Below are positions 1 through 64,000 of a stretch of DNA of 64,000 nucleotides, in pieces (within the stretch, counting starts at the first letter, position 1; each line of letters begins with the position of its first letter). A model generated the notes under the pieces. That model was not told where the DNA came from. It was given only the letters and a program-made list of their open reading frames with translations, and made no database searches. The stretch covers positions 142,846 through 206,845 of the forward strand of contig JAUSED010000009.1 of NCBI GenBank assembly GCA_030650425.1. Reading direction: 5' to 3'. The position numbers and the translations under genes were made by a program. Origin of the DNA: Candidatus Omnitrophota bacterium. GTDB taxonomy: Bacteria; Omnitrophota; Gorgyraeia; Gygaellales; Profunditerraquicolaceae.

Positions 1-3000
1 GGCCGATAGGAGGAGACTTTAACGGAGACGCAAAGACCGACGTCGGAATTTATAACAATACCACCGGAGAATTAAAAATCATTCTCTCCAATGGAGGCGA
101 TGCTAAAACCAGCCAAGGTTCATTTTCCGCTGGAAGTACCTGGTTTAATTTTTCCGGAGCGTCTTATTCCTGGCAGCCGTTTACCGGTAACTTTAATGGC
201 GACAAATACACTGACTTTGGCCTCTATAATGTCGATACCGGCGAAGTAAAAGCCGCCTTAGGCATCCCGCCACAAGGCGCGGGACAGGCAGGCAGCGGTT
301 TTGGGCCACTGACTACTTGGGCAAGCAGCGCAGGGGGCTATACCGCGCTCTCAGGAGATTTTAACGCGGATGGTTTAACTGATCTTTGTTTATTTAAGAA
401 ATCCAGCGGCGAATTCAAGGTAGCTTTTTCTAACTCCAAGTCTTTTGTTGATGAATCAACTTGGATTACCGGCTATGCTACGGATAAAGACGCGCTGGTT
501 TCTGACTTTAACAATGACGGCTTAACCGATATTGGTTATTGGGATAAGACAACAGGCAGGTGGTATTACGCCATCTCCACCGGTGATAAATTCGTCGATA
601 AAGGGGTTTGGCTAGATAGTTTTGGCTCAAGTAATGATGAATCCGCTACCACCGGTGATTTTAACGGTAACGGTATCACCGACGCTGCTACCTTTGATAA
701 AGACCAGCTCGGGATTGACCGTTGGACCACCCGCCTCTCTACCAATCAACCCGCGGATCTCCTCACTGAAATCGATAACGGCATCGGCGGCAAGACTAAA
801 ATTACCTACACTTATGCCGCAAGCGAAGACAATCTCGGCTTGCCATTCCCGGTTTATGTGGCTTCATCTATCAGTCTAATTAATACTTTTCCAACTGAGC
901 GCGCGGCTACCTACACCCAAAACTTTAGCTTCTCCGGCGGTTATTTCGATACCACTGAGCGCGAATTCCGCGGCTTTGCCAAAGTAAGGGTAACAGATCC
1001 AATTACCCATAACTACAGCGAAACCTACTTTTATCAGGGTAAGTCCGATGAAACCGATCCTTTCAAAAAGGATGGCGCGCTCAAAGGACAAATTGATAAG
1101 GTGATTGCTTATGATGGGAGTAACCGTAAAATCAGCGAAACAGTAAACACCTACGAAGTCAAAAAGGCCGGGCCTGAGGACAGGTTCTTAGGCTTTCCCA
1201 GCCTAAAAGAACAAAACACCACGGTCTACGAAGAAAACGGCAGCTCGCTTGCAACCAAAAACACCTTTAGCTATGACAATATCGGTAATCTCACCGGAGA
1301 AACAAGCTACGGCGATATTACCAAAACCGGAGATGAAAAATCAACCTCAAATACCTACGCCCAAGCCTATAGCTACAACACCACTGCTAGCTCCGGCTTT
1401 AACCGTCCGCTAGAATCCTCTCTCAAAGACAAAGATGGGAATATCGTCACCCAGAAAAACTTTGAGTATGACGCAAAAGGAAACCTCGCTAAAGATATTG
1501 TCTTGATCTCCAACCCGCTCACCAGTTCAGTCGTTACCACCCAAACCCAATACAGCTATGACGACTACGGCAACCTCACCTCAACCACCAATGCCTTAGG
1601 TAAGTCTGTTACCACCGAATACGAAACCGACCTTTACACCTATCCAGCCAAAGTCACTAACTCCCTAGCTCATTCCATAAGCTATATTTATGACCCGAAG
1701 TTTGGTGTGGTTAAGTCTGTCACCGATACTAATGGCGCTACCTCAAGCACAACCTATGATTCCTTTGCTAGGCCAGTACAAGTAAAGAATGCCTATGATC
1801 AAGTAGTGACAACCTATACCTACCCTGATTTTAACACTAAAACCACCACTAACGCCGTAGGCCTCTTTAAAACCGAGTATATTGACGGCTTAGGCAGAAA
1901 ATATAAAGCTATCTCCAGCGGTGAAGATGGCGCGTCTCAAAGGAATATCTCTAGCGAGGTTTTCTACAATGAAAGGGGATTAACCGCTAGCGAATCCCTG
2001 GCGCATTATGTTGATGAAGACGCCGGTAATATTTCCTATATCAGATATAGATATGACAAAAGAGGCAGGATAGCCGAGACTATCTCTGATTTCGCTACCC
2101 CAATGCAAGAGACAGGAGAACCTGGCGATTACAGCCAGCTTACTGGTAAAGATACCTTTAGCTCGATTTCTTACCTTACTCCTCTCTATGTGGAAACCAC
2201 TGACCCTCTAGGCCACCGCAAAGGCACGCTTAAGGATGTTTACGGTAATATCCTGGAAGTAAGAGAGTTTATCCATGCGGATAACGAAACCAAGCCTGAT
2301 GGCGCATTCCACACCTACTATGAATACGACACCCAGAATAACCTCACTAAAACCACGGATAACAAAGGTAACACTACCCAAATCTTCTATGACTCCATCG
2401 GCAGAAAGCTGAAGATGATTGACCCGGATATGGGTACCTGGAGCTATGAATATGATATACTAGGTAACCTAAAGAAGCAAACCGATGCCAAGGGCCAAAT
2501 CCTCACTTTTGAATACGACGATCTCAACCGCCTTGCAAAGAAATCGTCATTGCGAGGCAGCGAAGCTGCCGAAGCAATCTCTGAATATTTCTACGATGAC
2601 CCAGCTAAAGACAACTGCGTAGGAAGGCTATCTAAAATCACCGACCTCTCCGGCTCAACCGAATTCTTCTATGATAAGCTAGGCAGGGAAGTAAAAAGCA
2701 TTAAGTCATTGCGAGGCACCGAAGGTGCCGGAACAATCTCCTACACTGTCCAGCGCGAATACGATGTTTTAGACCGCCTGACTAAATTAACCTATCCCGA
2801 TGGCGAAGCAGTAAATTACACCTACGACACCAACTCCGGCTTACTTAAGTCATTGCGAGGCACCGCAGGTACCGAAGCAATCTCTTACGTCCAGAATATG
2901 TCCTACAACGCCAAAGGCCAATCCACCAATATCCTCTACGGCAACAATGTCCAGACTACTTACACCTATGGCCAAGACTTACGTCTTGCGAATATATCCA

Positions 3001-4787
3001 CTATCCACAGTCCATCATCTACCATCCTTCAAAACTTAGATTATACCTTCGACCACAACGGTAACCTGACTGATCTAAACGATGCCATAAGGAATAAAAA
3101 GCGTAACTATACTTACGATGACTTAGACCGTTTAATCAGCGCAAAAAATACTCCTGCGCCCGGAGGCCTATATGGAGATTTCTACTATAGCTATAACTCG
3201 ATAGGTAATATGTTTGAAAAAACTGAACCAAACAACTCTACCATAACTATGGGCTATGGCAAGGACGCAGGACCGCATGCTTTAACTAGCGTAGGAAATT
3301 GTAACTACCAATACGATGCCAATGGTAATATGACTGTCGGTAAAAACAAAATTCTTAGCTACGACACTGAGAACCGATTACTGAGCGTAAATGAACAAGG
3401 TATAATCACTTCATTCCTTTATGATGGAGATGGAGGGAGGGTAAGAAAGACCACCGGCTCAAATTCTACCACCTACATCGGCTCGCTCTTTGAAAAGGAT
3501 TCCAGCGGTAAAATCACTAAACATATCTTCGCCGGCTCAAACCGGGTAGCCTCTGCTATAGCGAACCCTGATGGAACTAAACAAACTCTATATTACCACA
3601 GCGATCACTTAGGTTCATCTAACGTGATTACCGATCAAACCGGCTCACTTGTGCAATATTGCGAATACACTCCTTATGGTTCGCTTGCCCGTAACGAAGG
3701 CACTGATGTAGCAACCCATAAATTCACCGGTAAGGAACTGGATAGGACTGGACTCTACTTCTACGGGGCGAGGTATTACGACCCGGAGATCGGCAGATTT
3801 ATTACTGCCGATACGATTGTCCAAGCTCCTTACAACCCCCAAACCTTAAACCGCTACACTTATTGTGGTAATAATCCGATTAATTATGTGGACCCAACGG
3901 GGCATTGGTTCTGGGCGTTAGTTTGGGTAATAATAGAGGCGGTAAAGGCGTATGCCATAGCACATCCTATCATCGCTGGAGCCATTGCAGGTGCAATTTT
4001 TAATACTGCTATGAATGCCTCTAATATCAATAGCTTCGGCAGTTTTATGACTTATGCAGCTATAGGCGCAGTAGCGGGCGCGGCTGGTGGAGGTGTTGGA
4101 GCATATATAGGAGCTAGTAGCGCGTTCTGGGGAACGGCCGCAGGCGCTTTTACAGGGGGATTTATTGCTGGGGCTGGAAACGCAGGTTATGGGGGAGCAA
4201 GCTTTGGCCAAGCTATGCTCTCTGGATTAATGGCTGGCGGTATTGCCGCAGCTACAGCAGTGGTAGTTTATGGAGCAATAAAGGTAGGCGAAAAGATAAT
4301 TTCATCAACGCAAAAGGTAGCCACTGCCCAAGCAAAAGCCGTGGGAGAAAAAACACCAGTAGGACAAAAAGATAGCGGTTTAACTACAGAAGTAGGAAAA
4401 GGCACATCTGGTGATCCCATAATTGATGACCCTGGAGTAAAAAAGACGATGGACAGAGCATGGCAAGAATCACTAGATGGTCAAGCAAACGTACATGAAC
4501 AAGGCGGATGGATAGAAGAACATGGTGGATATCGTTGGCCGCAAGGAGAAAGTGGCAGCATTTCGGTTCCAAACACTCGACCATCTGGAACTATAGCGGA
4601 ATTTCACACACACCCCTATTCATCTAGCGAAAGGTTTTTTCCTGGACCGAGTCCGAGTGATTTTTCAGGATTCAATGATCCATCATCAAGCGTATATGGC
4701 ATAAGACATTTTATTGTAGACAGGCAGGGAGTTATCGAATATCATGCTGATGGAAATTGGAATTATATAAAATCTTCTTCAGATTAA
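1..4787 (+). CDS. Rhs/YD-repeat polymorphic toxin, 5'-partial (continues upstream of window): FG-GAP-like repeats, YD repeats, RHS core, ~294-aa C-terminal toxin tip
   Basis: Frame 3 is open from nt 3 with no stop before the ORF-track TTG at 840. Five DFNGDGxTD FG-GAP-like repeats in 1..700; many YDxxGN YD repeats; RHS core RYYDPEIGRF...YVDPTGH at ~3760..3903; variable C-terminal tip follows. Confidence 0.9.
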   Translation, partial: PIGGDFNGDAKTDVGIYNNTTGELKIILSNGGDAKTSQGSFSAGSTWFNFSGASYSWQPFTGNFNGDKYTDFGLYNVDTGEVKAALGIPPQGAGQAGSGFGPLTTWASSAGGYTALSGDFNADGLTDLCLFKKSSGEFKVAFSNSKSFVDESTWITGYATDKDALVSDFNNDGLTDIGYWDKTTGRWYYAISTGDKFVDKGVWLDSFGSSNDESATTGDFNGNGITDAATFDKDQLGIDRWTTRLSTNQPADLLTEIDNGIGGKTKITYTYAASEDNLGLPFPVYVASSISLINTFPTERAATYTQNFSFSGGYFDTTEREFRGFAKVRVTDPITHNYSETYFYQGKSDETDPFKKDGALKGQIDKVIAYDGSNRKISETVNTYEVKKAGPEDRFLGFPSLKEQNTTVYEENGSSLATKNTFSYDNIGNLTGETSYGDITKTGDEKSTSNTYAQAYSYNTTASSGFNRPLESSLKDKDGNIVTQKNFEYDAKGNLAKDIVLISNPLTSSVVTTQTQYSYDDYGNLTSTTNALGKSVTTEYETDLYTYPAKVTNSLAHSISYIYDPKFGVVKSVTDTNGATSSTTYDSFARPVQVKNAYDQVVTTYTYPDFNTKTTTNAVGLFKTEYIDGLGRKYKAISSGEDGASQRNISSEVFYNERGLTASESLAHYVDEDAGNISYIRYRYDKRGRIAETISDFATPMQETGEPGDYSQLTGKDTFSSISYLTPLYVETTDPLGHRKGTLKDVYGNILEVREFIHADNETKPDGAFHTYYEYDTQNNLTKTTDNKGNTTQIFYDSIGRKLKMIDPDMGTWSYEYDILGNLKKQTDAKGQILTFEYDDLNRLAKKSSLRGSEAAEAISEYFYDDPAKDNCVGRLSKITDLSGSTEFFYDKLGREVKSIKSLRGTEGAGTISYTVQREYDVLDRLTKLTYPDGEAVNYTYDTNSGLLKSLRGTAGTEAISYVQNMSYNAKGQSTNILYGNNVQTTYTYGQDLRLANISTIHSPSSTILQNLDYTFDHNGNLTDLNDAIRNKKRNYTYDDLDRLISAKNTPAPGGLYGDFYYSYNSIGNMFEKTEPNNSTITMGYGKDAGPHALTSVGNCNYQYDANGNMTVGKNKILSYDTENRLLSVNEQGIITSFLYDGDGGRVRKTTGSNSTTYIGSLFEKDSSGKITKHIFAGSNRVASAIANPDGTKQTLYYHSDHLGSSNVITDQTGSLVQYCEYTPYGSLARNEGTDVATHKFTGKELDRTGLYFYGARYYDPEIGRFITADTIVQAPYNPQTLNRYTYCGNNPINYVDPTGHWFWALVWVIIEAVKAYAIAHPIIAGAIAGAIFNTAMNASNINSFGSFMTYAAIGAVAGAAGGGVGAYIGASSAFWGTAAGAFTGGFIAGAGNAGYGGASFGQAMLSGLMAGGIAAATAVVVYGAIKVGEKIISSTQKVATAQAKAVGEKTPVGQKDSGLTTEVGKGTSGDPIIDDPGVKKTMDRAWQESLDGQANVHEQGGWIEEHGGYRWPQGESGSISVPNTRPSGTIAEFHTHPYSSSERFFPGPSPSDFSGFNDPSSSVYGIRHFIVDRQGVIEYHADGNWNYIKSSSD
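2546..2579. repeat. GTCATTGCGAGG...GAAGCAATC palindromic element, copy 1, in frame inside rhs (encodes SLRGSEAAEAIS)
   Basis: gtcattgcgaggcagcgaagctgccgaagcaatc; internal hairpin ggcagc-gaa-gctgcc. Confidence 0.8.
2705..2738. repeat. Same element, copy 2, in frame inside rhs (encodes SLRGTEGAGTIS)
   Basis: gtcattgcgaggcaccgaaggtgccggaacaatc; hairpin ggcacc-gaa-ggtgcc, compensatory relative to copy 1. Confidence 0.8.
2849..2882. repeat. Same element, copy 3, in frame inside rhs (encodes SLRGTAGTEAIS)
   Basis: gtcattgcgaggcaccgcaggtaccgaagcaatc. Confidence 0.8.
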
Positions 4788-4791
4788 TAAA

Positions 4792-5202
4792 ATGCGTAAA
4801 TTATCAAATAACAGTTTTTTAACTATTAAAGTCTCTATAAAGATCTTACTAATTGTATCCTTATTGACTGGGATGTCTTATGTTAACAAGAAGGAAAATA
4901 TGAAAATTAAATATGAAGACGCGATAAAGATCTCAAATAATTTTCTTCAAAGTAAAGGTTTTGATACGCAAAAAACCGAGACTATTCTTGATCCAAAGAA
5001 TGAAAAGTGGGTTAAGTATTACTCAAACAACAAACTCCTTATTGAATACTATAGTGAACTATTGAAAACGTTAGAAGACAAGAATTACTGGGCAATCCAT
5101 TATGTGCCTAAAAAAATGACTTCTATAATTAAGGGAGGTGGAGCCTGGGTTTTTATTGATGTAACTACTGGAAAAGTGATTTCGTATTTTCTTGAAAAAT
5201 AG
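4792..5202 (+). CDS. Small AT-rich protein with N-terminal hydrophobic segment; candidate cognate immunity protein for the Rhs tip
   Basis: Starts 5 nt after rhs stop, same strand, strong AT shift; N-terminal TM/signal-like segment LLIVSLLTGMSYV; position typical of Rhs immunity genes. Confidence 0.5.
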   Translation: MRKLSNNSFLTIKVSIKILLIVSLLTGMSYVNKKENMKIKYEDAIKISNNFLQSKGFDTQKTETILDPKNEKWVKYYSNNKLLIEYYSELLKTLEDKNYWAIHYVPKKMTSIIKGGGAWVFIDVTTGKVISYFLEK

Positions 5203-5214
5203 AGTCTGTTGCAC

Positions 5215-5295
5215 AGATAATAAGATAACAAAGATAAAAAGATACCAAAAAAAATAACAAAAGATAACGATAACAAGATAACAAGATAACAGATC
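5215..5295. repeat. Degenerate tandem array of (a)GATAACA(a) heptamers
   Basis: gataataagataacaaagataaaaagatacc...gataacgataacaagataacaagataacagatcagg; about 8 units between the immunity gene and the transposase 3' end. Confidence 0.7.
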
Positions 5296-5304
5296 AGGAC
5301 TTTG

Positions 5305-6567
5305 TTAATTTTCAAGGCGTTGGATAAGCCTTTGGGATTTGATTCTTAAGGTTTCAGCGATAGCTTTGTTCTTTGATAAGAGGCAGGTGGAATCAATGAT
5401 GATAAGAGCCGCAATGGCCTCTTTGCATTGGCCGAGGGAAGCGGGTGAGTCTTGGAGTATCTTGGAGAGACAAGCGTTCTGTTTGATCCAGTAAGTCAAT
5501 GACCAGACTAAGAAGGAAATAATCCAATGACGTTGGATCTGTTCTTGGTCGTGGACTTGATACTGGTCAAAACAGAAGTTGTCTTTAAGTTCGCGGAATG
5601 ATTCTTCAATACCCCAGCGCAGAAGATAAGTATCAATAGCGGTTTTAACGGACATCGCGGGGTTATTGGTAATCAGGACATGCGTATCTTTTTCATCGGT
5701 ATCAGACCATTTGTCAAATATAAAGAAGATTTGTAAAGGGGTAGAACAATCCTTGAGTTTGGATTTGATGGCATAAGTAAATATGTGCTTAACTTTGCCG
5801 TTTTGTTGAAGGATTTCAACATGTTTGAGGCGGTGGGCATAGAATTGTTTGATTAGCGGAATAATTTCCTCAGCGCGCATATGCGCTTGTTGTTTAGTTT
5901 TAGGATGAGCAAAAAAGATAGAACGGTTAATTTTTGTTTCAGCGACGAAAACTAAATTTTTTGAGGCGATGAACTCAATCATCTCAGAGGAAGTGTACCA
6001 AGCATCAAAGACGATACTAGAGAAGGGGATATTTTTAGCGACAGCTTCGCTAATCAGCTCTTTAGCCAGATCAGGTTTACTTTTAAAATTCTCCGGCGGC
6101 TGGCCTTGTACAGGGATATAAGATTTAAAGTTGATCGGGAAGTGTTTAGTGTTGGAGACAAAACAGGAAGCGACGGCGACATTGCAATTTTCCTTTTTGC
6201 CCAAAGAGCCGCAGTATTGGAATTGAGCGCCTTCGGTTTTCTTGGCGTGAGGTTTAGGGCAGCCGGTATCATCAAGGGCGAAGACACCATTGGGCGTGGC
6301 GCGCGTTGTTGATTGATTCTGGATGATTTTAAGGCGCGTGTCATTGAGCTTATTGATATCCCAGGAAGAGTCAGAGAAGAAGTATTGGAGTTTTTGATAA
6401 TGAGTATTTGTTCTTCGGGCGATGGCGGATAATGATAAACGTTTGTAGTCGAAGAACATGCCATAGATAAGTCCGCGTAAGGCGGACATTTGGGTATTTG
6501 AAAAAACAGGCTGGAAGCGCGCAAGAAACTGATCGATAAAACGTAAACGAGCGTTGAAATGAGCCAT
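5305..6567 (-). CDS. DDE transposase, IS4/IS701-like
   Basis: 420 aa with transposase-like architecture; DDTG motif in the catalytic region; antisense shadow ORFs inside it. Confidence 0.7.
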   Translation of the reverse strand: MAHFNARLRFIDQFLARFQPVFSNTQMSALRGLIYGMFFDYKRLSLSAIARRTNTHYQKLQYFFSDSSWDINKLNDTRLKIIQNQSTTRATPNGVFALDDTGCPKPHAKKTEGAQFQYCGSLGKKENCNVAVASCFVSNTKHFPINFKSYIPVQGQPPENFKSKPDLAKELISEAVAKNIPFSSIVFDAWYTSSEMIEFIASKNLVFVAETKINRSIFFAHPKTKQQAHMRAEEIIPLIKQFYAHRLKHVEILQQNGKVKHIFTYAIKSKLKDCSTPLQIFFIFDKWSDTDEKDTHVLITNNPAMSVKTAIDTYLLRWGIEESFRELKDNFCFDQYQVHDQEQIQRHWIISFLVWSLTYWIKQNACLSKILQDSPASLGQCKEAIAALIIIDSTCLLSKNKAIAETLRIKSQRLIQRLEN

Positions 6568-6684
6568 AAGCGTTGCTCCTTGTTATGGGTGGAATAATTG
6601 TTCGTATAGGTATATAATAGCAGAGGTTAGGAAGGAAAATCAACAAGAATTTTGACGCAACGCATTGATATGCCGTAAGTTATG

Positions 6685-8287
6685 TAGTTACCGCTGAAAA
6701 ACCCCGTTTATGATTACGCGGGTTAGAAGACAAGATTCTACACTCTGTTTTTATTGTTTGTTTTATTTATTTTTTGTTTTTTCATCCCGTTCATTGAAAA
6801 TCCTTGCCTTTAGCCGTATGCCGTAGCAGTTTTAAGGTTCATTGCCATAAGCCCTAAACGTATCCACATCTCTTCACCATCGGGAATATGGTAACGAATA
6901 CGGTCAAGGCCGTATTTGCGCTTAGCCAGGCTTATCTTTGCTTCAATAGAGCACCTTAAGCGGCGTAGGCGCTCCCTAAAAGGCTTGTGCTCTAGATAAG
7001 AGGATTTACCTTTATTCTCAATGGCAATTTTAGAGATATTTTTCTCTTCGGCCAAGAGGTAATTCTTTTTTGACCAGAATCCTCTGTCGGCAGATAACTG
7101 GCTGGGGTATGATCCAAAGCGTTCTTTGTAAGCGTCAATAGCGGTTCCTAATAAGTTTGAGTCTGAGATATTGGCGAAATTTAAGCTTTCTAAAAAGAGG
7201 CACTTGTTTTTAAGGTTAAGCAGGATTTTTGGCCCAAACTCAACCTCAACCGGGTATTTGCCCCTGACCATAGGCCGGAGATGCGGCTTATGCACAGAGA
7301 CGATGCGTTCCTTTACCGGCAGGCCATGATAAACATCTTTTTGCTGGGTAAGGATTGTACTGGCGGTATCTAGAAAACGTTGCGCCTCTTTGATAAATTC
7401 ATCCTTGGCTTTATCGGCAGTATTCTGATTGGGAGCGGAGATGTTATCCGTTGCTTCCTTAAGCTGGTTTATGTTCCTGCGGGAGAATTGCAGGAGTTTT
7501 CTCTGCGCTCTCCCGCGTGATTGCTTGGTATGATGCCTGATCTTTTGATAGGTGATAAATACTCTTCGAGCTGTGCGTTTGTAGGTGCGGTATGCCTTGG
7601 CGCCGAATTGTTTGGCAGTCTCCAGGTATTTTACCGCTTTCCGGCGCACCTTATCCAGCAGTGACACATCTGTAGGATAGGCGATATCAGCAGGCACAAC
7701 CGTAGTGTCGCAGACTAACCGCCTGCCTTTTAGGAGCCTTGTTCTTTGTAAACTTTTGAAGACTTCCTGTTCAATAAGCTTTACTCCTTCAACGCCGATC
7801 TGCTTCCTGAACTTGCTTAAGGTTGAAGGGTTGATAAAATTCTTAGCCTCTTTAAGAGAGACATCGCAGAGGTATTGAGCATAGATATCACGCTTGATAA
7901 GATCAACCAGTCCGGCATCTGAGTAACGGTATAAGTGCTTTAAGATTAACAGCCCGACCTTGGCACGGGATGGCTTGGCTGGACGGCCGTTATCAGCGCA
8001 ATAGAAACGGGAGAGCTTCTCTGATACCGACACCCAGTCTATTGCCTTGGATATCTTGATAAGCTCGTGGTTTTCATCAACTTCTGGAACGACGAACCAG
8101 TCGTGGGTGAAGCTAAACTGATGCTCTTCTGATTCTTTGGTATACATTTTTTAGGCCTCCTCATTTGTGGTTAAATGCACGATTCTCGACGATATTATAC
8201 CAAATTCCGTGCACTTTGAGGAGAATTATTACAACTATTTTTAACCACTCTCGTCGATAAACATCGAGGGTTTTTCAGCGGTAACTA
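6685..8287 (-). mobile_element. IS1182/IS5-family insertion sequence with 20-bp terminal inverted repeats
   Basis: tagttaccgctgaaaaaccc at 6685..6704 and its exact reverse complement at 8268..8287 flank the transposase ORF. Confidence 0.85.
6810..8147 (-). CDS. IS1182/IS5-family transposase (InsH-type N-terminal domain plus DDE)
   Basis: 445 aa; N-terminus FTHDWFVVPEVDENHELIKISKAIDW...YSDAGLVDLIK matches the InsH/DUF772 N-terminal domain. Confidence 0.8.
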   Translation of the reverse strand: MYTKESEEHQFSFTHDWFVVPEVDENHELIKISKAIDWVSVSEKLSRFYCADNGRPAKPSRAKVGLLILKHLYRYSDAGLVDLIKRDIYAQYLCDVSLKEAKNFINPSTLSKFRKQIGVEGVKLIEQEVFKSLQRTRLLKGRRLVCDTTVVPADIAYPTDVSLLDKVRRKAVKYLETAKQFGAKAYRTYKRTARRVFITYQKIRHHTKQSRGRAQRKLLQFSRRNINQLKEATDNISAPNQNTADKAKDEFIKEAQRFLDTASTILTQQKDVYHGLPVKERIVSVHKPHLRPMVRGKYPVEVEFGPKILLNLKNKCLFLESLNFANISDSNLLGTAIDAYKERFGSYPSQLSADRGFWSKKNYLLAEEKNISKIAIENKGKSSYLEHKPFRERLRRLRCSIEAKISLAKRKYGLDRIRYHIPDGEEMWIRLGLMAMNLKTATAYG

Positions 8288-8545
8288 TGTATTTTCAAAA
8301 GTTACATAAAGACAGTTTTTGAAAATAATCGGGAAGAAAAATATTTTTTAACAATGTACTGAACAGATAACAGACACTTTCCCAGCCAATCGGTACAGTG
8401 TACCGCGCTCAAGATGGAGGGTGTACCTTTGGATCCTAACGGTATTCTTCCGCTGAGTTTACAATTTTTGCCCTGACAGGTTACAAGGGGTATTGATGAG
8501 GTGTAAGGATGAGTTTTATCCCGGCATAAAAATATCCTACTCCTA

Positions 8546-8574
8546 CTTGACAACTCTAAAAGTATGGTGTATAC
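8546..8574 (+). promoter_or_regulatory. Consensus sigma70 promoter for TA module 1
   Basis: TTGACA-17 nt-TATACT. Confidence 0.6.
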
Positions 8575-8621
8575 TTTAAATGTGGCGACATTTGTTGCCA
8601 CATAATAAAAAGGGGGTTATC

Positions 8622-8930
8622 ATGAGCGCAGTAATTGATTTAATAAAAGCAGAGCATGTAGGAGTAAGGGAATTAAGAGACCACTTGTGTGGATTTATGA
8701 AAAACAAAAAACCTGCCATAGTGGTAACCGAAAGAGGGGAACCTATAAGGGTAATTATGTCTTACGCAAAGATGGTTGAATTACTAGAATTCTTTGATGA
8801 AGTTTCAGATCCGGATACTATGAGGAATATCCATGAAGGCGTAGAGGCAATTAAACAAGGTTCTAAAGGCGTTTCTTTTTCGGGAACCTATAAAAAATAT
8901 CATTCAGCGGTCCAAGCGGTAAAAAAATGA
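8622..8930 (+). CDS. Phd/YefM-family antitoxin (module 1)
   Basis: AGGGGG RBS then ATG at 8622; N-terminus ...VRELRDHL...KPAIVVTERGEPIRVIMS typical of Phd/YefM; 4-nt overlap with downstream toxin. Confidence 0.75.
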   Translation: MSAVIDLIKAEHVGVRELRDHLCGFMKNKKPAIVVTERGEPIRVIMSYAKMVELLEFFDEVSDPDTMRNIHEGVEAIKQGSKGVSFSGTYKKYHSAVQAVKK

Positions 8931-9238
8931 GCTACGATATTAGATATCCAACACCAAGGCTGAAAAAGTATTTTGACGAATTTTTGCAAAAAAAGATCCC
9001 GCATAAAAATCAGAGGGAAAAAATAGTAGATGAAGTAGATGGCCTCAGAGACAACCCCAGGCCATTCCATAAAAAAGGGTTTACGGAAATCAAACCGCCG
9101 ATGGCTGTTTCTTATCATTTGGCAGAATACAGATTAAGAATTGGGGATTATCGGATTTTGTATAATGTGGACGATAAGCAGAAGATCGTCTGGATATTAG
9201 ATATAAGGATACGCACGGAGAAAACTTATAGAGGATAG
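8927..9238 (+). CDS. RelE/ParE-family toxin (module 1)
   Basis: C-terminus YRLRIGDYRILYNVDDKQKIVWILDIRIRTEKTY matches the RelE/ParE signature. Confidence 0.8.
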   Translation: MSYDIRYPTPRLKKYFDEFLQKKIPHKNQREKIVDEVDGLRDNPRPFHKKGFTEIKPPMAVSYHLAEYRLRIGDYRILYNVDDKQKIVWILDIRIRTEKTYRG

Positions 9239-9330
9239 AGAAGAAGAAATGAAATGGTAACGGGAAACAGACACTTTCCCAGCCAATCGGGACATAGAAG
9301 AGGGTATACTAGTCATTAAAATAGTCATTT

Positions 9331-9372
9331 TAACCTTGACGGGTTTAGAATTATGATTTATACTTTAAATAG
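9331..9372 (+). promoter_or_regulatory. Sigma70 promoter for TA module 2
   Basis: TTGACG-17 nt-TATACT; same TATACTTTAAAT block as module 1. Confidence 0.55.
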
Positions 9373-9404
9373 CAGGAAGAAAAATATTTATGGAGGCAAA
9401 AGAT

Positions 9405-9674
9405 ATGACTACATTAACTGTTACTGAAGCAAAGGCGCATTTTTTGGAGCTTATCAGAAATTCTGACGAAAGGCTTGAAAGATTTATCATAACTAAGCAG
9501 GGAAAGCCGGCAGCGGTAGTAATGAATGCCGATGAATTTGAAGGGTGGCTTGAAACTTTAGAAATAATGTCTGATAAAAAAGCTTTAGGAGAAATTAGAA
9601 AGGCAAAAAGAGAATTAGGACTGGGCAAGACTAAGAGCTTTAAAGAAGTTGTTGGCAGGCTGCAAAAAAATTAG
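9405..9674 (+). CDS. Phd/YefM-family antitoxin (module 2)
   Basis: GGAGG RBS before ATG 9405; MTTLTVTEAKAHFLELI...GKPAAVVMNADEFEGWLETLEI. Confidence 0.75.
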   Translation: MTTLTVTEAKAHFLELIRNSDERLERFIITKQGKPAAVVMNADEFEGWLETLEIMSDKKALGEIRKAKRELGLGKTKSFKEVVGRLQKN

Positions 9675-9675
9675 T

Positions 9676-9933
9676 ATGAGCTATCCTATCAGATTTTCGA
9701 ATACCGCTTCAGGCCAATTCCAAAAACTCAAAGATAAAAAACTTAAGGGAAGAATTACTTCAACATTAGAGTATATTGCCAGCGAACCCCTTATGGGCAA
9801 ACCCTTACAGGCGGAATTCAAAGGCTGTTATTCATATCGGGTTAGTGATTACAGAGTAATATATGCTTTCTCAAAGGCAGAAAAATCTATTGGCATAATT
9901 AGAATTGATCATAGAAGGGAAGTTTATAGGTAA
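9676..9933 (+). CDS. RelE/ParE-family toxin (module 2)
   Basis: ATG at 9676 two nt after antitoxin stop; C-terminus GCYSYRVSDYRVIYAFSKAEKSIGIIRIDHRREVY. Confidence 0.8.
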   Translation: MSYPIRFSNTASGQFQKLKDKKLKGRITSTLEYIASEPLMGKPLQAEFKGCYSYRVSDYRVIYAFSKAEKSIGIIRIDHRREVYR

Positions 9934-9987
9934 AACGCCCCAGGTTAAGCTGGAAAGCGTACCTTGTGTGCTTAGGAGGGCAGAAAG

Positions 9988-11022
9988 ATGAGAAAAATAT
10001 TCAAGCTATTTACCTTAATAATATTATTAGCTATGTTCGTTTTGCCTTCTGTTTATGCCGAAGTTCCGCACCTTATCAATTACCAAGGCCGGCTGACTGA
10101 TGCAAACGGAGTATCTTTAAATAACGCCTACAAAATTACTTTTAGGATATACGACGCTGAGAATGCCGGAACATTGCTCTGGCAAGGAACCTACAATAAC
10201 GTCTCAATCACCAAGGGCATCTTTAGCATCTTATTAGGTGATACCAATGACACCGGCTATAACTTCCAAATCCTTGCCTTTGATAAACCCTACTGGCTAG
10301 AGATTAAAGTCGGGGAAGATGCGCCGATGAAGCCGAGGCAGAGAATAACCAGTGTTGGATACGCGATAAAAGCGGAGAAGGCAGACTTTTTAACTACGCC
10401 GGCAGATCAAGGCGATATTCTTTATTATAATGGTTCTGCTTGGACAAAATTACCCGCAGGATCTCCAGGGCAATTTTTACAAACTCAAGGTGTTGGAAGT
10501 AGTCCTCAATGGGTTGCGCCTGCTTTTTCGAATATGCAAGTATTTACCTCCTCTGGAACTTGGATTAAACCAGCAGGAATAACTAAAGTATTGGTAAAAG
10601 TAATTGGTGGTGGAGGTGGTTCGAGTGGTAATTACAGTGGTCAGTATTCAGCATCAGGCGGTGGATCAGGTGGATATGCAGAGAAAATTTGCACAGTTAC
10701 CGGAAATGTTACGGTTACCGTAGGCGTAGGGGGAACTGGAAGCACCAATGCATCAATCATCCCTGGCGGAAACGGTGGAGATAGTTCTTTTGGAACTTTC
10801 TGTACTGCTGGTGGTGGTCAAGGTGGACAGATGACAGCTGCCCCTGGAACAGGTGGAACTGCAACTGAGGGAGATTTAAATGCAACCGGTTTTACTGGCA
10901 ATAAAGGAACCGGCAAAATGGACATACCTAATACCCAGAGTATGTTAGGTATCTCTTATGGATATGGTGGTGGCCCTAATGGAACTAATGGCGGTGCGGG
11001 TTTAGTTGTAGTTTATTGGTAA
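9988..11022 (+). CDS. Secreted glycine-rich protein (phage-tail-fibre-like Gly-rich C-terminal region)
   Basis: Signal peptide MRKIFKLFTLIILLAMFVLPSVYA; C-terminal half dominated by GGGGG/GxG runs; GGAG RBS. Confidence 0.55.
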   Translation: MRKIFKLFTLIILLAMFVLPSVYAEVPHLINYQGRLTDANGVSLNNAYKITFRIYDAENAGTLLWQGTYNNVSITKGIFSILLGDTNDTGYNFQILAFDKPYWLEIKVGEDAPMKPRQRITSVGYAIKAEKADFLTTPADQGDILYYNGSAWTKLPAGSPGQFLQTQGVGSSPQWVAPAFSNMQVFTSSGTWIKPAGITKVLVKVIGGGGGSSGNYSGQYSASGGGSGGYAEKICTVTGNVTVTVGVGGTGSTNASIIPGGNGGDSSFGTFCTAGGGQGGQMTAAPGTGGTATEGDLNATGFTGNKGTGKMDIPNTQSMLGISYGYGGGPNGTNGGAGLVVVYW

Positions 11023-11201
11023 TACGTTCAGAGAGACAGCCGAGAAAAAAATTAAAATTAAAAAATTAAAAAACACTTGACAAATAACGGGTTATATGTT
11101 AAAAAATAAAAAGTGCTGATGAATATCATCTAGGCAAATAAATTCTTTAGCCTAGTTTCAATATAAAAAACAAGGTATCATAAAAAAGGAGGAGAAAGAA
11201 A

Positions 11202-12500
11202 ATGAGTAAACGCTTAATTGTGGTATTAGCGCTTGTTTTTGTAGTCGGCTTAACCTTCGCCGCCTACGCTGAAGTGCAAAATGTGAAGGTGTCCGGAGAC
11301 TTGAATTTCTTGGCCATTGGCCGGGATAATTTCGATCTCGGAGTCGGAACACCAAACCTTAACAAAGGAAGGCTTTTTGGTACTCAGGCCCGTATCAGGA
11401 TTGACGCTGATCTGACTGATAATGTTATGACTACGATCAGGTTGATTAACGAAAGGAACTGGGGAAATAATACAACCGCTAACACTAACGCTAAAATTGA
11501 TCTGGATTTAGCCTATGTAACCCTGAAAGAATTCCTTTATTCTCCTTTGAGCGTTACAGTTGGCCGCCAAGAGATGAGATTCGGTAATGCTTTGATTATC
11601 GGTAACGGCAACCTTTTAACTAACGGTGCAGCCGATCTTTTTGGTTTCCCGAGAGACCTATCCTTACGGAAAGCGTTTGACGGCATCAAAGCAGTATTAA
11701 ACTACGATCCTTTGGTTGTTGATCTCATTTACGCAAAGGTCAGCAACGTTAATACCAACACTTCAGATTCCGACAATCTATTTGGTGTCAATGTTTCGTA
11801 TGATGTGAATAAGAAATTAAACGTTAATCCTTATGTGTTCGTCAAAGAAGATAAATCAGCAGTAGGAAATGCAGCTGGTATCGATAAAAAGAGAAACTCG
11901 GTTGTCACAACCGGTGCCCTCATCAGCGGTTCACCGATTGAAAATTTAAATACATCCTTAGAAGGCGCAGTACAATTTGGTAACAATAGGAACACTGCTG
12001 TTGCGAAAAAGCATGGCGGGTTCGCCTTACAAGGCTTGGCAGATTATACTTTCGCTAAAGTAAAATATACTCCGATGTTAGGGGCAGGTTACACTTATCT
12101 CTCCGGTAACAATAAAAAGGCTGGATGGGATGCAATGTTCACTGATCAGAGGCTAAACAGCATTACCTATGCGATATTGCCTTTTACTAACATGCAAGTA
12201 GTTAATATTAAAGGTAGCGCAAAGCCAATTGATGACGTGACTCTTATGGCGAATTACGGTTTCTATCGCTTAAACAAAGCAGTCACTACCATTACCAATG
12301 CTTATACCTCAACTGCTATGAACATGAATACTAGTAAAAAAGACTTAGGCAGTGCCCTTGATTTAACTGCACTGTATGACTATACCGAAGATGTACAAAT
12401 AGGTCTTACCTATGGTGTATTTTGGAAAGGTACTGCTTTCGTCGGGAGTAAAGGCGACTCAGCTACTCAGTTAATCGGTTCAATGAAAGTTACATTCTAA
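11202..12500 (+). CDS. Outer-membrane beta-barrel (porin-like) protein
   Basis: Signal peptide ...LTFAAYA; alternating beta-strand pattern; C-terminal ...SMKVTF with terminal Phe; AAGGAGG RBS. Confidence 0.6.
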   Translation: MSKRLIVVLALVFVVGLTFAAYAEVQNVKVSGDLNFLAIGRDNFDLGVGTPNLNKGRLFGTQARIRIDADLTDNVMTTIRLINERNWGNNTTANTNAKIDLDLAYVTLKEFLYSPLSVTVGRQEMRFGNALIIGNGNLLTNGAADLFGFPRDLSLRKAFDGIKAVLNYDPLVVDLIYAKVSNVNTNTSDSDNLFGVNVSYDVNKKLNVNPYVFVKEDKSAVGNAAGIDKKRNSVVTTGALISGSPIENLNTSLEGAVQFGNNRNTAVAKKHGGFALQGLADYTFAKVKYTPMLGAGYTYLSGNNKKAGWDAMFTDQRLNSITYAILPFTNMQVVNIKGSAKPIDDVTLMANYGFYRLNKAVTTITNAYTSTAMNMNTSKKDLGSALDLTALYDYTEDVQIGLTYGVFWKGTAFVGSKGDSATQLIGSMKVTF

Positions 12501-12522
12501 GTCAGTTTATGTAAAGCAATAC

Positions 12523-12558
12523 CTACCCTCGGGAGAGAAATCTCCCGAGGGTTTTTTA
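12523..12558 (+). terminator. Rho-independent terminator
   Basis: ccctcgggagagaaatctcccgagggtttttt: 10-bp GC stem plus T-tract right after the OMP stop. Confidence 0.8.
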
Positions 12559-12565
12559 ATATAGA

Positions 12566-12614
12566 GTCATCCCCGTGAAAACGGGAAACTGATCCCCGCT
12601 TTCGCGGGGATGAC
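12566..12614. repeat. GTCATCCCCG...CGGGGATGAC double-hairpin palindromic element
   Basis: gtcatccccgtgaaaacgggaaactgatccccgctttcgcggggatgac: 10-bp outer inverted repeat plus two inner hairpins. Confidence 0.75.
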
Positions 12615-12626
12615 AATACGAATAAT

Positions 12627-14186
12627 ATGTTATATCTCGCCTTTATCTTCCATATGCACCAGCCGTATTATAAAGATCTGCTCACGCGCCAGACAGATCT
12701 GCCTTGGGTTAGGCTGCATGGGGTCAAAGACTATCTGGATATGGTGCAAATCCTTGAGAAATTCCCCAAGATTCATCAAACCTTTAACATTGTTCCGTCA
12801 TTACTGGAACAGGTCGAAGATTACACTGCCAGAGAGGTTAAGGATAAATTCCTCGAGCTTTCCTATAAACGAGCCGAAGATTTAGCCCCTAATGATAAAG
12901 ATTTTATCCTCAGTAATTTCTTTTCAATCAATAAAGAAAAGGTCATCGCGTTTTTCCCGCGTTATTATGAATTGTATTTCAAGAAGCAAAAGAAACAGGA
13001 ATTCAACACTCAAGATTTCTTAGACCTGCAGGTCTGGTTCAATTTAGCCTGGATTGACCCGTGTTTCCGCCAAAGATTTCCGGAATTAAAAAATCTTGTT
13101 TCCAAAGGAAGATTTTTTAGCGAAGAGGAGAAACAAATAGTTCTAGATAAGCAACTGGCTATCTTGGAAGAAATTATTCCTAATTACAAAAAGTTTTGCG
13201 GCTCCGAACAAATAGAATTAAGCGTTAGCCCGTATTATCACCCGATATTGCCGCTGCTTTACAGCACTAATGCCGCCAAAGAAGCTAATCATCAAAGCCT
13301 TTTGCCAAAGTCGGAATTCCGATATCCCGATGACGCAAAAGCTCAAATCGAATCTTCGGTTAAGTTTTACCGGGAGAGATTTAGAATAGCCCCAAAAGGG
13401 ATGTGGCCTTCCGAAGAATCAGTCTGCGAAAATATCCTGCCGCTTATGATCAACGCCGGAATAAAATGGATTGTCACCGACGAGGCCATACTCTTTAAGT
13501 CCTTAAAAAAGAAAAAACGGGAAACGGCGCTGCTTTATCAGCCGCATTTATTAAAGAGAGATAACGGGGAATTAAAAATAATCTTCCGTGACCGCAATCT
13601 TTCGGACTTACTCGGCTTTGTTTACCATACTTGGAAAACGGAAAACGCGGTAGCGGATTTCATAGAGCACCTGAATAATATAAACAAGGCATTTAAGGGT
13701 GAGGATACTCTAGTCACAATAGCTATGGACGGAGAGAATGCCTGGGAATATTATACTAATGATGGCCATGATTTCTTAGAGCTGCTTTACCAGCGTTTAT
13801 CCGAATCCGATTTTATCAAGGTAACCAGAGTATCCGAATATTTGGAAAAACATCCGGTTAAATCTAAAATCCGGCATTTAAGCGCGGGTTCATGGATCTA
13901 CGGAAATTTTAATAAATGGATGGGGAATCCTTATAAGGTAAAAGCCTGGGAATGGCTGCTTGAGGCAAGAAAAAAACTCGAGAAAATTAACGCGGATGGA
14001 ACAAATACAAAAACCGCATTGGCTTGGAAACAAATATATATCTTAGAAGGAAGTGATTGGTTCTGGTGGTACGGTGAAGACCCGGATGGCTCTTTTGATA
14101 AGCTCTTTCGCCTGCACTTAAGAAACTTCTATACGATCATCGAAGAACCCATTCCGAAATATTTAGAGAACCCTCTAAGTACTTGA
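12627..14186 (+). CDS. Glycoside hydrolase family 57 enzyme (alpha-glucan branching enzyme or amylase-like)
   Basis: N-terminal FIFHMHQPYY (GH57 HQP motif); MDGENAWEYY catalytic-region motif; 519 aa, in the size range of GH57 branching enzymes. Confidence 0.75.
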   Translation: MLYLAFIFHMHQPYYKDLLTRQTDLPWVRLHGVKDYLDMVQILEKFPKIHQTFNIVPSLLEQVEDYTAREVKDKFLELSYKRAEDLAPNDKDFILSNFFSINKEKVIAFFPRYYELYFKKQKKQEFNTQDFLDLQVWFNLAWIDPCFRQRFPELKNLVSKGRFFSEEEKQIVLDKQLAILEEIIPNYKKFCGSEQIELSVSPYYHPILPLLYSTNAAKEANHQSLLPKSEFRYPDDAKAQIESSVKFYRERFRIAPKGMWPSEESVCENILPLMINAGIKWIVTDEAILFKSLKKKKRETALLYQPHLLKRDNGELKIIFRDRNLSDLLGFVYHTWKTENAVADFIEHLNNINKAFKGEDTLVTIAMDGENAWEYYTNDGHDFLELLYQRLSESDFIKVTRVSEYLEKHPVKSKIRHLSAGSWIYGNFNKWMGNPYKVKAWEWLLEARKKLEKINADGTNTKTALAWKQIYILEGSDWFWWYGEDPDGSFDKLFRLHLRNFYTIIEEPIPKYLENPLST

Positions 14187-14785
14187 CAGGCAATGCTTTT
14201 TATGCTATAAATAGTAAAATTGAAATGGATAAAAAAGAGATCTACGAACATTTAGCCAAGATTTATCTGGATGCCTCATCTAAAAAAAAGAAAAGGCATA
14301 AAGCCTACCCGAAACTTTTAAATAATCTGTTTATCATAGGAATATTTATAGTCATCGGGCTGACTACTACATTATTTTCTTCCGCAACTAGAAAAAACCT
14401 AAATACTGAAACCGCGCTCATCCTGCAAAATGACCACGCAAAGATAAACTTCAATTTTGACCCGGCAAAAAAAGAAACTTACACCCTGAATTTAAAACGG
14501 CTTAACCTAACTCACTCCAAGCAACTGGCTTTCTCAGTGAGAAATATAAATCCTAAAGATAAAATAACCCTGCGCGTTGAATTTACCAATGCCTTCAAAG
14601 AAAAATCCGAAGTCTACGTCAGAAACATCCCTTCTAAATGGAAGGATTTTGAAATCAGCCTCTCTGAATTTAAAAATATAAATGACTGGTCTGAAATCAC
14701 AAGCCTTGTTTTTTCGGTCGAAGAGTGGAATGCCTCGCAGAAAAAAGGCGTAGTTTATATAGATAATGTCCGGCTTTTAAAGTAA
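14183..14785 (+). CDS. Hypothetical membrane-anchored protein, translationally coupled to the GH57 gene
   Basis: Overlaps GH57 stop by 4 nt; one TM segment LFIIGIFIVIGLTTTLF; exact start uncertain. Confidence 0.4.
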   Translation: MTGNAFYAINSKIEMDKKEIYEHLAKIYLDASSKKKKRHKAYPKLLNNLFIIGIFIVIGLTTTLFSSATRKNLNTETALILQNDHAKINFNFDPAKKETYTLNLKRLNLTHSKQLAFSVRNINPKDKITLRVEFTNAFKEKSEVYVRNIPSKWKDFEISLSEFKNINDWSEITSLVFSVEEWNASQKKGVVYIDNVRLLK

Positions 14786-14819
14786 ACCGGGGTTATACAA
14801 CCCAAAGGAGGAAAATTTT

Positions 14820-15956
14820 ATGCGCATAATCGCTATCACTAATCAAAAAGGCGGTTGCGGTAAAACGACGACATCGGTTAATTTAGCGGCATCTTTAGCT
14901 ACCAATGGCCGGAAGGTACTACTCATAGACATTGACCCGCAGGCGCACGCTAGCTTAGGGCTGAACATAAAATCTTCTTTAAGTATTTATAATGTCTTAT
15001 CCAAAATCGCGCATCAAAGGGCAAAATTAGAAGATATCATTCAAAACATAGGCCCGGACTTCGACATCGCCCCATCCAGCATCATCTTGAGCACATTAGA
15101 ACAGGAATTAGCCGGAGAGATAGGCAGAGAATCCCGGCTCTGGGATACCCTAAGCAATCTTAAGGGAGTCTACGATTACGTGCTGATTGATTGCCCTCCA
15201 AACCTTGGAATCTTGACCATTAACGCTATCCGCGCAGCCAACGAAGTGATTATACCGGTAGAAGCCAGCAGGTTCTCGTTGGAAGGAATGGACCAATTAA
15301 TCAGCATAGTGAACTTAGTCAGGGACCGCCTGAATCATACGGTGAGCGTGAGAGTATTAGTCACTAATTTCGATTCGCGCCTCGCGCATTCTTTTAAAAT
15401 GCTGGAAAAGATAAAGGTCGATTTTAAGGATAAGCTCTTCAGTAACATTATCCACGTGAACGTAAGGTTAAAAGAAGCTCAAAATCAAGGAACACATATC
15501 TTTAATTATGATAAATACAGCCGCGGCGCCAAAGACTACTTTAGCCTTTCACGGGAAATTATTACTCTGGAAGATGGGTCTAAGGCTCCGCTTAAACCGG
15601 AAAAAGAACTTAAGATCACGGTTAAACCTGCCGCGGCTTTAGAGAAAAAAATGAATGAAATACTTAAAAAAGAACTCCCTAAGCTTACGGAAGTGAAATT
15701 CTCGATCCTTGCCCCGGAAGCAAAAGACGTCTATGTTGCCGGCGAATTCAATAACTGGAAACTTGAAGACGCCACCCGAATGACTAAGAGTAACGGAAAC
15801 GGAACTTGGAGCAAGGCGTTAAGTTTATCCAACGGTAAATACCGCTATCGTTTTGTGATTGACGGAAATTGGGTCGAAGACTCCAGCAACCCTTTAAAAG
15901 AAGTTAATCCTTACGGCTCAGTTGATTCCCTGATTGAAATCAGCGCTAAAAAATAG
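14820..15956 (+). CDS. ParA/MinD-family ATPase fused to a C-terminal CBM48/AMPK-beta-type glycogen-binding module
   Basis: Deviant Walker A KGGCGKTT; C-terminus VKFSILAPEAKDVYVAGEFNNWK...GTWSKALSLSNGKYRYRFVIDGNWVEDSSNP matches the CBM48/GBD pattern; AAAGGAGG RBS. Confidence 0.8.
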   Translation: MRIIAITNQKGGCGKTTTSVNLAASLATNGRKVLLIDIDPQAHASLGLNIKSSLSIYNVLSKIAHQRAKLEDIIQNIGPDFDIAPSSIILSTLEQELAGEIGRESRLWDTLSNLKGVYDYVLIDCPPNLGILTINAIRAANEVIIPVEASRFSLEGMDQLISIVNLVRDRLNHTVSVRVLVTNFDSRLAHSFKMLEKIKVDFKDKLFSNIIHVNVRLKEAQNQGTHIFNYDKYSRGAKDYFSLSREIITLEDGSKAPLKPEKELKITVKPAAALEKKMNEILKKELPKLTEVKFSILAPEAKDVYVAGEFNNWKLEDATRMTKSNGNGTWSKALSLSNGKYRYRFVIDGNWVEDSSNPLKEVNPYGSVDSLIEISAKK

Positions 15957-16012
15957 CACCCCGCGCTTATAAGGAATTGCGCGGGTATGCCTTTCCGGGC
16001 AAGGAGGTGCGT

Positions 16013-16408
16013 ATGGTATTAAAAAAGAAGACTAAGAAAAAGGTGGTTACGGTTAAGAAAAAGGCGTTAAAAAATAAAACTCCGAAGAAAATAGCTACAA
16101 AGAAACCCGCGAAGAAAAGCGTATCCAAAAAGAAACCGGCAGTTATCAAAGTTAAGAAAGCAAAGGAGAGAGTAATAGGAACCATTACGCATTATTTCCC
16201 GCATGTGCAGGCAGCGGTAATCAAATTAAAGGCTCCTTTAGCGGCGGGACAGACAATTAAAATTAAGGGCCATACCACAGATTTTATCCAAGCCATAACC
16301 TCGATGCAGATTGACCGCGTTCCAATAAATTCAGCTAAGGCCGGCCAAGAGATCGGATTATTGGTTAATTCCAGGGTCAGGCAGGGAGATTTAGTTTATA
16401 AAGCCTAA
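16013..16408 (+). CDS. Lysine-rich histone-H1-like protein with a C-terminal beta-barrel-like domain
   Basis: AAGGAGG RBS then ATG; about 50 N-terminal residues are more than 50% Lys (KKKTKKKVVTVKKKALKNKTPKK...). Confidence 0.5.
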   Translation: MVLKKKTKKKVVTVKKKALKNKTPKKIATKKPAKKSVSKKKPAVIKVKKAKERVIGTITHYFPHVQAAVIKLKAPLAAGQTIKIKGHTTDFIQAITSMQIDRVPINSAKAGQEIGLLVNSRVRQGDLVYKA

Positions 16409-16421
16409 AAAGGAGGGAGAG

Positions 16422-16604
16422 TTGAGACTTTCAGAGGTTGAAAAAAAAGCTAAGAACTTAGGGATCAAAGACACGTGGAGGTTATCGAAGAAAGACTTAA
16501 TCAAAACTATCCAGCGCACCGAAGGAAATACCGCCTGCTTTGCCACAGCTCGTAATTATTGTGACCAGCTGATCTGCTGTTGGAGGAGCGACTGCGTAAA
16601 ATGA
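16422..16604 (+). CDS. Small Rho_N-like (Rho termination factor N-terminal domain-like) protein with Cys-rich tail
   Basis: LSEVEKKAKNLGIKDTWRLSKKDLIKTIQ resembles Rho_N/SAP-like motif; CFATARNYCDQLICCWRSDC tail. Confidence 0.4.
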   Translation: MRLSEVEKKAKNLGIKDTWRLSKKDLIKTIQRTEGNTACFATARNYCDQLICCWRSDCVK

Positions 16605-16786
16605 AATATAAATGCCAGATCTGCGAACGAGATATCGATGATTTTGCCAGCTTGGCCCACATTAAGGCTGAGGAATATCTGCTGGAGCTAATCAGGCGCG
16701 ACCATCCTGAATGGCATGAAAGTAAGAAAACCTGCCATAAATGCGTCGATTACTACCGTAAATTAGTCAAAGAAAACGAAGTTTAG
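16580..16786 (+). CDS. Small zinc-finger protein (CxxC...CxxC)
   Basis: KCQICERD...CHKCVDYY; likely starts at the internal Met near 16601. Confidence 0.4.
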   Translation: MEERLRKMKYKCQICERDIDDFASLAHIKAEEYLLELIRRDHPEWHESKKTCHKCVDYYRKLVKENEV

Positions 16787-16899
16787 GATTAGCTAAATAA
16801 AGTTAGATACAAGCCGTAGCGGACACTTAAATGTCCGCTACGATTACAATAAGGCTATCTTTTAGAGTAGGTACCCATAATAAATACGGCGTTAAAACT

Positions 16900-16915
16900 C
16901 GGTAAGTTTAAGTAA
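16900..16915. repeat. Left 16-bp inverted repeat bracketing the DUF134-LAGLIDADG-HTH module
   Basis: cggtaagtttaagtaa; exact reverse complement at 18316..18331. Confidence 0.8.
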
Positions 16916-16922
16916 GCTTCTT

Positions 16923-17249
16923 ATGCAGACACGCGGCAGGCCAAAAAAATACAGGATAGTGCATCTTGACCCTAAAATAAGCCAGTTTAGCCCAAGGGGC
17001 AGGCCCGGCAGGCCTAATGAAGTGGACCTGAGCATGGATGAATTCGAGTCATTACGGCTGGCTGATCATATGGGATTACCGCAGAAAGAGGCAGCTAAAT
17101 CCATGCGTATATCTCAACAAACCTTTAGCCGGATATTAAAGAGAGCGCATAGAAGCATTGCTAACGCATTAGTTAATGGCAATACCATAAGAATACAGGG
17201 CGGCCATTACGTAATCAGTTCCCGAGAAGAGAATGAGAAAACTATCTGA
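16923..17249 (+). CDS. DUF134/UPF0251-like HTH DNA-binding protein
   Basis: PRGRPGRP...LSMDEFESLRLADHMGLPQKEAAKSMRISQQTFSRILKRAHRSIANAL (sigma-70 region 4-like HTH). Confidence 0.65.
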   Translation: MQTRGRPKKYRIVHLDPKISQFSPRGRPGRPNEVDLSMDEFESLRLADHMGLPQKEAAKSMRISQQTFSRILKRAHRSIANALVNGNTIRIQGGHYVISSREENEKTI

Positions 17250-17895
17250 CTTAAGCAAAGAAAAATTAACCAGCCTATACCTTAACGAAAAGAAATCCAT
17301 GGGAGATATAGCTAAAATCTATGGCGTTTCCCGGACAGCGATATATAAAAGACTGAAAATATATGCTATAAAACAACGTTCTAAGTCAGAAGCAAGGATT
17401 GAAGCACAGAAACAAGATAAACTTCCCCAATTAATTGAGAAGGTTAAAAAGGTTACTGGCTCAGAACATAAAATAACGCCATCTAGACACCAGAAAGGAT
17501 TATATTACTTTCATTTCGCCAGAGAAAAACTTGCGGCGGATTTAGCGAAACTCGGTGTTTTACCCAGAAAGAGCCTAACAGTCAAATTCCCGCAGGTTCC
17601 AGAAAAACACCTGGCTGATTTCATAAGAGGAATCTTTGACGGTGATGGCAGTGTGTTCTTTGATAAGCGCCGGCCAAAATTCCCCTTACGATCAAAGTTT
17701 GTTAGTGGTTCGGAGGCCTTTATAGAAGGATTACAAAAGGCCATTGAAGATTATTTAGGTATGCCTAAAAGGACAATTTATAAACAAAAAACCAAGAATG
17801 GATGGAGTCATATGTTTATATATGGACATAAAGACAGCACAAAATTGTTTGAAATTTTATATAAAAATACCCAAAATGGGCTATTTAGAACGTAA
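17233..17895 (+). CDS. Free-standing LAGLIDADG-family homing-endonuclease-like protein with N-terminal HTH
   Basis: LAGLIDADG motif FIRGIFDGDGSV; N-terminal HTH MGDIAKIYGVSRTAIYKRLK; overlaps upstream gene by 17 nt. Confidence 0.7.
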   Translation: MRKLSDLSKEKLTSLYLNEKKSMGDIAKIYGVSRTAIYKRLKIYAIKQRSKSEARIEAQKQDKLPQLIEKVKKVTGSEHKITPSRHQKGLYYFHFAREKLAADLAKLGVLPRKSLTVKFPQVPEKHLADFIRGIFDGDGSVFFDKRRPKFPLRSKFVSGSEAFIEGLQKAIEDYLGMPKRTIYKQKTKNGWSHMFIYGHKDSTKLFEILYKNTQNGLFRT

Positions 17896-17945
17896 ATACA
17901 ACCGTTTTTTAGAGGGTTTAAAAGGAATTTAAGGAAGCATATACT

Positions 17946-18131
17946 ATGGATGGACGGCTTAAAGAATGGGTAGATTGGCATAAAGGACAGATTAGCAGTT
18001 TCCACACCAAGGACTTAGCGGCAAATTTAGGAGTTTCAACCCGGACAATTCAACGCTGGATAAAAGAACAGACAAAGCCCAAGGAAGATCAATTACAGAG
18101 AATCACGCAGTACGTAAAGGAAAACAGTTAA
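17946..18131 (+). CDS. Small HTH protein
   Basis: LAANLGVSTRTIQRWIKEQ helix-turn-helix. Confidence 0.45.
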   Translation: MDGRLKEWVDWHKGQISSFHTKDLAANLGVSTRTIQRWIKEQTKPKEDQLQRITQYVKENS

Positions 18132-18315
18132 AGGGGAAGCACAAAGGCAATTAACCGATAAAAACAGTCGGTTTTCTTATATGCTTGTATGTCGCACAAG
18201 TGCCCATAATATATCTTATGTTAACTTCAACATATTGGCTAATCTGCTCTAAAGCCTTGGTTGGTAATGGGTTGAATGAGGCCTGTGTTTTCCTGTGGAT
18301 AAGCACTTTTTCATT

Positions 18316-18331
18316 TACTTAAACTTACCGC
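18316..18331. repeat. Right 16-bp inverted repeat (partner of 16900..16915)
   Basis: ttacttaaacttaccg is the reverse complement of cggtaagtttaagtaa. Confidence 0.8.
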
Positions 18332-18406
18332 CTTCTTTTAGGCTTAACATTTCTGGGAAGATTTATAGATGAAACTACCGGGATTTTTTGGCTTTAATCG
18401 CCTATT

Positions 18407-19510
18407 TTATCTACGGGTTAAAATAACTTGGCTGGGATAAATTGTACCATCTCCAAAACGAGCGTTAATCCTATCTACTGCCTTCACCAAAGCCTCTCTT
18501 CGTTTTTCCTCAACTAATAAAGGAAGGTAGCCTTGCCGGCTTAAACCACTGGCAGTTACTCCCAGAGCCCGGATTTTATGGCCTTTTTTGGACATCCTAG
18601 CCATTATTTTAAGGGATCTCAGGTAGATCTCATAACTATCATTAGTGGCCATAGAGAAGGTTTTTTGGGCCTCAACATTGCCTATCTGTGGGCCATTTAG
18701 CCAAAGGTGAACCGTCTTAGCGGTCAGGCTTTGCTGGCGCAGACGCTCACCAACCATCTCAGATAACAGCCTAATCCAAGCAGTAATAAACTGGGGGTTT
18801 GCAAAAGCCCTTGGTAAGGTATATGAATGGCTTATAGACTTAGGGTACTTTTGAGTTTCCTCGGTTTCCTCAAACTTACCGGGATTTGCATCAAAGAATT
18901 CCGGTAAGTTTAGGTATACGTCCCAACAGGTTTTTAAGCCTTGAGCTCTTAAGCTTTGGCCGGTTTTGCCAGCCATCCCGCAGAGTTTCTCAAGCGGAGC
19001 GCGGCTTAGAATCTCCTTAAAATTACTCTCATCGATTAAAGTTATACCTTTTGGCTTATTAATTTTAGAGGCGAGCTTGGCTAAAAGCCAATTTTTAGCA
19101 ATACCAACCGAAGCAGTGATATTAAAGTTTGCATATATCTGCGCTTGAATTTGGACAGCTAATTGAAGCGGTTCAGAATAATCCTGAAGATCCATCTGGA
19201 ATTCATCCACTGAAGCATAATTCAGGCTGAAGCCGTAACCCTTAAGCAGCTCAAAGATCTGCTCTGAGGTCCAAATATACTTACCTTGGCTAGCCGCCAC
19301 AAATTCCAAATTTGAGCAAATACTAAAAGCTTCCCTTGAAGGCATACCGGAATGAATCCCTAAACGCTTGGCTTCATAACTGGCGGCGCAAACCACGGTA
19401 TGCATTTTATTAGCGCGCGAACCGATAATTAAGGGTTTATCTTTAAGGCGCGGGTTAATCGCCTGTTCAATTGAGGCAAAAAACGCATCCATATCAATAT
19501 GCAGGATCAT
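18407..19510 (-). CDS. dinB: DNA polymerase IV (Y-family)
   Basis: MILHIDMDAFFASIEQ N-terminus and overall Y-family architecture. Confidence 0.85.
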   Translation of the reverse strand: MILHIDMDAFFASIEQAINPRLKDKPLIIGSRANKMHTVVCAASYEAKRLGIHSGMPSREAFSICSNLEFVAASQGKYIWTSEQIFELLKGYGFSLNYASVDEFQMDLQDYSEPLQLAVQIQAQIYANFNITASVGIAKNWLLAKLASKINKPKGITLIDESNFKEILSRAPLEKLCGMAGKTGQSLRAQGLKTCWDVYLNLPEFFDANPGKFEETEETQKYPKSISHSYTLPRAFANPQFITAWIRLLSEMVGERLRQQSLTAKTVHLWLNGPQIGNVEAQKTFSMATNDSYEIYLRSLKIMARMSKKGHKIRALGVTASGLSRQGYLPLLVEEKRREALVKAVDRINARFGDGTIYPSQVILTRR

Positions 19511-19531
19511 ACTTAAACGAACCCGAGATTT

Positions 19532-19840
19532 TTATTGGATTATTTTATCAATCTGCCAGCGGAAGGTGGAATTATTAAATGATATTTGATAGAGCTGGCC
19601 GGCGCAAGCTACCGAAAAGTAATTGATTAAGGCCTGGCCAAAGCGTTCCTGCCAGTTATAGGTTATGTTATCGATCTTGTATTCCTTATTATTCCAAAGG
19701 AAAGTTTTAGGATAAATCCTGGCGTGCTTAAAATATGCCAGGACTTCGATACGTTCGGATAGATCATCCGGATTAAAACCGCATTTTTCCGGCTCAAACC
19801 TGTCCCAGCGAGCTTTAGGATTAAAACTATTTTGGTTCAT
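19532..19840 (-). CDS. Hypothetical protein
   Basis: 102-aa ORF downstream of the KilA-N gene, same strand. Confidence 0.3.
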   Translation of the reverse strand: MNQNSFNPKARWDRFEPEKCGFNPDDLSERIEVLAYFKHARIYPKTFLWNNKEYKIDNITYNWQERFGQALINYFSVACAGQLYQISFNNSTFRWQIDKIIQ

Positions 19841-19858
19841 TTTTACAAAGGCGTCAAC

Positions 19859-20674
19859 TCATCTCCTTAGCTTTCTTACCCCTCGATCATCGGTAAGTAA
19901 TTTCATCTGTTGAATGGCAATTCTATTCAGCTTTAATAATCTTTCTTCCTGATTAAAGTTTTCGCTAATAAATAAGGCGTTTAAATTCTCAAGATTTGAA
20001 AGACACACTAATTGAGATATATCAGCATAATCTCTAATGTTGCCCTTCTTCTCGGAATTTTTATCGCGCCAATCTCCGGCTGTCATACCAAACAAAGCCA
20101 TATTCAAAACATCAGCTTCTGAAGCATAAATATTATTTATTTGCGCTTTTGTAAGCTCATCAGGAATCAAATTTTCTTTTATGGCGTCAGTATGTATACG
20201 ATAGTTAATTTTTGTAAGATTACGCCGAATATCCCAACCAAGCTGTTTTAGTTCCTGATCTTTTAAACGCTGGAATTCCTTAATGAGATAAAGCTTAAAC
20301 TGAGGCGATATCCAAGATGCGAACTCGAAAGCAATATCCTTATGGGCGTAGGTGCCGCCGTTTCGGCCAGATTTAGATATTAATCCAATCGCGCTCGTTG
20401 TCTCTATCCATTTTTGCGGAGATAATACAAAGTAATTTACCCCAGCTTCATTCCTAAACTGGTCGAATTCGACCAGTTTAAAACCGGAATTGTTTAATTT
20501 CTCCCATAGGCCCAAAAATTCAATAGTACTTCTGCTTCGTAACCAATTTTTAACAATGTCAGCAGGCGCATCGCTATTTCTGTATTTGGCGATATCAGTC
20601 AGAGATATGTAACTCTGCTGTTCTCTGGATATTATGGAAATATCTCTACCTTGAACGTATAATATTTCTGCCAT
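19859..20674 (-). CDS. KilA-N domain protein
   Basis: N-terminus ILYVQGRDISIISREQQSYISLTDIAKYRNSDAPADIVKNWLRSRSTIEFLGLWEKLNN matches KilA-N. Confidence 0.7.
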   Translation of the reverse strand: MAEILYVQGRDISIISREQQSYISLTDIAKYRNSDAPADIVKNWLRSRSTIEFLGLWEKLNNSGFKLVEFDQFRNEAGVNYFVLSPQKWIETTSAIGLISKSGRNGGTYAHKDIAFEFASWISPQFKLYLIKEFQRLKDQELKQLGWDIRRNLTKINYRIHTDAIKENLIPDELTKAQINNIYASEADVLNMALFGMTAGDWRDKNSEKKGNIRDYADISQLVCLSNLENLNALFISENFNQEERLLKLNRIAIQQMKLLTDDRGVRKLRR

Positions 20675-20804
20675 TTTATCTTTAGCTCCTCTTTTAGCTT
20701 TGGCTATCTTTCCTCTTTTTGTACTATTTACCCTTATGTCTACCTTTTCAAGGGAAAATCATGATTACTGCTTAAAAACTGTTCAAATGTTTGGACCCTG
20801 GCAG

Positions 20805-21410
20805 TTAATATTTCCTAATCACCGTCATCAACTTACCAATGATCTTGAATTCTTCAAAAATTGGCGGGTAATTCGGGTTAGCCGCTTCCAAATGATATTT
20901 ATTACTTTTACGCGCCAGCCTTTTTAAGGTAACTTCGTTATTCTCCAAAAGCGCGGCCACAATTTCATTATTCTCGGCATAGGGCTGTTTCTTGATGATC
21001 GCCACATCGCCATCCAGGATCCCGGCATCAATCATACTGTCGCCTTTAACCCTTAAAGCAAAAACATCATCAAAGCCTAAACGGCCCAGAAACAAATTAT
21101 CCACATCGACATAACCCTGGATTTCTTCATAAGCCAGATTCGGCTTACCAGCCATGATCGTACCAATTATAGGAATCTTATTAAAACCAGCGCGTTCAGT
21201 TAACTCAATCGCCCGAGATTTATTATTCATCCGCCTGACCAATCCTTTCTGCTCTAAAGCCTTTAGATAGTCCCTTACTGTACCGGTAGATTTAAACCCC
21301 AGCTCCCCTGCTATTTCCCTAATCGTAGGAGGCAGCCTCTCCCCTATCCGTTTACGGATAAAATTAAGCACTTTTTCCTGCTTTGGAGTCAAAAACGGTT
21401 TATCTCGCAT
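20805..21410 (-). CDS. lexA: LexA repressor
   Basis: N-terminal wHTH (LTPKQEKVLNFIRKR...VRDYLKALEQKGLV) plus S24 peptidase region GDSMIDAGILDGDVAIIKKQ; starts 3 nt after recQ stop. Confidence 0.85.
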   Translation of the reverse strand: MRDKPFLTPKQEKVLNFIRKRIGERLPPTIREIAGELGFKSTGTVRDYLKALEQKGLVRRMNNKSRAIELTERAGFNKIPIIGTIMAGKPNLAYEEIQGYVDVDNLFLGRLGFDDVFALRVKGDSMIDAGILDGDVAIIKKQPYAENNEIVAALLENNEVTLKRLARKSNKYHLEAANPNYPPIFEEFKIIGKLMTVIRKY

Positions 21411-21412
21411 AG

Positions 21413-23260
21413 TTATTCCTTTTTCCTTTCAGTATATTCTTTAATAATGGCAATAAATTGCTCAGCATATAACTTAAGCTTATGCTCACCGACTCCGAAA
21501 ACCGTGGCAAAGGCCTCAGATGTAAGCGGCTTGATCATCGACATATCCTTTAATGACCTGTCCCCGAAAATAATATAGGCCGGCACACCCTGCTTCTGAG
21601 CTAATTGGGCCCTCTTTCTACGCAATAACTCAAACAGTGTTCCATCCACCTGCGCCCAATCCTTAGCCTTCTTTTCTCTTTGCTTGGCACTAATCTCTTT
21701 TCTCTTCTTTGCTATTAACGGCTTGGCTAAAATCGGAGTTACCTCGCCGCCTAAAAGCCGCCGGCCGAAATCAGTTAAAGAAAGCGTGGCATATTCTCCA
21801 TCGCGCCTCAAAAAACCCTGGCCAACAAGCTGCTCAATCATAAAACGGATAAATACCAGCGGCTCCTCCGGCATACTCCCAAAACACGCTGCCTGCTGAT
21901 GCCGCCAGCGGCTAATCTGCTCGGTAAGATTCCCCTTTAAAAGATTAGCGATATACCCCGCGCCAAACCCCTGCCCATGCTCAAAGCTTATGCTCTGGAC
22001 GCATCTCAATATCCCCTGTCCGATTTTCAAAGGCTCATCCACCATCTCTACTTCTTGCAGGCAATAATCACAGGCCTGACAGTTCTGGCCGCGGTAATCT
22101 TGATTGAAATAATCCACGATGATCTTATGCCGGCATTGCGGCCGGGCGCAGAAGTTATAGATTGCCTGCAGTTTATCCATCATCACCTCTTTATTCGGTG
22201 ATTGTTTTAAAAAGAAGCTCCAAACGCGAAAATCCCCTCCTCCATAAAACATATAACAATACGCGGACAAACTATCCCTTCCCGCGCGGCCGGTTTCCTG
22301 ATGATAGTGCTCGATGCTCTTAGGCATCGCGGCGTGGATCACAAAACGAATATCCGGCCGGTCTATACCCATGCCAAACGCGACAGTAGCGACAATGATA
22401 TCGACTTCCTCGCGGATAAAACTCTCCTGATTGGCATGACGCTCTCCATCGGAAAGTCCGGCGTGATAAGGAAGATTCTTGAATCCAAGTTCATTAAGCC
22501 GCGCGGAGATATCATCCACATCATCGCGGCGCAAACAATAAATAATCCCGGCTTCCAGCCGGTGCCGTTCTAAAAGCTCGGTAATCTGTGAAATGATATT
22601 TAGGCGCGGCATAACCCGATAAACCAAATTAGGGCGGTCAACTGAAGCAATGTTGATGAATGGATGACCAAGATTTAACTGCCCGAGTATATCCAAACAA
22701 ACCTCTTTAGTAGCTGTGGCGGTAAAAGCATGGATATTGGCCGAAGCGAAATTTTCTTTAATAAAGTTTAAGCCCCGGTAATCTTCCCGGAAATCATGGC
22801 CCCAGTGGCTGATGCAATGCGCCTCATCAATCACAAAAAATGAAAGCGGAACTGACTTTAGTAAACTAACGGTTGGTTCCGCGCGCAGGCGCTCAGGAGA
22901 AATATACAAAAGCTTAATCCGGCTTTGGCGGATACGCGCGGCCACAGCGCGTTGCTCTTCAACCGGCTGGCTGGAATTAAGGCATTCCGCCTCAATTCCC
23001 ATCTCCTTAAGCCCATCCACCTGATCTTTCATTAGAGAAATTAAGGGTGAAATCACTACCGCCATCCCTTCTTTCAGTAAAGCCGGAAGCTGAAAACACA
23101 GAGACTTACCGCCGCCAGTGGGCAATACCGTAAGACTATCCCGCTCATCCAGAATCGCCAAAATAGTATCCTCCTGCCACGGACGGAATCGCGCGTACCC
23201 CCAGTAGCGTTTTAAACAATCGAGCATTTCCCCAGATATATACTTCTTAGTTAGTTCCAT
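21413..23260 (-). CDS. recQ: RecQ-family ATP-dependent DNA helicase
   Basis: LPTGGGKSLCFQLPAL, DEAHCISHWGHDFR, RQC zinc region, C-terminal HRDC-like. Confidence 0.85.
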   Translation of the reverse strand: MELTKKYISGEMLDCLKRYWGYARFRPWQEDTILAILDERDSLTVLPTGGGKSLCFQLPALLKEGMAVVISPLISLMKDQVDGLKEMGIEAECLNSSQPVEEQRAVAARIRQSRIKLLYISPERLRAEPTVSLLKSVPLSFFVIDEAHCISHWGHDFREDYRGLNFIKENFASANIHAFTATATKEVCLDILGQLNLGHPFINIASVDRPNLVYRVMPRLNIISQITELLERHRLEAGIIYCLRRDDVDDISARLNELGFKNLPYHAGLSDGERHANQESFIREEVDIIVATVAFGMGIDRPDIRFVIHAAMPKSIEHYHQETGRAGRDSLSAYCYMFYGGGDFRVWSFFLKQSPNKEVMMDKLQAIYNFCARPQCRHKIIVDYFNQDYRGQNCQACDYCLQEVEMVDEPLKIGQGILRCVQSISFEHGQGFGAGYIANLLKGNLTEQISRWRHQQAACFGSMPEEPLVFIRFMIEQLVGQGFLRRDGEYATLSLTDFGRRLLGGEVTPILAKPLIAKKRKEISAKQREKKAKDWAQVDGTLFELLRRKRAQLAQKQGVPAYIIFGDRSLKDMSMIKPLTSEAFATVFGVGEHKLKLYAEQFIAIIKEYTERKKE

Positions 23261-23277
23261 CTTCTTATTAACTTTGT

Positions 23278-23724
23278 TTATAATGTATTATCGAAATTAT
23301 GCTCGGTCGGTGACAATTTGTCACCGACTCGCTGCCCTCTTTTTTCAATCTTTCTTTCAGCTTGTTCCAGTATTTTCTCGCGGTTTGAAAATCCTTCTGC
23401 CTGGCGAAAACGCGTGGCAATATTAGATTTGACCCGATATCCAACGGAAATAATCATATCCAGATTATAATATAATGTCTTATAAGATTTCCGATCTAAA
23501 GCAGTTGTCAAGAATTCCTTGACAACTGAATCCTTGTCAAGCTCCCCTTCTTCAAAAATATTCTTAATATGAAGACTTACGTTTTGCTTAGTAGTCTGAA
23601 ACAGTTCCGCCATCAACTGCTGAGTCAGCCAGACCGTTTCATTTTGGAAACGAACATCAATTTTAATTTTTCCGTCTTCAGCCTGATAGATTATCAACTC
23701 AGATTTATTTTCTTTATTTTTCAT
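23278..23724 (-). CDS. RhuM-family (virulence RhuM-like) protein
   Basis: LIIYQAEDGKIKIDVRFQNETVWLTQQLMAELF...YNLDMIISVGYRVKSNIATRFRQ matches RhuM N-terminal signature. Confidence 0.7.
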   Translation of the reverse strand: MKNKENKSELIIYQAEDGKIKIDVRFQNETVWLTQQLMAELFQTTKQNVSLHIKNIFEEGELDKDSVVKEFLTTALDRKSYKTLYYNLDMIISVGYRVKSNIATRFRQAEGFSNREKILEQAERKIEKRGQRVGDKLSPTEHNFDNTL

Positions 23725-23855
23725 TGACTCGCTCCTTTTAAACTTTTACCTTTAGCCCACCTTTACTTTTTAACTTTTATACATTACCACACATTTGTGT
23801 GGTTTGTCAAGAAAAAAGAGAGATACGAAGTATCGTATCCCCGAATTGGCGCTTT

Positions 23856-24107
23856 TTAAGCTTTTCTTTTTAAATTATCAGGCGAATTAACCGCGGTAAT
23901 ATTTGTTGATTGTATGACATACAGAGGATTGCCTTCGTTATCATACTTACTATCCACCCGAAGCACTTTTGTAGCAACGAGTTTGATTTTGACAACCGTG
24001 CCATCATCTAATAAGTACTGATTCCAGTATTCATTTGTCTGATTAATATCAACTGGCGTAGCTTCCATTTCTTCACCGCCAAAATTAATCTTTACTTTAT
24101 TCGACAT
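23856..24107 (-). CDS. Hypothetical small protein
   Basis: 83-aa ORF with no recognisable family. Confidence 0.3.
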   Translation of the reverse strand: MSNKVKINFGGEEMEATPVDINQTNEYWNQYLLDDGTVVKIKLVATKVLRVDSKYDNEGNPLYVIQSTNITAVNSPDNLKRKA

Positions 24108-24321
24108 AGGATTCTCCTGTTTTGTAACTGAAAATCACCAATCTTACTTTCAAGAAAAAATAAATTGGGGAATTTAATTTCAAAAGCTACTTCTCTTACG
24201 GAAAGATAGCTTTATTATAGACCATTCCTACAAAAAAGCATCAAAAATTATAGCTTAACAAGCTCTTTTTGCAACTCTCCCCACAGGTTTAGATTACCTC
24301 ATTCTTTAATCAGGGTAATCA

Positions 24322-24375
24322 GGGGGACACTTTCCTTTTAAGAGTTTCTGATAGCCCTGACAGAAAATGTCCCCT
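24322..24375. repeat. GGGGACACTTTCC...GAAAATGTCCCC hairpin element
   Basis: 13-nt arms separated by ~27-nt loop containing ctgatagccctgaca. Confidence 0.8.
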
Positions 24376-24394
24376 GCCCCGTTGCTGTTGTTGA

Positions 24395-25843
24395 CTAAGC
24401 GCTTTTCAATAATAGAATCACCTGTGAGAGGTCGCGGAAGCCGGATTCGCGGCGGTTGGAGGCGACCGCGGAATTTACATCCCTTACCTTTGCATAGCCG
24501 TAGGTTTTGATTAACCCTATATAAATCTCGATCTTCTCCAAGTCTTTAGGTTCATTAAGCTGGCTGGAGAGTTCACTGGCTTTCTGGGTTATATCCGAGC
24601 CGTATTTATCGTATAGGGCCTGAAGCGAATGTTGAAATTGCTCCTGAGATTGCAAAGGATTGAGGCGGTAGTCGTTGGCTGGGCGATCGTCGAATTCTCC
24701 GGGCTCTTCTGGCCTGTGGCTTTGGCTATCGGAAGGCAAACCACTGCCTTGTGGCTTGTGGCGGTAAACCTCTAAGATATTTTCTTTCTCCAGTTCGGTT
24801 ACGGCGTCGGTAATCGAACGCTCGGAGATGTAATATATCCGGCTTAAGTCCTCGTTACTTCTGAACCAGTAGGGATTATGCTTCGATTTTTGAGCCTCAC
24901 TGAGAGAAACCAGCAACATATATTTTGCCGGGAAGGAGAGTTTTTGGCAGAAACCATACTCCCAGTAAGTATCCGGAATAGTAATCTCTGACTCAGAAGA
25001 TGTGTATACCAGATTAAGGTCTTTGCTCCAAGGTTTATGCTGGATAAGGCCGTATTTTCGGGTTAGTTTGCTTAAGGGCTGAAAGAGATTAAAGTAGTAA
25101 TTTCTAGTGTAACCCAAGGCCTGAGCGAATTCCTGATAGTTAATTTTTATTGTGTTTGAATGCTGATTTTGGGCTTTTTTTGCCAGATATAGATACAGAT
25201 CAAAGGCTTTTTCTGAATGACTGGTGAAAAGATCAAATAAAAGAGGTTTAGGCGGAGAAGTTAGCAGACTAACAGGCAGTTTTAGGCCTTGTGGATGTTC
25301 AGGCTGGATAGGCGGCTGAAGGCTTAGTTCTATATTAGAGATATACTCCAGTAATTTCTTCGCCTGTCGCGGGTTCTCTATGTAAGCGGCGAATTCGTAG
25401 TTATTGTATAAAGAGGCGCGGGACCAGTTAAAGCTGCCAAGGATAGAGATTTTGGAATCAATGACTATGCCTTTAGCGTGGAGCACGGCTTTAGTACTAT
25501 CAATGAATACGTCTATGCCGGCTTGTTGCAGGCGTTTATAGGCATTGTAATTAACTTTGAAGATAGTGTCATCTAAGATGACCTTGACGTAGACGCCTCT
25601 TTTTTTGGCGCTGATCAGATCTTCCAGAAGGATTGAGGCGGGACTATCGGTAGGGGTGGATTCTACATTAATGAGATACATCGCCATGTAGATTGATTCT
25701 TTGGCATTCTGAATGGCCTGACGCGTGCTTTGGAAATAGTCCGGCCCAAGAAGGATGTTAGTTTCGGAGGTAAAGCCGGGGGTGACGGTGAATACGATTG
25801 AAATTATAAGAATTGAGAATAAGATACGGCGCATTTTAATCAA
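24395..25843 (-). CDS. Secreted phospholipase D/Nuc-family (single HKD) protein with C-terminal wHTH-like repeats
   Basis: Signal peptide MIKMRRILFSILIISIVFTVTPGFTS; HKD motif HAKGIVIDSKISILGSFNWSRAS; two wH-like segments in the C-terminal half. Confidence 0.65.
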   Translation of the reverse strand: MIKMRRILFSILIISIVFTVTPGFTSETNILLGPDYFQSTRQAIQNAKESIYMAMYLINVESTPTDSPASILLEDLISAKKRGVYVKVILDDTIFKVNYNAYKRLQQAGIDVFIDSTKAVLHAKGIVIDSKISILGSFNWSRASLYNNYEFAAYIENPRQAKKLLEYISNIELSLQPPIQPEHPQGLKLPVSLLTSPPKPLLFDLFTSHSEKAFDLYLYLAKKAQNQHSNTIKINYQEFAQALGYTRNYYFNLFQPLSKLTRKYGLIQHKPWSKDLNLVYTSSESEITIPDTYWEYGFCQKLSFPAKYMLLVSLSEAQKSKHNPYWFRSNEDLSRIYYISERSITDAVTELEKENILEVYRHKPQGSGLPSDSQSHRPEEPGEFDDRPANDYRLNPLQSQEQFQHSLQALYDKYGSDITQKASELSSQLNEPKDLEKIEIYIGLIKTYGYAKVRDVNSAVASNRRESGFRDLSQVILLLKSA

Positions 25844-25936
25844 TTGTAGCTTTTTCGCAAATCTATGTCAATAATAATAAGGGCTGGATAGTTAAACCCA
25901 GCCCTTAAGAGAAAAACCCGATTCTCAAACTTTAAA

Positions 25937-26305
25937 CTAACTTCTTGCTGCCTCCTTATAGACCCCGAGCACTTCACCGGTATCCTTATCAACAAATACC
26001 CAGATGTCCGGAAGTGATTCTTTATAATCAAAAAAGACTATCTTGTAATTCTTGAGAAAACCATTTCGCATAATTCCATGATTTGGCGACTTATCTTCGC
26101 CTACCAGATAACCCACTCTCTCGCTCCAGAGTTTTCCACCCTCATCATAAATAACAGCAACATCCTTTAAATCAAAATTATTCGCTTTTACCGCTTCAGT
26201 AGCTATAGCAATAACCTCAGTATTTGTTTTCTCCTCAGCGCAAAGCAAAGATACGGCTGAAAATAAAAACATTACCATTAACGCTACTACTGTGAACCTC
26301 TTCAT
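25937..26305 (-). CDS. Secreted hypothetical protein
   Basis: N-terminal signal peptide MKRFTVVALMVMFLFSAVSLLCA. Confidence 0.4.
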   Translation of the reverse strand: MKRFTVVALMVMFLFSAVSLLCAEEKTNTEVIAIATEAVKANNFDLKDVAVIYDEGGKLWSERVGYLVGEDKSPNHGIMRNGFLKNYKIVFFDYKESLPDIWVFVDKDTGEVLGVYKEAARS

Positions 26306-26364
26306 CTTCTCCCCCTTTCTGATATAAAAACCAAGAACCTTCTCCTACGAGGAACGGCCCTCTG

Positions 26365-26877
26365 TCACCGTGCAGCCATAAGATAACCCCTTGCCCTTTC
26401 AGCCAATTTATAACGCGCAACAATATCCCAGAATGCCTTGCTGTGATTTGGTTCGATTAAATGCGCCATTTCGTGTATTACAACATACTTTCTGACCCAC
26501 TCCGGCATCAGGCCTATTTTATGCGAGATGCGAATCCTGGCGGCGCGATAATTACAGCAACCAAACCTGCTATTCTGCGTAGTGACATACTCTATTGATT
26601 CTAATTTAACCTTATTACCAAAATATTTTTCATTCAACGAACTCGCCAAATCCAAAAGATTCTGTTCTTTATCCAACTCCGCCTTAATCTTTTTTCTTTC
26701 GAATTTTAATTTAAAACCACTTACAATCTTATCCAAACGCTCTTGAGCCAGCATTAAGGGAGCATTAACTAAAAGCAGGTCATTAACTAATCTAGCGCTC
26801 ACTGTTCTGCGGCGCCTCGAACTACGGATTATTTTTACTTCCATATTTTTCCAATACTCTGGCAAATACCCGTACAA
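26365..26877 (-). CDS. YgjP/DUF45-family metal-dependent hydrolase (SprT-like HExxH)
   Basis: VVIHEMAHLIEPNHSKAFW zinc-binding motif. Confidence 0.7.
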   Translation of the reverse strand: MYGYLPEYWKNMEVKIIRSSRRRRTVSARLVNDLLLVNAPLMLAQERLDKIVSGFKLKFERKKIKAELDKEQNLLDLASSLNEKYFGNKVKLESIEYVTTQNSRFGCCNYRAARIRISHKIGLMPEWVRKYVVIHEMAHLIEPNHSKAFWDIVARYKLAERARGYLMAAR

Positions 26878-28240
26878 CCTCAGGACTAAACTGGGTTCCC
26901 GCGCATTTTTCTATCCTCGCCAACGCCTCTTTTTTGGTTAACGCCGTATTATAAGAACGCGAGGTAATCATCGCGTCATACGCATCCGCGACCGCGACGA
27001 TCTGCGCGAAAATATCGATCTGATCGGCTTTCAAGCCGTCAGGATAACCTTTGCCGTCATAATGTTCATGATGCGACCGAACCACAGAAAGCATTTGCGG
27101 ATCCGAGACTACGGGTTTTAATATCTCTTCTCCTACCTCAGGGTGTTTATGGACGATATCCCATTCACTTTCCGACAGGCCCTCTTTCTTATTCAATATA
27201 TCCTCATGGATGCCTAATTTTCCGATATCATGCAGCTGCGCTGTTTTTTTCAGTAATTCCGCCTTTTCAAGAGGCACCCCCATTTCCAGCGCGATCCCAT
27301 AGGCATATTCCCCAACCCTGTCCGAGTGGCCGCGGGTATAAGGATCTTTTGCTTCTAAGCTGCGCACCATTGCCTGCACCACGCGATAAAAATAATCGCG
27401 TAATTTGTCCCGGGCAGCTGCCAGGCTTGAGGCCATATTATTAAAAGAGGCGGCGAGTTGGCCAATCTCATCCTGAGAGGAAATCTCCACTCGATATTCC
27501 AAGTCGCCTTTGGTTATATGCTTAGTGCCGTCAATTAATTTTTTAATCGGAGCGATTATTCTGGCGGAAAATATGAAACCGAGGCCCAAGGCAATAATCA
27601 CACCCATAAACAAGACAAATATACCCCTGTATAATAAATCTCTTCCGGCAGAATAGACATCAGCGGCATCTATATCTATACCCAAAATAGCAACAGGACT
27701 GTTTCTCTGATCAAAAATAGGCGCATACCCTGAAAGAAGTTTACCCCATTCATCAATAGTCAAGTTAGTGTCCACGCTGGCTCCGGTAAAGGCCTTAAGC
27801 ATTTCGGGAAAACGCTGGGCATCGTATTTATCACCGGGATAAGATGTCGCTCCCAACCTGGTAATTCTTTCTGTCAGCGCGTCAGGATCAACCACAAACT
27901 GCCAGATACCCGGCTGATCTGTTTTGGCCATTATATAGATATACCTAATAACCGGATTAACCTGTTTTATTTTTAACAACTGGATAGCAATGTTCTTAAA
28001 GGAAGGGTTATTTATTCCCTCACGATTGAGTGGAATATTATTCAGCGCGGCGGCATCAATGGAAAGAGCGGCTGTTTGAGTAATTACCTTAAGTTTATCT
28101 CTAAGCTGATCGAACTGTGATTTTAAACTGTATCTAAAAAGGATAAAATTCCCCAGCAGCGCCACAAATAATAAAGAGAGAGTAAAAGACAGGGTTACCT
28201 TTACGTAAAAACTATTAAAAATTGATCTTTTCTTTTTCAT
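26822..28240 (-). CDS. Membrane sensor with periplasmic (Cache-like) domain, HAMP and HD-GYP c-di-GMP phosphodiesterase domain
   Basis: Two TM segments; HAMP; HD...HHEHYDGKGYPDGL HD-GYP signature. Confidence 0.75.
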   Translation of the reverse strand: MKKKRSIFNSFYVKVTLSFTLSLLFVALLGNFILFRYSLKSQFDQLRDKLKVITQTAALSIDAAALNNIPLNREGINNPSFKNIAIQLLKIKQVNPVIRYIYIMAKTDQPGIWQFVVDPDALTERITRLGATSYPGDKYDAQRFPEMLKAFTGASVDTNLTIDEWGKLLSGYAPIFDQRNSPVAILGIDIDAADVYSAGRDLLYRGIFVLFMGVIIALGLGFIFSARIIAPIKKLIDGTKHITKGDLEYRVEISSQDEIGQLAASFNNMASSLAAARDKLRDYFYRVVQAMVRSLEAKDPYTRGHSDRVGEYAYGIALEMGVPLEKAELLKKTAQLHDIGKLGIHEDILNKKEGLSESEWDIVHKHPEVGEEILKPVVSDPQMLSVVRSHHEHYDGKGYPDGLKADQIDIFAQIVAVADAYDAMITSRSYNTALTKKEALARIEKCAGTQFSPEVVRVFARVLEKYGSKNNP

Positions 28241-28258
28241 ATATCTTAAGTGAAGCTA

Positions 28259-28311
28259 AGGGACAGTTTCCTGTCCGGCCTCCGTGAATAGCCATCTACG
28301 GAAACTGTCCC
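28259..28311. repeat. Variant hairpin element GGGGACAGTTTCC...GGAAACTGTCCC (compensatory variant of the GGGGACACTTTCC family)
   Basis: C-to-G change in left arm matched by G-to-C in right arm; loop retains gaatagccatctacgg. Confidence 0.75.
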
Positions 28312-28336
28312 TTGAACCGCTTTATTGATTACTTCT

Positions 28337-28528
28337 TTAACGTCCTTCGTTCTTACGCTTGGAATAACATTCCTTGCAGTATATCGGACGGTCTTCTCTG
28401 GGTTTAAAAGGAACTTCGCACTCTTTTTTACATTCTGAACAAACCGCTTTGTGCATCTCCCTTGGCCCGCCAAATCCACCGCCACCACCACCTTGATACG
28501 CCATCTTGCTGCCTCCTTGTTGGTACAA
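28337..28528 (-). CDS. Small Gly-rich protein with C-terminal CxxC...CxxC zinc ribbon
   Basis: GGGGGGFGG then CSECKKECEVPFKPREDRPIYCKECY. Confidence 0.4.
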   Translation of the reverse strand: MYQQGGSKMAYQGGGGGGFGGPREMHKAVCSECKKECEVPFKPREDRPIYCKECYSKRKNEGR

Positions 28529-28567
28529 CTTTGCTACACCCGAAAGGTGACCATCACCTTTCTTATT

Positions 28568-29062
28568 TTACCTATAATTCCCAAAATTAAGCGGGATAGA
28601 AAAATCCAAACCGCGTAGATGCGCGATCACTCCCTGCAGTTCATCTTTCTTTGGGGAGCTTACCTTTATCTTCTCCCCTTCGATCTGGGTTTGTACCTTG
28701 AGCCCCAAACCTTTAATGATATTCACCAATTCTTTGGCCTTTTCCTTCTCAATCCCCATGCAAATCTCCGCTGCCTGACGCAGATAACCTTCAAAAGCCT
28801 TTTCAGGCTGATTAAATTTAAGCGATTTAAGCGAAACTCCCCTTTTGGCCAGCCGCGTAGCCAGCATATCAGTAAGAGCGCGCAGTTTGAATTCATCATC
28901 CGCAACCAGAGTAATCTTATTCTCTTCGCGGTCAAAGGCAATCGAGGCCTTGCTATCTTTAAAATCATAACGCTGGGAGAGCTCCTTACAGGCTTGATTT
29001 ACCGCGTTATCCACTTCTTGTAAATCCACCTCCGAGATAATATCAAAAGAAAAATTTGCCAT
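28568..29062 (-). CDS. yajQ: YajQ-family (UPF0234) nucleotide/c-di-GMP-binding protein
   Basis: MANFSFDIISEVDLQEVDNAVNQ...SFDIV-type signature throughout. Confidence 0.8.
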   Translation of the reverse strand: MANFSFDIISEVDLQEVDNAVNQACKELSQRYDFKDSKASIAFDREENKITLVADDEFKLRALTDMLATRLAKRGVSLKSLKFNQPEKAFEGYLRQAAEICMGIEKEKAKELVNIIKGLGLKVQTQIEGEKIKVSSPKKDELQGVIAHLRGLDFSIPLNFGNYR

Positions 29063-29073
29063 TACCTATCTCC

Positions 29074-29481
29074 CTATTTTTTAATTACCTTAAAGGAATT
29101 AAAACTTTTATCACTCTTCTCTCCGCCGAAGGCAACCCGTATCAGACTCCAGGTATAAATTTGACTGTCATCAAATAAATCAGCTTTAATTTTAATCGAA
29201 GATTCTCCCGGAGATATATTTTGTTTATAGATCAGGGCTGATTCGTACATACTATAACCTCTATATATTTTAAAGATGAAATGATCTGTCCCTATGTAGG
29301 TATTAAACCATCGAAACTCCAATGGGTTATTTCCGAACAATATAGCCGTATCATAGATAGGATAAAGCAGCCGTGGCTCCGGCGGCGTGCCCATACGAGT
29401 AAACCTGACATCGTTGGCAGAAAGATAGGTGGTAAAAAATAAAACCAAAGCCACAACTATCAATACCCAACTCTTTTTCAT
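29074..29481 (-). CDS. Secreted hypothetical protein
   Basis: Signal peptide MKKSWVLIVVALVLFFTTYLSA. Confidence 0.35.
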   Translation of the reverse strand: MKKSWVLIVVALVLFFTTYLSANDVRFTRMGTPPEPRLLYPIYDTAILFGNNPLEFRWFNTYIGTDHFIFKIYRGYSMYESALIYKQNISPGESSIKIKADLFDDSQIYTWSLIRVAFGGEKSDKSFNSFKVIKK

Positions 29482-29988
29482 TTACTTGGAGCGATCCAAA
29501 TCGATGATTTTAGTATTGCCAAATATTGTCCTAGTCACAGGCTTGGAAAGATTGCTTAACTTGTCCGTAACATCACTTATACGTTCGAAATTACCTTTGA
29601 TTGTACTCAATCTATCTCTTATCTCTTGAGGAAGATTGAGTTTCTTAGCCTCGTCTTCAATCAATTGGAAATTGCCTCGGATGACTAAAAGCGGATTACT
29701 AATCTGGTCGCCTAAGGTTAAAGTAGTTTCGGTGATGGCGGCAAGCCTGTTCTTTTCAACCAGCTCAGAGATCAATGCCATGAGCATCTTCCTCCCCACC
29801 ACTATCCCCAAAATAAAAACTATCACCGTAAAAAACATAACATAGCCTATCTGGCCGACGAAAACCTTAAAGGAAGAAACCTTGCTTACCAAAAGATAAA
29901 CGAAAACCAAGAAAGGAATGACGCCGATAAGGCAAACCGCCAGGTTAAAATTACGCCTTTCTTTTACAATTAGTTCTTTAACAGACAT
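29482..29988 (-). CDS. Hypothetical membrane protein
   Basis: Two N-terminal TM helices, coiled C-terminal region. Confidence 0.35.
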   Translation of the reverse strand: MSVKELIVKERRNFNLAVCLIGVIPFLVFVYLLVSKVSSFKVFVGQIGYVMFFTVIVFILGIVVGRKMLMALISELVEKNRLAAITETTLTLGDQISNPLLVIRGNFQLIEDEAKKLNLPQEIRDRLSTIKGNFERISDVTDKLSNLSKPVTRTIFGNTKIIDLDRSK

Positions 29989-30437
29989 CGCTTTCTCCTT
30001 TTAAGTATTAACAAAAGCGCTGCGTAAGAAATCAGGCCTAAAATTAAAGAGATTACAAGATATCCGCAGATGACCGGAAGGATAATCTTTAAAAGGGATA
30101 CACTGAATAAGTTTTGCCAATGCCAGTTAGTTAAAAGCAAAGACCAGTCATTCTTCAAACCCTGCCAGCTAACCTTAAATATAGCAGAACCGGTTTTAAT
30201 TGCCAAGAGAAAAGTTACTAAACTTAACCAGGTATTAGTAAGGATGCTCCCTGCTAAAGCGCTGGCCCGGTTTACCCTAAACACGAATGCCAGGAATAAA
30301 GCCGCTAGCGGCCCGGCCCCGGGTAAAATCCCCGCGAATACCCCTATGCCGAAACCCGCGGCAATCTTTTGCGGCGTATCATTAATGATAAAGAGTTTCT
30401 GGTATAAAAAATCCTTAATTCTCAAAATTCTATTCAT
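29970..30437 (-). CDS. DUF2062-like membrane protein
   Basis: IAAGFGIGVFAGILPGAGPLAALFLAFVFRVN pattern. Confidence 0.5.
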   Translation of the reverse strand: MNRILRIKDFLYQKLFIINDTPQKIAAGFGIGVFAGILPGAGPLAALFLAFVFRVNRASALAGSILTNTWLSLVTFLLAIKTGSAIFKVSWQGLKNDWSLLLTNWHWQNLFSVSLLKIILPVICGYLVISLILGLISYAALLLILKRRKRCLLKN

Positions 30438-31416
30438 CTTTTAAGACTGATTTTATATTCACTCCGGCAAATCTCTCTAAACCGTAAGATTCCTGGATCC
30501 AACCCTTCCCTAAACCATACTTCTCCATAATCTCTCTTGCCTCTTTATATTCTTTAAGTTTCAGCCTGCGATTAATCTCTTTAAATTCCGCCGCCCGATG
30601 ATACGGTAGATACTGGCTCATCAGGCTGATATAAGTATCGCGGGATAATTCCTCAGCAATAAATTTCATAATCTTTTCTGTACCAGATAGATTATTGGGT
30701 AGCACAAGGTGCCTGATGATTATTCCGCGCTCAATGATCCCTGATTCATCCATCCGCGCTATACCGGCCTGTCGATACATCTCCTTAATTATCTTGCGGT
30801 TATATTTTGGATAACCCGGAGCATTGGAGAACTTAACCGAAAATTCCTCATCGGCATAGCGCATATCCGGTAAATATATATCGATGATTCCATCCAACAA
30901 TTTTATTATTTCTGGTAGTTCATAACCACTGGTATTATAGACTAATGGTATATTTAACCCCGCTGATATGGCGATTTCCAAGCTCTTAAGTATCTGCGGC
31001 AAAACATGGGTAGGAGTAACTAAATTGATATTGTGGCACCCCATTCCCTGCAATTCCAGCATAAATCCGGCTAAATCCTCAAATTCAACTTCCCTCCCCT
31101 GGCCTAGCTGGCTAAATTCATAGTTTTGGCAATAAAGGCAACCCATGTTGCAGTTTGCAAAGAAGATTGTGCCGGAACCCTTGATGCCGGATATTGCCGG
31201 CTCTTCCCCCTGATGCGCCATATAGCTGTAAACCTTAGGTTTTAACCCCGTCTTACAGAAACCTTTTTCATTCTTAATCCGGTTTACTTTACACTTCCGC
31301 GGACAGATGGAACAGAATTCCAGCTCTTTAAAAAGCCTATCGATTGCCTTATCAAGGCTTCCGTTTTCAAAAGCCTCTAAATAAACGGGTTTATTTATCC
31401 TTGATCTGTTTGGCAT
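30430..31416 (-). CDS. AmmeMemoRadiSam-system radical SAM enzyme
   Basis: N-terminal CSICPRKCKVNRIKNEKGFCKTG plus radical SAM CNMGCLYC; length and overall sequence fit this family. Confidence 0.75.
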   Translation of the reverse strand: MPNRSRINKPVYLEAFENGSLDKAIDRLFKELEFCSICPRKCKVNRIKNEKGFCKTGLKPKVYSYMAHQGEEPAISGIKGSGTIFFANCNMGCLYCQNYEFSQLGQGREVEFEDLAGFMLELQGMGCHNINLVTPTHVLPQILKSLEIAISAGLNIPLVYNTSGYELPEIIKLLDGIIDIYLPDMRYADEEFSVKFSNAPGYPKYNRKIIKEMYRQAGIARMDESGIIERGIIIRHLVLPNNLSGTEKIMKFIAEELSRDTYISLMSQYLPYHRAAEFKEINRRLKLKEYKEAREIMEKYGLGKGWIQESYGLERFAGVNIKSVLKDE

Positions 31417-31918
31417 ACAATTCTCTGATTTGATTAAAAATCTCTATGTATTCAGGGGTTCTAAAATCAGGGTAGGTCCATTGCCACGCTTCAAAGCTTT
31501 TTCCCCGGTAAAACAAAGTAGTTTCCGCGTATATACCTTTATCCAGATATACCCGGTGAATATAGTCCTTAGTTGAAACTAAGATAAGCTTCGCCAAATC
31601 CAGGTATCCCGGATCAATATTGACCAGACGATGGCCTTTAGAAGATAATCTATTTTCTATCTTATTAGTTAAAATTTTTATACCGGTGATTTCCCGCGGC
31701 TGGATAAGCTTGCTAAAGCTTACAAACACCCGAGACAAATCTTTACCAAATTCTTCCTGATAATATTCCGTAAGCGTAAACGGAATAACCCGGCTTTCAA
31801 AATCAATTTTTCCAAAACGCCGGATAAGGAGAAATTTTGACCTGCAAAACGCCTGCTCATCTTTAAAAATAAAACCGACAATAAGCTTAACTGGCTTAGT
31901 GGGAGCTATTTTCCCCAT
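31391..31918 (-). CDS. Hypothetical protein overlapping/coupled with the radical SAM gene
   Basis: 175-aa ORF, 26-nt overlap with downstream gene. Confidence 0.35.
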   Translation of the reverse strand: MGKIAPTKPVKLIVGFIFKDEQAFCRSKFLLIRRFGKIDFESRVIPFTLTEYYQEEFGKDLSRVFVSFSKLIQPREITGIKILTNKIENRLSSKGHRLVNIDPGYLDLAKLILVSTKDYIHRVYLDKGIYAETTLFYRGKSFEAWQWTYPDFRTPEYIEIFNQIRELYAKQIKDK

Positions 31919-32304
31919 CTCTTGCCTGGAGAAGCTGCTCTGGCTGGATCTTGAGGCAGAAACTGATTGATGTATTCAGTGATAATCTTACGCTGGGAAT
32001 TGTTTATCCGGCTAAAAAAGATAGCAATATTAAAATTATCTTTATCTTTATCCTCTGTCCGGACAATTGTGCCCTGGCAATCAATGGTGCAGTGTTTATC
32101 GCTCTCTTTGGCCCTAATCGGAAGAGTTAATTTAATGGAGACCCTCGTAAAAGGAGGTATATATTTGTTGATCTGGCAATAAGCGCCTAAACAGCTTATA
32201 TTCTCTGTAGTCGTGGAAAAATCATAGCCATTGGCAGCAACCTTAAAAGGAAGATTCTGTTGGAGACGCGGATGCACCCTTCTCTCTAGTCCGGACTTTT
32301 TCAT
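31906..32304 (-). CDS. PilZ-domain protein
   Basis: RRVHPRL...ENISCLGAYCQ (RxxxR...D/NxSxxG). Confidence 0.65.
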   Translation of the reverse strand: MKKSGLERRVHPRLQQNLPFKVAANGYDFSTTTENISCLGAYCQINKYIPPFTRVSIKLTLPIRAKESDKHCTIDCQGTIVRTEDKDKDNFNIAIFFSRINNSQRKIITEYINQFLPQDPARAASPGKRWGK

Positions 32305-32486
32305 TTCTGGGCTGTTTTAGCTTTCTTAATAAAATTCGACCAGCATCTTTTGGTACAATAATATTTGCCGTCACGATAATAACGCCTTATTTTCTTAATC
32401 GGTTTGTTACAGCTTAAACAATTTGTTTGCTTCTCTTCTTTGGGTTTAGCCTCTGCTTGAACGGGGGCCTTAGATTCAGTTGCCAT
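32301..32486 (-). CDS. Small Cys-rich (zinc-ribbon-like) protein
   Basis: CLSCNKPI...YYCTKRCW. Confidence 0.35.
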   Translation of the reverse strand: MATESKAPVQAEAKPKEEKQTNCLSCNKPIKKIRRYYRDGKYYCTKRCWSNFIKKAKTAQK

Positions 32487-32504
32487 CTTGCTTAGTTTCC
32501 TTTC

Positions 32505-32852
32505 TTAAAACCTGTTAGTTTGCATGTGAATATAATCTTCCAAATAATGCCTCTCAAACTGATCCATCTCCAGAAATTCTACTCCTAAACTTCGCTGATC
32601 AGAATGAGGTAAAGGCTGGCACCAGGCAACTCTTCCGATTGGATGCAGGACTCTGGATAATACATTAATTTCCAGCATGAGCGGGGTCTGAGGCGCAATG
32701 TATTTATGCGTGTTAAAACCTACGCCGAAAATACTTATATTATTAGAAATAACGTTAGCAAATTCCGAAGCAACCCCTCTTACGTGATAGCGCATTTCGG
32801 CTCGTAAGCCTACTCTTGGGGATCGCCTCCTGACTTCTTGATTCGTAACCAA
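32505..32852 (-). CDS. PilZ-domain protein
   Basis: RRRSPRVGLR...NISIFGVGF. Confidence 0.65.
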   Translation of the reverse strand: MVTNQEVRRRSPRVGLRAEMRYHVRGVASEFANVISNNISIFGVGFNTHKYIAPQTPLMLEINVLSRVLHPIGRVAWCQPLPHSDQRSLGVEFLEMDQFERHYLEDYIHMQTNRF

Positions 32853-32965
32853 GACCCTCCTTTTTTTAAACAGGAGAAACCGTGGTTCTCTTCTTTTTTA
32901 AAGAATACCATAAATTTTAGAAGATGTCAACTTTACAAATTAATTATTTTTGCTATAATGCATTT

Positions 32966-33793
32966 ATGTATTGTAAATTCTATGGACTTAAAGAACGGCC
33001 TTTCAATGTTACCTCTGACCCGGATTTCTTTTTTTTAAGCGCCAGGCATAAAGAAGCCCTGGCCCACCTGCACTACGGAGTGAACCAACGTAAGGGCATT
33101 ATTGTTTTAAGCGGCGAAATAGGCACAGGGAAAACGACTATCTGCAGATTCTTTATTAATCAGTTGGAAAAGAATGTGCGTACCGCCCTCATCCTAAACC
33201 CTCATTTTTCGGAAATACAACTATTAGAAGCGATTGTCAGGGATTTCGGCATAAACGCGGACAATCAAAACCGTCTGGGCTTGGTCAGAGAATTAAATTC
33301 TTTTTTACTTAATGAATCGGGGTGCGGGAATAACGTGGTTCTGATTATCGATGAAGCTCAGAATTTAAAGCCCGCGGTGCTTGAGCAAATCCGCCTCCTT
33401 TCAAATTTGGAGACTGAAAAAGAAAAACTCCTGCAGGTTATCCTCGTGGGACAACCGGAATTAAACACCCGGCTAAATCTTTATGAATTACGCCAGTTAA
33501 GGCAAAGGATAATGGTCAGGTACCATATCCTCCCCTTAGAACGCGCTGAAATAAGGGATTATATTAAACACCGGCTTGACGTCGCGGGATTAGCCAGCAC
33601 AGAGATAGAGTTCAGCGAAGAAGCGATCATGGCTATCGCGGATTTTTCCTGCGGGACTCCGCGCTTAATTAATATGCTTTGCGATCGGGCGCTGCTGGCG
33701 GGATTTAACGCTGAAACCCGTAAAATCGATCAGAATATTATTAATAAGTGCCTCGAAGAATTAAATAGTTACGTTACGGAGTTTAAGGTATGA
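32966..33793 (+). CDS. ExeA/GspA-like AAA ATPase
   Basis: FYGLKERPFNVTSDPDFFF...LSGEIGTGKTT Walker A; typical ExeA N-terminus. Confidence 0.75.
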   Translation: MYCKFYGLKERPFNVTSDPDFFFLSARHKEALAHLHYGVNQRKGIIVLSGEIGTGKTTICRFFINQLEKNVRTALILNPHFSEIQLLEAIVRDFGINADNQNRLGLVRELNSFLLNESGCGNNVVLIIDEAQNLKPAVLEQIRLLSNLETEKEKLLQVILVGQPELNTRLNLYELRQLRQRIMVRYHILPLERAEIRDYIKHRLDVAGLASTEIEFSEEAIMAIADFSCGTPRLINMLCDRALLAGFNAETRKIDQNIINKCLEELNSYVTEFKV

Positions 33794-34293
33794 GCATAAT
33801 CTATGACGCTTTAAAAAAAGTGCAGAAGAATAATGGCAAAGATGAAACTCCGCAGGAAGAGACCGCCCAACCTGTCAAAACTAAGATAAAAATTAACCCT
33901 ATGCTTATTTATATACTAGTAGTCTGCCTCGGGTTAGCATTAGGCAATCTTGCCTATAATTTTTTTGGCCATTCCAATAATATGGTTCCATCTAACAAAG
34001 AGGTTGCTGGTCAGTCAAAAGCAAACCCTCCCCTTCAAACTCTTAGCCAAACAGGAACAGCTCTACCCCTAAAGCCGGATACTTCCGCTAATCCCACCCC
34101 CCCGGCTAACCCAGAACCAACTCTGGCCTTAAATGGCGTATTCTTTGAACAAGGAGAAGGCTACGCTTTGATTAATAACAAGATTGTCAGGGTGGGAGAC
34201 GAAATCAGCAACGCAAAGGTAAAAGAAATCGCTATAACTGGCGTAGAACTGGAATTTGAGGGTAAAACGATTAAACTTGCCAGCCCTTCTTAG
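33790..34293 (+). CDS. GspB-like protein (partner of ExeA)
   Basis: MSIIYDALKKVQ N-terminus, single TM, Pro/Thr-rich linker; 4-nt overlap with exeA-like gene. Confidence 0.55.
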   Translation: MSIIYDALKKVQKNNGKDETPQEETAQPVKTKIKINPMLIYILVVCLGLALGNLAYNFFGHSNNMVPSNKEVAGQSKANPPLQTLSQTGTALPLKPDTSANPTPPANPEPTLALNGVFFEQGEGYALINNKIVRVGDEISNAKVKEIAITGVELEFEGKTIKLASPS

Positions 34294-35407
34294 ATTGCTT
34301 CGCCACTCGCTTTGCTCGTGGCTCGCAATGACAAAGTATCGCCGCCTCGATAATTTCTAGAGGAACATTCTCTACGATTTTAGTCTTTCCTAATCCGGTA
34401 AGTAAAACCAATCTGTTTTTAGCTCCCCTAAATTTTTTATCCCGGTGAAAAGACTTGATTATGCCTTTAAGGGAGACGCCCTTAATCACCGCTGGAAGCC
34501 CGAATTCTTTTATAAGATTTTCTACTCTTGCTTTTAAACGGCTATTGATCAGGCCCATCTTTTGGCTTATCTCTAAAGCAATCAGCATTCCTAAAGCCAC
34601 TGCCTCCCCATGCGCATACCGGCTAAACCCCGACGCGGATTCAATAGCGTGCCCTAGCGTATGGCCAAAGTTCAAGACCGTCCTTATTCCTCTTTCTTCC
34701 CTTTCATCAGCCTGCACAATATCCGCCTTTATTTTACTGGAAACGCTGACGATATGTTCCAAGGCGGAGTTCTTAAGGCTAAAAATATTTTTTCGCTCAT
34801 TTTCTAAATACGCGAAAAGCCGCGGATCTTTGATTACGCCGTATTTAATTACCTCGGCTAAGCCGGCGCGCAGTTGCCTGAGGCTAAGGGTCTCTAGCAG
34901 CCCAACATCGCTAAGCACCAAACGCGGCTGGTAAAATGCCCCGATTAAGTTCTTCCCCTCTTCCAAGTCAACTGCTGTTTTCCCTCCGATAGCAGAATCT
35001 ACCTGCGCCAGTAAAGTCGTGGGTACTTGCAGATAAGGGATCCCGCGCTTATAGATCGAGGCAACTAACCCGCTTAAATCTCCAACCACGCCTCCGCCCA
35101 AGGCAATAATGAAAGTTCGTTTCTTCAGGTCAAATTTAGCTAAATCTTTAATCACGGCAGATAACACGGGAATGGATTTACTTTTTTCAGTATCGGGGAT
35201 AGTCTTAATCTTAAAATTAAAACCGGTTTTTTCCAATTCCCTGACTAAGGCAGGGAAACATTTATGCTTGACTAAAGGATTAGTAATGATATAAGCGCTC
35301 TTACCCAGATTGAGTTTTTTGATATATTTACCCAACAGGCGGATTGAATTTTTACCTACGACTATATCGTAAGAACGCAAACCCAACTTTAGTCTGATAA
35401 TGCGCAT
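34271..35407 (-). CDS. aroB: 3-dehydroquinate synthase
   Basis: GGGVVGDLSGLVAS...VPTTLLAQVDSAIGGKTAVD; C-terminal ~20 aa are repeat-encoded. Confidence 0.85.
   Translation of the reverse strand: MRIIRLKLGLRSYDIVVGKNSIRLLGKYIKKLNLGKSAYIITNPLVKHKCFPALVRELEKTGFNFKIKTIPDTEKSKSIPVLSAVIKDLAKFDLKKRTFIIALGGGVVGDLSGLVASIYKRGIPYLQVPTTLLAQVDSAIGGKTAVDLEEGKNLIGAFYQPRLVLSDVGLLETLSLRQLRAGLAEVIKYGVIKDPRLFAYLENERKNIFSLKNSALEHIVSVSSKIKADIVQADEREERGIRTVLNFGHTLGHAIESASGFSRYAHGEAVALGMLIALEISQKMGLINSRLKARVENLIKEFGLPAVIKGVSLKGIIKSFHRDKKFRGAKNRLVLLTGLGKTKIVENVPLEIIEAAILCHCEPRAKRVAKQSKKGWQV
34293..34332. repeat. GTCATTGCGAG...GAAGCAATC element (reverse orientation) forming the C-terminal tail of aroB
   Basis: gattgcttcgccactcgctttgctcgtggctcgcaatgac; read on the minus strand it gives ...HCEPRAKRVAKQS at the aroB C-terminus. 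Confidence 0.75.
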
Positions 35408-35408
35408 A

Positions 35409-36170
35409 TCAACCGGCTACCTCGATAATTTTTACCTCTATCACAGGGTATTTTACTTTTAATCCGTTGATTATCGATCCTACGACTTTTACTTTCTGGC
35501 GGTTAAGGGCATCCAAACTCGCGCGGTTACCCTTTAAAAGGAAGGTTTTATGATCTGGAGTAATCAGCTTATGCGTAGCCGGCCGCATAAATACTATACC
35601 GTACGGCTGCACTATGCCCGTAAAGACCATAAGATTATCGGGGTTTTCCTGAGGAATGCTGGTTTTGTTTTGGGATACAACTTTATCAACAAACTTTTTG
35701 TGCACCCAACCGAAACTATTTTGAATGGGTTCTATTTTATACCAACCACCGGATTCAGAGACTACATCCACTATTTCATCTTTATCAGCTATGCCGACAA
35801 TAGGAGCGCTCTCGCTGGGTTTAATCCGGATATTCACCCGATCTCCCAAGATTTTAGCGCTTAAACACCGCTCAATAGAAGAAGGCCCTGCCATTTGGCT
35901 ATCCGCGTACTTTATGCAGGCGGCCAAATTTTTCTTCATGTAAACAGGGATATTTTTGGGGAGCCTGATTTTATACCAGTCGTAACTCTCTGAAACCACC
36001 TCTATCCGTTCACCCTTATTTAAGGCAGATATAACCGTCGCGCTGGTCGTCGCGTCTGAACGCAGGTTAATCTGCTTAGCGTTAATTTCACCGAAAAAAG
36101 GTGTTTCTTCGGCATAGGCCTGAGTAGAAGAAAGCGCCAAAACAGAAAACGCTAAAAAAAGAAGTTTCAT
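35409..36170 (-). CDS. Secreted protein with two bacterial SH3 domains
   Basis: Signal peptide; two SH3b-like segments (...ERIEVVSESYDWYKI..., ...EIVDVVSESGGWYKI...). Confidence 0.6.
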   Translation of the reverse strand: MKLLFLAFSVLALSSTQAYAEETPFFGEINAKQINLRSDATTSATVISALNKGERIEVVSESYDWYKIRLPKNIPVYMKKNLAACIKYADSQMAGPSSIERCLSAKILGDRVNIRIKPSESAPIVGIADKDEIVDVVSESGGWYKIEPIQNSFGWVHKKFVDKVVSQNKTSIPQENPDNLMVFTGIVQPYGIVFMRPATHKLITPDHKTFLLKGNRASLDALNRQKVKVVGSIINGLKVKYPVIEVKIIEVAG

Positions 36171-36472
36171 TTCTTTTCCTGAGCTTTAGAGGCTCCTTTT
36201 GGAGCAGCTGTTTTTGACGCAACCGCTTCTTTGGCGCCTGCTGCCGGCGCAGCTGCTGTGGTTTGTCCGGCAGTTGTGCCATCCGCTGCTTTTTCAATTT
36301 TCTCTTTCTTAATCTTAATCCTGATCGTCTTTATCTTCGGTAAACCGTAGACCTTATCCCCTTCTTTCCACTGCCCTTTTTCCAGCATATTTCTGATTCT
36401 TTCCGTGCGTTTTAATACCGATCTTTGTTTCTTGTCACTTTCCGATATTGCTAATGATGGATGTATTGACAT
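36167..36472 (-). CDS. Hypothetical Lys/Ala-rich protein
   Basis: 101-aa ORF coupled to the flanking genes. Confidence 0.3.
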   Translation of the reverse strand: MSIHPSLAISESDKKQRSVLKRTERIRNMLEKGQWKEGDKVYGLPKIKTIRIKIKKEKIEKAADGTTAGQTTAAAPAAGAKEAVASKTAAPKGASKAQEKK

Positions 36473-36476
36473 GTTT

Positions 36477-37010
36477 TTACAACCTCCTTATTTGACAACT
36501 TCCATAACGTTTATTTAATTCCACGAGCACAGATTGCGCGGCCTGCTTATTTGGAAAATTTCCCGCGCACAAAATGAAATAACCGCCTTTATTGAATAAT
36601 ATCGCGCTTAATCCTCTTTTTTTGATATTCTCCGCTTCTTTCAAGGCATTAGCTCTAGCTTTGAAGCTGGCTACCTGTATAGTAAAACCTCCTGATTGCC
36701 GGGCGGAAAGAGTATTGACCTGCTTAACCGCCTCTTCCTTTTTGACGATCAGCTGAGCAGGAACCGGCGCGCTATTAGGCACAGCTAACTTCAATTGATT
36801 ACTCCGCTCATCTAATACACTCCTTTTCCCTCTTTCAACGCCTAGAGAAAAAGCGATGATCCCGGTAACCAATACGGCTATGATAATCAAAACTGTTTTT
36901 TCGTAATTCCAGACGCGCTCAAGAAATGAATTAGCGGAATGAGCCTTAAAACCTTGCGCGTCATTCGACTGCGAAAATAATTCTAACTGAGGGTTAGTCT
37001 GCCTTTCCAT
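36477..37010 (-). CDS. SPOR-domain protein
   Basis: Single TM then C-terminal FTIQVASFKARANALKEAENIKKRGLSAILFNKGGYFILCAGNF. Confidence 0.7.
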   Translation of the reverse strand: MERQTNPQLELFSQSNDAQGFKAHSANSFLERVWNYEKTVLIIIAVLVTGIIAFSLGVERGKRSVLDERSNQLKLAVPNSAPVPAQLIVKKEEAVKQVNTLSARQSGGFTIQVASFKARANALKEAENIKKRGLSAILFNKGGYFILCAGNFPNKQAAQSVLVELNKRYGSCQIRRL

Positions 37011-37032
37011 ACCGCTATTAATTTCCCGCTAC

Positions 37033-38103
37033 CTAACTGTTTTTCAGGTAGACCTTAGTATTGATTTTTTTGATGATCTTTAAGAAAGCGTCCACTACGC
37101 GAGGGTCGAATTGAGTCCCGCTCTTCTTTTTAATCTCTTTTATCGCCGAGTTGATATCTTTTCTTTCGCGGTACGGCCGTCCGTAGACCATCGCTTCAAA
37201 AGCATCCGCCACCGCCATAATCCGCGCTCCCTCGGGAATCTGGCCTTTTTTTAGGTGAGATGGATACCCTGTGCCGTTATATTTCTCATGATGATGCATG
37301 ATAATCGGAATCACCGGCTTAAGTACTTGTAACGGCCGTAATATTTGGGCTCCTTTAAGAGGGTGTCTCTTGATAATATTGAACTCCTTAGCTGTAAGCT
37401 TGGTGGTTTTAGTGAGTATCTCCGGAGGAATATCCACCTTGCCGGTATCGTGAAGTAAGCTGGCATATTTTAAACTCTGGATCTGTTTATCATCCAAATG
37501 CATCTGATGGCCTATCGCCGCGACCAAACGGCTAAAATATGGGGAATGCGTGTATTCCTGAGGCACCCGCATATCCAATAAAGTAACCAGCGATTTTATG
37601 CTCCCTAAAACTATTTTTTGCTGATCTTCATAAAGTTGAAGGTTCCTGATCCCCATGATCGCCTGTTCGATCAAAGTCATCAAGGCCTCCTGATCCGTAC
37701 TTTCAAAGGCATACGTATTTTTCTTGCGTTTTAATAAGATGACGCCTATCAGGTCGTCAGAAATAAAAGGAGCTCCGATAAAATTTCCGCGGATAATCAC
37801 GGAACTGGTCCGGATTATTCTTTTTTCCTCCCGGTTGACGATCCTAATCTTTTCCTCGGTGCAAAATTTACTTTTACCGTCGATAATACACCTTAAAATA
37901 GAGTACCTCTTTGTCGCGTCCAGCATAGTGATCTGGCAATAATCGGCGTTTAATATCTGGCTGATCAGGCGGGCTAGGCGCGGGATTAGATCCATCAATT
38001 CGTAAGTAGAATTCACCAGCCGGTAAATACTATGAATGGTGGAGATTAAGTTCTTATACCTTTTCGTAGGGGTCAAATAATTTTTTGTATTCATCCAGGG
38101 CAT
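37033..38103 (-). CDS. GAF plus HD-GYP domain protein (c-di-GMP phosphodiesterase-like)
   Basis: HD...HHEKYNGTGYP signature; N-terminal GAF-like domain. Confidence 0.75.
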   Translation of the reverse strand: MPWMNTKNYLTPTKRYKNLISTIHSIYRLVNSTYELMDLIPRLARLISQILNADYCQITMLDATKRYSILRCIIDGKSKFCTEEKIRIVNREEKRIIRTSSVIIRGNFIGAPFISDDLIGVILLKRKKNTYAFESTDQEALMTLIEQAIMGIRNLQLYEDQQKIVLGSIKSLVTLLDMRVPQEYTHSPYFSRLVAAIGHQMHLDDKQIQSLKYASLLHDTGKVDIPPEILTKTTKLTAKEFNIIKRHPLKGAQILRPLQVLKPVIPIIMHHHEKYNGTGYPSHLKKGQIPEGARIMAVADAFEAMVYGRPYRERKDINSAIKEIKKKSGTQFDPRVVDAFLKIIKKINTKVYLKNS

Positions 38104-39208
38104 ACCTGTCAGTCATTCCAGCAATATAGTCGCAGACCGTTCTCCTTACGCCGTCCTGACTGATCCGATTTTGAATTTTTTCAGGAAGCTGTTTTGGGTT
38201 AGCTAAGTAAACCTTAAACAATTCCTGTATAAAATGCTTGGCTTTGATACTCATGCGCACTACGCGGTAATGGTTATAAAGCCTCTCCATCAAGAATAGC
38301 CTGAGCGGTTTCCTTAATTGTAGCATATCCCGGCTAAAAGTGACGATTTTTTTATCAATTTTCTTGGCATCTTTACAAGACTTAAGCTTTAATTTCAGGA
38401 TGTTTTTTTGCGTCTCTTGAATTAAATCCGTGGCCTGAAGGTCAATTAATGACCTGATGATCAAATACCTTCTTTTTTCCGGGGAGATATGGTCATATTT
38501 CCTGGCAATATTCTTATTCAGCCTGTCCCAGATGGAAAGCTTCTCAAGCTCGGCTTCCCTGATTAACCCCGAAGCCAGTCCGTCATCAAGATCGTGATTA
38601 TCATAGGCTATCTCGTCGGCAATATCAACCACCTGAGTCTCTAAGGTAGGCGATTCTTCAGGAGACAACCCCTTTAATCTCGAACTTACATCGAAAGCTG
38701 TTGAATGCTTGGCTATCCCCTCCCTCACTTCCCAAGTCAGGTTAATTCCGGGAAAATCAGGGTATCTTTCTTCAAGATAATCTACCACTCTTAAACCTTG
38801 GGTATTATGATTGAACCCTCCGTGTTTAGACATCAGCTCGTTTAAGGCCTCTTCACCGGAATGGCCGAAGGCGGTATGCCCTAAATCATGGGCAAGGGCA
38901 ATTGCTTCGGTTAAATCGATATTTAAACGCAGGACGCTGGCGATTGTCCGGGCGATCTGGGCTACCTCAATGGTATGGGTAAGCCTTGTCCGATAGTAGT
39001 CACCCTCGTGATTTACAAAAACCTGAGTCTTATATTCCAGCCTTCTAAAAGCGGCAGAATGTATGATCCTGTCGCGATCGCGCTGATAACCAGACCTGTA
39101 CGGATGTTCTTTTTCCGGATAGATCCTTCCCTTACTATGTTCGCTCTTCATCGCGTAAGGAGCAAGGATCATATTTTCTATTTCTTTAAGCTGTTTTTGA
39201 TAAGGCAT
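38054..39208 (-). CDS. dGTP triphosphohydrolase-like HD-domain protein
   Basis: YQRDRDRIIHSAAFRRLEYKTQVF...HDLGHTAFGH. Confidence 0.8.
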   Translation of the reverse strand: MPYQKQLKEIENMILAPYAMKSEHSKGRIYPEKEHPYRSGYQRDRDRIIHSAAFRRLEYKTQVFVNHEGDYYRTRLTHTIEVAQIARTIASVLRLNIDLTEAIALAHDLGHTAFGHSGEEALNELMSKHGGFNHNTQGLRVVDYLEERYPDFPGINLTWEVREGIAKHSTAFDVSSRLKGLSPEESPTLETQVVDIADEIAYDNHDLDDGLASGLIREAELEKLSIWDRLNKNIARKYDHISPEKRRYLIIRSLIDLQATDLIQETQKNILKLKLKSCKDAKKIDKKIVTFSRDMLQLRKPLRLFLMERLYNHYRVVRMSIKAKHFIQELFKVYLANPKQLPEKIQNRISQDGVRRTVCDYIAGMTDRYALDEYKKLFDPYEKV

Positions 39209-39710
39209 TTTTCAATTCCTTATATAGTTCATCCAATGATTGCGAGATTATTTTAGTATCGAACATTGCCGGCATAAAATTGCTGTCTCCCAGCCAACGC
39301 GGAACGATATGTATATGCAGGTGCCCGGTTATACCGGCTCCTGCTGCCCGGCCCATATTTAGGCCTATGTTATAACCTTGGGGCTTGACCACCTTATCCA
39401 ATAGTTTTTGCGCTCTTTTGATAGCCCGGAATAAATCTAAAGCCTCTTCATCTTTTAACTGATCAATTCCAGCCACATGCCTGAGCGGGCTAACCATCAT
39501 ATGCCCGTTATTATATGGGAAAATATTCAACAGGGCAATCGCGTGCGCGGTCTTGAAGATAATATAATCCTTCCGCTTCCTGGCGCTTCCCCCGCAGAAT
39601 AAGCACCCTTTCTGTTTTTTATTCCTGATATAATTTATTCTCCATGGCGCCCAAAGTTTATCCATATTATATTCTAAGTATTTTCGCCTGTATGCCATCG
39701 TTAATTTCAA
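39186..39710 (-). CDS. HIT-family protein
   Basis: Histidine triad GHLHIHIVPR. Confidence 0.75.
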   Translation of the reverse strand: MKLTMAYRRKYLEYNMDKLWAPWRINYIRNKKQKGCLFCGGSARKRKDYIIFKTAHAIALLNIFPYNNGHMMVSPLRHVAGIDQLKDEEALDLFRAIKRAQKLLDKVVKPQGYNIGLNMGRAAGAGITGHLHIHIVPRWLGDSNFMPAMFDTKIISQSLDELYKELKNALSKTA

Positions 39711-40155
39711 TTACGCCGTAAGTATTACAATCCTCGCATAACTTATCCGTCGGGCTGCCCGGGTTAAAAAAGATGGTATTATCCCGTTTCTCATTTAAGG
39801 CGGAATGAGTATGTCCGAAGACGATGATATCTAATTTCTCGCTCTTAAATTCCGAGTTAAGGATATCAAAGATCCTGTGCGGCGCGCCAAAGCCGTGAAA
39901 TAAGCCGATTTTGAAATTTCCGGCCTTGAAGATTTCTTTCTGCGGCAAGATATTTTTAATCTCCAAAGGATCCATATTTCCGCAAACCGCCTTAAGGTTT
40001 TTACAGATGGACTTCAGTCTTTGTAGAAAGTCAACGGCTACAAAATCACCGGCGTGAATAACCATATCCGCGCTTTTTATCTCTTCAATTAATTTTAGGG
40101 GCAGGCTGGCAGCCCGGTCCGGTATATGCGTATCGGAAATCACCACTATTTTCAC
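39667..40155 (-). CDS. YfcE-like metallophosphoesterase
   Basis: MKIVVISDTH...HAGDF...GNMD...FGHTH. Confidence 0.75.
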   Translation of the reverse strand: MKIVVISDTHIPDRAASLPLKLIEEIKSADMVIHAGDFVAVDFLQRLKSICKNLKAVCGNMDPLEIKNILPQKEIFKAGNFKIGLFHGFGAPHRIFDILNSEFKSEKLDIIVFGHTHSALNEKRDNTIFFNPGSPTDKLCEDCNTYGVIEINDGIQAKILRI

Positions 40156-40169
40156 TTAAACTCTCTCCT

Positions 40170-41759
40170 CTATGCGATTACGCGTGGCTTGGAATATAAA
40201 TCGAGAATCTGGTTCAAACTATTGATATCCCAAGTCCAGATTTTTTCCTCTAATGCCCTTAGCCTGGTATTCATGTCGATATCTTTGAGGGTTACGATGA
40301 TCTTCCTCTGGAGCTTATGCCGGTATTTCCGGCATTCCCGGGAAAACTCCAAAACATCTTCTTCCGTAAGCACCTCCTGCTTTACCGCGACAATCCAAAG
40401 GCTCTCGTTAGAGCGTCCAATCAAGCCATGCGAAAGCACAGGGCTGCGGAATTGCAGGGGTTTAATTTCGCGAAAATGGTTCAGGCGCACCTTTCTTCTT
40501 TCTAGCTGCACTATTTCGTCCTCAAATGAACCCAAAAGTTCGTTCACCCTCTCCATCAGCGGTTTTTGCGCCTGAACGATAAATTCCTGAATCATCTCAT
40601 CCAGATTATCGCGAAACTTGACCTTCTGGTTCTTGGCGTCAAAGGTAAGCGACTGAAGCTTTCCCTGATAAACAAATTTCATCCAAAAGCTAAAAACCCG
40701 GTCATTGATTTTTAAGAAATCACCGCTGCGCGTAATCGTATCAAGTTCAAGCAAATGATTAATCCTGGAAATTAAATCTTTTTTGGTCATATGTAAAAGA
40801 TGGGCAATCTCTTTTATCTTGTTCCTGCCGCTGGAGATCAGGTAAAGAATAGCAATATAGTCATTGCTATGTGCCTGGCCAAGAAAACTCCTGATATAAT
40901 TATAAAACCTCTGATTCAAGATTCCGGTTGAATCGAAAAGCTCATCCTCTAATATCTCCGCGAGATTGCTTCCTTTGTTTTCCAGTAAAGCGTTGGCAAT
41001 AACTTCAAGATACAAAGGATACCCGCCGGTGAAATGGACGATAAAACTAACCAACGGAACGGCTAAATTGACGCTGCCAAGCCTATTCTGTAAATATTCT
41101 CCGCTTGTCCTGATATCAAACGGTTCAACCGTGATCACTTCAAAATTACCGAATAATAGAGAGAGGTTCTTAGAAAGGATGTTTTTAGTTTTAAGCTTCA
41201 TCGAGCTTATGATGATATACATTGTATTTTTACTGGAGATAAGTAATCTGGACCATTCGCGGTAGAGATTTAAGAAACCTATTTGTTCCAGGTTCTGGAA
41301 TTCATCAAATATAACTACGCAGAATTTTCCTGTCTCCTGATGCAGGGATTCGCAGAGCAGGTTTAGTTCGCTAAACACATTTTTCGTTTTCCTCTTGCTT
41401 AGGCTATCCAGGATCGATCTTACTTTATTAACTGTATCGGGAAGGTATTTTTCGGATTTAGCTATCAGAAATTCAAGGTCTTCTTTTAGCGCGATATCGC
41501 TGTTAATCAGAAAATTATAGAGTAAGACACCGATAAACCTCTTGGCAAATGAAGCGACCGGCTCCGGCCTGACATCAAGATAAAGAGGAACAATTCGATT
41601 ATCCTGGAATTTATCCAGAAAGTTAAAGATTATGGAAGTCTTACCTACAAGCTCATCTCCGACTATAGCGATGTTCTGGCGGTAATTATCCTTCAAACCG
41701 CTTACCCGTTTCTCTAATATCTCTTCGTAAGCTTTACGGCCAAAAAATATTTTTTTCAT
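40170..41759 (-). CDS. Arch_ATPase-type AAA ATPase with C-terminal DUF234-like region
   Basis: Walker A IAIVGDELVGKTS, Walker B VVIFDEFQ; 529 aa. Confidence 0.55.
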   Translation of the reverse strand: MKKIFFGRKAYEEILEKRVSGLKDNYRQNIAIVGDELVGKTSIIFNFLDKFQDNRIVPLYLDVRPEPVASFAKRFIGVLLYNFLINSDIALKEDLEFLIAKSEKYLPDTVNKVRSILDSLSKRKTKNVFSELNLLCESLHQETGKFCVVIFDEFQNLEQIGFLNLYREWSRLLISSKNTMYIIISSMKLKTKNILSKNLSLLFGNFEVITVEPFDIRTSGEYLQNRLGSVNLAVPLVSFIVHFTGGYPLYLEVIANALLENKGSNLAEILEDELFDSTGILNQRFYNYIRSFLGQAHSNDYIAILYLISSGRNKIKEIAHLLHMTKKDLISRINHLLELDTITRSGDFLKINDRVFSFWMKFVYQGKLQSLTFDAKNQKVKFRDNLDEMIQEFIVQAQKPLMERVNELLGSFEDEIVQLERRKVRLNHFREIKPLQFRSPVLSHGLIGRSNESLWIVAVKQEVLTEEDVLEFSRECRKYRHKLQRKIIVTLKDIDMNTRLRALEEKIWTWDINSLNQILDLYSKPRVIA

Positions 41760-42421
41760 CAGGGTAGGTAAAATAATGGGTTTTGCGGGACAGCGCCCCG
41801 CCTTACTTCAAAATGTAAATAAGTGTTCCTCTCTCGTCCGGCTGCTCCGGCTTTAGCTATAATCGTCCCTTTTTGCACGCTATCTCCGGCCTTCACGAAT
41901 ATCCGCGCGTTCCTTCCATAAACAGTGAATAAACCGTCATTATGCTCAATAATTACTGTCTTACCAAAACCCGCAAAATCATTGTCTATAAAGACAATCT
42001 TACCGCTTCGGGAAGCCAAAATATCCAGAGAAGCACTAGGCTGAATGTTAATCCCTTTATTCAGTATATTATTAATCGTCTGTCCAAAAGATCCGCATAA
42101 TCGGCCGCGCAGAGGCCAGATGAAATCATCATTATCATTATATTTAACATCCCGCGCGGGAGGATTTACGCGGTTAGGAATAAAAACCTGCTGGCCTACT
42201 TCTACTGCCGTAGTATCGGCTATCTTGTTTACCCGGGCTAATTCTTCAAGATCAATCCCATAAATTTTGGATATTCTCCAAAGTGTTTGGCCCTTTTCAA
42301 CACGATGATATATGCCGGGCATAGCCTGAACAGGCGGTAAACCCGGTTTAACGAGCGTAGGAGCAGTACTACATCCAGCCAGCCCTAAAGCTAATAGAAT
42401 TGTCACTAATATTTTATTCAT
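41759..42421 (-). CDS. Lipoprotein with LysM and M23 peptidase domains
   Basis: Lipobox LALGLAGCS; LysM GQTLWRISKIYGIDLEELARVN; M23-like C-terminus. Confidence 0.7.
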   Translation of the reverse strand: MNKILVTILLALGLAGCSTAPTLVKPGLPPVQAMPGIYHRVEKGQTLWRISKIYGIDLEELARVNKIADTTAVEVGQQVFIPNRVNPPARDVKYNDNDDFIWPLRGRLCGSFGQTINNILNKGINIQPSASLDILASRSGKIVFIDNDFAGFGKTVIIEHNDGLFTVYGRNARIFVKAGDSVQKGTIIAKAGAAGRERNTYLHFEVRRGAVPQNPLFYLP

Positions 42422-42433
42422 TCTTCATCTAAA

Positions 42434-42504
42434 AGCGGGTGAGCGGAATCGAACCGCCATATCCAGCTTGGGAAGCTGGTGTTCTACCACTGAACTACAC
42501 CCGC
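42434..42504 (-). tRNA. tRNA-Gly (anticodon CCC)
   Basis: Minus-strand sequence gcgggtgtagttcagtggtagaacaccagcttcccaagctggatatggcggttcgattccgctcacccgct folds as a cloverleaf with 7/7 acceptor stem and T-loop GGTTCGATTCC. Confidence 0.85.
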
Positions 42505-43778
42505 AGGCATTCATCCATAAGCTTAATCGAACAATATGCCCCGCACATTGTGCATACCTCTTGATTCTCCGGCTGTGATTGATTACGGTATTCCTGGGCC
42601 TTTAGCGGGTCTATGGAGAGTTTAATCTGTTTCTTCCAATCGCGTTTTTTACGCGCCAAAGACATATCCCTATCCCATTTTATGGCTAATTTATTGTTTT
42701 TTACCAAATCGGCCGCGTGAGCAGAAATCCTTGAGGCAATCACCCCTTCCCTGACATCTTCGGCTGACGGATGCCTTAAGTGTTCAGCCGGAGTAACGTA
42801 ACATAAAAAATCCGCTCCAAAACTGGCAGCGATTGCCCCGCCGATCGAAGCATTAATATGGTCATAACCGCTAGCCACGTCCGTTACCAGCGGACCCAAA
42901 ACATAAAATGGGGCCTGGTGGCAGTATTTTTTCTCTAAGGCTATATTTTCTTCTATCTGATTCAACGGAACATGTCCCGGGCCTTCGATCATCACCTGAA
43001 CGTTTCTTTTTTTCGCCCGCAGCGCAAGTTCCCCGAGAGTTTTGAGCTCGCCTAGCTGAGCCTTATCTGTAGCATCTAAAATTGAACCCGGACGCATCCC
43101 ATCCCCCAAGCTCAAAACTACGTCATATTTATAGGCTATCTCCAATATTTCATCAAAATATTCATAAAACGGATTTTCCGCTTGATGAAAAGACATCCAG
43201 TTGGCGATGATCGCCCCTCCCCTTGAAACAATATCCAGTATTCGCTTGTGCTTTTTAAGCGTATCCAGATTTTTCCTGTTCACCCCCGAGTGAATAGTAA
43301 AAAAATCAACCCCTTCTTCCGCCTGCTCTTCTAAAACTCTCAGCATATCGGCTGGAGTAAATTTCAGAAAATTCTTATTTTTATTCTGGGCACCAACGGC
43401 AATTTCATATACCGGGACAGTCCCGACGGGGATGGCTGAACGCTTGATTATTTCTTTACGCAGGCCTTTCAAATTAAGGCCGACACTCAAATCCATTACA
43501 CTATCCGCTCCATATTCAATAGAAATGTCTAATTTTTTTAATTCTTCTTTAAGGCTGGATTTATCGGTGGAAGTACCGAGGTTCGCGTTTACTTTCGTAC
43601 GCAAAGAGAAGCCTACCCCGCAAGGTTTAGCAAGATGATGGATTCTATTTTTAAGTATGACTACCCTGCCTTCTCTGATATATCTTAGAAGATTTTGGGG
43701 AGAAATCTTTTCATCGCGCGCAATCTTGCGCATAAGCGGGGTAATTTTATTGCTTTTTGCGGATTCAAGTTGGGTCAT
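42495..43778 (-). CDS. thiC: Phosphomethylpyrimidine synthase
   Basis: Full-length ThiC with C-terminal CTMCGAYCSIK Fe-S motif. Confidence 0.85.
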   Translation of the reverse strand: MTQLESAKSNKITPLMRKIARDEKISPQNLLRYIREGRVVILKNRIHHLAKPCGVGFSLRTKVNANLGTSTDKSSLKEELKKLDISIEYGADSVMDLSVGLNLKGLRKEIIKRSAIPVGTVPVYEIAVGAQNKNKNFLKFTPADMLRVLEEQAEEGVDFFTIHSGVNRKNLDTLKKHKRILDIVSRGGAIIANWMSFHQAENPFYEYFDEILEIAYKYDVVLSLGDGMRPGSILDATDKAQLGELKTLGELALRAKKRNVQVMIEGPGHVPLNQIEENIALEKKYCHQAPFYVLGPLVTDVASGYDHINASIGGAIAASFGADFLCYVTPAEHLRHPSAEDVREGVIASRISAHAADLVKNNKLAIKWDRDMSLARKKRDWKKQIKLSIDPLKAQEYRNQSQPENQEVCTMCGAYCSIKLMDECLRV

Positions 43779-44209
43779 TTTATCTCCAAGATTCTTCCAG
43801 CCGCCTTCTTTTCGACTGCGTATATTCTATACCTGACCTTCTTAAACTCGAGGGCGGAATTTATATCGACCAGTTTACTGAATTCCTCTAAAACTCTTAC
43901 CGACTCCTTGACCCGTTGAATATTGGCAAAGAAAATATCCTGGAGGCTCCTTCTATTTAATTCATTAGCACGGATATTTCTACCCACATCTTCCTGAACC
44001 AATCTTTCCTGGAGTAATTCTTTCTTGGCGGCTAAATCATTGGCAATCGCGTCAATTTCGTGCCTCAGTGTTTTTAACTCCAAACTAAGACTATGGCTAT
44101 TAAGTATAAATCTGGTAATTTCTTCGCAGACGCGCAGGCCTTCTTTGGCGCGATTAATATTGGCGTCGATGATCCGATTGACTGTGCTTTGCTTAGCGCG
44201 AGTTGACAA
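43775..44209 (-). CDS. Hypothetical helical protein, operon-coupled between the heptose transferase gene and thiC
   Basis: Overlapping start and stop codons with both neighbours. Confidence 0.3.
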   Translation of the reverse strand: MSTRAKQSTVNRIIDANINRAKEGLRVCEEITRFILNSHSLSLELKTLRHEIDAIANDLAAKKELLQERLVQEDVGRNIRANELNRRSLQDIFFANIQRVKESVRVLEEFSKLVDINSALEFKKVRYRIYAVEKKAAGRILEIK

Positions 44210-44693
44210 TTTTTTTAACTAGACTAGTAGTAGAAAGCCCCTTTACAAGCTTGATAGTGATGACTTTCCCGCCGTAAGATTCCACAAAACCGCTTCCGAT
44301 AATCTTACTCTTCTCCCAATCCGCTCCCTTGATTAAAATATCCGGTTTAATTTTTTTTATTACCTCTAAAGGAGTAGCCTCTTTAAATAAAGTGAGGTAA
44401 TCAACGCTGGCTAACGCGGATAATAATTTCAGCCGGTTACGCTCATCCACGATCGGCCTATTCTTTCCCTTAATCTTCCTAATCGAAGAGTCGCTGTTCA
44501 CCGCAACCACTAAAATATCACCTTTATTCTTGGCATCCTGAAGGTATTTGGCATGGCCATAGTGCAAAAGGTCAAAACAGCCGTTGGTGAAAACTATTTT
44601 TTGGCCTTGCCGTTTAAGCCTGTTGATTTCTCTTTGCAGCGCGCCTTGCGTTTTTATTTTCAAGAGAGGCTTGCCTCTTCGATTAGTTCGCAT
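44193..44693 (-). CDS. D-glycero-beta-D-manno-heptose-1-phosphate adenylyltransferase (RfaE domain II-like)
   Basis: FTNGCFDLLHYGHAKYL cytidylyltransferase HxGH motif. Confidence 0.75.
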   Translation of the reverse strand: MRTNRRGKPLLKIKTQGALQREINRLKRQGQKIVFTNGCFDLLHYGHAKYLQDAKNKGDILVVAVNSDSSIRKIKGKNRPIVDERNRLKLLSALASVDYLTLFKEATPLEVIKKIKPDILIKGADWEKSKIIGSGFVESYGGKVITIKLVKGLSTTSLVKKIVNSR

Positions 44694-45229
44694 AGAATAT
44701 GTCCTATGGTAATGTGGGCTTCCTGGATCCGGGCAGTAATGTTTGAAGGGGCAACCAAGGCTATATCCGCTAATTTCACCAATTCTCCGCCATCTCCTCC
44801 GGTTAAGGCTATGGTTTTCAAGCCCATCTTTTTGGCCTGCTTAAGGCCCAAGGCCACATTCTTAGCCTTACCGCTGGTAGATATGCCAAACGCTACATCG
44901 TTTTTTCCAGCTAACGCTTCAATTTGCCGGGCGAAAACCACTTCATAACCAAAATCATTGGCTAAAGCAGTAATAATGGAAGTATTCGTAGTGAGGGCTA
45001 TCGCGGCCAAGGCCGGACGGTCTTTCTTAAATCTACCCACGAGCTCCGCGGCTATATGCTGGGAGTCGCTGGCTGAGCCGCCATTACCAAAGATAATTAA
45101 TTTTCCGCCTTTCTTAAGCGCTTCTATTATTACCTCAGAGATTCGCAATATCTGGCTGATATTACTTTTTAACAACCCTTCTTTAACCTGAATACTCTCA
45201 AGGATAATCTCTTTGACTCTATCTCTCAT
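44660..45229 (-). CDS. gmhA: Phosphoheptose isomerase (SIS domain)
   Basis: LIIFGNGGSASDSQHIAAEL...STSGKAKNV. Confidence 0.8.
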   Translation of the reverse strand: MRDRVKEIILESIQVKEGLLKSNISQILRISEVIIEALKKGGKLIIFGNGGSASDSQHIAAELVGRFKKDRPALAAIALTTNTSIITALANDFGYEVVFARQIEALAGKNDVAFGISTSGKAKNVALGLKQAKKMGLKTIALTGGDGGELVKLADIALVAPSNITARIQEAHITIGHILCELIEEASLS

Positions 45230-45243
45230 TTTGCCTGCCTTTT

Positions 45244-46275
45244 TTAACCAAAGAATACTTTGGCAATATCGTAGAGTTCCATATCTACGGTCTTTAGCGC
45301 TTTCACCGCGTCAGCCAATGGCACATCGATTATCTTAACCCCTTGCAAAGCGACCATTCTCCCAAATTTATTATTCTTGATTAATTCGACCGCCTTTACG
45401 CCAAACCTGGTCCCCAAAACCCTATCGAAAGCTGTTGGCGAGCCGCCCCTCTGTATATGGCCAAGCACGCTCACCCTTGTTTCGAAACCAGTCCTTTTTT
45501 CTATTTCTTCGCCTAAGGCATCGCCAATCCCTCCTAAACGCACGTGGCCAAAGGCATCCAGCTTCTTCTCCCGGGTAATCATCCCCGTATCTTTAAATTG
45601 AGCTCCTTCAGCTACTACGACAATACTGAAAGTTTTTCCGCGTTCATGTCTTTTTTTGATTATATCGCATACCTCTTCAATATCTATTGGAATTTCAGGT
45701 ATCAGGACTACATCCGCGCCTCCGGCAATCCCTGCTTCAATGGCGATCCAACCAGCGTGCCTTCCCATTACTTCAGCCACGATGATCCGATGATGGCTTT
45801 CAGCGGTTGTATGCAGGCGGTCAATACATTCTGTCGCGACATTTAAAGCAGTATCAAAACCAAAGGTATAATCTGTCGCCGAAAGATCATTGTCGATAGT
45901 TTTAGGTACGCCGACAATATTAGGTATCCCGTCCCGGGTTAACTTTGAAGCTACCCCCAAAGTATCTTCTCCGCCTACAGCCACCAACGCGCTTAAACCC
46001 ATCTTCTTGAAATTTTCTTTAACTTTTTTTAAATCTTCTTCCTTCTTATAGGGGTTAGTCCTGGATGTACCCAAAATTGTTCCGCCTTTAGGCAATATTC
46101 CGGAAACAGCGGCTAAATTTAAAGCCAAAGTATCATTTTCAACTAAGCCCTTCCAGCCGTTTTTAATTCCTACTACCTCATAACCTTCCAATAAAGACTT
46201 CCTCACTACCGCCCGGATAACCGGGTTTAATCCGGGGCAATCCCCGCCGCCTGTAAGTATGCCGATCCTTTCCAT
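45244..46275 (-). CDS. pfkA: 6-phosphofructokinase
   Basis: MERIGILTGGGDCPGLNPVIRAVV and GGDGT-family motifs. Confidence 0.85.
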   Translation of the reverse strand: MERIGILTGGGDCPGLNPVIRAVVRKSLLEGYEVVGIKNGWKGLVENDTLALNLAAVSGILPKGGTILGTSRTNPYKKEEDLKKVKENFKKMGLSALVAVGGEDTLGVASKLTRDGIPNIVGVPKTIDNDLSATDYTFGFDTALNVATECIDRLHTTAESHHRIIVAEVMGRHAGWIAIEAGIAGGADVVLIPEIPIDIEEVCDIIKKRHERGKTFSIVVVAEGAQFKDTGMITREKKLDAFGHVRLGGIGDALGEEIEKRTGFETRVSVLGHIQRGGSPTAFDRVLGTRFGVKAVELIKNNKFGRMVALQGVKIIDVPLADAVKALKTVDMELYDIAKVFFG

Positions 46276-46289
46276 CCAAATGCCTCCTC

Positions 46290-46895
46290 TTATGCCCTTC
46301 CGTATCCGCTAAATGGAGCCGTAGGTTCTTCTTTTTCAAAATCCTTTTTCTTTTTTTCTTTATCGTCTAAAGGGACGATCTTGGCCACGTGTATCTTGAC
46401 GGTTATCCGCTCTTCAATCCCTAAGACCTCCTGTATTTTAGATTTAGTAATATCCTGCAGCCTCGCGGTTAAATCCGGAATATTCGCCTCTCTTTTTAAG
46501 ACTACTCTTAGATCGACGAGGATCCCTTTTTTAGTAGCGATAACATCCGGCCTTAATTCTTTTATTTCGGGAAGAACACCGGTGAGCCTGCGGATCAAAT
46601 CTTCAACCGCTGAGAGCGCGATAGTCACTTCTCCCGAAGCAGTTTCAAAGGCAATGGTTTTTTCGCGCTGCAGGCGCCCCAAAATAAGCCGGGCAAAAGC
46701 AACGCTCAAGAAAATAAGTAAAAGCCCGCAGAGGCCGCTTGAAATCCGGGCATTAGGGCTGGATCTTAGGTAGTCAAAAAAGTTAGTTACATATTGCGGC
46801 TGCGGCAGGTTTAAAGAAAAGGCGATTAAGACGATACCGGCTAAAATAATTACTGCCGCGTAAAAAAATATTCCGAGCACCGTAAATATACGCAT
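46290..46895 (-). CDS. Hypothetical membrane protein (possibly Asp23/Gls24-like)
   Basis: Two N-terminal TM helices; weak Asp23-like C-terminus. Confidence 0.35.
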   Translation of the reverse strand: MRIFTVLGIFFYAAVIILAGIVLIAFSLNLPQPQYVTNFFDYLRSSPNARISSGLCGLLLIFLSVAFARLILGRLQREKTIAFETASGEVTIALSAVEDLIRRLTGVLPEIKELRPDVIATKKGILVDLRVVLKREANIPDLTARLQDITKSKIQEVLGIEERITVKIHVAKIVPLDDKEKKKKDFEKEEPTAPFSGYGRA

Positions 46896-46912
46896 AGTTT
46901 ATCCTTTCTGTA

Positions 46913-47040
46913 CCCTAGTAGGGGACACTTTCCAGACTCGGACAGTAGGGGACACTTTCCAACAAGCAGTAAACGAGCGTAGGAAAATGTCCCCTACTGC
47001 GTCTAGGAAAGTATCCTCTGAGCGCGCCCTGAGCGCGGGT
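46913..47040. repeat. Composite cluster of GGGGACACTTTCC-family units
   Basis: Two direct cagtaggggacactttcc copies, one inverted ggaaaatgtcccctactg arm, one degenerate ggaaagtatcc unit; 35-nt module shared with 61190..61235. Confidence 0.8.
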
Positions 47041-47041
47041 A

Positions 47042-48403
47042 TCATTCTCCCTTTGCCTCTTCCTTAAACATATCCTGTACAAAATGCGTGGAGATGTCCC
47101 CTTTTAAGAAAAGTGAATTTTCCATAAGTTTAAGGTGAAACGGAATGGTCGTCTTGATCGGCGAGATATAAAATTCACTTAACGCCCGATGCATAACTTT
47201 AATCGCTTCCTGCCGGTTATTTCCGTGAACGATTAATTTAGCCACCAGAGAGTCGTAATATGGAGGGATCTCGTAACCCGCGTAAATATGCGTATCCACG
47301 CGGACATTCGGGCCTCCGGGTAAAATCAAATGCTCAATTTTTCCCGGAGAAGGAAGAAAATTATTATCCGGGTCTTCGGCGTTAATCCGGCATTCGATAG
47401 CCGCGCCTCTGATATGCACATCTTCCTGTTTAATCTTTAATCTTTCTCCGGCGCTGACCCTGATTTGCTCCTTAATCAAATCTATGCCCGTAACCATCTC
47501 CGTAACCGGATGCTCAACTTGGATACGGGTATTCATCTCCATAAAATAAAGGTTATTTGTTTTTTCATCGAGCAGGAACTCAATCGTTCCACAGCTGACG
47601 TAATTTATAGATTTCATCCCTTTAAGCACCAATTCTCCGAGCCGCTTACGCATCTTACTGCCGACTACCGGCGAAGGAGATTCTTCCAGCAGCTTTTGAT
47701 GCCGCCTTTGAATGCTACAATCTCTTTCACCTAACTGCAAGATATGGCCCAAGCGGTCGCCGATAATCTGAACTTCGATATGCCGGGGTTCTTCGATATA
47801 TTTTTCAATATAGACATTGGGATTTCCAAAATTTGCTTCGGCTTCGGTTTGCGCGGTCATCAGGCTGGAAACTAAGGTCAGGTCATTGTGACAGATACGC
47901 ATCCCTTTTCCGCCTCCGCCGGCAGCGGCTTTTATGATTACCGGATAACCTATTGCCTTGGCTGTCTTAAGCGCCTCTTCTTTGTTTTTAATTACTGACG
48001 CGCTTCCCGGAATAATCGGCAGCCCGGCCTTACGCATAGTTTCGCGCGCGGCTGTCTTGTCACCCATCAGCCGGATATTTTCCGGGGTAGGGCCGATAAA
48101 GGTAATTTTACAGGATTCGCAAATTTCAGCAAAATGAGGATTTTCCGCTAAGAAGCCGTAACCCGGGTGGATTGCTTCAACATCGGTGATTTCCGCGGCG
48201 CTGATGATCGCGGGGATATTTAAGTAACTGTTGGATGAGGCTGCCTGGCCAATGCAGATAGCTTCGTCAGCCAGACGCACTGGCAGAGAATCCCGGTCTG
48301 CCTGCGAGTAGACAGCAACAGTACGGATACCTAATTCGCGGCAGGCACGGATTATTCTTAAGGCGATTTCGCCCCGATTGGCAATAAGTATTTTTGAGAA
48401 CAT
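47042..48403 (-). CDS. accC: Acetyl-CoA carboxylase biotin carboxylase subunit
   Basis: [26 protein letters not shown] and ATP-grasp motifs throughout. Confidence 0.9.
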
Positions 48404-48409
48404 AATTCT

Positions 48410-48862
48410 TTAGAGTGGTTCGATTAAAAATATAGACTGGCCAAATTCCACGGGCTCAGCATTATCAACTAAAATTTCCAGAATCTTACCCCTTACCTCT
48501 GACTTTATCTCATTCATTAACTTCATTGCTTCGATTATACAGATAACCTGACCCGGTTCGATAGTCTGGCCCACATCCACATAAGAAGCTGCCTCGGGAC
48601 TGGGTGAACGGTAAAAGGTACCAACCATAGGAGATTTTACTTCTAAGGTTTTAACCAGCGCTTCTTTAGGGGATTCAACAATTTGCTTTACCCCCGCATC
48701 CGCTACTGCCTGCCTCTCGACGACAATAGGGCCGCTGAACCCTTCAGAACCAACCATAGTTTTCTTAAGCCTAATACGCATTCCTTCTTTCTCAATCTCC
48801 AGCTCAACCAAGCCATTCTCATTCATCAGGTTGACCATCTCTTTAATTTCCTTGACGTTCAT
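48410..48862 (-). CDS. accB: Acetyl-CoA carboxylase biotin carboxyl carrier protein
   Basis: Biotinyl-lysine motif IEAMKLMNEI. Confidence 0.85.
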   Translation of the reverse strand: MNVKEIKEMVNLMNENGLVELEIEKEGMRIRLKKTMVGSEGFSGPIVVERQAVADAGVKQIVESPKEALVKTLEVKSPMVGTFYRSPSPEAASYVDVGQTIEPGQVICIIEAMKLMNEIKSEVRGKILEILVDNAEPVEFGQSIFLIEPL

Positions 48863-48874
48863 TTAAGGCTCCTT

Positions 48875-49438
48875 TTAGCTGACCCGCTCAACGTATTGAC
48901 CGCCGCGGGTATCCACTTTAATCCTGTCGCCTACATCAATGAACAAAGGCACCTGAATGCTGGCGCCTGTCTCGATCTGGGCCGGTTTAGTCCCGCTTTT
49001 AGCGGTATCTCCCTTTATCCCGGGTTCAGTATTGATAATCTCTACCTCAATGAAATTCGGAAGATTAACCGTAAGCACATCGTCTTTATAAAAATATCCC
49101 ATTACCTCTATATTATCCTTGAGGAACCTTTTGTTATCCCCTATGCTCTCTTCGGAAATGGCGATCTCTTCAAAATTATCCTGATCCATAAAATGATACA
49201 GTTGGCCGGAGGTATACTGATATTGCAGTTTTCTTTCATCAACAAACGCCTGCTCAATTTTATCGTCGCCCCGGAAAGTCTTTTCCTGAATATTGGAGGT
49301 TTTCATATCTCTTAACTTAGCCCGCACAAAGGCCGCGCCTTTTCCGGGCTTGATATGCTGGGCGTCAACAACCACATAGACTATCGCATCAACTAATATA
49401 GTTACCCCTGATTTAATTTCATTTATCGATAAAGCCAC
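48875..49438 (-). CDS. efp: Elongation factor P
   Basis: KPGKGAAFVRAKLRDMKT conserved loop. Confidence 0.85.
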   Translation of the reverse strand: MALSINEIKSGVTILVDAIVYVVVDAQHIKPGKGAAFVRAKLRDMKTSNIQEKTFRGDDKIEQAFVDERKLQYQYTSGQLYHFMDQDNFEEIAISEESIGDNKRFLKDNIEVMGYFYKDDVLTVNLPNFIEVEIINTEPGIKGDTAKSGTKPAQIETGASIQVPLFIDVGDRIKVDTRGGQYVERVS

Positions 49439-50480
49439 TGAGCACCTCGCATCCCTTATTGGTTACTAATACCATATCCTCTATCCTTATTCCAAACTTA
49501 CCCGGAAGGTAAATCGCGGGCTCAACCGTAAAGACCATACCCGGAACTAAAATACCGTCATTTTTTGCTGAGATTGACGGAGCTTCATGGGTTTCTAAAC
49601 CGATCCCGTGGCCTAAGCTATGGCCAAAGAATTTCGCGTAGCCCTTGTCAGCAATATAGTTACGGCTCAGGCCATCAATCCGGGCTATCTCTATTCCCGG
49701 TTTAATACTCGCGATTGACCGGCTTTGCGCTTCGAGCACAACCTCGTAAATCCGGCGATTAAGACCTTTTATTTTATCTAAAAAGAATACCCTTGTCAAG
49801 TCGGATTTATAACCAAGATAATCCACTCCCAGATCAATCAGTAAAGGAAGACCTTTTTGAGTTTTTGTACCCCCCGGACGATGATGCGGATAAGCTGAAT
49901 TAGGGCCTGAGGCGACAATAATATCAAAGGCTGCCTCTCCCGCGCCGTTATAGCGGATAAACCGCTCCAGTTCTCCGGCAATCTCAAGCTCTGCCAGACC
50001 CGGCCTGATAAAATCCTTGATAAATTCCAAAGCTGAGCCCGTAATCCTAAGCGCTTCCCTGATTTTTTCAATTTCTTTAGGCTCTTTAACCTGTCTTAAG
50101 TTTTCAATTAAATTATGGCTGGGGATTAAATATAGCTTAGCCTTAAGGAATTCCTTAATCTTTTTATATTCGGCATAAGGCAGATGCCTCTCCTCAAAAC
50201 CAACCCTCTCTAGGCCAAGGCCGATGCAGGTATCCGCTATAAGGTTAAACACAGAACCTTCAATCTTCTTTAGGCTGGCGACGGTCTTAAGCTTAGGACG
50301 CACCTCTTCCATATACCGCGAGTCGGTAAAATAAATGCAATCTTTTTTTGATACTAGAAAATAGGCATCGGAGGAGATAAAACCGCTAAGATAGGATATA
50401 TTCGCCGGAGAAGAAACAATTAACCCATCCAGATTCTCTTGTTTTAAGCGGCTTAATAGTTTTTGCAGGCGAGGCTTCAT
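49419..50480 (-). CDS. M24-family Xaa-Pro aminopeptidase
   Basis: Creatinase-like N-terminal domain plus [11 protein letters not shown] metal site. Confidence 0.8.
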
Positions 50481-50914
50481 ACATCAAGTAGGTCTAACAA
50501 GGCTTGCAGGCCTAATACGTAACTTTTAGCGCCAAAGCCCATAATCGTGCCTTTGACTACCGGGCTGATCAGGGATTTATGCCTGAATTCTTCGCGGGAA
50601 TAAATATTGGATAGATGTACTTCTATGGTTAGTATTCCTGAGGCAGCGAGCGCGTCTCTTATAGCCACGCTGGTATGGGTGTAAGCAGCCGGATTAATTA
50701 AAATAGCGTTAAATTTATTTTTTGCCTTTCCGATTAAATCCACGATTTCACCTTCGTGGTTAGACTGCTTAATCACCAAGCTCGCCTTGCGAATTTTGGC
50801 GATTTTCTTTAATTCACTATTGATCGCGTCCAAAGTAACTCTGCCGTAAATCTTAGGCTCTCTTTGGCCAAGTAGGTTTAAATTCGGGCCGTGAATGACT
50901 AAAATTTTTTTCAT
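50477..50914 (-). CDS. aroQ: Type II 3-dehydroquinate dehydratase
   Basis: [22 protein letters not shown]; start placed at the internal ATG. Confidence 0.85.
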
Positions 50915-50916
50915 TT

Positions 50917-51069
50917 TCATTCTGCCTCATCAATCAGCATTACCGGAATCCCGTCTTTGACAGGATACTTCTTTCCGCATTTTTTGCAGACAATCTTCTT
51001 ATCTTTTAGTTCAACATCCCCTTTACATCCGGGGCAGGCTAAGATATCTAATAATTCCTTATCAATCAT
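50917..51069 (-). CDS. Trm112/YcaR-like zinc-ribbon protein (50 aa), absent from the ORF track
   Basis: Minus-strand [53 protein letters not shown]. Confidence 0.7.
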
Positions 51070-51350
51070 TTACTTTCTCCTTTATTTTTAGATAAATAGA
51101 TTGTTCTTAATTCGTAAAGAAGATGTTCTAATAACTCTGTTTCCTCCGCGGATAGATTACCTTTGGTCTTCTCCTGAAGCATACCCAAAGTATCGATGAT
51201 AAATTTGGCTTGCGGAAGGTCCTCTTCGGTTTTTTGGCTTACCGGATTCGGGATCTGACCCAAAAAAATCGTAGCCTGTAAAGAAAGGGTGCTGATAAAA
51301 AATTTAAAATCGGGGACAGGCGGAATAAAATCGTTTTTATTTTCGTCCAT
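51066..51350 (-). CDS. Hypothetical protein
   Basis: 94-aa ORF, operon-coupled. Confidence 0.35.
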   Translation of the reverse strand: MDENKNDFIPPVPDFKFFISTLSLQATIFLGQIPNPVSQKTEEDLPQAKFIIDTLGMLQEKTKGNLSAEETELLEHLLYELRTIYLSKNKGESK

Positions 51351-51351
51351 A

Positions 51352-52173
51352 TTATTTTATAATTATGCCGGCATAACCAACAACCGAACTTTTATCGCCG
51401 GTTACATCTCCACTGGTTTGATAATTTACTAACTGGCCGCCTTTAGCGCCTAAAGATTTAGCCGCACTCAGCATAGCTGCTACGGGGCTTACGCCGCACA
51501 TAGAGATATGAAAACGTTTTACTTCGGCCATTAGCTTATCCGGGCTTAATTCCAATATCGCGGAAATTGCTTTTTTATCTTTTACTGCAGCCTCTTCTTG
51601 CGCTTCATAATGAGTCATATCAGAACTAGCTACCAATAGAATTTTATCCTTTAAACCCAATTCTCTAATTACCCCGGCAATCTCTTCGCCTACTTTTTTA
51701 AGCGCAATTAAGTCATCCGACATGAACGCAATCGGTACGATTTCAAAATCTTGCTTAAAATACTGCAAAATCGGAAGCTCAACTTCTAAAGAATGCTCTC
51801 CGGCGTGCGCCAAAGAATCATCCTTTAAATATTCCGAAGTATCTAATATCTTCTTGGCTAGCCGGCTGTCAATATTTACCTCTCCCAAAGGGGTTAACCA
51901 TCTCCCTTCCGTCATTATACTGAAATTCGCGCCTTCTCCGGTATGATTAGGGCCAAAAAGAATTATTTTTTCCTTGAGCTTTATTTTCGAGAGCGTCTGA
52001 GAGGCAACCCTACCCGAATAAATATAACCGGCATGCGGAAGCATACAGGCTATAGCGTCAAGCTTAGGCTCTTTAGCGTCAATAAAACCGCTGATCTGTT
52101 TCTTTATATCTTGAGCCGAAGCCGGATAAAACCGTCCCGCTACTACGGGTTGGCGTATCTTAAAGGACACCAT
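51352..52173 (-). CDS. AmmeMemoRadiSam-system protein B (MEMO1 family)
   Basis: [10 protein letters not shown]...[10 protein letters not shown]...GPNH MEMO signature. Confidence 0.8.
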
Positions 52174-53083
52174 CGAATATATTTTCCAGCAATTCTTTGC
52201 TTTTCTTAATATCCTTTGGCGTAGCCGGGTAGTGCGCCTCTATAACCTTGAGTGTTTCTTTATTGAGATAGGATTTTAGTTCTGAAAAATCAATCTGCCC
52301 ATTTACCGGCGCCTGATGATCAAGGCAACCTACCACGTTATGTATGTGCACCCCAATCATTGCCTTACCATATAAACTCAAATAGTCATTGTGGCTGACA
52401 AAACCCAGATTCTCCATCACTTGCGCGTGGCCTGTGTCATGCCAATAAAAAATACGCGAAGTTTTAAATTCATCTAAAATTATGCCTATTTCTTCAAAGT
52501 TAGGAATTTCGCGGTAATAAAACCGATTCTCTATGCCTAAACTTATAGACTTAGTTTCGGCATATGCGTTTAATTCTTCCAAACTACGCAGGGCATGCTC
52601 AAGAAATGGCTGGGCAATACTTGCCCTTTCCCTTAAGAATTCTTCTTTTAGCGAACGGAAGTTCTCGGTATCCTTGAGGCCACGCTCATATAAGCCGATA
52701 AGTTCCCGGGTTTTATCCTGCATCTCGACCCTGCCGCAGTGCATAACAACAGCCTGAGCTCCCAAAAGACTGGCTGTATCAATACTCCTTTTAGTATATT
52801 CCACCGCCAGTTTCCTCTCTTCTTCATCAAAAGACGCGATGGAATAACAGTCAGGTAATGCTTCCTGACGCTTAAATGCTTCCGGGTAGGGACAAAAATT
52901 ATGCACGCTGCGCACCTTAAATACATTCTTCTTGATCAACTCGGTAATCTCGGATACCATCAAAGAAGTTAAATTAAAACTAAGCTCTAAATCCGAAAAA
53001 CCCAGTTTTTTTATTTCAAAGAGCATATCCTTGACTTTATCGAAACGAAAGGCATTCCAAGAAGTTGAAAAAACAAGCGGCAT
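52160..53083 (-). CDS. Sugar phosphate isomerase/epimerase (xylose-isomerase-like TIM barrel)
   Basis: 307 aa; conserved E/H/D metal-site pattern of the family. Confidence 0.55.
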
Positions 53084-53085
53084 TA

Positions 53086-53259
53086 TTATTTTCTTCTCTC
53101 TTTGGCTTTCTTTCTCTTACGCTCGCTTGGTTTCTCGTAATGCTTACGGTCCCTGACTTCCCTGAGGATGCCTTCCTGTTCTATCTTCTTCTTAAAACGG
53201 CGCAAAGCTGACTCAAAAGACTCATCTCTCTTAACTTCGACTTCTGACAATATAATCAT
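53086..53259 (-). CDS. rpsU: 30S ribosomal protein S21 (57 aa), absent from the ORF track
   Basis: Minus-strand [60 protein letters not shown]. Confidence 0.85.
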
Positions 53260-53357
53260 CTCCTTTCTTAAGCAAATAATGGTTTTAAATTCCTAAATAT
53301 TCGTACTAATATACCACTCTTTTATAGCAGTGTCAACAGGTTAGCAGGCCTGCTGTA

Positions 53358-54041
53358 TTATTCTCTTCCAAAAAAGATGATAATGTTGAAAGAAAGCTGG
53401 GAATAATCCACCTCTTTGGGAAAATTGGGGAAAGGAGAGGCATTCTTGACGCTGGCTAAAGCAATATCTTTTAGGGAGTTTGAGGCCTTAGACCGCTCTT
53501 CCACCAGCCGCACATCTGTTAAGTAACCCGCGCTTGAGATGGTAAAAGTTACGCACACCTCCCCAGTTTGGCTGCCGCTGTAATTCTGGTAAGCTGAGCG
53601 CCGGATCTTTTCATAGACATCCTGATAATAGATGATGTAAGAATGGTTGTCGATTTTTCTCATATCTACTTGGGGAAGGATTATCTTCGTCTTTATAATG
53701 ATTATATCCGGTTTAATCAATGCCGGCCGGACAATTGGCAACTCTTTACGTATAGCCCGCATATCGGCTTTTAAAAGAGCTTCCCTATCTATAAATGGGG
53801 GAGGATTCCTTCTCCGCATATTAATCTTAGATGATAGGCCTAATAACGGTTCGCTTCTTGGGAGGCCGGCTTTTTTTGAACCCGGGTTATTGGGCTTCGT
53901 AGTTTTGATATAATTTACTTCTACCTTCCGGCTTTTACCTTGGGGAGAAAAAAACAGATAACCCGGGTTTTGGGTAACCACAAGAATGTGCGTGGCGAAA
54001 GAAAGCAAAAAAGCAACTTGTAAGGTGTGGTTTAAGAACAT
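53358..54041 (-). CDS. TonB-family protein (C-terminal TonB domain)
   Basis: N-terminal TM, Pro-rich spacer, C-terminus YQNYSGSQTGEVCVTFTISSAGYLTDVRLVEERS... Confidence 0.55.
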   Translation of the reverse strand: MFLNHTLQVAFLLSFATHILVVTQNPGYLFFSPQGKSRKVEVNYIKTTKPNNPGSKKAGLPRSEPLLGLSSKINMRRRNPPPFIDREALLKADMRAIRKELPIVRPALIKPDIIIIKTKIILPQVDMRKIDNHSYIIYYQDVYEKIRRSAYQNYSGSQTGEVCVTFTISSAGYLTDVRLVEERSKASNSLKDIALASVKNASPFPNFPKEVDYSQLSFNIIIFFGRE

Positions 54042-54853
54042 AAATTATAGCCTCGCGGTGTAATCATAAATTTATCTTTTATATAAGTTTTGGAATTGCC
54101 GATAATAATAGTGGTTACCATATTTATTTTTTCAAAGGAGGATAACTTACTCAAAGTAGTAAGACTAACTCTCTGCTTATCCCTATAGGCATTCTCTACG
54201 ATACCAACCGGTGTAGACGGTGATTTGTGCTTTAGCAAAATACGGCATGCTTCTTTAAAGGGGGTGACTCTTTTGGCGCTCTTAGGATTATAAAGCACAA
54301 TCACAAAATCGGCTGCCGCCGCCAGCTCAATCCTGCGTTTAATCAAATTCAAGTCAGTCAAAAGATCGCTTAAAGAAATAGCCGCGAAATCATGGGTAAG
54401 CGGCGCTCCTAAAAGAGCGGCGCAGCTGGTCGCGGCAATAATTCCGGGAATAATCTCTACTCTCAATTCATTCAGCCCGCTTTTCTTTAAAAGTTCTAAA
54501 ACTAAACCCGCCATGCCATAAACTCCGGAATCACCGCTGGAAACAATACAAACCCTTCTTCCTTTTTTAGCATCTTCTATAGCGCGCTTAGCCCTTTTTA
54601 CCTCCTCCATCATGCCGAAAGATTTCACTTCTTTATTATCCACCAAGTTTCCCAGCAGATTAATATAAGTCTTATAGCCAAAGATTACCTGACATTCTTT
54701 TATCGCTTCCCGGGCGCGTTGGCTTAAGTGGCCAATATCTCCCGGGCCGGTCCCGACTATCTTTAGGCTTCCCTGGCTACCGCTACGGTAACCCTGCCTA
54801 TTTTTGTTTTGGCTAAAATTAATTTTGGATTTCTTGCTACAATAAGCGCGCAT
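54032..54853 (-). CDS. cbiH: Cobalt-precorrin-3B C17-methyltransferase
   Basis: LKIVGTGPGD...VCIVSSGDSGVYGMAG; 5' end overlaps cbiG, true start uncertain. Confidence 0.75.
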   Translation of the reverse strand: MRAYCSKKSKINFSQNKNRQGYRSGSQGSLKIVGTGPGDIGHLSQRAREAIKECQVIFGYKTYINLLGNLVDNKEVKSFGMMEEVKRAKRAIEDAKKGRRVCIVSSGDSGVYGMAGLVLELLKKSGLNELRVEIIPGIIAATSCAALLGAPLTHDFAAISLSDLLTDLNLIKRRIELAAAADFVIVLYNPKSAKRVTPFKEACRILLKHKSPSTPVGIVENAYRDKQRVSLTTLSKLSSFEKINMVTTIIIGNSKTYIKDKFMITPRGYNLCS

Positions 54854-55512
54854 GGTTCACTCACCCCCTCAACCCCGATTTTTTCTTTGACAAAAGATGA
54901 TCTTCCGTATTCCCCGCTAAATTTTCTTATCAACTCAGTGGGAACTATTCTCAAAGAAACACCTAATTCCATACATGCCTCTTGTAAGCCCAATTCTTTT
55001 TGCTTTAAGTCTATGGTAGCAAAACACCTAACTTTTTTAATTGAGCATTTAACCCTACTCAAGGCATATCGCACTCCCTTAATGATCTCCTTTTTATCTA
55101 TACCGCGACGGCAACCTATACCGATGACTAATTTTTTACGGGATTCGGAAGCTGTGGTCACAACCGGCTGAGCACCTAAGCTATTTGCAACTTTGATCGC
55201 CAAATTGTTCGCGCCGCCTTCATGGCCGGATAAGAGGCTAATCGCAAAACGTCCCTCTTCGTCCACTACGACTACTGCCGGATCGCTATATTTATCTTTT
55301 ATATAGGAAGCGATAACCCTAACCACAATACCCGCAGCCATACAGAAGACGATCCCTTCGTATTCAGAGAATAGTTTTTGCGCTAAATCCCTTAGCCCGC
55401 CCTTCAATGACAAAGCATATACTTTGCATCCCGGAATACTCTTTTTAATCCTTAAAGCTGCATGCTTACCTTTTTTGGTTATCGCGACAATAGCGACCTT
55501 CATCCCGCACAT
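54763..55512 (-). CDS. cbiG: Cobalt-precorrin-5A hydrolase
   Basis: MKVAIVAITKKG...VVTTASESRKKLVIGIGCRRG. Confidence 0.7.
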   Translation of the reverse strand: MCGMKVAIVAITKKGKHAALRIKKSIPGCKVYALSLKGGLRDLAQKLFSEYEGIVFCMAAGIVVRVIASYIKDKYSDPAVVVVDEEGRFAISLLSGHEGGANNLAIKVANSLGAQPVVTTASESRKKLVIGIGCRRGIDKKEIIKGVRYALSRVKCSIKKVRCFATIDLKQKELGLQEACMELGVSLRIVPTELIRKFSGEYGRSSFVKEKIGVEGVSEPCALIVARNPKLILAKTKIGRVTVAVAREA

Positions 55513-55519
55513 TCTTTCT

Positions 55520-55630
55520 TATAGGGGACACTTTCCTTTAGTCATAGGGGACACTTTCCTTTTGGGTGTTCCCTGATAGCCCTGACGGAAAATGTCCCCT
55601 TCTGGGCTGATGGAAAGTGTCCCCTGCTGT
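55520..55630. repeat. Cluster of two nested/tandem GGGGACACTTTCC...GGAAARTGTCCCC hairpin units
   Basis: Left arms at 55524 and 55547; right arms at 55597 and 55612; loop ctgatagccctgac. Confidence 0.85.
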
Positions 55631-56381
55631 TAGCCCTCTTCCTAAACATATGCCCAAAATCCTTAGCGTACAGTTTAGATTTTTGGTAATTCTTTTTGAA
55701 AACATCCCCAATGATGATTAAAGCCTGGCGGTTAATCCCTGCCATTTTAACTTTTTTTACGATATCCCGCACTGTACCGGTTATTTTTCTTTCCTGCGGC
55801 AGGGAAACTTTTTCGATCACGGCAACCGGCGTATTCAATCCATAGCTTTTCTTTATTTTTTTTACCACGTCTTCTATTCGGTCAATACTTAAAAAAATAA
55901 CCAAAGTAGCTCTAATCCGGGCCAATCTTGCCAAATCCTCTTTTACCGGCACTTTGGTTCTGCCTGAAATTCTAGTCAATATCACTGTCTGGCTGACTCC
56001 GGGAAGCACAAGCTCCTGCCTCAAGCTCGCGCTAGCTGCCTGAAAAGAACTTACTCCCGGAATAACTTCATAGGCTATCCGCTCTTTTTCGCACCAATCC
56101 ATTTGTTCTTGAATCGCGCCATAGATAGACGGATCGCCGCTATGCATTCTCGCTATAATCTTATCACTATGCTTGTGCTCTTTAAAAACCCCTAACACCT
56201 CATCTAGGTTCATACTGCTGGAATCATAAAGCCGCGCGTCTTTCTTAGCTAATTTAATTATATCTTTATTGATTAACGAACCAGCATAAATGACAATATC
56301 GGCTTTTTCAATAATCTTCTTTGCTTTAATCGTCAACAATTCAGGGTCACCGGGCCCGGCGCCGATAAAATAGACTTTCAT
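55542..56381 (-). CDS. cbiF: Cobalt-precorrin-4 C11-methyltransferase
   Basis: MKVYFIGAGPGDPELLT...IYAGSL; last ~30 aa (NSRGHFPSAQKG...) are repeat-encoded. Confidence 0.8.
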   Translation of the reverse strand: MKVYFIGAGPGDPELLTIKAKKIIEKADIVIYAGSLINKDIIKLAKKDARLYDSSSMNLDEVLGVFKEHKHSDKIIARMHSGDPSIYGAIQEQMDWCEKERIAYEVIPGVSSFQAASASLRQELVLPGVSQTVILTRISGRTKVPVKEDLARLARIRATLVIFLSIDRIEDVVKKIKKSYGLNTPVAVIEKVSLPQERKITGTVRDIVKKVKMAGINRQALIIIGDVFKKNYQKSKLYAKDFGHMFRKRANSRGHFPSAQKGTFSVRAIREHPKGKCPL

Positions 56382-57211
56382 TCCGCACCTACTTTTGGAT
56401 AGGGGACACTTTCCTTTAAAGGGCTTCGCGATAGCGCTGATGGAAAGTGTCCCCTGCGGTTGGGGTTTGGAAAGTGTCCCCTTCGACTGATGTTTCTCAC
56501 TATAATTACCGAAAGGTATCCTAAATTTTTATCCTCCAGAGAAGCGAGATCCCTAACAATCCTTTCATTAGCTTGTCCTGCATGGCTAATCAGCACTGAA
56601 GAAGCTAAAAGTTTCATCTTTTTAAGAAGCCGGATAATACTCTCTAACTTTGAGCCTATTTTCATTAATACCACTGTGTCAAATTCTTTTAGGGCTTCCT
56701 TTAAGCCTTTAAGATTCTTGACTACTGGTAAGATAGCCATTTTTTCATCACCCTTTAAGAGAGGTAAACCAATAGATGCCGCCGCGGCGCCAAACGCGCT
56801 AATTCCCGGAATAGTCTCTGTTTCCAGATAAGGAAAATTACTGCGCAGGGTCTCTAGAAGGTAAATATAGGTACTATAGATAAATGGATCCCCTATGGTA
56901 ACAAATGCGGCAGCCTTATTCTTTTTTAATTCCTCAACAATTATCTTAGCTGCGTTTAGCCAATAAGATTGCAGCTTATTCTTATCCTTAGTCATCGGAA
57001 AAGTAAGTTCAATAAAATTCTTATCTCCCAAAGCAAGTGCCTCTACTATGGAGCGGGCGCAAGATTTTCCGCCTTCGCTTGCCTTAGGAACAAAAATCGT
57101 CTTAACTTCATTGAGTATTTCTTTTGCCCTTAAGGTAAGCAGCTTTGGGTCACCCGGCCCAATACCTACCCCATAAAGTTTGCCCTTTATTTCGTTACTA
57201 CCATTACGCAT
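56378..57211 (-). CDS. cbiL: Cobalt-precorrin-2 C20-methyltransferase
   Basis: LYGVGIGPGDPKLLTLRA; C-terminal ...RRGHFPNPNRRGHFPSAL tail is repeat-encoded. Confidence 0.75.
   Translation of the reverse strand: MRNGSNEIKGKLYGVGIGPGDPKLLTLRAKEILNEVKTIFVPKASEGGKSCARSIVEALALGDKNFIELTFPMTKDKNKLQSYWLNAAKIIVEELKKNKAAAFVTIGDPFIYSTYIYLLETLRSNFPYLETETIPGISAFGAAAASIGLPLLKGDEKMAILPVVKNLKGLKEALKEFDTVVLMKIGSKLESIIRLLKKMKLLASSVLISHAGQANERIVRDLASLEDKNLGYLSVIIVRNISRRGHFPNPNRRGHFPSALSRSPLKESVPYPKVGAE
56400..56485. repeat. GGGGACACTTTCC hairpin unit with duplicated right arm
   Basis: Left arm 56402..56414; right arms 56442..56454 and 56469..56481; loop cgcgatagcgctga. Confidence 0.85.
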
Positions 57212-57807
57212 AAGCCAAATCCTCGCATTTTAGATAAACTTATTAAATTAGTCTTAACTATCCGTTCATCAGCATAGCTAAGATTCTCAAAGACAACCGT
57301 CTTTCTATTTTTTATCCCCCGTTCAAGTAAATATCCCGCAATTTTTTGAGGAGGAAATTTTCGATCGGTAAGCAAAAATACCTTAGCGGCAGCATTTACT
57401 TCTTCCGCTAAATTGCCGGGGGGCCGGCCATGAACACTGATAATCTTGGCGTCTTGCCAGCTTTCACCCATCCTGGCAAAGGCAAGCTGGAGCGTGCTTA
57501 TTCCCGGGATAATTATATATTCTTTTTTCTTTAAAATCAATTCTACCTGCCGTAGAAAACTGTACAGTCCCGGATCTCCTGAAACCAGAAGAACGATCCT
57601 TTTCTTATCTTTATTCTTTTTTATAAATGAGCCGGCTTCTTTAAAATGTCCTTCAAGGTATATTTTTTTTTGATCCGGAGAATAAAACTGCGCTAATATG
57701 CGCTTTGCCCCGATTAAACAATCCGCCTTTTCTATTTCCCTGATGGCTGCAGGAAGTAAATAGTCAAGTGTTCCCGGGCCTGCTCCGATGATATACAGTT
57801 TAGACAT
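57187..57807 (-). CDS. cbiE: Cobalt-precorrin-7 C5-methyltransferase
   Basis: MSKLYIIGAGPG...; start placed at the internal ATG 57807 (the ORF-track start at 57834 lies inside the repeat). Confidence 0.7.
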   Translation of the reverse strand: MSKLYIIGAGPGTLDYLLPAAIREIEKADCLIGAKRILAQFYSPDQKKIYLEGHFKEAGSFIKKNKDKKRIVLLVSGDPGLYSFLRQVELILKKKEYIIIPGISTLQLAFARMGESWQDAKIISVHGRPPGNLAEEVNAAAKVFLLTDRKFPPQKIAGYLLERGIKNRKTVVFENLSYADERIVKTNLISLSKMRGFGLCVMVVTK

Positions 57808-57812
57808 ATTTA

Positions 57813-57970
57813 TGCATCTTGTTGTAGGGGACACTTTCCTTTAAGCCGTCTCTTATAGCTCTGACGGAAAATGTCCCCTGCGGTTGTGCATCTTGTTGTA
57901 GGGGACACTTTCCTTTAAGCCGTCTCTTATAGCTCTGGTGGAAAGTGTCCCCTTCCGGGGTCCCCTACGG
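57813..57970. repeat. 74-nt tandem duplication, each unit carrying a complete GGGGACACTTTCC...GGAAARTGTCCCC hairpin
   Basis: tgcatcttgttgtaggggacactttcctttaagccgtctcttatagctctg(a/g)(c/t)ggaaa(a/g)tgtcccc occurs twice, period 74. Confidence 0.85.
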
Positions 57971-59040
57971 CTTTTAGGATATTCTGCTAATACCTCTCCC
58001 TGCAAGGAAAGCAGCACGCAGTCAATCGAAAGCTGATGATTTACAAATTCATTCAGCACATCTACCGTTCTTTTTGCGAGCATATCAAAAGTCCGCGTAA
58101 ACTTGTGTTTCTTTAATATATCAACAGCGGCTTCGGCTGATACTTGTCTGGACACCTCTTCAATAATCTCTTTTCCCGCTCCGCAAAGCAAGGCAAAATT
58201 CGCGATTGTCTTGATACGATTATCCCCGAATTTGATATTGGTGTCAAGCTGGCCATGCGCAACCTTCACTAATTTACCAATATAACCTACCAAAAGCACT
58301 TTTTTTATTTTCTTATTCAAGCATTCAGAGAGCATAAATCCGACATGGTCCCCAATTTTGACGATGGAATCCGGTTTAAGTTTAAGCCTTTCTTGACAAA
58401 ATTTTTCTCCCACATACCCTAAAACAAGAGTAGCCCTTCTATATCCCGCGGCCTTCAGCACGTCGAGTTGAAGAGATAAAGATGTCTTGTAGGCATCCGT
58501 TGATTTAGGCTCGACTATCCCGGTTGTACCGATTATAGATATGCCTCCCACAATGCCCAGCCTGGCGTTAAATGTGCGTTTGGCTATCTCCCTTCCTTTG
58601 GGAACGCTGATGATCGCCTCGATCCCTTTCCCTTGGTGGAGTAGATGCCTGACAATTTCTTTAAGAATCATCGATCTTGGCGTAGGATTAATCGCGTATT
58701 CGCCGACTCTCACCGCTAATCCCGGCTTGGTAACTATACCAACTCCTTCTGCGCCTCGCAAGAAAATCCCTTTTTTCCCGGAATATTGCACCCGCGCACA
58801 GATCCTAACGCCATTAGTTACATCAGGATCATCTCCGGCATCTTTAATTACCCCGCACTGAGCAAAATCCCTGCCTATTTTTTGGCCAACGATCTTCAGC
58901 TTAAGCTTTACGCCTTTAGGAGTTTCCACCTCAACGCTTTTTACCGGCTTTTTGGCGGCAAGCATAAGGCTCGCGGCTTTAGCAGCTGCCTGAGCACAGG
59001 TACCGGTGGTAAATCCTTTCCTTAGTGGTATTGAGTTCAT
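57853..59040 (-). CDS. cbiD: Cobalt-precorrin-5B C1-methyltransferase
   Basis: LRKGFTTGTCAQAAAKAA; C-terminal ~35 aa are repeat-encoded. Confidence 0.8.
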   Translation of the reverse strand: MNSIPLRKGFTTGTCAQAAAKAASLMLAAKKPVKSVEVETPKGVKLKLKIVGQKIGRDFAQCGVIKDAGDDPDVTNGVRICARVQYSGKKGIFLRGAEGVGIVTKPGLAVRVGEYAINPTPRSMILKEIVRHLLHQGKGIEAIISVPKGREIAKRTFNARLGIVGGISIIGTTGIVEPKSTDAYKTSLSLQLDVLKAAGYRRATLVLGYVGEKFCQERLKLKPDSIVKIGDHVGFMLSECLNKKIKKVLLVGYIGKLVKVAHGQLDTNIKFGDNRIKTIANFALLCGAGKEIIEEVSRQVSAEAAVDILKKHKFTRTFDMLAKRTVDVLNEFVNHQLSIDCVLLSLQGEVLAEYPKSRRGPRKGTLSTRAIRDGLKESVPYNKMHNRRGHFPSEL

Positions 59041-59957
59041 TGTGTTAATTGAGTCGTAGGGGACACTTTCCTTTTGAGAGTCCCCGGATAGCCCTGACGG
59101 AAAATGTCCCCTTCTGCGCGCCCTACGGTTGGTAAACTCTTTATAGCTTCTCTTGCCTCACCAATAGTAAGCGGAAGGCTGTTAAAATTAAATCCATCTT
59201 TTTTCCTTAAAATCTCGAATAAATGCCCTATGCGGGGTAATCTCAATTTGGCCTCCCGGATTACCTGGGCCTGAGAAAAAACATTTTCGGGCTTACCATC
59301 AAGTATAATTCTTCCTTGATTTAAGATAATCACACGATCGATGAACAAAGGCACCAGATCCACAGAGTGCGTGGACATCACCATAGTGATTCCATTTTCT
59401 TTGTTTAATTTTCTCAATAGCCGCATAATGGCGCTCGCTCCCATCGGGTCCAGGGATGAAGTTGGTTCATCCAAAAGCATCACCTCCGGCCCCATAGCTA
59501 AAACGCCGGCTAAACAAATCCTTTTCTTCTCGCCGAAACTTAAATTATGTATAGGCTTATCAGTAAATTCTAACATACTGACCGCGCCAAGCGCGTACTC
59601 TATTCTTTTAGAGACCTCCTCTTTGGTAAGCCCCATATTCACCGGGCCAAAGGCGATATCTTCGCCTACGGTCGAAGCAAACAGCTGGTCATCGGGATTT
59701 TGAAAACAAGTACATATTTTTCTAAATAGCATATCCTTGTTGATGGATCTAATATTCTTCCCTTCCAAATAAATCTCGCCTTTCGCGGTTTTTAGAAGGT
59801 GGTTCAGTATTTTTAAGAGCGTTGTTTTACCGGAACCATTGGCGCCTAAGACACCTAAAAACTCACCTTTCTTGACCGAAAGATTGATACTCCGCAAAAC
59901 GGATTTTCCGTCAGGATAACTAAAGTGGAGATCTTTTGCTTCCAGAATATCGACCAT
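59037..59957 (-). CDS. cbiO: Cobalt ECF transporter ATPase component
   Basis: GANGSGKTT, LSFGEKKR, LLDEPTSSLD; C-terminal ~25 aa are repeat-encoded. Confidence 0.8.
   Translation of the reverse strand: MVDILEAKDLHFSYPDGKSVLRSINLSVKKGEFLGVLGANGSGKTTLLKILNHLLKTAKGEIYLEGKNIRSINKDMLFRKICTCFQNPDDQLFASTVGEDIAFGPVNMGLTKEEVSKRIEYALGAVSMLEFTDKPIHNLSFGEKKRICLAGVLAMGPEVMLLDEPTSSLDPMGASAIMRLLRKLNKENGITMVMSTHSVDLVPLFIDRVIILNQGRIILDGKPENVFSQAQVIREAKLRLPRIGHLFEILRKKDGFNFNSLPLTIGEAREAIKSLPTVGRAEGDIFRQGYPGTLKRKVSPTTQLTQ
59053..59130. repeat. GGGGACACTTTCC hairpin unit with extended outer stem CGTAGGG...CCCTACG
   Basis: Arms at 59059..59071 and 59099..59111; loop ccggatagccctgac. Confidence 0.85.
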
Positions 59958-59998
59958 AAAATTATTGCTAATTAGTTAATGCTGAAAAACCCTCTTTT

Positions 59999-60090
59999 CG
60001 TCATTCTGAGGACCCTGAGTGTAACGAAGGGGACGAAGGATCTCAAGAGATTCTTCGTCGTCCGCCTGCGGCGGACTCCTCAGAATGACG
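59999..60090. repeat. GTCATTCTGAGGA...TCCTCAGAATGAC composite palindromic element (~92 nt)
   Basis: 13-bp perfect outer inverted repeat; inner hairpins gacgaagga.../...ttcgtc and gtccgcc-tgc-ggcggac. Confidence 0.8.
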
Positions 60091-60820
60091 ATAGGAAGAG
60101 ACTGTTCAATATTAAAAGCGCCCCTAAAATTATAATGAAAATGATAACGGCGGCAGTATCTTTGAAACTAAACTCTTTTTCTCCGGAGATATTCCGCGTC
60201 GAACCGTCGTATCCGCGCAGCAGCATAGATTCATATACCGCGATCGAGCGATCATAGGCCCTGATCACGGTTGAGCCCATTAATTCGCCAAAAGATTTCA
60301 AACTCCGGCCTAAACTGCTGTATCCTAAACGCGCTCTTTGGGCATTCCTGATCGTAACCGCGTCCTCCAGCAATACAAAGCTGTAGCGATAACTAAGCAT
60401 AGCTATCTCAACCCAGGTATTCGGCACTTGAAACCAGCGGGCCGCATGGAGCAGCTTATTTACCGGCGTGGTCATCGATAAGCATATAATTAAAGAAACG
60501 GCGCCTAAGACCCTTGCCACAATTAAGAAACCGGCTGCCAATCCATCGGCCATTCCATAAAAGAAGATCTGCATAATAAAAATCGCGCCTACCACACCCA
60601 AGGGGACGGCTAATCTAAGTAGAATAATCTTCGGCGGTATGCCGATCCCTAAAAGGATAACCAAAGATGAGAAAAAAACAATCAATGGCAGATAAGCATT
60701 ACGCGAAGAAACTACGATCATTATAGCCGCGGCTATAAAAAGCGCCTTGGCTCTCGCGTCCACCTCCGTTAAATAGTTTACCTTTTGAGCAAAATGATCA
60801 CTAAATACTTCGTTCAGCAA
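60080..60820 (-). CDS. cbiQ: Cobalt ECF transporter T component
   Basis: Multi-TM CbiQ pattern; 7-nt overlap with cbiM-N start. Confidence 0.7.
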   Translation of the reverse strand: MLNEVFSDHFAQKVNYLTEVDARAKALFIAAAIMIVVSSRNAYLPLIVFFSSLVILLGIGIPPKIILLRLAVPLGVVGAIFIMQIFFYGMADGLAAGFLIVARVLGAVSLIICLSMTTPVNKLLHAARWFQVPNTWVEIAMLSYRYSFVLLEDAVTIRNAQRARLGYSSLGRSLKSFGELMGSTVIRAYDRSIAVYESMLLRGYDGSTRNISGEKEFSFKDTAAVIIFIIILGALLILNSLFLSSF

Positions 60821-61986
60821 TTATGTCCCTTTTTCTCGGTAAAAAGCTTTCTAAAATTATAACCCATTACAAATCCTCCTGCCGCGCCTGCCAGAAGGAA
60901 AACAAAAAGCAACAGATCCCCTTGGTCGGTATTGATAAACGGCGTCCAGGCAGGCCGTCCATGTTCCGCGCTAATCTTCTCCACCACGCTCTCATCTACT
61001 CCGCTCCATTTAGGTAACAGTTCAACTAGCAAAAGAACTCTGTCGTAGGGGATGTCGTAGGGGACACTTTCCTTTTCAGGGCTTCGCGATAGCGCTGATG
61101 GAAAGTGTCCCCTGCGGTTAGGGCTTAACGCGCGCGAAGACAAGACGGCTATTGACGCAGGGGCACTTTCCTTTGAGTCTTGAGGGGACACTTTCCTACT
61201 CGCGTTTACTACTTGTTGGAAAGTGTCCCCTATGCGTGGAAAGTGTCCCCTACGGTTAAGGTTTAACGCGAAGGCAGGCTGGCTATTGGCGCATAAAAGC
61301 AGGCATATGAATAGAACGCCTATACTCTTTTTTACCACTCCCAGCGAAACTAAAATCTCAGGCCTTCTTTTATAGACAAAAACAATCATTCCCCCGGTCA
61401 AAAATCCCTCTAATATGCCTAAAGGAAGTTGCGTAGGAATAAAGGCAATCAGTACAGTGTAAAAAAGCGCTAACATCGGTTTGCTTCCATGAAGGGCCGA
61501 GGCCAATTCCAAGGAAGTTGTGATATAGGTAGCCCAATCCGCTAAAAGCCCGGCTGCAAATCCACAAAAGAATAAAGGAAGTTTAAATTTTCTTAATATC
61601 TTGAATGCGATGAAGGCGGCAAATGAACCGGCTATACCCATAGATACAATATCCGCGCCCCAAGTAGTCAGGCCGCCATGGGCTAAAAATAAAGCCTGGA
61701 TAAGCAAGGCAATGGAAGTTACAAATATGCTCATTATCGGCCCGATTAAAATGGCTGATATTCCGGTTCCGGCAGGATGAGAACAGGTGCCAGCGGTAGG
61801 CACAGGCACAGGCATACAGGAGATAACAAAAACAAGGGCTCCCATCAGCCCTAAAAGAGGTTTAAAACTTGGAGTTAGTTTTACCTTCTTCTTTATATCA
61901 AAGATCCCCTTGATCAGAAAAGGAGCGGCTAGCGCAGACCAGATACCAGCCCACCACAAAGGAAGAATCCCTTCTGAAATATGCAT
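60814..61986 (-). CDS. cbiMN: CbiM fused in frame to CbiN through ~250 nt of repeat sequence
   Basis: N-terminus MHISEGILPLWW... (CbiM); C-terminus ...GVDESVVEKISAEHGRPAWTPF...LLLFVFLLAGAAGGFVMGY (CbiN); no stop through 61040..61292. Confidence 0.65.
   Translation of the reverse strand: MHISEGILPLWWAGIWSALAAPFLIKGIFDIKKKVKLTPSFKPLLGLMGALVFVISCMPVPVPTAGTCSHPAGTGISAILIGPIMSIFVTSIALLIQALFLAHGGLTTWGADIVSMGIAGSFAAFIAFKILRKFKLPLFFCGFAAGLLADWATYITTSLELASALHGSKPMLALFYTVLIAFIPTQLPLGILEGFLTGGMIVFVYKRRPEILVSLGVVKKSIGVLFICLLLCANSQPAFALNLNRRGHFPRIGDTFQQVVNASRKVSPQDSKESAPASIAVLSSRALSPNRRGHFPSALSRSPEKESVPYDIPYDRVLLLVELLPKWSGVDESVVEKISAEHGRPAWTPFINTDQGDLLLFVFLLAGAAGGFVMGYNFRKLFTEKKGHNC
61040..61292. repeat. 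Largest cluster of GGGGACACTTTCC-family units: two copies of a ~110-nt composite unit, inside the cbiM-N reading frame
   Basis: Arms at 61060, 61100, 61159, 61184, 61218, 61238; direct repeat gg(t)taacgcg...ggctattg(a/g)cgca at 61116..61160 and 61253..61292. Confidence 0.85.
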
Positions 61987-61987
61987 A

Positions 61988-62629
61988 TTATAGCTCCCCC
62001 CTCTCTCTTTCGGCTATTTTTAACAATGCATTCACGCAAGCTACGGTTTCACTGCTTCCTCCGTATCTGCTTTTATTGGTAATATAAGGAATATCTAAAG
62101 TTCGCAATTTTTTCTTAGCCTCTTTAGCTCCTACAAAGCCTACAGGCAACCCAATGATCAAGGCAGGCCTTGTTTTGCCTTGACTAACCAACGCGCAAAC
62201 TTCAAATAACGCGGTGGGGGCATTACCGATAGCCACGATTCCGCCATTCATTAATTTATGGGCCTTTCTCATCGCCAATATGGAACGCGTAATATTTAAA
62301 CGGGAGGCTTGCTTCAGGATATCAGGACTATGCATAAAACAAATTATCTTACCCCTGAAACCCGATAATATTTTTTGGTTAATTCCGGCTCCAACCATAC
62401 TCGCGTCTACAACAATATTCTTCCCTTTTCTTATCGCCAAGAGCCCCTCTTTTACGGCCTTTGGATGGAACACAAGATCTTTGATATACTTTAAATCGCT
62501 GGTTGCATGCAGCACTCTTTTTAAGACCTCTTTCTGAGGTTCTGGTAATTTTACATTCTTTAAATATCGATCGACTATTTTGAAGCTCTTGGCTTGGATA
62601 TCCTTCGGATTAGTAATTATTCTCACCAC
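61988..62629 (-). CDS. cbiC: Cobalt-precorrin-8 methylmutase
   Basis: IVAIGNAPTALFEV signature. Confidence 0.8.
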   Translation of the reverse strand: MVRIITNPKDIQAKSFKIVDRYLKNVKLPEPQKEVLKRVLHATSDLKYIKDLVFHPKAVKEGLLAIRKGKNIVVDASMVGAGINQKILSGFRGKIICFMHSPDILKQASRLNITRSILAMRKAHKLMNGGIVAIGNAPTALFEVCALVSQGKTRPALIIGLPVGFVGAKEAKKKLRTLDIPYITNKSRYGGSSETVACVNALLKIAERERGEL

Positions 62630-63293
62630 CTAAAGCCTCCTCTACTATATCTAGGGCTATATCAACGATCCTTTTGTCTGCACCCAAGTTTTTTGTATAG
62701 CTAAAATTGACTTTTGGGTATTTTGCTTTTTCTTCTTTAATCATATAGGGGATATCGCGTGTCACATGATTGCCGTTAAAGAGAAAAAATGGAATGATAA
62801 TTACTTTCCGGCATCCTTGCGTGATAAGCTTTTTCACGCCTTTTGCTAAATCAGGCTGGGCAAGCTGAAGGTAGGCGGAAACAACCTTATTTAATCCCGT
62901 CTTTTGCTTAACCGCCTTAACCGCTGCCTCTAGATTAACGTTTGCTTTTTTTAATCTGCTGCCATGGCCAAGAATAATAATCCCTATTTCGGAATTATTT
63001 GGATTAGATTGCTTCGCTCCCTTCGGTCGCTCGCAATGACGACGAAACGTTTCTTCTTCTATGCGGATTTTATTATTTCTAATCAAAGTGAATATGTTTT
63101 CTGTAACTTTTCTTTTATGGATCCAGCTGCAGGATGCGCAAGACCAGATACCCTCCTTACGCTTAGCTGAATACACAAAACTACCCTTTTTCCCATCCAA
63201 ACAAGGATAAAATGGGCAATAACAAAAGGTGCAATCTTCTAATCCTTTGTGGCAGGGGAAAAACTTACAGGCCTTGTTTAGTCTATTAAGCAT
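62610..63293 (-). CDS. cbiX: Cys-rich N-terminal domain fused via a repeat-encoded linker to small-form sirohydrochlorin cobaltochelatase CbiX
   Basis: N-terminus CKFFPCH...CTFCYCPFYPC...CASC; linker RHCERPKGAKQSNP from repeat at 63008..63040; C-terminus IIILGHGSR...IIPFFLFNGNHV (CbiX). Confidence 0.7.
   Translation of the reverse strand: MLNRLNKACKFFPCHKGLEDCTFCYCPFYPCLDGKKGSFVYSAKRKEGIWSCASCSWIHKRKVTENIFTLIRNNKIRIEEETFRRHCERPKGAKQSNPNNSEIGIIILGHGSRLKKANVNLEAAVKAVKQKTGLNKVVSAYLQLAQPDLAKGVKKLITQGCRKVIIIPFFLFNGNHVTRDIPYMIKEEKAKYPKVNFSYTKNLGADKRIVDIALDIVEEALGGENNY
63008..63040. repeat. GTCATTGCGAG...GAAGCAATC element (reverse orientation), in frame inside the Cys-rich/CbiX gene
   Basis: gattgcttcgctcccttcggtcgctcgcaatgac. 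Confidence 0.75.
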
Positions 63294-63343
63294 AGTTTAT
63301 TCTTGATAAATAGATAAATAGGGACAGCGCCCATTTTTTTAGC

Positions 63344-64000
63344 TTAACGAACAGAAAAAAAATGGGCGCTGTCCCTATTTATCCTACAGCTGTTAATAAA
63401 GTTTTTAGCGAAATCCGTATTAGAGGCAAAATGCAGATGCGCGTAGCTGGCTAAAACGTTCTTAGTGACTAAACCGTCGTAAAATAGATTATCCTTGTCT
63501 TTGATGATTCTATAGGCAAAGGTAGAATTTTTAGGAATATTCGTAAGGCGCGACCAGTGGAAGAGATGCGCCCGATTTCTATCACCTTGATTACTCAATA
63601 TATTATCTTTGATCACCTGTACATTCACATAACCCATCCTATGCAACCTGTTACCCATATTCACTGAGCATTTAAATACCCCCACCATAGGGAATTTTCT
63701 TTTTTGGAAATCGATTAAATTTTTGACTAAATACATTAATCCGCCGCATTCGGCATAGATCGGCAGGCCATCTTTAGCTTTTTGATAAATCGACTGCCTG
63801 AGGCTTGCGTTCTTCGATAAATCAGAGGCAAAAACTTCCGGAAACCCGCCGCCAATATATAAACCATCGATCCCCTTCGGTAATTCCCTATCCCTCAAGG
63901 GGCTAAAGGTAACAATCTCTGCCCCCAAATGCTTCAATATATCCAGATTGTCCTGATAATAAAAATGAAAAGCCTTATCCTTGGCAATCGCTATCGTCAC
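63344..64000 (-). CDS. cbiA: Cobyrinate a,c-diamide synthase, 3'-partial (glutamine amidotransferase domain only; N-terminal part beyond window end)
   Basis: KDKAFHFYYQDNLDILK...GLYIGGGFPE...AECGGLMYL GATase-1 pattern; ORF open to the window edge. Confidence 0.75.
   Translation of the reverse strand: MTIAIAKDKAFHFYYQDNLDILKHLGAEIVTFSPLRDRELPKGIDGLYIGGGFPEVFASDLSKNASLRQSIYQKAKDGLPIYAECGGLMYLVKNLIDFQKRKFPMVGVFKCSVNMGNRLHRMGYVNVQVIKDNILSNQGDRNRAHLFHWSRLTNIPKNSTFAYRIIKDKDNLFYDGLVTKNVLASYAHLHFASNTDFAKNFINSCRINRDSAHFFSVR

Follow-up and report, generated by a model that had tools for sequence, protein, structure and literature searches.

We analysed a 64,000-nucleotide stretch of a Candidatus Omnitrophota contig, here called the window, in which three small genes are enclosed by a perfect 16-bp inverted repeat. 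Based on Pfam, the first gene (16923-17249, plus strand) encodes a small HTH protein of the DUF134 family (PF02001), and the second (17233-17895, plus strand) encodes an HTH and LAGLIDADG_3 protein, the degenerate gene for which extends to 17932. The third gene (17946-18131, plus strand) encodes a 61-aa HTH_3 protein and is the partner of the LAGLIDADG gene in what we refer to as the LAGLIDADG cassette. An earlier description made from the DNA letters of the window (the sequence-only reading) had listed these same three genes, and the open reading frames agreed with it. The promoter region of DUF134 (16863-16898, plus strand) contains a degraded palindrome, TTATGAGTA-N-TACTCATAA, that overlaps a -10-like CATAAT (16876-16881) and is followed by a conserved GGCGTTAAAAC block. 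An intrinsic-terminator-like hairpin with a T-run (18153-18173, plus strand) closes the three-gene operon ahead of a 28-bp site with the features of dif, the Xer chromosome-dimer resolution site. The locus order GH57-ParA/CBM-Zn68-DUF134...dif...dinB-LexA is kept in many Omnitrophota species, with DUF134 as the conserved left neighbour of dif in cassette-bearing and empty loci alike.

The dif site is located at 18199-18226 on the plus strand (AGTGCCCATAA-TATATC-TTATGTTAACT) and consists of an 11-bp XerC arm, a 6-bp centre and an 11-bp XerD arm. It was the sole match in the 64-kb window, with one mismatch, to DBBBCSBATAATRTAYATTATGTHAANT, which we take to be the dif consensus. The site is identical to dif of E. 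coli at 23 of 28 positions and to that of B. subtilis at 22 of 28, and both reference strings were confirmed in PMC3025954. The cumulative G-C skew over the 64 kb peaked at 18 kb and fell monotonically from there to 64 kb, and the genes and purine-rich k-mers of the window converge on dif; within these 64 kb the site is both single-copy and at the terminus. At least 24 loci had dif conserved at about 1.1 kb past the LAGLIDADG start, with one consensus match per locus. Judged by these sequence features, the site is the chromosomal dif at the replication terminus, and the repeats bracket it, which is the key context that was absent from the sequence-only reading. No Xer or other tyrosine recombinase was found in the window by tblastn with a query that we take to be E. 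coli XerD.

Both sides of dif carry conserved sequence. The 8-mer TGTCGCAC (18190-18197, plus strand) lies directly outside the XerC arm and was present in 21 of the 22 loci with the 61-aa HTH gene, whereas none of the 18 loci that lack this gene had it. Next to the XerD arm an array of about eight sequence blocks was found (18227-18350, its length being given as 135 bp), with no indels across 22 species. The blocks include CAACATATTGG (18228-38), AATGGGTTGA (18266-75) and CCTGTGGATAAGC (18292-18304), the last with a DnaA-box-like minus-strand TTATCCACA, together with the right arm of the inverted repeat, a T-rich tract and GCTTAACAT (18342-50).

The left arm of the repeat, CGGTAAGTTTAAGTAA, occupies 16900-16915 on the plus strand and its exact reverse complement 18315-18330, with 1,399 bp between the two. 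The perfect 16-bp repeat that had been reported was thus located in the window sequence, with the right arm one base away from the 18316-18331 given for it before. It had also been argued that such a pair would be very unlikely to arise by chance in 64 kb. In 300 dinucleotide-preserving shuffles of the 64 kb, a perfect 16-mer inverted pair was expected 1.18 times anywhere in the sequence and at least one occurred in 55% of the shuffles, so that the argument fails at this scale; it does hold for a pair within 2 kb (0.047 expected, found in 3% of the shuffles). The true support for the repeat is comparative.

The arms are consensus copies of RGTAA-N5-RGTAA, a phased motif in which two invariant half-sites of 4-5 nt with 10-bp phasing (one helical turn) flank a variable 5-nt spacer. 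In 14 species the motif was found at these two places of the chromosome, with GTAA...GTAA invariant; the invariance is partly by construction, since the arms were located by a regular expression. Within the 64-kb window only two full copies of the motif are present (0.48 expected), and the arms match each other at 16 of 16 positions because both copies happen to have the consensus form. In the closest relative, L064 (GCA_041643315.1, about 85-95% nucleotide identity), both 16-mers are perfect although the bases flanking them differ from those in the window.

The two arms are fixed with respect to different landmarks. The left arm (GGTAAGTTTAAGTAA at 16901-16915) lies in the 5' leader of the DUF134 operon, in the window 19 nt past the -10-like CATAAT and 7 nt ahead of the ATG; the 19-nt distance was kept in nearly all species, whereas the distance to the ATG varied from 1 to 26 nt. 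The right arm carries RGTAA-N5-RGTAA on the minus strand and points towards dif, as does the left arm, and it was located 87-88 nt past the XerD arm in every locus that has it. Single arms also occur, with L004 having the left arm only and L012 the right arm only, and in L005 and L016 the right arm is present without an adjacent DUF134 gene.

Additional copies of the motif, which the sequence-only reading had not listed, were observed in and near dinB, at the dinB start codon and within the gene, in a sub-clade formed by the window, L064, L073 and L075. A hairpin-like palindrome in the dinB coding sequence (18866-18917) contains copies of the 16-mer with two mismatches at 18866-18881 (minus strand) and 18902-18917 (plus strand). 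It is located where DinB of this lineage has a deletion in comparison to other Omnitrophota, is common to the window, L064 and L075 only, and was absent from the distant relatives in which it was looked for. A weaker copy (19510-19523, minus strand) adjoins the dinB start codon of the window as GGTTCGTTTAAGT-ATG, with better copies in L064 (CGGTAAATTTAAGT-ATG) and L073 (CGGTAAGTTTAAGT-ATG). The motif also directly abuts the start codon of DUF134 in L007 and L033, as it does that of dinB in L064 and L073.

Several other identities were considered for these elements and rejected. No copy of the motif lies upstream of the recQ-lexA operon or elsewhere in the window, which does not agree with a LexA (SOS) box. 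AAGTAA and TAAGTAA showed no genome-wide skew, only purine-rich words being skewed, and a KOPS-like polar motif was rejected on this basis. The right arm is not the leader of a small minus-strand ORF either, as the 21-codon ORF that follows it in the window is missing from L002 and L020. A non-coding RNA with the right arm as its 3' end was dismissed because the supposed promoter is dif, the spacer has no covariation and there was no Rfam match or structure. Finally, an IMEX with two dif sites was rejected, as no occupied locus yielded another site with the XerC arm and centre of the chromosomal one.

The LAGLIDADG gene behaves differently from the arms around it. The protein had been described as a single-motif LAGLIDADG protein, which is incomplete. 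The family has two motifs behind an N-terminal, YlxM-like HTH, and the window copy is a deletion derivative in which an in-frame deletion of about 49 aa removed motif 1. A frameshift in a T-run near 17880 has also left the conserved C-terminal tail GYLERKYNRFLEGLKGI in another frame, up to 17932. With motif 1 deleted and the C terminus frameshifted, the window copy lacks the set of two motifs (or a homodimer of one) with catalytic acidic residues that marks a LAGLIDADG homing endonuclease. The copy of L064 is intact (277 aa), and intact 276-aa homologues keep TDG and DGDG, with the catalytic Asp of both motifs conserved. The best PDB match of the protein was 2DCH, a putative homing endonuclease (E=1e-5).

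Among 13 dif-anchored metagenome loci, 11 were 'empty', with the order DUF134-dif-dinB and without LAGLIDADG-HTH, and the arms were still present in them. The indel does not coincide with the repeats but extends from the 3' end of DUF134 to the XerC side of dif, and empty and occupied loci interleave in trees of DinB, ParA, DUF134 and LexA. Between the window and L065 the LAGLIDADG gene is 89% identical at the nucleotide level, in comparison to 73-74% for the flanks and 73% for the DUF134 gene; the jump in identity is sharp and coincides with the LAGLIDADG start codon rather than with the left arm. A hot spot of sequence divergence ends exactly at dif. Presence and absence at a fixed site are thus combined with a horizontal-transfer pattern, and on sequence comparison LAGLIDADG-HTH is a separate presence/absence cassette between DUF134 and dif, degenerate in the window, with signs of movement between species.

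In these features the cassette resembles the free-standing seg/mob homing genes of T-even phages ('intronless homing') and LAGLIDADG endonucleases such as that of PDB 2DCH, being intergenic, next to a highly conserved sequence, and showing presence and absence, mosaic identity and degenerate copies. It differs from seg/mob in being located in a bacterial chromosome by dif and not in a phage, intron or intein, and in its N-terminal YlxM-like HTH, and the inverted repeats here are not part of the cassette. WhiA of Gram-positive bacteria is a domesticated LAGLIDADG and HTH transcription factor that has lost its catalytic residues and has its HTH at the C terminus. The present family shares with WhiA the two-motif LAGLIDADG scaffold joined to an HTH in a chromosomally conserved bacterial protein, but differs in having its HTH at the N terminus, in retaining both catalytic Asp and in the gain and loss of the gene among close relatives. 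A tentative and, in our opinion, unlikely reading is that the LAGLIDADG and 61-aa HTH genes form a free-standing homing cassette specialised on the Omnitrophota dif. The endonuclease would cut cassette-less chromosomes at or near the invariant empty-type XerC arm AACTTCCTATAA, and repair would copy in the cassette, an altered, cleavage-immune XerC arm and an HTH-bound TGTCGCAC. The DUF134 gene and the RGTAA array would in that case be the host's own and flank the target site.

For the arms themselves we favour an explanation at the level of DNA binding, at slightly better than even odds (a probability of about 0.55). The arms would be two copies of a cis-element that is bound by one sequence-specific protein, the left copy as an operator and the right copy as part of the dif-flanking array. 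The left copy combines conserved half-sites with a fixed position relative to the promoter, as found in operators, and could be the autoregulatory operator of the DUF134 operon at a fixed distance from the -10-like element. The right copy would be one block of the array and help to build a fixed nucleoprotein architecture at dif, possibly as a complex that is accessory to Xer recombination or organises it. Paired operators bound by the HTH proteins had been one of the two suggestions of the sequence-only reading, and of the two this one fits best, as we infer binding from phased invariant half-sites that keep a fixed position relative to the promoter or dif, and that are independent of the LAGLIDADG cassette. 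The adjacent DUF134 HTH protein is the best candidate for the binder. As the right arm occurs without a neighbouring DUF134 gene in L005 and L016, these genomes may encode DUF134 at another place, or a different protein may be the binder. We know of no function for the DUF134 family. Literature searches on DUF134 and on LAGLIDADG proteins with dif or Xer gave nothing relevant, and searches of PDB and NCBIfam with DUF134, the 61-aa HTH protein and a 102-aa protein gave sub-threshold matches only. The extra copies in dinB and at its start codon agree equally well with a small regulon, with an RNA-level element and with a role in dif architecture.

An RNA-level element is indeed an alternative, and one that we regard as improbable. 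A plus-strand transcript from the right of dif with UUACUUAAACUUACC would pair with GGUAAGUUUAAGUAA at the translation starts of the DUF134 and dinB mRNAs and repress them as an antisense RNA, or an RNA-binding protein would recognise the sense motif. The motif copies that adjoin start codons agree with this, and dif contains a TATAAT that could act as a -10 element. Mismatches between the arms were wobble-compatible in 20 cases in the plus/plus orientation and in 10 in the opposite orientation, but the difference falls short of significance (p=0.10), and of the 42 mismatches 12 are transversions that break pairing. Conservation resides in two short half-sites and not in a contiguous seed, and the left arm keeps its distance to the promoter and not to the ATG. 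RNAalifold gave 0 pairs for the region from dif to the arm across 22 species and no Rfam match came near the gathering score; this lack of consensus RNA structure argues for action at the DNA rather than the RNA level. There was also no conserved -35 and no terminator call, and the operon terminator precedes dif. Quite improbable as well is a replication fork trap, in which oppositely oriented polar Ter-like sites around dif would be bound by DUF134 as a terminator protein. In E. coli (Tus/TerB) and B. subtilis (RTP/IR-I) one site lies in the promoter region of the terminator protein gene itself. Like these systems and IR-II, the present locus has a gene for a small DNA-binding protein at the terminus and inverted composite sites with tandem half-sites that both point inward, one of them in the gene's own promoter or leader. 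Unlike Tus and RTP, it shows no sequence relationship to either (the Pfam scan of the module proteins gave DUF134, HTH and LAGLIDADG only), it has one site per side within the 64 kb, and what it shows is the inverted geometry around dif. The two sites are separated by only 0.5-1.4 kb, the arms are single in some species, and a fork trap gives no reason for a right site locked at exactly 87-88 nt from dif in a larger, indel-free array. A fork trap would be a special case of the protein-binding model.

The two remaining explanations are already contradicted by the comparative data and we consider both barely credible. In one, which was the other suggestion of the sequence-only reading, all three genes belong to a mobile or homing element of 1.43 kb, with the arms as its terminal inverted repeats. 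This explanation draws on the perfect 16-bp pair within 1.4 kb (p about 0.03-0.05) and on the enclosed LAGLIDADG gene, and the idea of mobility was correct in so far as LAGLIDADG-HTH is polymorphic, empty sites exist and there is a signature of horizontal transfer. It did not hold for the repeats as ends. The empty loci keep both arms, which there bracket only DUF134 and dif, and the identity jump of the transferred segment does not start at the left arm. The flanks read ...gttaaaact before the CGG... of the left arm and ccttctttt after the ...CCG of the right arm, with no direct repeat and hence no target-site duplication, and no transposase was seen among the Pfam matches (HTH, DUF134 and LAGLIDADG_3 only). 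Moreover, such an element would enclose the essential dif site, and in all species its arms are found at the same places in the chromosome, with no other full copies in the 64 kb. In this case the short, perfect inverted repeat that encloses a LAGLIDADG gene does not mark the boundary of a mobile element. In the other explanation the arms reflect chance similarity or a recent, functionless local gene conversion. A 16-mer inverted pair is expected about once in 64 kb, and the additional copies within and near dinB point to local copying in this lineage. Against this stand the conservation of the motif at the two positions across 14 species, its fixed spacing to promoter and dif, and the perfect arms of L064 within diverged flanks.

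If the protein-binding model is true, the replication terminus and dif are identified for an uncultured phylum, with dif embedded among protein-binding blocks whose array is conserved and locked in its spacing, beside a dedicated small HTH gene, and DUF134 would gain a testable role. The chromosomal dif of model organisms needs no accessory DNA, and the organisation here would be unusual for a chromosomal dif. The plasmid Xer sites cer (ArgR/PepA) and psi (ArcA/PepA) likewise have a 28-bp dif-like core with a conserved, spacing-constrained, protein-binding flank of roughly 150-180 bp, which would fit the array. The known Xer accessory sequences, however, lie on the XerC side and on plasmids, whereas the present array belongs to a chromosomal dif at the skew switch and adjoins its XerD arm, and this counts against an accessory role.

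The gain and loss of a LAGLIDADG cassette exactly on the XerC side of dif would constitute a new selfish-DNA use of the terminus, beside IMEX phages and dif-targeting insertion sequences, and if the homing reading of the cassette were true, a homing endonuclease would have the recombination site of the replication terminus as its conserved target. IMEX (CTXphi, TLCphi, GGI) and the dif-targeting insertion sequences of the IS1202 family (PMC5357621, PMC10132070) also place a variable gene cassette directly against dif, as is the case here on the XerC side; unlike them, the present cassette is not bounded by a second dif-like site and has no phage, insertion sequence or transposase genes. Upstream of DUF134, canonical TTGACA-N17-TATAAT promoters were found in L004, L012 and L027, and the ATAAT...GTTAA spacing in this region is weakly dif-like, also in the empty loci.

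Mapping of the window proteins onto 62 loci fetched from species-representative genomes revealed an order that recurs in many species, GH57 - p200 - ParA/CBM48 - p143 - Zn68 - DUF134 - LAGLIDADG - HTH, facing dinB - p102 - LexA. A conserved block 3' of the HTH gene initially gave the impression of a promoter, and proved to be dif, the Xer site for chromosome-dimer resolution (XerC arm, 6-bp centre and XerD arm; AGTGCCCATAA-TATATC-TTATGTTAACT, 18199-18226). It differs from the bacterial dif consensus at one position, is the sole match to that consensus within the 64 kb, and is identical to the E. coli and B. subtilis dif sites at 23/28 and 22/28 positions, respectively, both reference strings being confirmed in PMC3025954. 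Cumulative G-C skew climbs from 4 to 18 kb, reaches its maximum exactly at dif and declines steadily to 64 kb; genes and purine-rich k-mers converge on the same site. As dif sits at the GC-skew maximum, the replication terminus of this Omnitrophota MAG falls within the 64-kb window. In at least 24 loci dif is located approximately 1.1 kb past the LAGLIDADG start. No Xer recombinase gene was found within the 64-kb window.

Around this site lies a perfect 16-bp inverted repeat, with the left arm CGGTAAGTTTAAGTAA at 16900-16915 on the plus strand and its exact reverse complement at 18315-18330 on the minus strand. The pair had been reported in the sequence-only reading with the right arm one base further, at 18316-18331, and the three open reading frames between the arms match those described there, namely DUF134 (16923-17249), HTH+LAGLIDADG_3 (17233-17895) and HTH_3 (17946-18131). 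The claim that a chance pair is very unlikely in 64 kb was half right: judging by 300 shuffles that preserve dinucleotides, a perfectly matching inverted pair of 16-mers is expected 1.18 times anywhere in the 64 kb, but a pair spaced within 2 kb only 0.047 times (3% of shuffles).

Across species the arms have the common structure RGTAA-N5-RGTAA, two half-sites 10 bp apart, of which the window contains only two copies versus 0.48 expected. Where both arms are present (14 species), GTAA...GTAA does not vary, unlike the spacer. The left arm lies in the DUF134 leader, always 19 nt downstream of a -10-like CATAAT, which overlaps the conserved palindrome TTATGAGTA-N-TACTCATAA, and its distance to the DUF134 ATG varies from 1 to 26 nt. 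The right arm is found at a constant 87-88 nt past the XerD arm. With the left arm on the plus and the right arm on the minus strand, the two copies are both oriented towards dif. When the right arm is reverse-complemented and compared with the left, 10-15 of 15 positions are identical, with 15/15 limited to the window and its closest relative L064 (GCA_041643315.1), where both arms have the consensus form GGTAAGTTTAAGTAA. L064 shares 85-95% nucleotide identity with the window along the locus, and both its 16-mers are perfect although the adjoining bases differ. Right of dif, 22 species share a 135-bp stretch free of indels, which comprises about eight conserved blocks including the right arm. 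Since another relative, L065 (JGI Ga0315274_10018284), retains this array and the right arm without the dinB-LexA neighbours, the array goes with dif rather than dinB.

Several smaller features were observed near the arms. To the right of dif in L065, radical-SAM, NIL and AMP-binding genes replace dinB-LexA. On its minus strand, the conserved block CCTGTGGATAAGC (18292-18304) includes a perfect DnaA-box-like TTATCCACA, which varies between species at the 5th position only; several TTATCCACA copies are present upstream of the LAGLIDADG gene in L022 and L023. A hairpin-like palindrome inside dinB consists of two copies of the 16-mer with 2 mismatches each (18866-18881 and 18902-18917), and a weaker copy adjoins the dinB start codon (19510-19523). 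These extra CCGGTAAGTTT-type copies are confined to a sub-clade (the window, L064, L073, L075), and the dinB-internal palindrome coincides with a deletion in the DinB of this lineage; local gene conversion or a small regulon could be their origin.

The arms had been proposed to be either the terminal inverted repeats of a small mobile element or paired operators. Target-site duplication was absent at the repeat flanks, where the earlier reading had suggested looking for it, and no transposase is encoded among the module genes. A dif-anchored scan of metagenome contigs gave 13 loci, 11 of which were DUF134 - dif - dinB without LAGLIDADG or HTH, and these empty loci keep both arms, the left one within the leader of DUF134 and the right one 87-88 nt past dif. 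Empty sites, which the earlier reading had suggested looking for, thus exist but are not joined at the repeat. Because empty loci still carry both arms, the repeats bracket DUF134 and dif and not a three-gene module. As mobile-element ends they were rejected, given that they enclose an essential chromosomal site and persist independently of the cassette (the LAGLIDADG gene and its 61-aa HTH partner); the paired-operator reading is preferable.

We infer from these patterns that one sequence-specific DNA-binding protein would recognise both arm copies. We think that DUF134 is the best candidate, because its gene is the constant dif neighbour, the left copy lies in its own leader, and both arms persist without the other two HTH-bearing genes. 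Against this, the right arm is present in L005 and L016 although no DUF134 gene lies next to it, and some loci carry a single arm. The left copy would act as an autoregulatory operator and the right copy would contribute to a nucleoprotein array with locked spacing next to the XerD arm of dif. This array may serve Xer recombination as an accessory or organising complex or, less likely, may block forks or dinB read-through in a polar manner. Alternatively, a right-arm transcript may pair as antisense RNA with the DUF134 leader, in line with the motif adjoining start codons in some species, including that of dinB in L064 and L073. However, there was no Rfam match, and RNAalifold gave no consensus pair for the dif-to-arm region of 22 species. 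Mismatches between the arms lie in the spacer (12 transversions, and 20 versus 10 wobble-compatible changes for the two orientations; p=0.10). The short phased half-sites, free spacer and fixed promoter and dif spacing suit protein-DNA recognition better.

In its mode of working the arrangement would be closest to Tus/TerB or RTP/IR-I, in which a gene for a DNA-binding protein is also linked to the terminus and has a site in its promoter region, and inverted sites surround the terminus; the locus proteins show no homology to either Tus or RTP. Another resemblance is to the cer and psi accessory sequences, likewise spacing-constrained DNA beside a Xer core, but here the array flanks a chromosomal site on its XerD side. 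The arrangement belongs neither to the Tus/RTP nor to the cer/psi type. The literature searched gave no connection of dif with LAGLIDADG genes or with DUF134. The locus is of interest for a dif that has both a conserved array at its flank and a dedicated HTH gene, and for a LAGLIDADG cassette cycling at dif.

The window LAGLIDADG protein is 100% identical to one from a Candidatus Omnitrophota MAG and has more than 400 homologues, in nearly all cases from Omnitrophota. These are about 276 aa long, with an N-terminal YlxM-like HTH followed by two LAGLIDADG motifs, YVLGLIITDGC and FIRGVFDGDGSV, in both of which the catalytic Asp is (nearly) invariant. As the window copy has lost about 49 aa in frame, including motif 1 (junction near 17430), and carries a 3' frameshift (2-nt loss in a T-run near 17880) that truncates the C-terminus, the protein previously described as single-motif is a decayed copy of a two-motif family. 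Its conserved tail GYLERKYNRFLEGLKGI sits in another frame (gene region 17233-17932). The L064 copy is intact (277 aa), and L026, L027 and L033 are degenerate with other deletions or frameshifts.

In trees of DinB, ParA/CBM, DUF134 and LexA, empty loci are intermingled with occupied ones, the occupied window and L064 being sister to the empty L073, L074 and L075. Nucleotide identity between the window and L065 is 73% for DUF134, 89% for LAGLIDADG (100% in one 60-nt stretch), 79% for HTH and 74% for the right flank; the jump, positioned at the LAGLIDADG start codon, constitutes a horizontal-transfer signature. Compared with L064, the region comprising HTH gene, terminator and XerC arm (17930-18223) is 62-68% identical versus 85-95% elsewhere, and this hot spot ends exactly at dif, which suggests allelic replacement with a breakpoint there. 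The XerC arm of empty loci is always AACTTCCTATAA (25/28 relative to B. subtilis dif), whereas occupied loci have variable XerC arms directly preceded by the 8-mer TGTCGCAC (18190-18197 in the window). This 8-mer is present in 21/22 loci with the 61-aa HTH gene and in 0/18 without, and the two are likely a protein-site pair. The cassette pattern is reminiscent of free-standing homing endonuclease genes and their cycle of gain, decay and loss (best PDB match 2DCH, E=1e-5). It also echoes dif-targeting IMEX and IS1202-type elements (PMC5357621, PMC10132070); an IMEX was rejected, as no second dif bounds the cassette.

Elsewhere in the window, a KilA-N gene (19859-20674; insertion ~19823-20800) lies between p102 and lexA and is absent from the otherwise collinear L064. 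A perfect 20-bp inverted repeat TAGTTACCGCTGAAAAACCC (6685-6704 and 8268-8287) spans 1.56 kb, and a dozen or more copies of the dispersed repeat (C)GTAGGGGACACTTTCC(AA) occur in both orientations at 46918-61254. Short perfect palindromes were observed at 20455-20480, within the KilA-N gene, and at 60721-60738, and a perfect 28-bp hairpin with a 15-nt loop at 63313-63383.

Follow-up and report, generated by a model that had tools for sequence, protein, structure and literature searches.

What does a perfect hairpin just ahead of an HD-GYP sensor gene, with arms that carry compensated base changes, represent in this stretch of Omnitrophota DNA: a regulatory RNA structure held by selection, or a copy of a dispersed element? 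The original prediction described it as a variant of a hairpin family in which a C-to-G change in the left arm is matched by a G-to-C change at the paired position of the right arm, and took this as direct evidence for a maintained base-paired element. Here the window denotes the whole 64-kb stretch that was analysed. The hairpin spans 28258-28313 of the plus strand as two arms around a 28-nt loop (Table 1) and forms a perfect 14-bp stem, in which the 12-nt core arms aaGGGACAGTTTCC (28260-28271) and GGAAACTGTCCCtt (28300-28311) are fully complementary and complementarity extends to the pairing of 28258-28271 with 28300-28313. Against the window consensus arms, (A)GGGGACACTTTCC ... GGAAA[G/A]TGTCCCC(T), the C-to-G and G-to-C exchange is real and falls at position 7, where this copy has G-C and the family has C-G or U.G. 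It is one of two compensated pairs, the second of which had been overlooked: the outer pair, G-C in the family, is A-T in this copy (A 28259, T 28312). The arm string given earlier, GGGGACAG, accordingly contains one G too many, the base before GGGACAG being the A at 28259. The similarity claimed for the loop, GAATAGCCATCTACGG versus GATAGCCCTGACGG, is correct. The CACTTTCC/GGAAAATG variation that had been offered as further covariation turned out to be a one-sided G>A change: on the plus strand it leaves C.A, a mismatch, and only on the minus strand does it pair, as U.G.

A chance palindrome was rejected from the excess of arm matches, the fold z-score and the covariance-model score. With up to two mismatches allowed, the 12-mer arm has 29 matches in the window compared with 3.7 expected, a number that none of 100 shuffles reached. 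The minus-strand RNA of the hairpin folds at -33.9 kcal/mol (z = -5.2), and the family covariance model assigns it 61.3 bits (E ~7e-16; rank 4 among the ten full hairpins of the window), a score that is partly built in because the training alignment of 61 copies included this and other window copies. A known RNA family was also rejected: when Rfam covariance models were run on the window only a tRNA passed and no family matched the hairpin, and at E values up to 1 there was no overlap with hairpins in the window or in nine related loci.

Table 1. Coordinates of the hairpin, its neighbouring genes and other family copies in the window, with the loci of a related hairpin family
Feature	Position	Strand	Details
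Hairpin under study, arm	28258..28271	-	plus-strand AAGGGACAGTTTCC; 3' arm on sense strand; position 7 G-C, outer pair A-T
Hairpin under study, loop (28 nt)	28272..28299	-	sense strand GTAGATGGCTATTCACGGAGGCCGGACA; 'loop type A', GCTAT core
Hairpin under study, other arm	28300..28313	-	plus-strand GGAAACTGTCCCTT; 5' arm on sense strand
HAMP + HD-GYP (HD_5) sensor gene, downstream of hairpin	26822..28240	-	ATG 19 nt past hairpin
Small zf_Tbcl_2 gene, upstream of hairpin	28337..28504	-	55 aa as called in L001; stop 25 nt ahead of hairpin core
Family copy	24323..24374	-	position 7 U.G and second U.G at inner stem end; 55.5 bits
Nested family copy	46921..47018	-	two left arms, loop, two right arms; outer right arm degenerate
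Nested family copy	55524..55624	-	between tetrapyrrole methylase gene and cbiG
Family copy with one extra right arm	56402..56481	-	between two tetrapyrrole methylase genes
Two family copies in 74-nt tandem duplication	57827..57952	-	downstream of cbiD
Family copy	59059..59111	-	between ABC ATPase gene and cbiD; top model score in window, 64 bits
Two clustered family copies, one simple and one nested	61060..61250	-	tail of mechanical CbiM ORF
Loci of GTGTCA/TGACAC-ended hairpin family	genome L008, L038, L050; metagenome L104, L119, L151

All genes from 18 to 64 kb lie on the minus strand, and the hairpin stands, as had been stated, upstream of the HD-GYP sensor gene (19 nt from its ATG) and outside the cbi cluster. 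The window holds ten full family hairpins. The others occupy gene junctions of the cobalamin cluster (CbiG, three tetrapyrrole methylases, CbiD, ABC ATPase, CbiQ and CbiM), where hairpins separate almost every gene pair of the cbi operon; beyond this cluster, one copy follows a biotin carboxylase gene and another occupies the spacer ahead of a phospholipase-D-like gene. The copy at 61185 and its homologue at 46949 lie in opposite orientations, the former with C-G in place of the wobble, and in the 74-nt tandem duplication (57822-57957) one of the two hairpins has a U.G wobble and the other C-G. All sense frames of the arms are free of stop codons, and gene callers may therefore extend or fuse genes at hairpin clusters; the mechanical ORFs of CbiM (60814-61986; 390 aa, with the Pfam domain only at 2-211) and CbiD (57853-59040; 395 aa) both traverse such clusters.

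Other features of the window were observed alongside. A short palindrome at 16814-16843, GTAGCGGACACTTAAATGTCCGCTAC, scores 21.8 bits with the family model, and its module recurs as the loop of L023 and L060 in the form GTAGCCGACACTTAAGTGTCGGCTAC, a further C-G to G-C exchange. A long palindrome at 63315-63381, ATAGGGACAGCGCCCATTTTTTT...AAAAAAATGGGCGCTGTCCCTAT, sits at the junction of two minus-strand ORFs, resembles a two-way terminator and has its outer TAGGGACAG module in common with the variant studied here. At ~16000-18400 the GC skew flips sign where gene strands converge (plus end 17895, minus end 18407), a pattern that reflects either a switch like that at a replication terminus or simply coding-strand bias.

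Scanning with the two arms in one genome per species, with position 7 left free, recovered 59 loci, mostly from Candidatus Omnitrophota MAGs, and family copies occupy short intergenic spacers in ~15 Omnitrophota MAGs. The 14-bp stem reads A-T, then G-C (at times C-G or A-T), then GGGACA-N-TTTCC (57-61 copies), and among 61 distinct copies position 7 is U.G in 35, C-G in 18 and G-C in 7. The loop measures 20-28 nt, rarely 40, and comes in several types with a GCTAT core in common; it is polar, with 5' G and 3' A in one orientation in 43 of 57 copies, and near-identical loops recur at many loci within one genome. RNAalifold offered only invariant pairs as a conserved inner loop structure. Copies lie a few to ~100 nt from the adjacent stop or start codons, in many cases with a Shine-Dalgarno-like motif directly on their 3' side, and when the ORFs at all loci were clustered all against all, the only recurrent neighbours were spurious ORFs overlapping the repeats. 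The family further includes nested forms (left-left-loop-right-right) and a 26-nt tandem arm array; in the latter (L022, 1431-1610) three left arms are followed by four right arms at a 26-nt period (GGAAAGTGTCCCC and TTCAGCGTGGGGC repeated), and the array would fold as a very long segmented hairpin. One locus, L024, begins with the 3' end of a 23S rRNA gene (1-77) and has two family hairpins within the next 1.6 kb; a 5S rRNA match was not reported in the search that showed the 23S end. A further hairpin family, in Xanthomonadales-type MAGs, combines this 12-nt core with additional GTGTCA/TGACAC ends (Table 1); its position 7 is mostly A-T and sometimes G-C. On inspection only, attC sites and CRISPR repeats were set aside, given the irregular spacing, the absence of R/L core motifs and the housekeeping neighbours. 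In the literature, neither the arm sequence nor Omnitrophota palindromic repeats were found in any paper.

Stem pairing is kept throughout the family. Across the 61 distinct copies, 96.5% of stem cells are paired, dropping to 34-61% in slid controls, and changes on both sides occur at 3 of the 14 pairs, in 24 cells compared with 4.4 in column shuffles, a statistic that ignores phylogeny and that none of 500 shuffles reached. At the outer pair, which the genome scan left unconstrained, the counts are G-C 45, C-G 8, A-U 3, G.U 2 and other 3. A metagenome scan, in which both arms had to be off-consensus at position 7 and all nine combinations were permitted, gave G-C 107, A-T 6, T-A 4, G.T 2 and mismatch 5, so that 117 of the 124 non-consensus copies are Watson-Crick there. 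Loops homologous to the 28-nt loop of the hairpin under study occur with U.G arms (L024, L025, L046, L051, L009, L032) and with G-C arms (L134, L136, L179), and the last three loci match it in both arms and loop. Among the 11 copies with this loop, position 7 is U.G in 7 and G-C in 4, and the outer pair is G-C in 5, A-U in 3, C-G in 2 and mismatched in 1. The G-C pair at position 7 is thus a subfamily trait and not a lone mutation and, since a whole subfamily inherited it, few events underlie many cells. The arms are more constrained than the loops, changes at positions 0 and 7 are compensated, and 11 of the 14 pairs hardly vary between species, which points to sequence-specific recognition or recent spread and not to structure alone. 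Palindromes can also gain 'compensatory' changes without selection, by hairpin-templated (quasipalindrome) mutation, and pairing can be required in single-stranded DNA, as a transposase substrate. The original interpretation is thus supported in part: the predicted base-paired element stands, as the paired cells and two-sided changes attest, but the covariation, by itself, is no proof of a functional RNA structure.

The history of the locus was read from orthologues of the HD-GYP gene that are 75-85% identical. Only two of these, L061 and L062, retain the junction between the zf_Tbcl_2 and HD-GYP genes: L061 (83% protein identity) has a 15-nt junction spacer without a hairpin, and the junction in L062 (85%) holds a different, unrelated palindrome. 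The HD-GYP gene has a different upstream neighbour in L063/L064 (82%; 25-nt spacer) and in L065/L066 (75%; 1-nt spacer). The family covariance model found no copy in ~48 kb of orthologous loci (L061, L062, L063, L065), and the copy studied here is therefore best understood as the insertion of a dispersed element. An ancient conserved structure at this locus was rejected, as the orthologous HD-GYP loci of relatives are without the hairpin. The palindrome of L062, the closest relative, lies at 1950-1996 (CTAGTCATTGCTAGCC...GGCTAGCAATGACTA), the site orthologous to that of the hairpin, and the same zf-to-HD-GYP spacer has thus held two different hairpin repeats in two genomes.

A mobilizing enzyme was sought by tblastn with E. 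coli RAYT (REP-associated tyrosine transposase) and IS608 TnpA sequences, by a scan for the HUH...Y..NP motif and by tblastn with the RAYTs of L106 and L187. Across all DNA collected, the motif scan returned one ORF (L106, 635-1222, minus strand), which matches Pfam Y1_Tnp (PF01797) at 48.5 bits (cut-off 23) and whose best NCBIfam match is the REP-associated tyrosine transposase model at 60.3 bits, short of the equivalog cut-off of 80, with IS200 at 17.7 bits. Hairpins with arms GGGGACAGTTTCC/GGAAACTGTCCCC flank this gene on both sides (544-605 and 1324-1384). Two loci retrieved by protein homology alone, L188 (gene 97% identical to that of L106) and L187 (74%), likewise have same-arm hairpins on both sides of the gene, the L187 loops being unrelated; in all, these are three metagenome contigs with two distinct genes that are 74% identical. 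The arm sequence found at these genes thus behaves as the REP of a RAYT subclade. In L189 and L190, whose RAYT-like genes share ~60% identity with that of L106, neither a hairpin nor an inverted repeat flanks the gene. A GC-rich family with a loop of 38 nt accounts for most G-C matches of the metagenome scan, and one genome-scan match of this type is in a Phycisphaerae MAG (L015). In the loci L067-L186 (for example L108, L110 and L126), direct copies of a second repeat (GACTGTCGCGAACGTTT-like) stand on either side of the GC-rich hairpins, an arrangement suggestive of insertion into another repeat family or of a composite with one.

The same-arm hairpins at RAYT genes sit on contigs of 60-62% GC that belong to another lineage, the source genome of the window having 42% GC. 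None of the searches revealed a Y1/RAYT gene in the window or in the ~0.4 Mb of Omnitrophota DNA covered. Named members of the wider RAYT clade come from Planctomycetes, Phycisphaerae, Acidobacteria and Hydrogenedentes; Omnitrophota is absent among them, and a protein search from the RAYT toward AT-rich relatives returned names from Planctomycetes, Phycisphaerae and Hydrogenedentes and, likewise, none from Omnitrophota. Membership of the Omnitrophota family in the RAYT system is thus argued from arm identity together with REP-like behaviour.

We consider it probable that the hairpin is a copy of a dispersed REP/REPIN-type palindromic repeat, from a new family, and not a new regulatory RNA. The element would consist of inverted 14-nt arms, (A)GGGGACA[C/T/G]TTTCC, around a 20-28-nt spacer, present in multiple copies in Candidatus Omnitrophota; this copy, which belongs to a subfamily with arms AGGGACAGTTTCC, G-C at position 7 and an A-T outer pair, would have inserted between the small zinc-finger gene and the HD-GYP gene. 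The arms of this G-C subfamily are those observed at RAYT genes elsewhere. The element would function in its folded, hairpin form, which would explain why arm pairing is kept, and we infer from the identical arms that flank such genes elsewhere that a Y1/HUH transposase of the RAYT type recognizes this hairpin in single-stranded DNA. As copies sit inside operons they would also be transcribed, and on the mRNA each would form a 14-bp hairpin without a U tract, probably acting as an intercistronic stabilizer or processing barrier. Target-site duplications were not detected (mean longest flank repeat 3.10 nt, compared with 2.99 in shuffled controls), as expected for Y1 transposition; a cut-and-paste MITE, for which inverted arms are present and the duplication is absent, was rejected because the flanks show no excess of direct repeats. 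Most REP families are defined by an unpaired tag, GTAG or CGTC, at one end (PMC3733652), which is not clearly present here: [G/A]TAG precedes 10 of the 13 window arms on the plus strand, but its AG lies inside the stem, the copy under study has CTAA there, and in many copies GTAG-like bases open the loop. Against the REP reading stand, besides this tag and the RAYT results for Omnitrophota and for L189 and L190, the conservation of the arm across many species, unusual for REPs, and the strand of the U.G wobble, which follows the flanking genes and also fits RNA selection.

This wobble is one reason to consider a primary role as a cis-acting RNA, whether mRNA stabilizer, RNase processing site or protein-binding hairpin, with the wobble and the G..A loop closure as recognition features and mobility secondary or past. 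The GGGACATTTTCC/GGAAAGTGTCCC arms pair as U.G on one strand and form a C.A mismatch on the other, and the U.G strand agrees with that of the neighbouring genes in 26 copies and disagrees in 6, a further 3 having mixed flanks; counted by genome the bias is 10 against 2 (p ~0.04), and within the window all five wobble copies have U.G on the gene strand. The inverted copy at 61185 with its C-G pair, the loop polarity, the positions close to stop and start codons or Shine-Dalgarno-like motifs and the possibility of read-through, given arms without stop codons or a U tract, all point the same way. However, Y1 transposases act on the lagging-strand template, as in IS608, and for genes co-oriented with replication the sense strand is that template, so the orientation bias does not separate RNA from single-stranded DNA; the GC skew of the window is consistent with such co-orientation. 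Outside position 7, moreover, G.U and A.C mismatches are equally frequent (5 versus 5), the MAG STB_56 has a perfect C-G subfamily in both orientations and wobble copies that ignore the gene strand, no Rfam family matches, and close relatives lack the element entirely, which would be odd for a needed regulatory RNA. A primary RNA function is therefore possible, though on balance doubtful; the RNA and single-stranded-DNA levels are inseparable by the present data and do not exclude each other. The same compensated pairs could instead have arisen by mutation, an arm change being copied to the other arm through intrastrand hairpin-templated repair, in which case covariation would be uninformative on function. 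This process is established, only three positions covary with the rest invariant, and a G-C state common to a whole subfamily implies few events, but templated repair leaves unexplained both the identity of the 12-nt arm across many species with diverging loops and the prevalence of an imperfect pair, U.G/T.G, as the commonest position 7 state (35 of 61); we regard this explanation as unlikely.

Readings in which the hairpin regulates the HD-GYP gene or ends a transcript fare worse. The stem is stable and GC-containing, as an intrinsic terminator or attenuator demands, but neither strand has a T run after it, a terminator scan made no call at this hairpin, the 20-28-nt loop is far above terminator size, and copies stand between almost all gene pairs of the cbi operon, which makes this function very unlikely. 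Also very unlikely is a double-stranded DNA operator in which a dimeric transcription factor binds the inverted repeat to control the HD-GYP gene: a perfect inverted repeat a short way ahead of a start codon would suit such a site, yet the half-site spacer varies from 20 to 40 nt, the same element recurs in nested arrays, within the cbi operon and at junctions of many genes that are unrelated, and relatives that keep the zf-to-HD-GYP junction have no such element there.

The REP/REPIN-type repeat that we favour resembles the REP/BIME sequences of E. coli and the REPINs of Pseudomonas fluorescens, with their RAYTs, in being a multi-copy short extragenic palindrome found mostly between co-directional genes, and, like REPINs, it has two inverted conserved units around a less conserved spacer, occurs in clusters and lacks a target-site duplication; the identical-arm hairpins at RAYT-type genes of three metagenome contigs extend the likeness. 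Co-transcription with genes is plausible, as for REPs (PMC3733652). It differs in that the ~0.4 Mb of Omnitrophota DNA searched yielded no RAYT, a clear unpaired GTAG/CGTC tag is absent, the arm is conserved apparently even across phyla whereas REP arms are species-specific, the large loop has its own conserved GCTAT core and G..A closure, and nested arrays run as direct left arms then direct right arms where BIMEs alternate. The subterminal hairpins of IS200/IS605 elements such as IS608 offer a second parallel, with a Y1 gene between two directly oriented hairpins (L106, L187, L188), folded single-stranded DNA recognized on one strand (as we infer for the family), no target duplication and stem strand asymmetry; here, however, the flanked gene best matches RAYT and not IS200, and solo hairpins far outnumber gene-carrying units. 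Neisseria Correia/NEMIS, enterobacterial ERIC and Rickettsia RPE elements are likewise inserted beside or at gene ends, co-transcribed and open to traversal by ORFs, and they fold as long RNA hairpins that alter mRNA stability, but they are 100-170 bp long with terminal inverted repeats and target duplications, compared with a family unit of ~56 nt and an undetectable duplication. With Rho-independent terminators the family has only a stable stem-loop after genes in common, and it departs from them in the missing U tract, the loop of 20-28 nt, the conserved arm sequence and the intra-operon location.

A broader and more speculative proposal, which we hold to be rather unlikely, would unite the GGGACA-N-TTTCC hairpins as one REP superfamily with a RAYT clade across the PVC group (here Omnitrophota and Phycisphaerae-like organisms). 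In Omnitrophota these hairpins would have been domesticated as sense-strand intercistronic RNA hairpins, and an RNA-binding protein or RNase of the host would recognize their conserved U.G wobble and G..A-closed loop, thereby setting differential expression in operons such as cbi.

Omnitrophota are uncultured and their genomes are annotated automatically, and a repeat that ORFs can traverse and that lies between almost all genes of an operon distorts gene calls. The same repeat is usable as a marker for strain typing and for tracing mobile DNA. The occurrence of the same 12-nt arm at RAYT genes elsewhere makes a testable case of transposase-hairpin co-evolution, because one base pair switches among subfamilies (C-G, U.G, G-C). 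We know of nothing reported on post-transcriptional regulation in the phylum Omnitrophota; if the sense-strand U.G bias does reflect RNA selection, selfish palindromes would have been recruited there for the control of operon mRNA.

Follow-up and report, generated by a model that had tools for sequence, protein, structure and literature searches.

Among described repeats, REP/REPIN elements and their RAYTs come closest to the hairpins analysed here. A REPIN is recognized by two conserved, inverted REP units that flank a spacer of lower conservation and of variable length and sequence (PMC3337134), and a RAYT gene by the flanking REPs of the population that it serves (bioRxiv 10.1101/2021.07.10.451892). 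RAYTs associated with REPINs (groups 2 and 3) have been reported mainly from gammaproteobacteria (PMC3337134, PMC5581495, bioRxiv 10.1101/2021.07.10.451892). We analysed a hairpin family in the window, a 64-kb stretch that forms part of a 290161-bp contig of Candidatus Omnitrophota. The likeness to REP/BIME elements noted in a preliminary description of this DNA was apt: the hairpins are probably previously undescribed, non-autonomous REP/REPIN-type repeats of Candidatus Omnitrophota, copied by a lineage-specific RAYT. That description had been unable to assign them to any described repeat or riboswitch family, and Rfam 15 agreed, with no match to the elements; the window returned only a tRNA at the gathering score, and sub-threshold matches were to generic hairpins (miRNA precursors). 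In the literature searched, the 13-mer that forms the arms appeared in no paper, and there was nothing relevant on Omnitrophota palindromes.

Scanning both strands of the window with the 13-mer GGGGACACTTTCC, at two or fewer mismatches, recovered 27 matches where 0.91 were expected, a count reached in none of 100 shuffles and equivalent to about one arm per 2.4 kb. The family, originally reported from seven loci, is therefore real, but its arm matches fall into eight clusters, and a superfamily variant hairpin at 63319-63377 that had been missed brings the sites to nine, six of them in the cbi (vitamin B12) operon. Throughout the window, GGGGACAYTTTCC arms occur as inverted pairs, with no singletons. 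Each unit comprises two inverted arms of 13-14 nt, A-GGGGACAYTTTCC ... GGAAAGTGTCCCC-TA, enclosing a 20-42-nt spacer under little constraint; the arm GGGGACACTTTCC has no internal self-complementarity, and the palindrome is the whole unit of arm, loop and arm'. A loop core, GATAGCSCTGAY, was found in 7-8 of the window copies, and most copies then continue with TGCGGTTG or TACGGTT; the copies at 46948 and 61184 have a different loop and lie in opposite orientations to each other. Many loops start with GTAG, a tetranucleotide that is reportedly conserved at the hairpin's 5' foot in enterobacterial REPs. A cyanobacterial HIP1-type identity was ruled out, as GCGATCGC occurs in the window only at chance level.

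Every window copy is predicted to form a stable RNA fold. Outside the operon, a single hairpin at 24323..24374 (minus strand) reads GGGGACATTTTCT, type-1 loop, GGAAAGTGTCCCC on its sense strand and folds at -29.3 kcal/mol (z -2.9). The variant hairpin at 28259..28312 (minus strand; z -5.3), 18 nt 5' of the start of ORF 26822-28240, has arms AGGGACAGTTTCC and GGAAACTGTCCCT, in which two stem positions are altered on both arms, so that pairing is preserved. A nested double hairpin at 46921..47018 (minus strand; z -5.6) runs arm, arm, type-2 loop, arm', arm', and its outer arm is degenerate (GGAAAGTATCCTC).

Within the operon, NCBIfam and Pfam bore out the gene names proposed earlier (CbiH, CbiG, CbiF, CbiL, CbiE, CbiD, CbiO, CbiQ, CbiMN, CbiC, CbiX and CbiA; the window CbiD is MDO8662742.1). 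At the CbiF/CbiG junction, a nested double hairpin (55524..55624, minus strand) encodes the final 30 codons and the stop of CbiF (ORF end 55542). The final 39 codons of CbiL (ORF end 56378) pass through a hairpin with an extra 5' arm at the CbiL/CbiF junction (56402..56481, minus strand), and those of CbiD (also 39; ORF end 57853) are encoded by two hairpins in tandem duplication at the CbiD/CbiE junction (57813..57953, minus strand, with the arm matches at 57827-57952; 74 bp, 1.9 copies, 95% matches), where CbiE truly begins with the ATG at ~57807 and the GTG at 57834 is not its start. CbiO (ORF end 59037) has a tail that traverses a single hairpin at the CbiO/CbiD junction (59059..59111, minus strand) that is identical at 53 of 53 nt to the orthologous copy in a second locus, L035. 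These four ORFs thus enter the repeats, as had been described, with tails containing RGHFP, KGTFS, GDIFR, KESVP, RKVSP or GKCPL; the repeats are translated because the gene junctions are very tight. All five operon loci of the preliminary description had been placed at gene junctions, which holds for four, but 61060-61250 is at no junction, lying within the cbiN portion of a CbiMN fusion ORF. Alignment to L034, a locus with the orthologous operon, delimits an in-frame insert of ~243 nt there (61011..61266, minus strand), made up of a single hairpin (61060-61112), a nested hairpin (61159-61250) and their flanks; it contributes 81 stop-free aa, and CbiMN residues 241-325 of the window correspond to 4 residues in L034. 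The superfamily variant at the CbiA(CobB)/CbiX junction (63319..63377, no strand assigned; -49.4 kcal/mol, z -11) has the form TAGGGACAGCGCCCATTTTTTT...AAAAAAATGGGCGCTGTCCCTA, and a perfectly paired stem of 22 bp, or 29 bp once the flanks are counted, which retains the conserved base TAGGGACAG/CTGTCCCTA.

Because the genes of the orthologous L034 operon (CbiD 79% aa identity) overlap and carry zero arms, the window copies are insertions; comparison of filled with empty sites between the two operons showed no clean target duplication. CbiD orthologues stop at ...YPKK, after ~360 aa, and the repeat-encoded tails, whose conservation had been proposed as a check, are missing from orthologues. The tails of CbiF, CbiL, CbiD and CbiO are read-through, by-products of insertion into which an element open in all three sense frames is translated. 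In annotation of Omnitrophota MAGs, C-terminal tails of 30-40 aa or in-frame inserts with RGHFP, KESVP, GDTFQ, RKVSP, KGTFS or GKCPL are accordingly to be read as repeat read-through and not as a protein feature. The proposed tie to the cbi operon did not survive, since the same arms occupy ~150 unrelated intergenic contexts of other Omnitrophota and the orthologous cbi operon has none; the data lend no support to a regulatory role specific to this operon.

Beyond the window, the same arms were found in at least 153 further loci from genomes and metagenomes. Every named source is Candidatus Omnitrophota except one Planctomycetales-labelled bin, and viral contigs yielded no copy. The order arm, loop, arm' holds throughout (136 simple, 17 nested and 15 with one extra arm), and none of these loci contained an isolated outward-facing arm pair. 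Single arms numbered 19 in 947 kb, 17 of them degenerate. Spacers vary both between genomes and within a genome, and the copies of one genome have loops and flanks in common. Across three orthologous copies compared between the window and L035, arms were identical at 78 of 78 positions and loops at 61 of 80, with 81% identity in coding DNA; inner arms are best conserved, and outer arms decay. Covariation, one of the checks that had been asked for, supports the hairpin, with distal stem positions covarying: all seven variable pairs showed changes on both sides (73 cells versus 21 in shuffles), and the score of 0.393 (0.127 when shuffled) was matched by 0 of 500 shuffles. Base preferences beside the arms were A at -1 (108 of 137), T at -2 (62 of 137) and G at -3 (62 of 137).

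An arm extremely conserved across genomes while its surroundings drift, at the density seen in the window, might instead be a DNA-level sequence signal, either a DNA-uptake sequence or a binding site for a chromosomal protein, and not a copied element; in Neisseria and Haemophilus, pairs of DNA-uptake sequences form hairpins. We consider this extremely improbable, as lone arms, or arms in coding sequence without a partner, are almost absent, a single genome carries duplicates of entire units, loop and flanks included, and covariation in the distal stem would not be tolerated in a word fixed for uptake or binding. Also improbable, if less so, is a conventional MITE, a Correia-like deletion derivative of a DDE-type IS with terminal inverted repeats of 13-15 bp and a TA target duplication. 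The inverted terminal arms, the TA or A beside many copies, presence/absence polymorphism and the loops and flanks common to copies within one genome are what such an element would produce, but the flanks of the window copies are asymmetric (5' NNA versus 3' TAY), conservation that is highest in inner arms is the reverse of what transposon ends show, and distal covariation fits recognition of a structure, not of a fixed terminal repeat. The 951 ORFs around ~150 copies include no IS with these terminal repeats and no recurrent protein or transposase family besides a single RAYT-like gene. Genes between closely spaced copies (L007, L016 and L014) are ordinary, with no transposase among them, and no integrase lies near the copies.

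The RAYT-like gene, at L139:331-819, was found by phmmer on the larger locus set; tblastn of the first 35 loci with IS200, IS608 and E. coli RAYT queries had given no match. Its product matches Pfam Y1_Tnp (1.6e-14); against NCBIfam REP_Tyr_transpos it scores 75.3 bits, slightly below the curated cut-off of 80. It has 805 homologues of ~161 aa, every named one from Omnitrophota. Against the PDB, the single-sequence query found no match, and the profile matched TnpA-REP best (4ER8, 6e-9), with IS200/IS605 (ISDra2-type) at 0.04. By these comparisons, the Y1 family appears most similar to E. coli TnpA-REP and, among named hosts, confined to Omnitrophota. Arm-like hairpins lie both upstream and downstream of the RAYT gene in all eight loci (L139 and L156-L162), and in five of them the motif density was 10/kb in RAYT flanks versus 0.30/kb elsewhere, a 33-fold difference. 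Only L139 is fully canonical, with a canonical element 174 nt upstream of the gene; in the other seven, the flanking arms are variants in which at least about three-quarters of the 13 positions agree, and loops are 10 nt. Hairpins with these 10-nt loops resemble a single classical REP. The association is seen only in relatives: the 64-kb window contains no RAYT gene, and no RAYT of its MAG is among the listed protein accessions. Neither excision nor a circular junction or target-site signature was observed, a point against the RAYT reading. We infer that a RAYT of this family mobilizes the elements. A candidate cognate transposase flanked by arm-like hairpins counts, on the preliminary description's own terms, against its purely regulatory reading.

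Under the REP/REPIN-type model, the unit would fold into a hairpin in single-stranded nucleic acid and be recognized and copied by the Omnitrophota RAYT, a predicted single-domain HUH/Y1 protein and kin of E. coli TnpA-REP, with new copies entering intergenic DNA. A copy landing in the loop of an older one would give the nested form, and local duplication the tandem form. Six copies landed in a cbi operon in which neighbouring genes had overlapped ancestrally, so that each insertion cost the upstream gene its final few codons and, three sense frames being open, put a repeat-encoded tail of 30-40 aa in their place; in cbiN, insertion added 81 aa in frame.

The hairpins might alternatively be kept mainly for a role in mRNA, as intercistronic or 5'-UTR stem-loops that set stability, processing or translation, with their mobile origin secondary. 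This, the reading of the preliminary description, is compatible with the RAYT model, and we judge it unlikely as the main explanation. One argument for it is a T variant that creates a U.G wobble on one strand only: after deduplication, 38 of 40 copies between co-directional ORFs had the wobble on their sense strand (p = 1.5e-9), with perfect-stem copies split 10:9 and therefore unbiased. Wobbles at stem positions other than 8 were divided 6 versus 3, but are few and come from a biased search pattern. However, a mean of 88% of ORFs per locus share one strand, which makes the sense strand also the lagging-strand template, and the bias thus fits single-stranded DNA transposition coupled to replication equally well. 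No wobble copies lay between two minority-strand genes; in four loci of mixed context (L013, L018, L020 and L077), the element is sense to the adjacent minority-strand gene, against the majority strand, which favours the mRNA role. So do the invariant arms of orthologous copies, the stable folds, the position of the 3' arm, which mostly ends 8-32 nt upstream of the next start codon, and a leader subfamily with a conserved 55-nt 5' flank ahead of EF-Tu, L7/L12, enolase, PurM, AspRS and IlvC. Against it, proximity to the start over the upstream stop was not significant (19 versus 12, p = 0.28), and we dropped start-codon preference as an argument; a closely related operon lacks any copy; and the elements belong to no Rfam family. 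Scans for intrinsic terminators (U-tract) and the sigma-70 promoter consensus called no element, which speaks against a promoter or terminator identity, and no -35/-10 or sigma-54 boxes were readable by eye in the 55-nt flank. An RNA-level effect is possible, with the strand bias confounded by replication direction, and we infer, at most, an effect of the hairpins on mRNA; invariant arms together with sense-strand bias could reflect selection for a host function. A more elaborate proposal, which we judge unlikely, is that the REP-RAYT population was co-opted as a phylum-wide RNA device, in which a host factor or the RAYT would read the invariant GGGGACA/UGUCCCC stem base under transcript-specific selection, one lineage having built a leader cassette of ~110 nt before highly expressed genes (EF-Tu, L7/L12 and enolase); the 38:2 bias would then arise because the hairpin is selected in the transcript. 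Selection in RNA could be told from selection in single-stranded DNA by a simple test based on the strand bias of the wobble.

Read as REP/REPIN-type repeats, the Omnitrophota elements share features with several other systems. Correia elements (CREE/NEMIS) of Neisseria are likewise small inverted-repeat elements beside genes, co-transcribed and without an encoded transposase, that form RNA hairpins and may lengthen or change ORF ends. They measure 100-155 bp, with 26-bp terminal repeats, a TA duplication and an IHF site in their conserved interior, and we know of no RAYT link; the Omnitrophota elements have a variable interior and 13-nt arms, and show no clean TA duplication. Rickettsia palindromic elements also lie in frame in genes and are translated, as here in cbiN and four C-terminal tails, but they are 100-150 bp long, belong to an unrelated lineage and have, to our knowledge, no associated RAYT, and the Omnitrophota copies are mostly intergenic. 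Integron attC sites similarly combine a conserved stem base with variation in the upper stem and loop, fold in a strand-specific manner and lie just 5' of the next start, but the genes flanking the Omnitrophota elements are conserved operon genes and not cassettes, no integrase is nearby, and R''/R' core sites (RYYYAAC/GTTRRRY) are absent from the element sequence.

REP/REPIN-RAYT systems, as in E. coli and Pseudomonas fluorescens, match in more respects: short, abundant, hairpin-forming repeats mostly outside genes; a pair of inverted, highly conserved arms that enclose a spacer variable in length and sequence; clusters, higher-order arrangements and lineage-restricted spread; and a small protein of the HUH/Y1 class, nearest to TnpA-REP (4ER8), with related hairpins on both sides. 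They differ in that a classical REP unit forms a short, imperfect palindrome on its own, which the 13-nt Omnitrophota arm does not, and in that loops are 20-42 nt in dispersed copies versus 10 nt beside the RAYT, nested copies are common, the same arm recurs across many species and the 5' foot seems to retain GTAG only in part. The host lies outside Proteobacteria, in a candidate phylum, and its RAYT is a candidate for the enzyme that, in such systems, is single-copy and vertically inherited and binds and cleaves the REP in vitro. A populous REPIN-RAYT system in this uncultured phylum, whose cells are very small, would extend the range in which such long-lived repeat populations, inherited vertically, are known, and the elements give a clean natural case of arms fixed across species and spacers that drift.

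The arm GGGGACACTTTCC occurred 27 times in the window with up to two mismatches (two strands combined), against 0.91 expected and more than in any shuffle, bearing out the repeated hairpin family of the preliminary description. These matches group into eight clusters, and relaxing the search to the base of the stem (GGGACA...TGTCCC) revealed a ninth hairpin at 63319–63377; nearly all instances of GGGACA and TGTCCC in the window fall within the nine sites. Because every gene from ~18.4 kb to the end of the window lies on the minus strand, this is the sense strand for every copy. The switch from plus to minus orientation (~18000–20000; the last plus ORF ends at 17895 and the first minus ORF starts at 18407) is accompanied by a sign flip in GC skew and resembles a terminus or origin of replication.

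On the sense strand, a unit reads (C)AACCGYA, GGGGACA(Y)TTTCC, spacer, GGAAAGTGTCCCC, TAY. In a set of 137 arms taken from 34 sequences, the 13 positions of the arm hardly vary and the preceding base is A in 108; the sole polymorphic position, position 8, has C in 98 arms and T in 36 arms. Spacers span 20–42 nt and in the window mostly read RTCAGNGCTATC...AAA, with two oppositely oriented copies carrying an unrelated spacer. The predicted fold of every window copy contains the expected stem (z-scores −2.2 to −11). Across 156 sequences, 136 arrangements were arm–loop–arm', 17 were nested (arm–arm–loop–arm'–arm') and 15 had one extra arm, with no isolated outward-facing arm pair. Outer arms are more degenerate than inner arms, and nested forms would arise when an element inserts into the loop of an older copy.

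The window copies are insertions. The cbi gene order, confirmed with NCBIfam and Pfam as CbiA-CbiX-CbiC-CbiMN-CbiQ-CbiO-CbiD-CbiE-CbiL-CbiF-CbiG-CbiH, is identical in an orthologous operon from another genome (L034; CbiD 79% identical in amino acids), in which start and stop codons of cbi genes overlap and arms are absent. Relative to L034, each occupied junction has 50–140 extra bases, starting a few codons short of the upstream gene's ancestral stop. Because of this position, and because the element has no stop codon in any of its three sense frames (consensus read by eye), the upstream ORF continues through the element; together, the tails of CbiF, CbiL, CbiD and CbiO use all three frames. 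Past the last shared residues, these proteins extend for 30, 39, 39 and about 32 residues, respectively, versus 2, 8, 6 and about 4 in L034. The repeat-encoded tails noted in the preliminary description are therefore present but not conserved: CbiD orthologues end in ...YPKK plus a few residues at a length of about 360 aa, and only P0003, from the closest relative (L035), shares the RGHFP ending. In CbiMN, residues 241–325 align to four residues of L034, the 81-aa, in-frame, repeat-made insertion lying in the loop that follows the first CbiN helix. The protein tails are by-products of insertion. In all, the operon carries six REP-like insertions and one unrelated palindrome within about 10 kb, at least part of which is old, as L035 has three of the insertion sites in common. 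Local duplication is also evident, as a 74-bp tandem at one site and as near-identical copies, flanks included, at 56402 and 61060.

Other repeats and junction features accompany these insertions. The unrelated palindrome, of about 120 bp (CGTCATTCTGAGGA ... TCCTCAGAATGACG), occupies the CbiQ–CbiO junction at 59975–60095 and is missing at the orthologous L034 junction; related repeats of the CGTCATTGCGAGGA type are present at 2545 in the window and in L004, L021, L044 and L065, at times adjoining hairpin elements. Two 382-aa CbiD orthologues, P0029 and P0030, have an in-frame insertion of ~20 aa within the protein (SPVPSKESVRGGRRGGVRS) that includes KESV, a peptide that the 3' arm encodes, and may represent another translated repeat insertion. 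The 20–28 nt between element and start codon (TATAAGAAAGAAGGTGCGGG-G/ATG-AAGGT) are near-identical at two different L035 junctions (4290–4317 and 5137–5164) and similar to the corresponding window stretches (55500–55523 and 56381–56401), and TGCGGGATGAA is also found 3' of an element in L001, suggesting either that gene conversion has acted between the junctions or that the element extends 3' to include the start region.

Both the sequence and the structure of the hairpin are constrained. Although CbiD of L035 and the window are only 80% identical in amino acids and 81% in nucleotides, the arms of three orthologous copies were identical at 78 of 78 positions, compared with 61 of 80 in the spacers. 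For covariation, stems were collected by their base alone (GGGACA ... TGTCCC within 90 nt), leaving six distal positions unconstrained; 30 of the 38 distinct stems paired at five or six of these six. In this alignment, all seven variable pairs had changed on both sides (73 cells versus 21 in shuffles) and the covariation score was 0.393 versus 0.127, values reached in none of 500 shuffles, whereas slid registers lowered the paired fraction to 34–55%. The proposed hairpin thus has the support of covariation: selection has acted on the stem as a structure and, at its base, on the sequence as well. An uptake or binding word fits these elements poorly, since their stem covaries.

The polymorphic arm position makes the two strands unequal: T (the GGGGACATTTTCC variant) yields a U·G (or T·G) wobble on one strand and a C·A mismatch on the other. 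Of 40 deduplicated copies with co-directional flanking ORFs, 38 had the wobble on the sense strand (p = 1.5e-9); perfect-stem copies split 10:9. Selection on an RNA hairpin predicts this bias, and a host-level RNA role, which is compatible with mobilization by a RAYT, is the most interesting alternative. However, replication-coupled single-stranded DNA transposition predicts it equally, as ~88% of ORFs per locus share one strand and the sense strand therefore mostly coincides with the lagging-strand template. Wobble copies between two minority-strand genes were absent, and four mixed-orientation cases leaned towards transcription. The distance to the next start codon was mostly 8–32 nt, and closeness to this start did not significantly exceed closeness to the upstream stop. 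We consider the RNA role unlikely as the primary explanation; any effect of the hairpin on the mRNA is putative.

The window itself belongs to a 290161-bp contig of an Omnitrophota MAG. Scanning one genome per species for the exact pattern identified 33 loci, all in Candidatus Omnitrophota MAGs or SAGs except for one Planctomycetales-labelled bin, and a metagenome scan for the arm pattern yielded at least 120 loci; none was found in the viral contigs scanned. The arm had no match in the literature searched, nor the elements in Rfam. An attC-like site and a terminator or promoter were also poor fits. Clustering of 951 ORFs surrounding the copies revealed no recurrent transposase family, so that a DDE-type MITE fits poorly too.

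A candidate mobilizing enzyme was found at one locus, L139, where a 162-aa ORF is preceded, at a distance of 174 nt, by a canonical element and followed by arm fragments. This ORF matches Pfam Y1_Tnp (1.6e-14) and scores 75.3 bits against the NCBIfam REP-associated tyrosine transposase model (cut-off 80). Its 805 homologues are about 161 aa long (57–77% identity among the best 120 of the 805), and every named homologue is from Omnitrophota. The family profile matches E. coli TnpA-REP (4ER8) over its full length (6e-9), but IS200/IS605 transposases only at 0.04. Seven further loci were compared with L139. Gene neighbours differ in all eight, and in the five 20-kb loci the RAYT gene is opposite in strand to its neighbours. 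The family is flanked by related hairpins: in eight of eight loci, GACGCTTTCC-(10 nt)-GGAMAGTGCCCC plus GGAAAGTGTCATA lies about 80–120 nt before the start, and just past the stop lies another hairpin, either (A)GGGGCACTTTCC-CGAACAAAAT-GGAAAGTGTCTGT or a variant particular to the lineage. In five of the loci, the density of arm-like motifs is 33-fold higher in the RAYT flanks than elsewhere, and the CGAACAAAAY-loop hairpin also has dispersed copies adjoining canonical arms in isolate STB_56. In the literature, a RAYT is assigned to a REP population by such criteria (PMC3337134; PMC5581495; bioRxiv 10.1101/2021.07.10.451892). Together, these data make it probable that the elements are a REP/REPIN-like population served by the Omnitrophota RAYT, which would copy them. 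A second, distant Y1_Tnp/RAYT-like gene (L075:1077–1664) encodes a protein 39% identical to that of L139 and has a small palindrome of another kind at its flanks (GGGTCAGACCC / GGGTCTGACCC), which suggests a further putative REP–RAYT pair in Omnitrophota-type contigs.

Some elements form a distinct subfamily, with a conserved ~55-nt flank (...GCGNTTGCAATGGNCCAAAAGACTANAGANNNCGGTAAAGACGAGAG) 5' of the hairpin and, on its 3' side, GAC, then a ribosome-binding site and ATG (L010, L015, L019, L033, L039, L054, L074, L088, L093, L097, L119, L129, L133 and L144; for example, L015:2965–3133). These precede unrelated housekeeping genes (EF-Tu, L7/L12, enolase, PurM, GcvH, AspRS, IlvC and phosphoglucomutase) and could form a leader or promoter cassette; searches of the subfamily for a sigma-70 consensus and an Rfam match found neither. 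At L097:7486–7560, L133:6002–6075 and L039:6280–6360, GGGGACA elements are interrupted in their flank or loop by a further short hairpin repeat, CCCTCGAYG...CTCGGGATGGTTCGAGGG, and two small neighbouring ORFs adjoining an element cluster (L014:1751–2255) look, by their sequences alone, like a toxin–antitoxin pair.

The Omnitrophota elements differ from classical REPs and REPINs in several respects. Their arms are 13 nt long and non-palindromic, their loops are large and variable, and nesting is frequent. One arm sequence has been kept across many species, and the host phylum is far removed from the gammaproteobacteria in which the classical elements were described.

Follow-up and report, generated by a model that had tools for sequence, protein, structure and literature searches.

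An ancestral PF04071-CbiX fusion protein with a REP-like palindromic element in its linker, encoded in a B12 operon of Omnitrophota

Small-form CbiX enzymes (CbiXS) are homodimeric chelatases of 120-145 aa (PMC7689651). In the related protein CfbA, His9 and His75 are strictly conserved metal/catalytic residues and Glu42 is described as "well-conserved", while Co2+ is held by the two histidines alone (PMC8179277). Bacillus megaterium CbiXL carries a C-terminal extension with a 4Fe-4S motif (MXCXXC) and a His-rich segment; this extension is dispensable for catalysis, and a function in metal storage or delivery has been proposed for it (PMC7689651).

Palindromic repeats of the CGTC-tagged REP superfamily are 20-40 bp long, with a stem of 8-9 bp and a loop of 4-5 nt (PMC3733652). 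TGTC is a frequent form of the tag, a stem opening with A-T pairs precedes a short tail, and the repeats often form dimers and are in some cases intragenic (PMC3733652, Di Nocera et al. 2013). The Rickettsia palindromic elements RPE-4 and RPE-6 belong to the same superfamily, for which the authors found no dedicated transposase (PMC3733652).

The window analysed here is a stretch of 64,000 nt from a MAG contig of a Candidatus Omnitrophota bacterium. The ORF list and Pfam matches revealed a single unbroken ORF (62610..63293, minus strand) encoding a protein of 227 aa, which matches P0001, a protein annotated in a Candidatus Omnitrophota MAG, with 100% identity. A preliminary description of this DNA had proposed that the ORF joins a Cys-rich domain to a small-form CbiX. 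The ORF and all of its named motifs (CKFFPCH, CTFCYCPFYPC, CASC, IIILGHGSR and FFLFNGNHV) were found, and the two-domain composition was borne out by Pfam: the N-terminal part matches PF04071, "zf-like" (aa 6-73; E 1.4e-22; 79.8 bits versus a cutoff of 27), and the C-terminal part matches CbiX, PF01903 (aa 110-213; E 6.8e-29). The zf-like domain, delimited by Pfam, a 91-sequence alignment and AF2 modelling, comprises aa 1-83 (63045..63293, minus strand). It is followed by an inter-domain linker of approximately 19 aa (aa 84-102; 62988..63044, minus strand; RRHCERPKGAKQSNPNNSE), distinguished by low pLDDT and by its variable length in homologues, and by a small-form (CbiXS/CfbA-like) class II chelatase (aa 103-222; 62628..62987, minus strand), assigned from Pfam and PDB matches. 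In the full-length AF2 model, pLDDT is approximately 85-96 over aa 101-170, falling towards the C-terminus, and below 50 in the linker (aa 81-96); the zf-like domain reaches only 26-56 in this model (46 homologues), in which no inter-domain docking is readable. Between the palindromic element described below and the GIIILGHG motif there is no in-frame ATG, GTG or TTG codon from which a separate CbiX could arise by internal initiation.

The CbiX part is a single domain of approximately 120 aa, and its nearest PDB sequence matches are the N-terminal half of SirB, CfbA and CbiXS. It shares the alpha/beta architecture of A. fulgidus CbiXS and M. jannaschii CfbA (PDB 2xwq, 1tjn, 6m25), as well as their catalytic histidines: H110 (62964..62966) and H176 (62766..62768), both invariant in 46 homologues, align with His9 and His75 of CfbA, and their counterparts in A. 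fulgidus CbiXS are His10 and His74. Unlike these archaeal enzymes, the window protein has a bacterial (Omnitrophota) host, an N-terminal PF04071 domain with a linker, and a glutamine (Q143) in place of Glu42, the Gln being invariant at that position in the homologues. Since the Co2+ of CfbA is bound by the two histidines only, this replacement is compatible with cobalt. The NCBIfam CfbA equivalog model scored 81 bits, versus a cutoff of 120. Judging from its sequence, the CbiX domain should dimerise into a sirohydrochlorin cobaltochelatase active site with H110 and H176; homology and the location of the gene within a cbi operon point to insertion of Co2+ into sirohydrochlorin as its probable reaction. 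As CbiXS enzymes are homodimeric, two zf-like modules would be present per active site.

The zf-like domain is a clear member of the PF04071 family, whose pattern of eight cysteines and two histidines (C9, C14, H15, C21, C24, C26, C31, C52, C55 and H59) is invariant in the 91-sequence alignment; on the basis of this invariance, we propose that the domain probably binds metal. It closes with a helix (aa 61-82), and when modelled alone by AF2 it forms a beta-hairpin (38-51) and helices 61-73 and 75-82, with pLDDT of 85-94 in the final three 10-residue blocks and approximately 55 in the Cys-rich loops. The PDB yielded no relative of the domain, and the literature search yielded no paper on PF04071 or the cysteine-rich small domain; the PF04071-CbiX architecture as such is already present in databases. 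By analogy with CbiXL, a sirohydrochlorin cobaltochelatase that also has an accessory Cys-rich extension, the module may serve an accessory function, either in redox or in the handling of metals or corrinoids. The parallel has its differences: the CbiXL extension is C-terminal and has no homology to PF04071, and the core of that enzyme is the duplicated large form.

PF04071 domains also occur as standalone proteins. A query with the zf-like domain only retrieved 29 of these, 74-123 aa in length and with identities to the window domain of up to 77%. In two of the three genomic contexts examined, the standalone gene is located directly 3′ of btuFCD-like transporter genes (Peripla_BP_2, FecCD and ABC_tran). 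In the third (locus L084), what appears to be the remnant of a truncated cbiX, encoding GVIILSHG, comes after the stop codon of the standalone gene; this remnant is below the size detectable in a CbiX profile search. A 41-aa ORF fragment 3′ of it may resemble RayT, but gave no match to Pfam or NCBIfam. In GTDB genomes, standalone zf-like genes adjoin cobU and cobT, cbiB, a gene for a CobQ/CbiA-type amidotransferase, or btuF-like genes. Overall, the fused or neighbouring corrinoid-pathway partners of PF04071 comprise CbiX, a tetrapyrrole methylase, CobQ/CbiA-type amidotransferases, a CobD-like aminotransferase, cobU/cobT, cbiB and the btuFCD-like transporter genes.

The linker of the fusion protein contains a copy of a palindromic element with exact head and tail motifs ((C/T)GTCATTGCGAG...CGAAGCAATCTN), which spans 36 nt, i.e. 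12 codons (63005..63040, minus strand). Without its two-base tail, this copy is GTCATTGCGAGCGACCGAAGGGAGCGAAGCAATC (63007..63040, minus strand), and the coding strand from 63040 to 63007 can be divided into GTCATTGCGAG-CGACCGAAGGGAG-CGAAGCAATC. It is translated as (R)HCERPKGAKQS(N), that is, 11 full codons (H86-S96) flanked by partial codons for R85 and N97. The preliminary description had attributed a 13-residue linker to translation of the element, which is correct for the residues of the 11 full codons (11-12 of the approximately 19 linker residues) and not for all 13.

Further copies were identified in the window by a motif scan. One of them, of 42 nt (34291..34332, minus strand, or 34293..34332 without the two-base tail), lies within the aroB ORF (34271..35407, minus strand; DHQ_synthase and DHQS_C matches). 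As had been suggested, this copy forms part of the C-terminal tail of AroB (HCEPRAKRVAKQS): the protein ends with ...AILCHCEPRAKRVAKQSKKGWQV, and the element makes its last ~20 residues, read ...CHCEPRAKRVAKQSKKGWQV. Three 36-nt copies (2546..2581, 2705..2740 and 2849..2884, plus strand) are placed in-frame in the middle of an ORF for a 1315-aa RHS-repeat protein, where they are read in a different frame from the linker copy (SLRG..EAIS). An inverted doublet of a variant element occupies the intergenic region between cbiQ and cbiO (60000..60089), with the pattern CGTCATTCTGAGG...CGAAGAATCTC (closing motif CGAAG(G/A)ATCTC). These counts (five copies plus two variant ones) cover 64 kb of the contig of approximately 290 kb. 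Five occurrences of the 11-nt head were counted in the window versus 0.65 expected, and the head followed by 8-25 nt and the tail occurs four times versus 0.00 expected (100 shuffles). In four of the five window copies, the element folds into an outer ATTGC/GCAAT stem and a variable inner stem, with DNA z-scores of -1.5 to -2.3; the inner stem of the linker copy is degenerate (DNA fold z = +0.22). When the conserved two-base tail is included, the copies within ORFs are 42 nt (aroB) and 36 nt (the other four) long, each length being divisible by three, and direct translation showed that five of the six frames of the element are free of stop codons.

The element is not confined to this genome. 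Inverted doublets of it were found in two other Omnitrophota loci (L009 and L013), and a scan of metagenomes detected it in contigs of 28-70% GC, at least 120 in number; one of these (L149) contains a 121-nt tandem array of inverted doublets. When these metagenome loci (at least 120) were examined for in-frame copies, stop-to-stop ORFs were unreliable in high-GC contigs, and element lengths showed no bias towards multiples of three. The first base of the tag is C in 75 and T in 69 of the 152 metagenome copies. In the window, L009 and L013, counting by eye gave the tag CGTC in approximately 10 of 16 copies, among them the linker copy, and mostly TGTC in the others.

These features resemble those of the CGTC-tagged REPs and Rickettsia RPEs, with which the element shares the CGTC/TGTC tag, inverted dimers, and some intragenic copies translated in-frame. 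Its 34-42 nt stem-loop agrees with theirs in part: the stem opens with A-T and T-A pairs and there is a short tail, but the pairing is interrupted, with 5 bp on the outside (ATTGC/GCAAT) and an inner portion that varies, instead of one stem of 8-9 bp; its hosts are Omnitrophota and many other taxa. The sequence of the element was not found in the text of PMC3733652, and a search of the literature on palindromic repeats of Omnitrophota/Omnitrophica retrieved no paper mentioning Omnitrophota. The REPIN/RAYT system likewise involves inverted doublets of a REP-like unit, as observed for the element in the window (60000..60089), L009, L013 and the tandem array of L149, but the tag is GTAG there and CGTC/TGTC here. 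A regular-expression screen of the window ORFs, a weak test in itself, identified no HUH/Y1 (RAYT-like) motifs. No transposase was linked to the element, which is presumably mobile. The element is best read as a REP-like, CGTC/TGTC-tagged repeat, and as a new example of a known intragenic class.

To establish the age of the fusion, homologues of the whole protein were collected from 5.8 billion proteins. Of the 173 retrieved, the best 120 (46-71% identity, 201-254 aa) were examined for domains, and every one of these 120 is a fusion of PF04071 and PF01903; proteins annotated as originating from Margulisiibacteriota and Poribacteria MAGs are among them. The linkers are not conserved. In 116 homologues they range from 7 to 59 aa (modes 14, 18 and 25; the window linker measures 31 aa in the same way), their sequences are unrelated, and the peptide encoded by the element is present in none of them. 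The DNA of 15 fusion loci (two syntenic cbi operons, described below, and 13 others; 165,348 bp) contains no copy of the element with one mismatch allowed, versus approximately 13 expected at the density of the window. When the linker inserts of other homologues (e.g. PERQWFGVQYSQSH) were considered as candidate repeat elements, 12-mers proved to be shared across all loci at about chance level. The suggestion that a mobile palindrome had fused two formerly separate cistrons is contradicted by these fused homologues, their unrelated linkers and the element-free loci.

The region around the insertion can be aligned with that of the relatives. The helix ending the zf-like domain is conserved in the homologues (consensus like LIRKNKYRIKKETF; LIRNNKIRIEEETF in the window protein) and is followed by a basic, variable linker. 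The segments flanking the element, NNKIRIEEETF and ...SEIG, have homologous counterparts in the linkers of fused relatives. In a neighbour-joining tree with gappy columns left out, the window protein is sister to P0003, within a clade of 36 members, all of them fused. P0003 is itself a fusion, with a 17-aa linker and approximately 70% identity to the window protein. DNA alignment revealed a block of 42 nt (TCGTCATTGCGAGCGACCGAAGGGAGCGAAGCAATCTAATCC; 63001..63042) that is present in the window and absent from P0003, with the flanking codons aligned; this block contains the 36-nt element, and the exact boundaries of the insertion are therefore uncertain. No empty-site relative with identity above 71% was found, so the insertion is deduced from comparison with this sister of approximately 70% identity. 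The P0003 linker (..DSRKQPQ..) bears a likeness to the tail of the element that is too short to identify it as a decayed remnant.

Only one locus was found in which the two domains are encoded by separate genes. In L013, from an Omnitrophica MAG, a separate zf ORF (5989..6240) ends with ...NINPDKRK-TGA, and the ATG of cbiX overlaps its stop codon (ATGA). This locus is distant, nested among fused proteins of another clade in the neighbour-joining tree, and its zf/cbiX junction lacks the element. Adding a single A to the run AAAAGAAAATGA would bring the two parts back into one frame, and the split may represent either a real secondary fission or a homopolymer error of assembly. Both the split locus L013 and the truncated locus L084 appear to derive from fused forms.

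The fusion gene is part of an operon encoding the anaerobic, early-cobalt-insertion B12 pathway. Upstream of it is the C-terminal part of cbiA/cobB, cut by the end of the window (63344..64000, minus strand; Pfam GATase_3), and downstream is cbiC, encoding precorrin-8X methylmutase (61988..62629, minus strand; Pfam CbiC, E 1.9e-69), which overlaps the fusion gene by 20 nt. These are followed by a gene for a CbiM-CbiN fusion (60814..61986, minus strand; Pfam) and, on the same strand, by cbiQ, cbiO, cbiD, several tetrapyrrole methylase genes and cbiG. The gene order is matched in two syntenic operons (cbiA-zfcbiX-cbiC-cbiMN-cbiQ-cbiO-cbiD...), L081 (12 kb), which encodes P0014 (71% identical to the window protein, with almost no linker), and L082 (20 kb), which encodes P0013. 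The cbi genes of these relatives overlap, without spacers, and no copy of the element was found in either operon.

Comparison of each gene with its L081 and L082 orthologues revealed in-frame insertions specific to the window in 8 of the 12 cbi genes. Besides the zf-cbiX linker insert, these include a 7-aa insert in the tail of cbiA (NRDSAHF; palindrome 63311..63382), two inserts in a loop of CbiN (81 aa in all), C-terminal extensions of approximately 28-35 aa in cbiO, cbiD and two methylase genes, and a 9-aa N-terminal extension in another methylase gene; all are absent from L081 and L082. Most operon insertions are built from a second repeat family, GGGGACAyTTTCC, which is translated as RGHFP or KESVPY and of whose 22 cores in the window 17 are situated in the cbi region. 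Most simply, insertion would be widespread and survival under selection limited to copies at termini, loops and linkers, among them the linker copy. A more far-reaching scenario, which we regard as rather unlikely and of which the linker insert would be one part, is that two palindromic families have spread through a translationally coupled B12 operon into nearly all junctions and permissive sites, and that translation of their copies supplies 8 of 12 proteins with tails, loops or linkers. These would constitute selfish coding DNA, similar to the Rickettsia RPEs, in a free-living candidate phylum, with some segments (His-Cys-Glu) perhaps co-opted, and one of the families would be a CGTC/TGTC-tagged REP that crosses phyla, its termini being conserved across contigs of 28-70% GC.

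Taken together, the PF04071-CbiX fusion is very probably ancestral, and the REP-like element a later, tolerated insertion into its linker in this Omnitrophota lineage. A Cys/His-rich PF04071 module is tethered to a small-form CbiX by a variable, disordered linker, and a 36-nt copy of the widespread CGTC/TGTC-tagged REP-like element would have entered this linker after the fusion existed, adding approximately 12 residues, probably with neutral effect. Three properties would account for the survival of the insertion: a length divisible by three, the lack of stops in five of six frames of the element, and a linker that tolerates changes of length and sequence. The opposite order of events, in which adjacent zf-like and cbiX cistrons were separate in the direct ancestor and an element at their junction removed the stop codon, is highly improbable. 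A split arrangement with an ATGA overlap does exist in one Omnitrophota genome (L013), but that locus is distant, free of the element at the junction and possibly the product of a 1-nt homopolymer error. Standalone zf-like genes with up to 77% identity to the window domain are also known, but the examined ones adjoin btuFCD-like or cob genes and not cbiX, apart from the cbiX remnant of L084. The small probability that we retain for the linker as a former junction is due to the repeats of the operon, which mostly sit at gene junctions; against it, the element is also found mid-gene in the RHS protein, all 36 clade members, including the sister P0003, are fused without it, and fused relatives have linkers homologous to both of its flanks.

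Co-option of the element-encoded segment, with His-Cys-Glu and the basic KGAKQS serving as a metal ligand site or a tuned tether, would be compatible with the position of H86, C87 and E88, which immediately follow the Cys/His-rich domain, with the terminal motifs having stayed intact despite the decayed hairpin, and with the accessory metal-binding extensions of other class II chelatases, such as the 4Fe-4S/His-rich tail of CbiXL (PMC7689651). We nevertheless consider it improbable: the segment occurs in no homologue, and the relatives function with linkers down to 7 aa. The AroB tail, moreover, acquires HCE in the same frame simply from the sequence of the element, and with a single sequence carrying the segment, a signal of conservation is not measurable. 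It is also very doubtful that the insertion inactivated the gene, leaving a pseudogene in a decaying operon overrun by repeats. The repeat insertions in 8 of 12 cbi genes, and the concentration of 17 of 22 GGGGACAyTTTCC cores that makes the cbi region a hot spot, would fit such decay, but all of the insertions keep the frame and lie at termini or in loops or linkers, with no frameshift or stop. The family-invariant residues, including the catalytic histidines and all Cys ligands, are intact as well, and the flanking genes share 64-79% identity with their orthologues along the entire length.

The comparison corrects an attractive but wrong inference, as the palindrome did not create the fusion. 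Instead, the locus provides a comparative example of how a short REP-like element can persist in genes, through a length divisible by three, stop-free frames, and sites in linkers, loops and termini. Insertions are dense in this Omnitrophota B12 operon, and peptides of repeat origin, for example HCE..KQS, SLRG..EAIS and RGHFP, are to be expected in annotation. Two points are worth keeping: the operon-wide colonisation by translated repeats, which, to our knowledge, may not have been described before, and the association of PF04071 with B12. The PF04071 domain recurs with corrinoid-pathway genes and, being uncharacterised, merits biochemical work as a candidate cobalt- or corrinoid-handling module.

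The gene encoding the fusion of a zf-like domain (PF04071) with small-form CbiX (zf-cbiX; 62610..63293, minus strand) lies in an operon with numerous repeat-derived coding segments. The junction between cbiA and zf-cbiX, which is an overlap in relatives, is occupied by a long near-perfect palindrome (GATAAATAGGGACAGCGCCCATTTTTTT ... AAAAAAAATGGGCGCTGTCCCTATTTATC; 63311..63382). The right arm of this palindrome encodes the NRDSAHF tail of CbiA, and its core, GGGACAGCGCCC, was found again at 41787. A second palindromic repeat family, with the core GGGGACAyTTTCC, occurs mostly as inverted pairs, and 17 of its 22 cores in the window fall within the cbi region. On the minus strand of the cbi operon (55500..61270), translated repeats of this family constitute the C-terminal tails of CbiO, CbiD and two tetrapyrrole methylases (RGHFP, KESVPY, KGTFS), and none of these tails is present in the orthologues encoded by the syntenic operons of two relatives (L081 and L082). 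The same repeats form inserted sequence (61012..61266) inside cbiMN (60814..61986, minus strand), whose product, a CbiM-CbiN fusion protein, is 390 aa long in the window versus 342-345 aa in orthologues. The 81 extra residues are placed past the first CbiN transmembrane segment and correspond to approximately five GGGGACAyTTTCC units (LNLNRRGHFPR..., LSPNRRGHFPS...).

The REP-like GTCATTGCGAG element, one copy of which lies in-frame in the zf-cbiX linker, is also found in other settings. Three copies (2546..2884) are located within an RHS ORF (840..4787, plus strand, 1315 aa), where they are in-frame, read SLRG(S/T)..(E/G)(A/T)IS and are spaced approximately 150 nt apart, in successive RHS/YD repeat units. 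Between cbiQ and cbiO, a variant of the element (CGTCATTCTGAGG...CGAAGGATCTC / ...CGAAGAATCTC) is present in the intergenic region as an inverted doublet (60000..60089), an arrangement that is REPIN-like. Metagenome contig Ga0207055_1035 (L149, 3908..4975) carries a 121-nt unit repeated in tandem 8.8 times at 97% identity, each unit consisting of two GTCATTGCGAG elements arranged as an inverted doublet. Since the 11-nt head and 10-nt tail of the element are exactly kept across at least 120 metagenome contigs with GC contents of 28-70% (loci L087-L206), these sequences suggest a very broad, cross-phylum REP family.

Lineage-specific in-frame inserts, differing between lineages, are also present in the zf-CbiX homologues of other lineages. 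They are located in the linker (P0058, P0063, P0070, P0074, P0092, P0098, P0033 and P0079), at the N-terminus (P0005, P0015, P0048 and P0059) or within the zf domain (P0023 and L007, the latter with 30 aa); examples include PERQWFGVQYSQSH and NPVRNYSATQKKQDVSNGA, as well as the N-terminal LNPVRDKTPKASALPLARISN. The linker and the N-terminus of zf-CbiX appear to be recurrent permissive sites.

The zf-like domain and cbiX are encoded by two ORFs in the Omnitrophica MAG Hainich-H51-bin231 (L013, 5989..6620), where they share an ATGA stop/start overlap. Addition of one A to AAAAGAAAATGA would join them, so this split reflects either real fission or a homopolymer error. A standalone zf-like gene, whose product shares 77% identity with the domain of the window, was found in a contig of GCA_017973895.1 (L084, 650..1223). 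After this gene come a sequence resembling the remains of a truncated cbiX (GVIILSHG), simple-repeat DNA rich in GGTAAAAG and the first part of an ORF (MSRPLRIHLPDLIYHVLNRGNNRQNVF...). This ORF may resemble RayT/IS200-like Y1 transposases, but it had no match in the Pfam or NCBIfam profile search.

Within the CbiX domain, Q143 (62865..62867) aligns with Glu42 of the small class II chelatase CfbA, a "well-conserved" metal ligand. Gln is invariant at this position in the zf-CbiX family, whereas the related chelatase SirB has Glu. Q143 might mark metal specificity.

Standalone PF04071 loci (L085, L086, L014, L015, L019 and L021) were also considered. At some loci the zf-like gene is placed directly 3′ of btuFCD-like ABC transporter genes (Peripla_BP_2, FecCD, ABC_tran); other positions are between cobU and cobT, after cbiB, and after a gene for a CobQ/CbiA-type amidotransferase. 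The fusion partners of PF04071 in archaea are TP_methylase, CobQ/CbiA-type amidotransferases or a CobD-like aminotransferase. On the basis of these neighbours and fusion partners, the uncharacterised domain PF04071 is consistently associated with corrinoid pathways.
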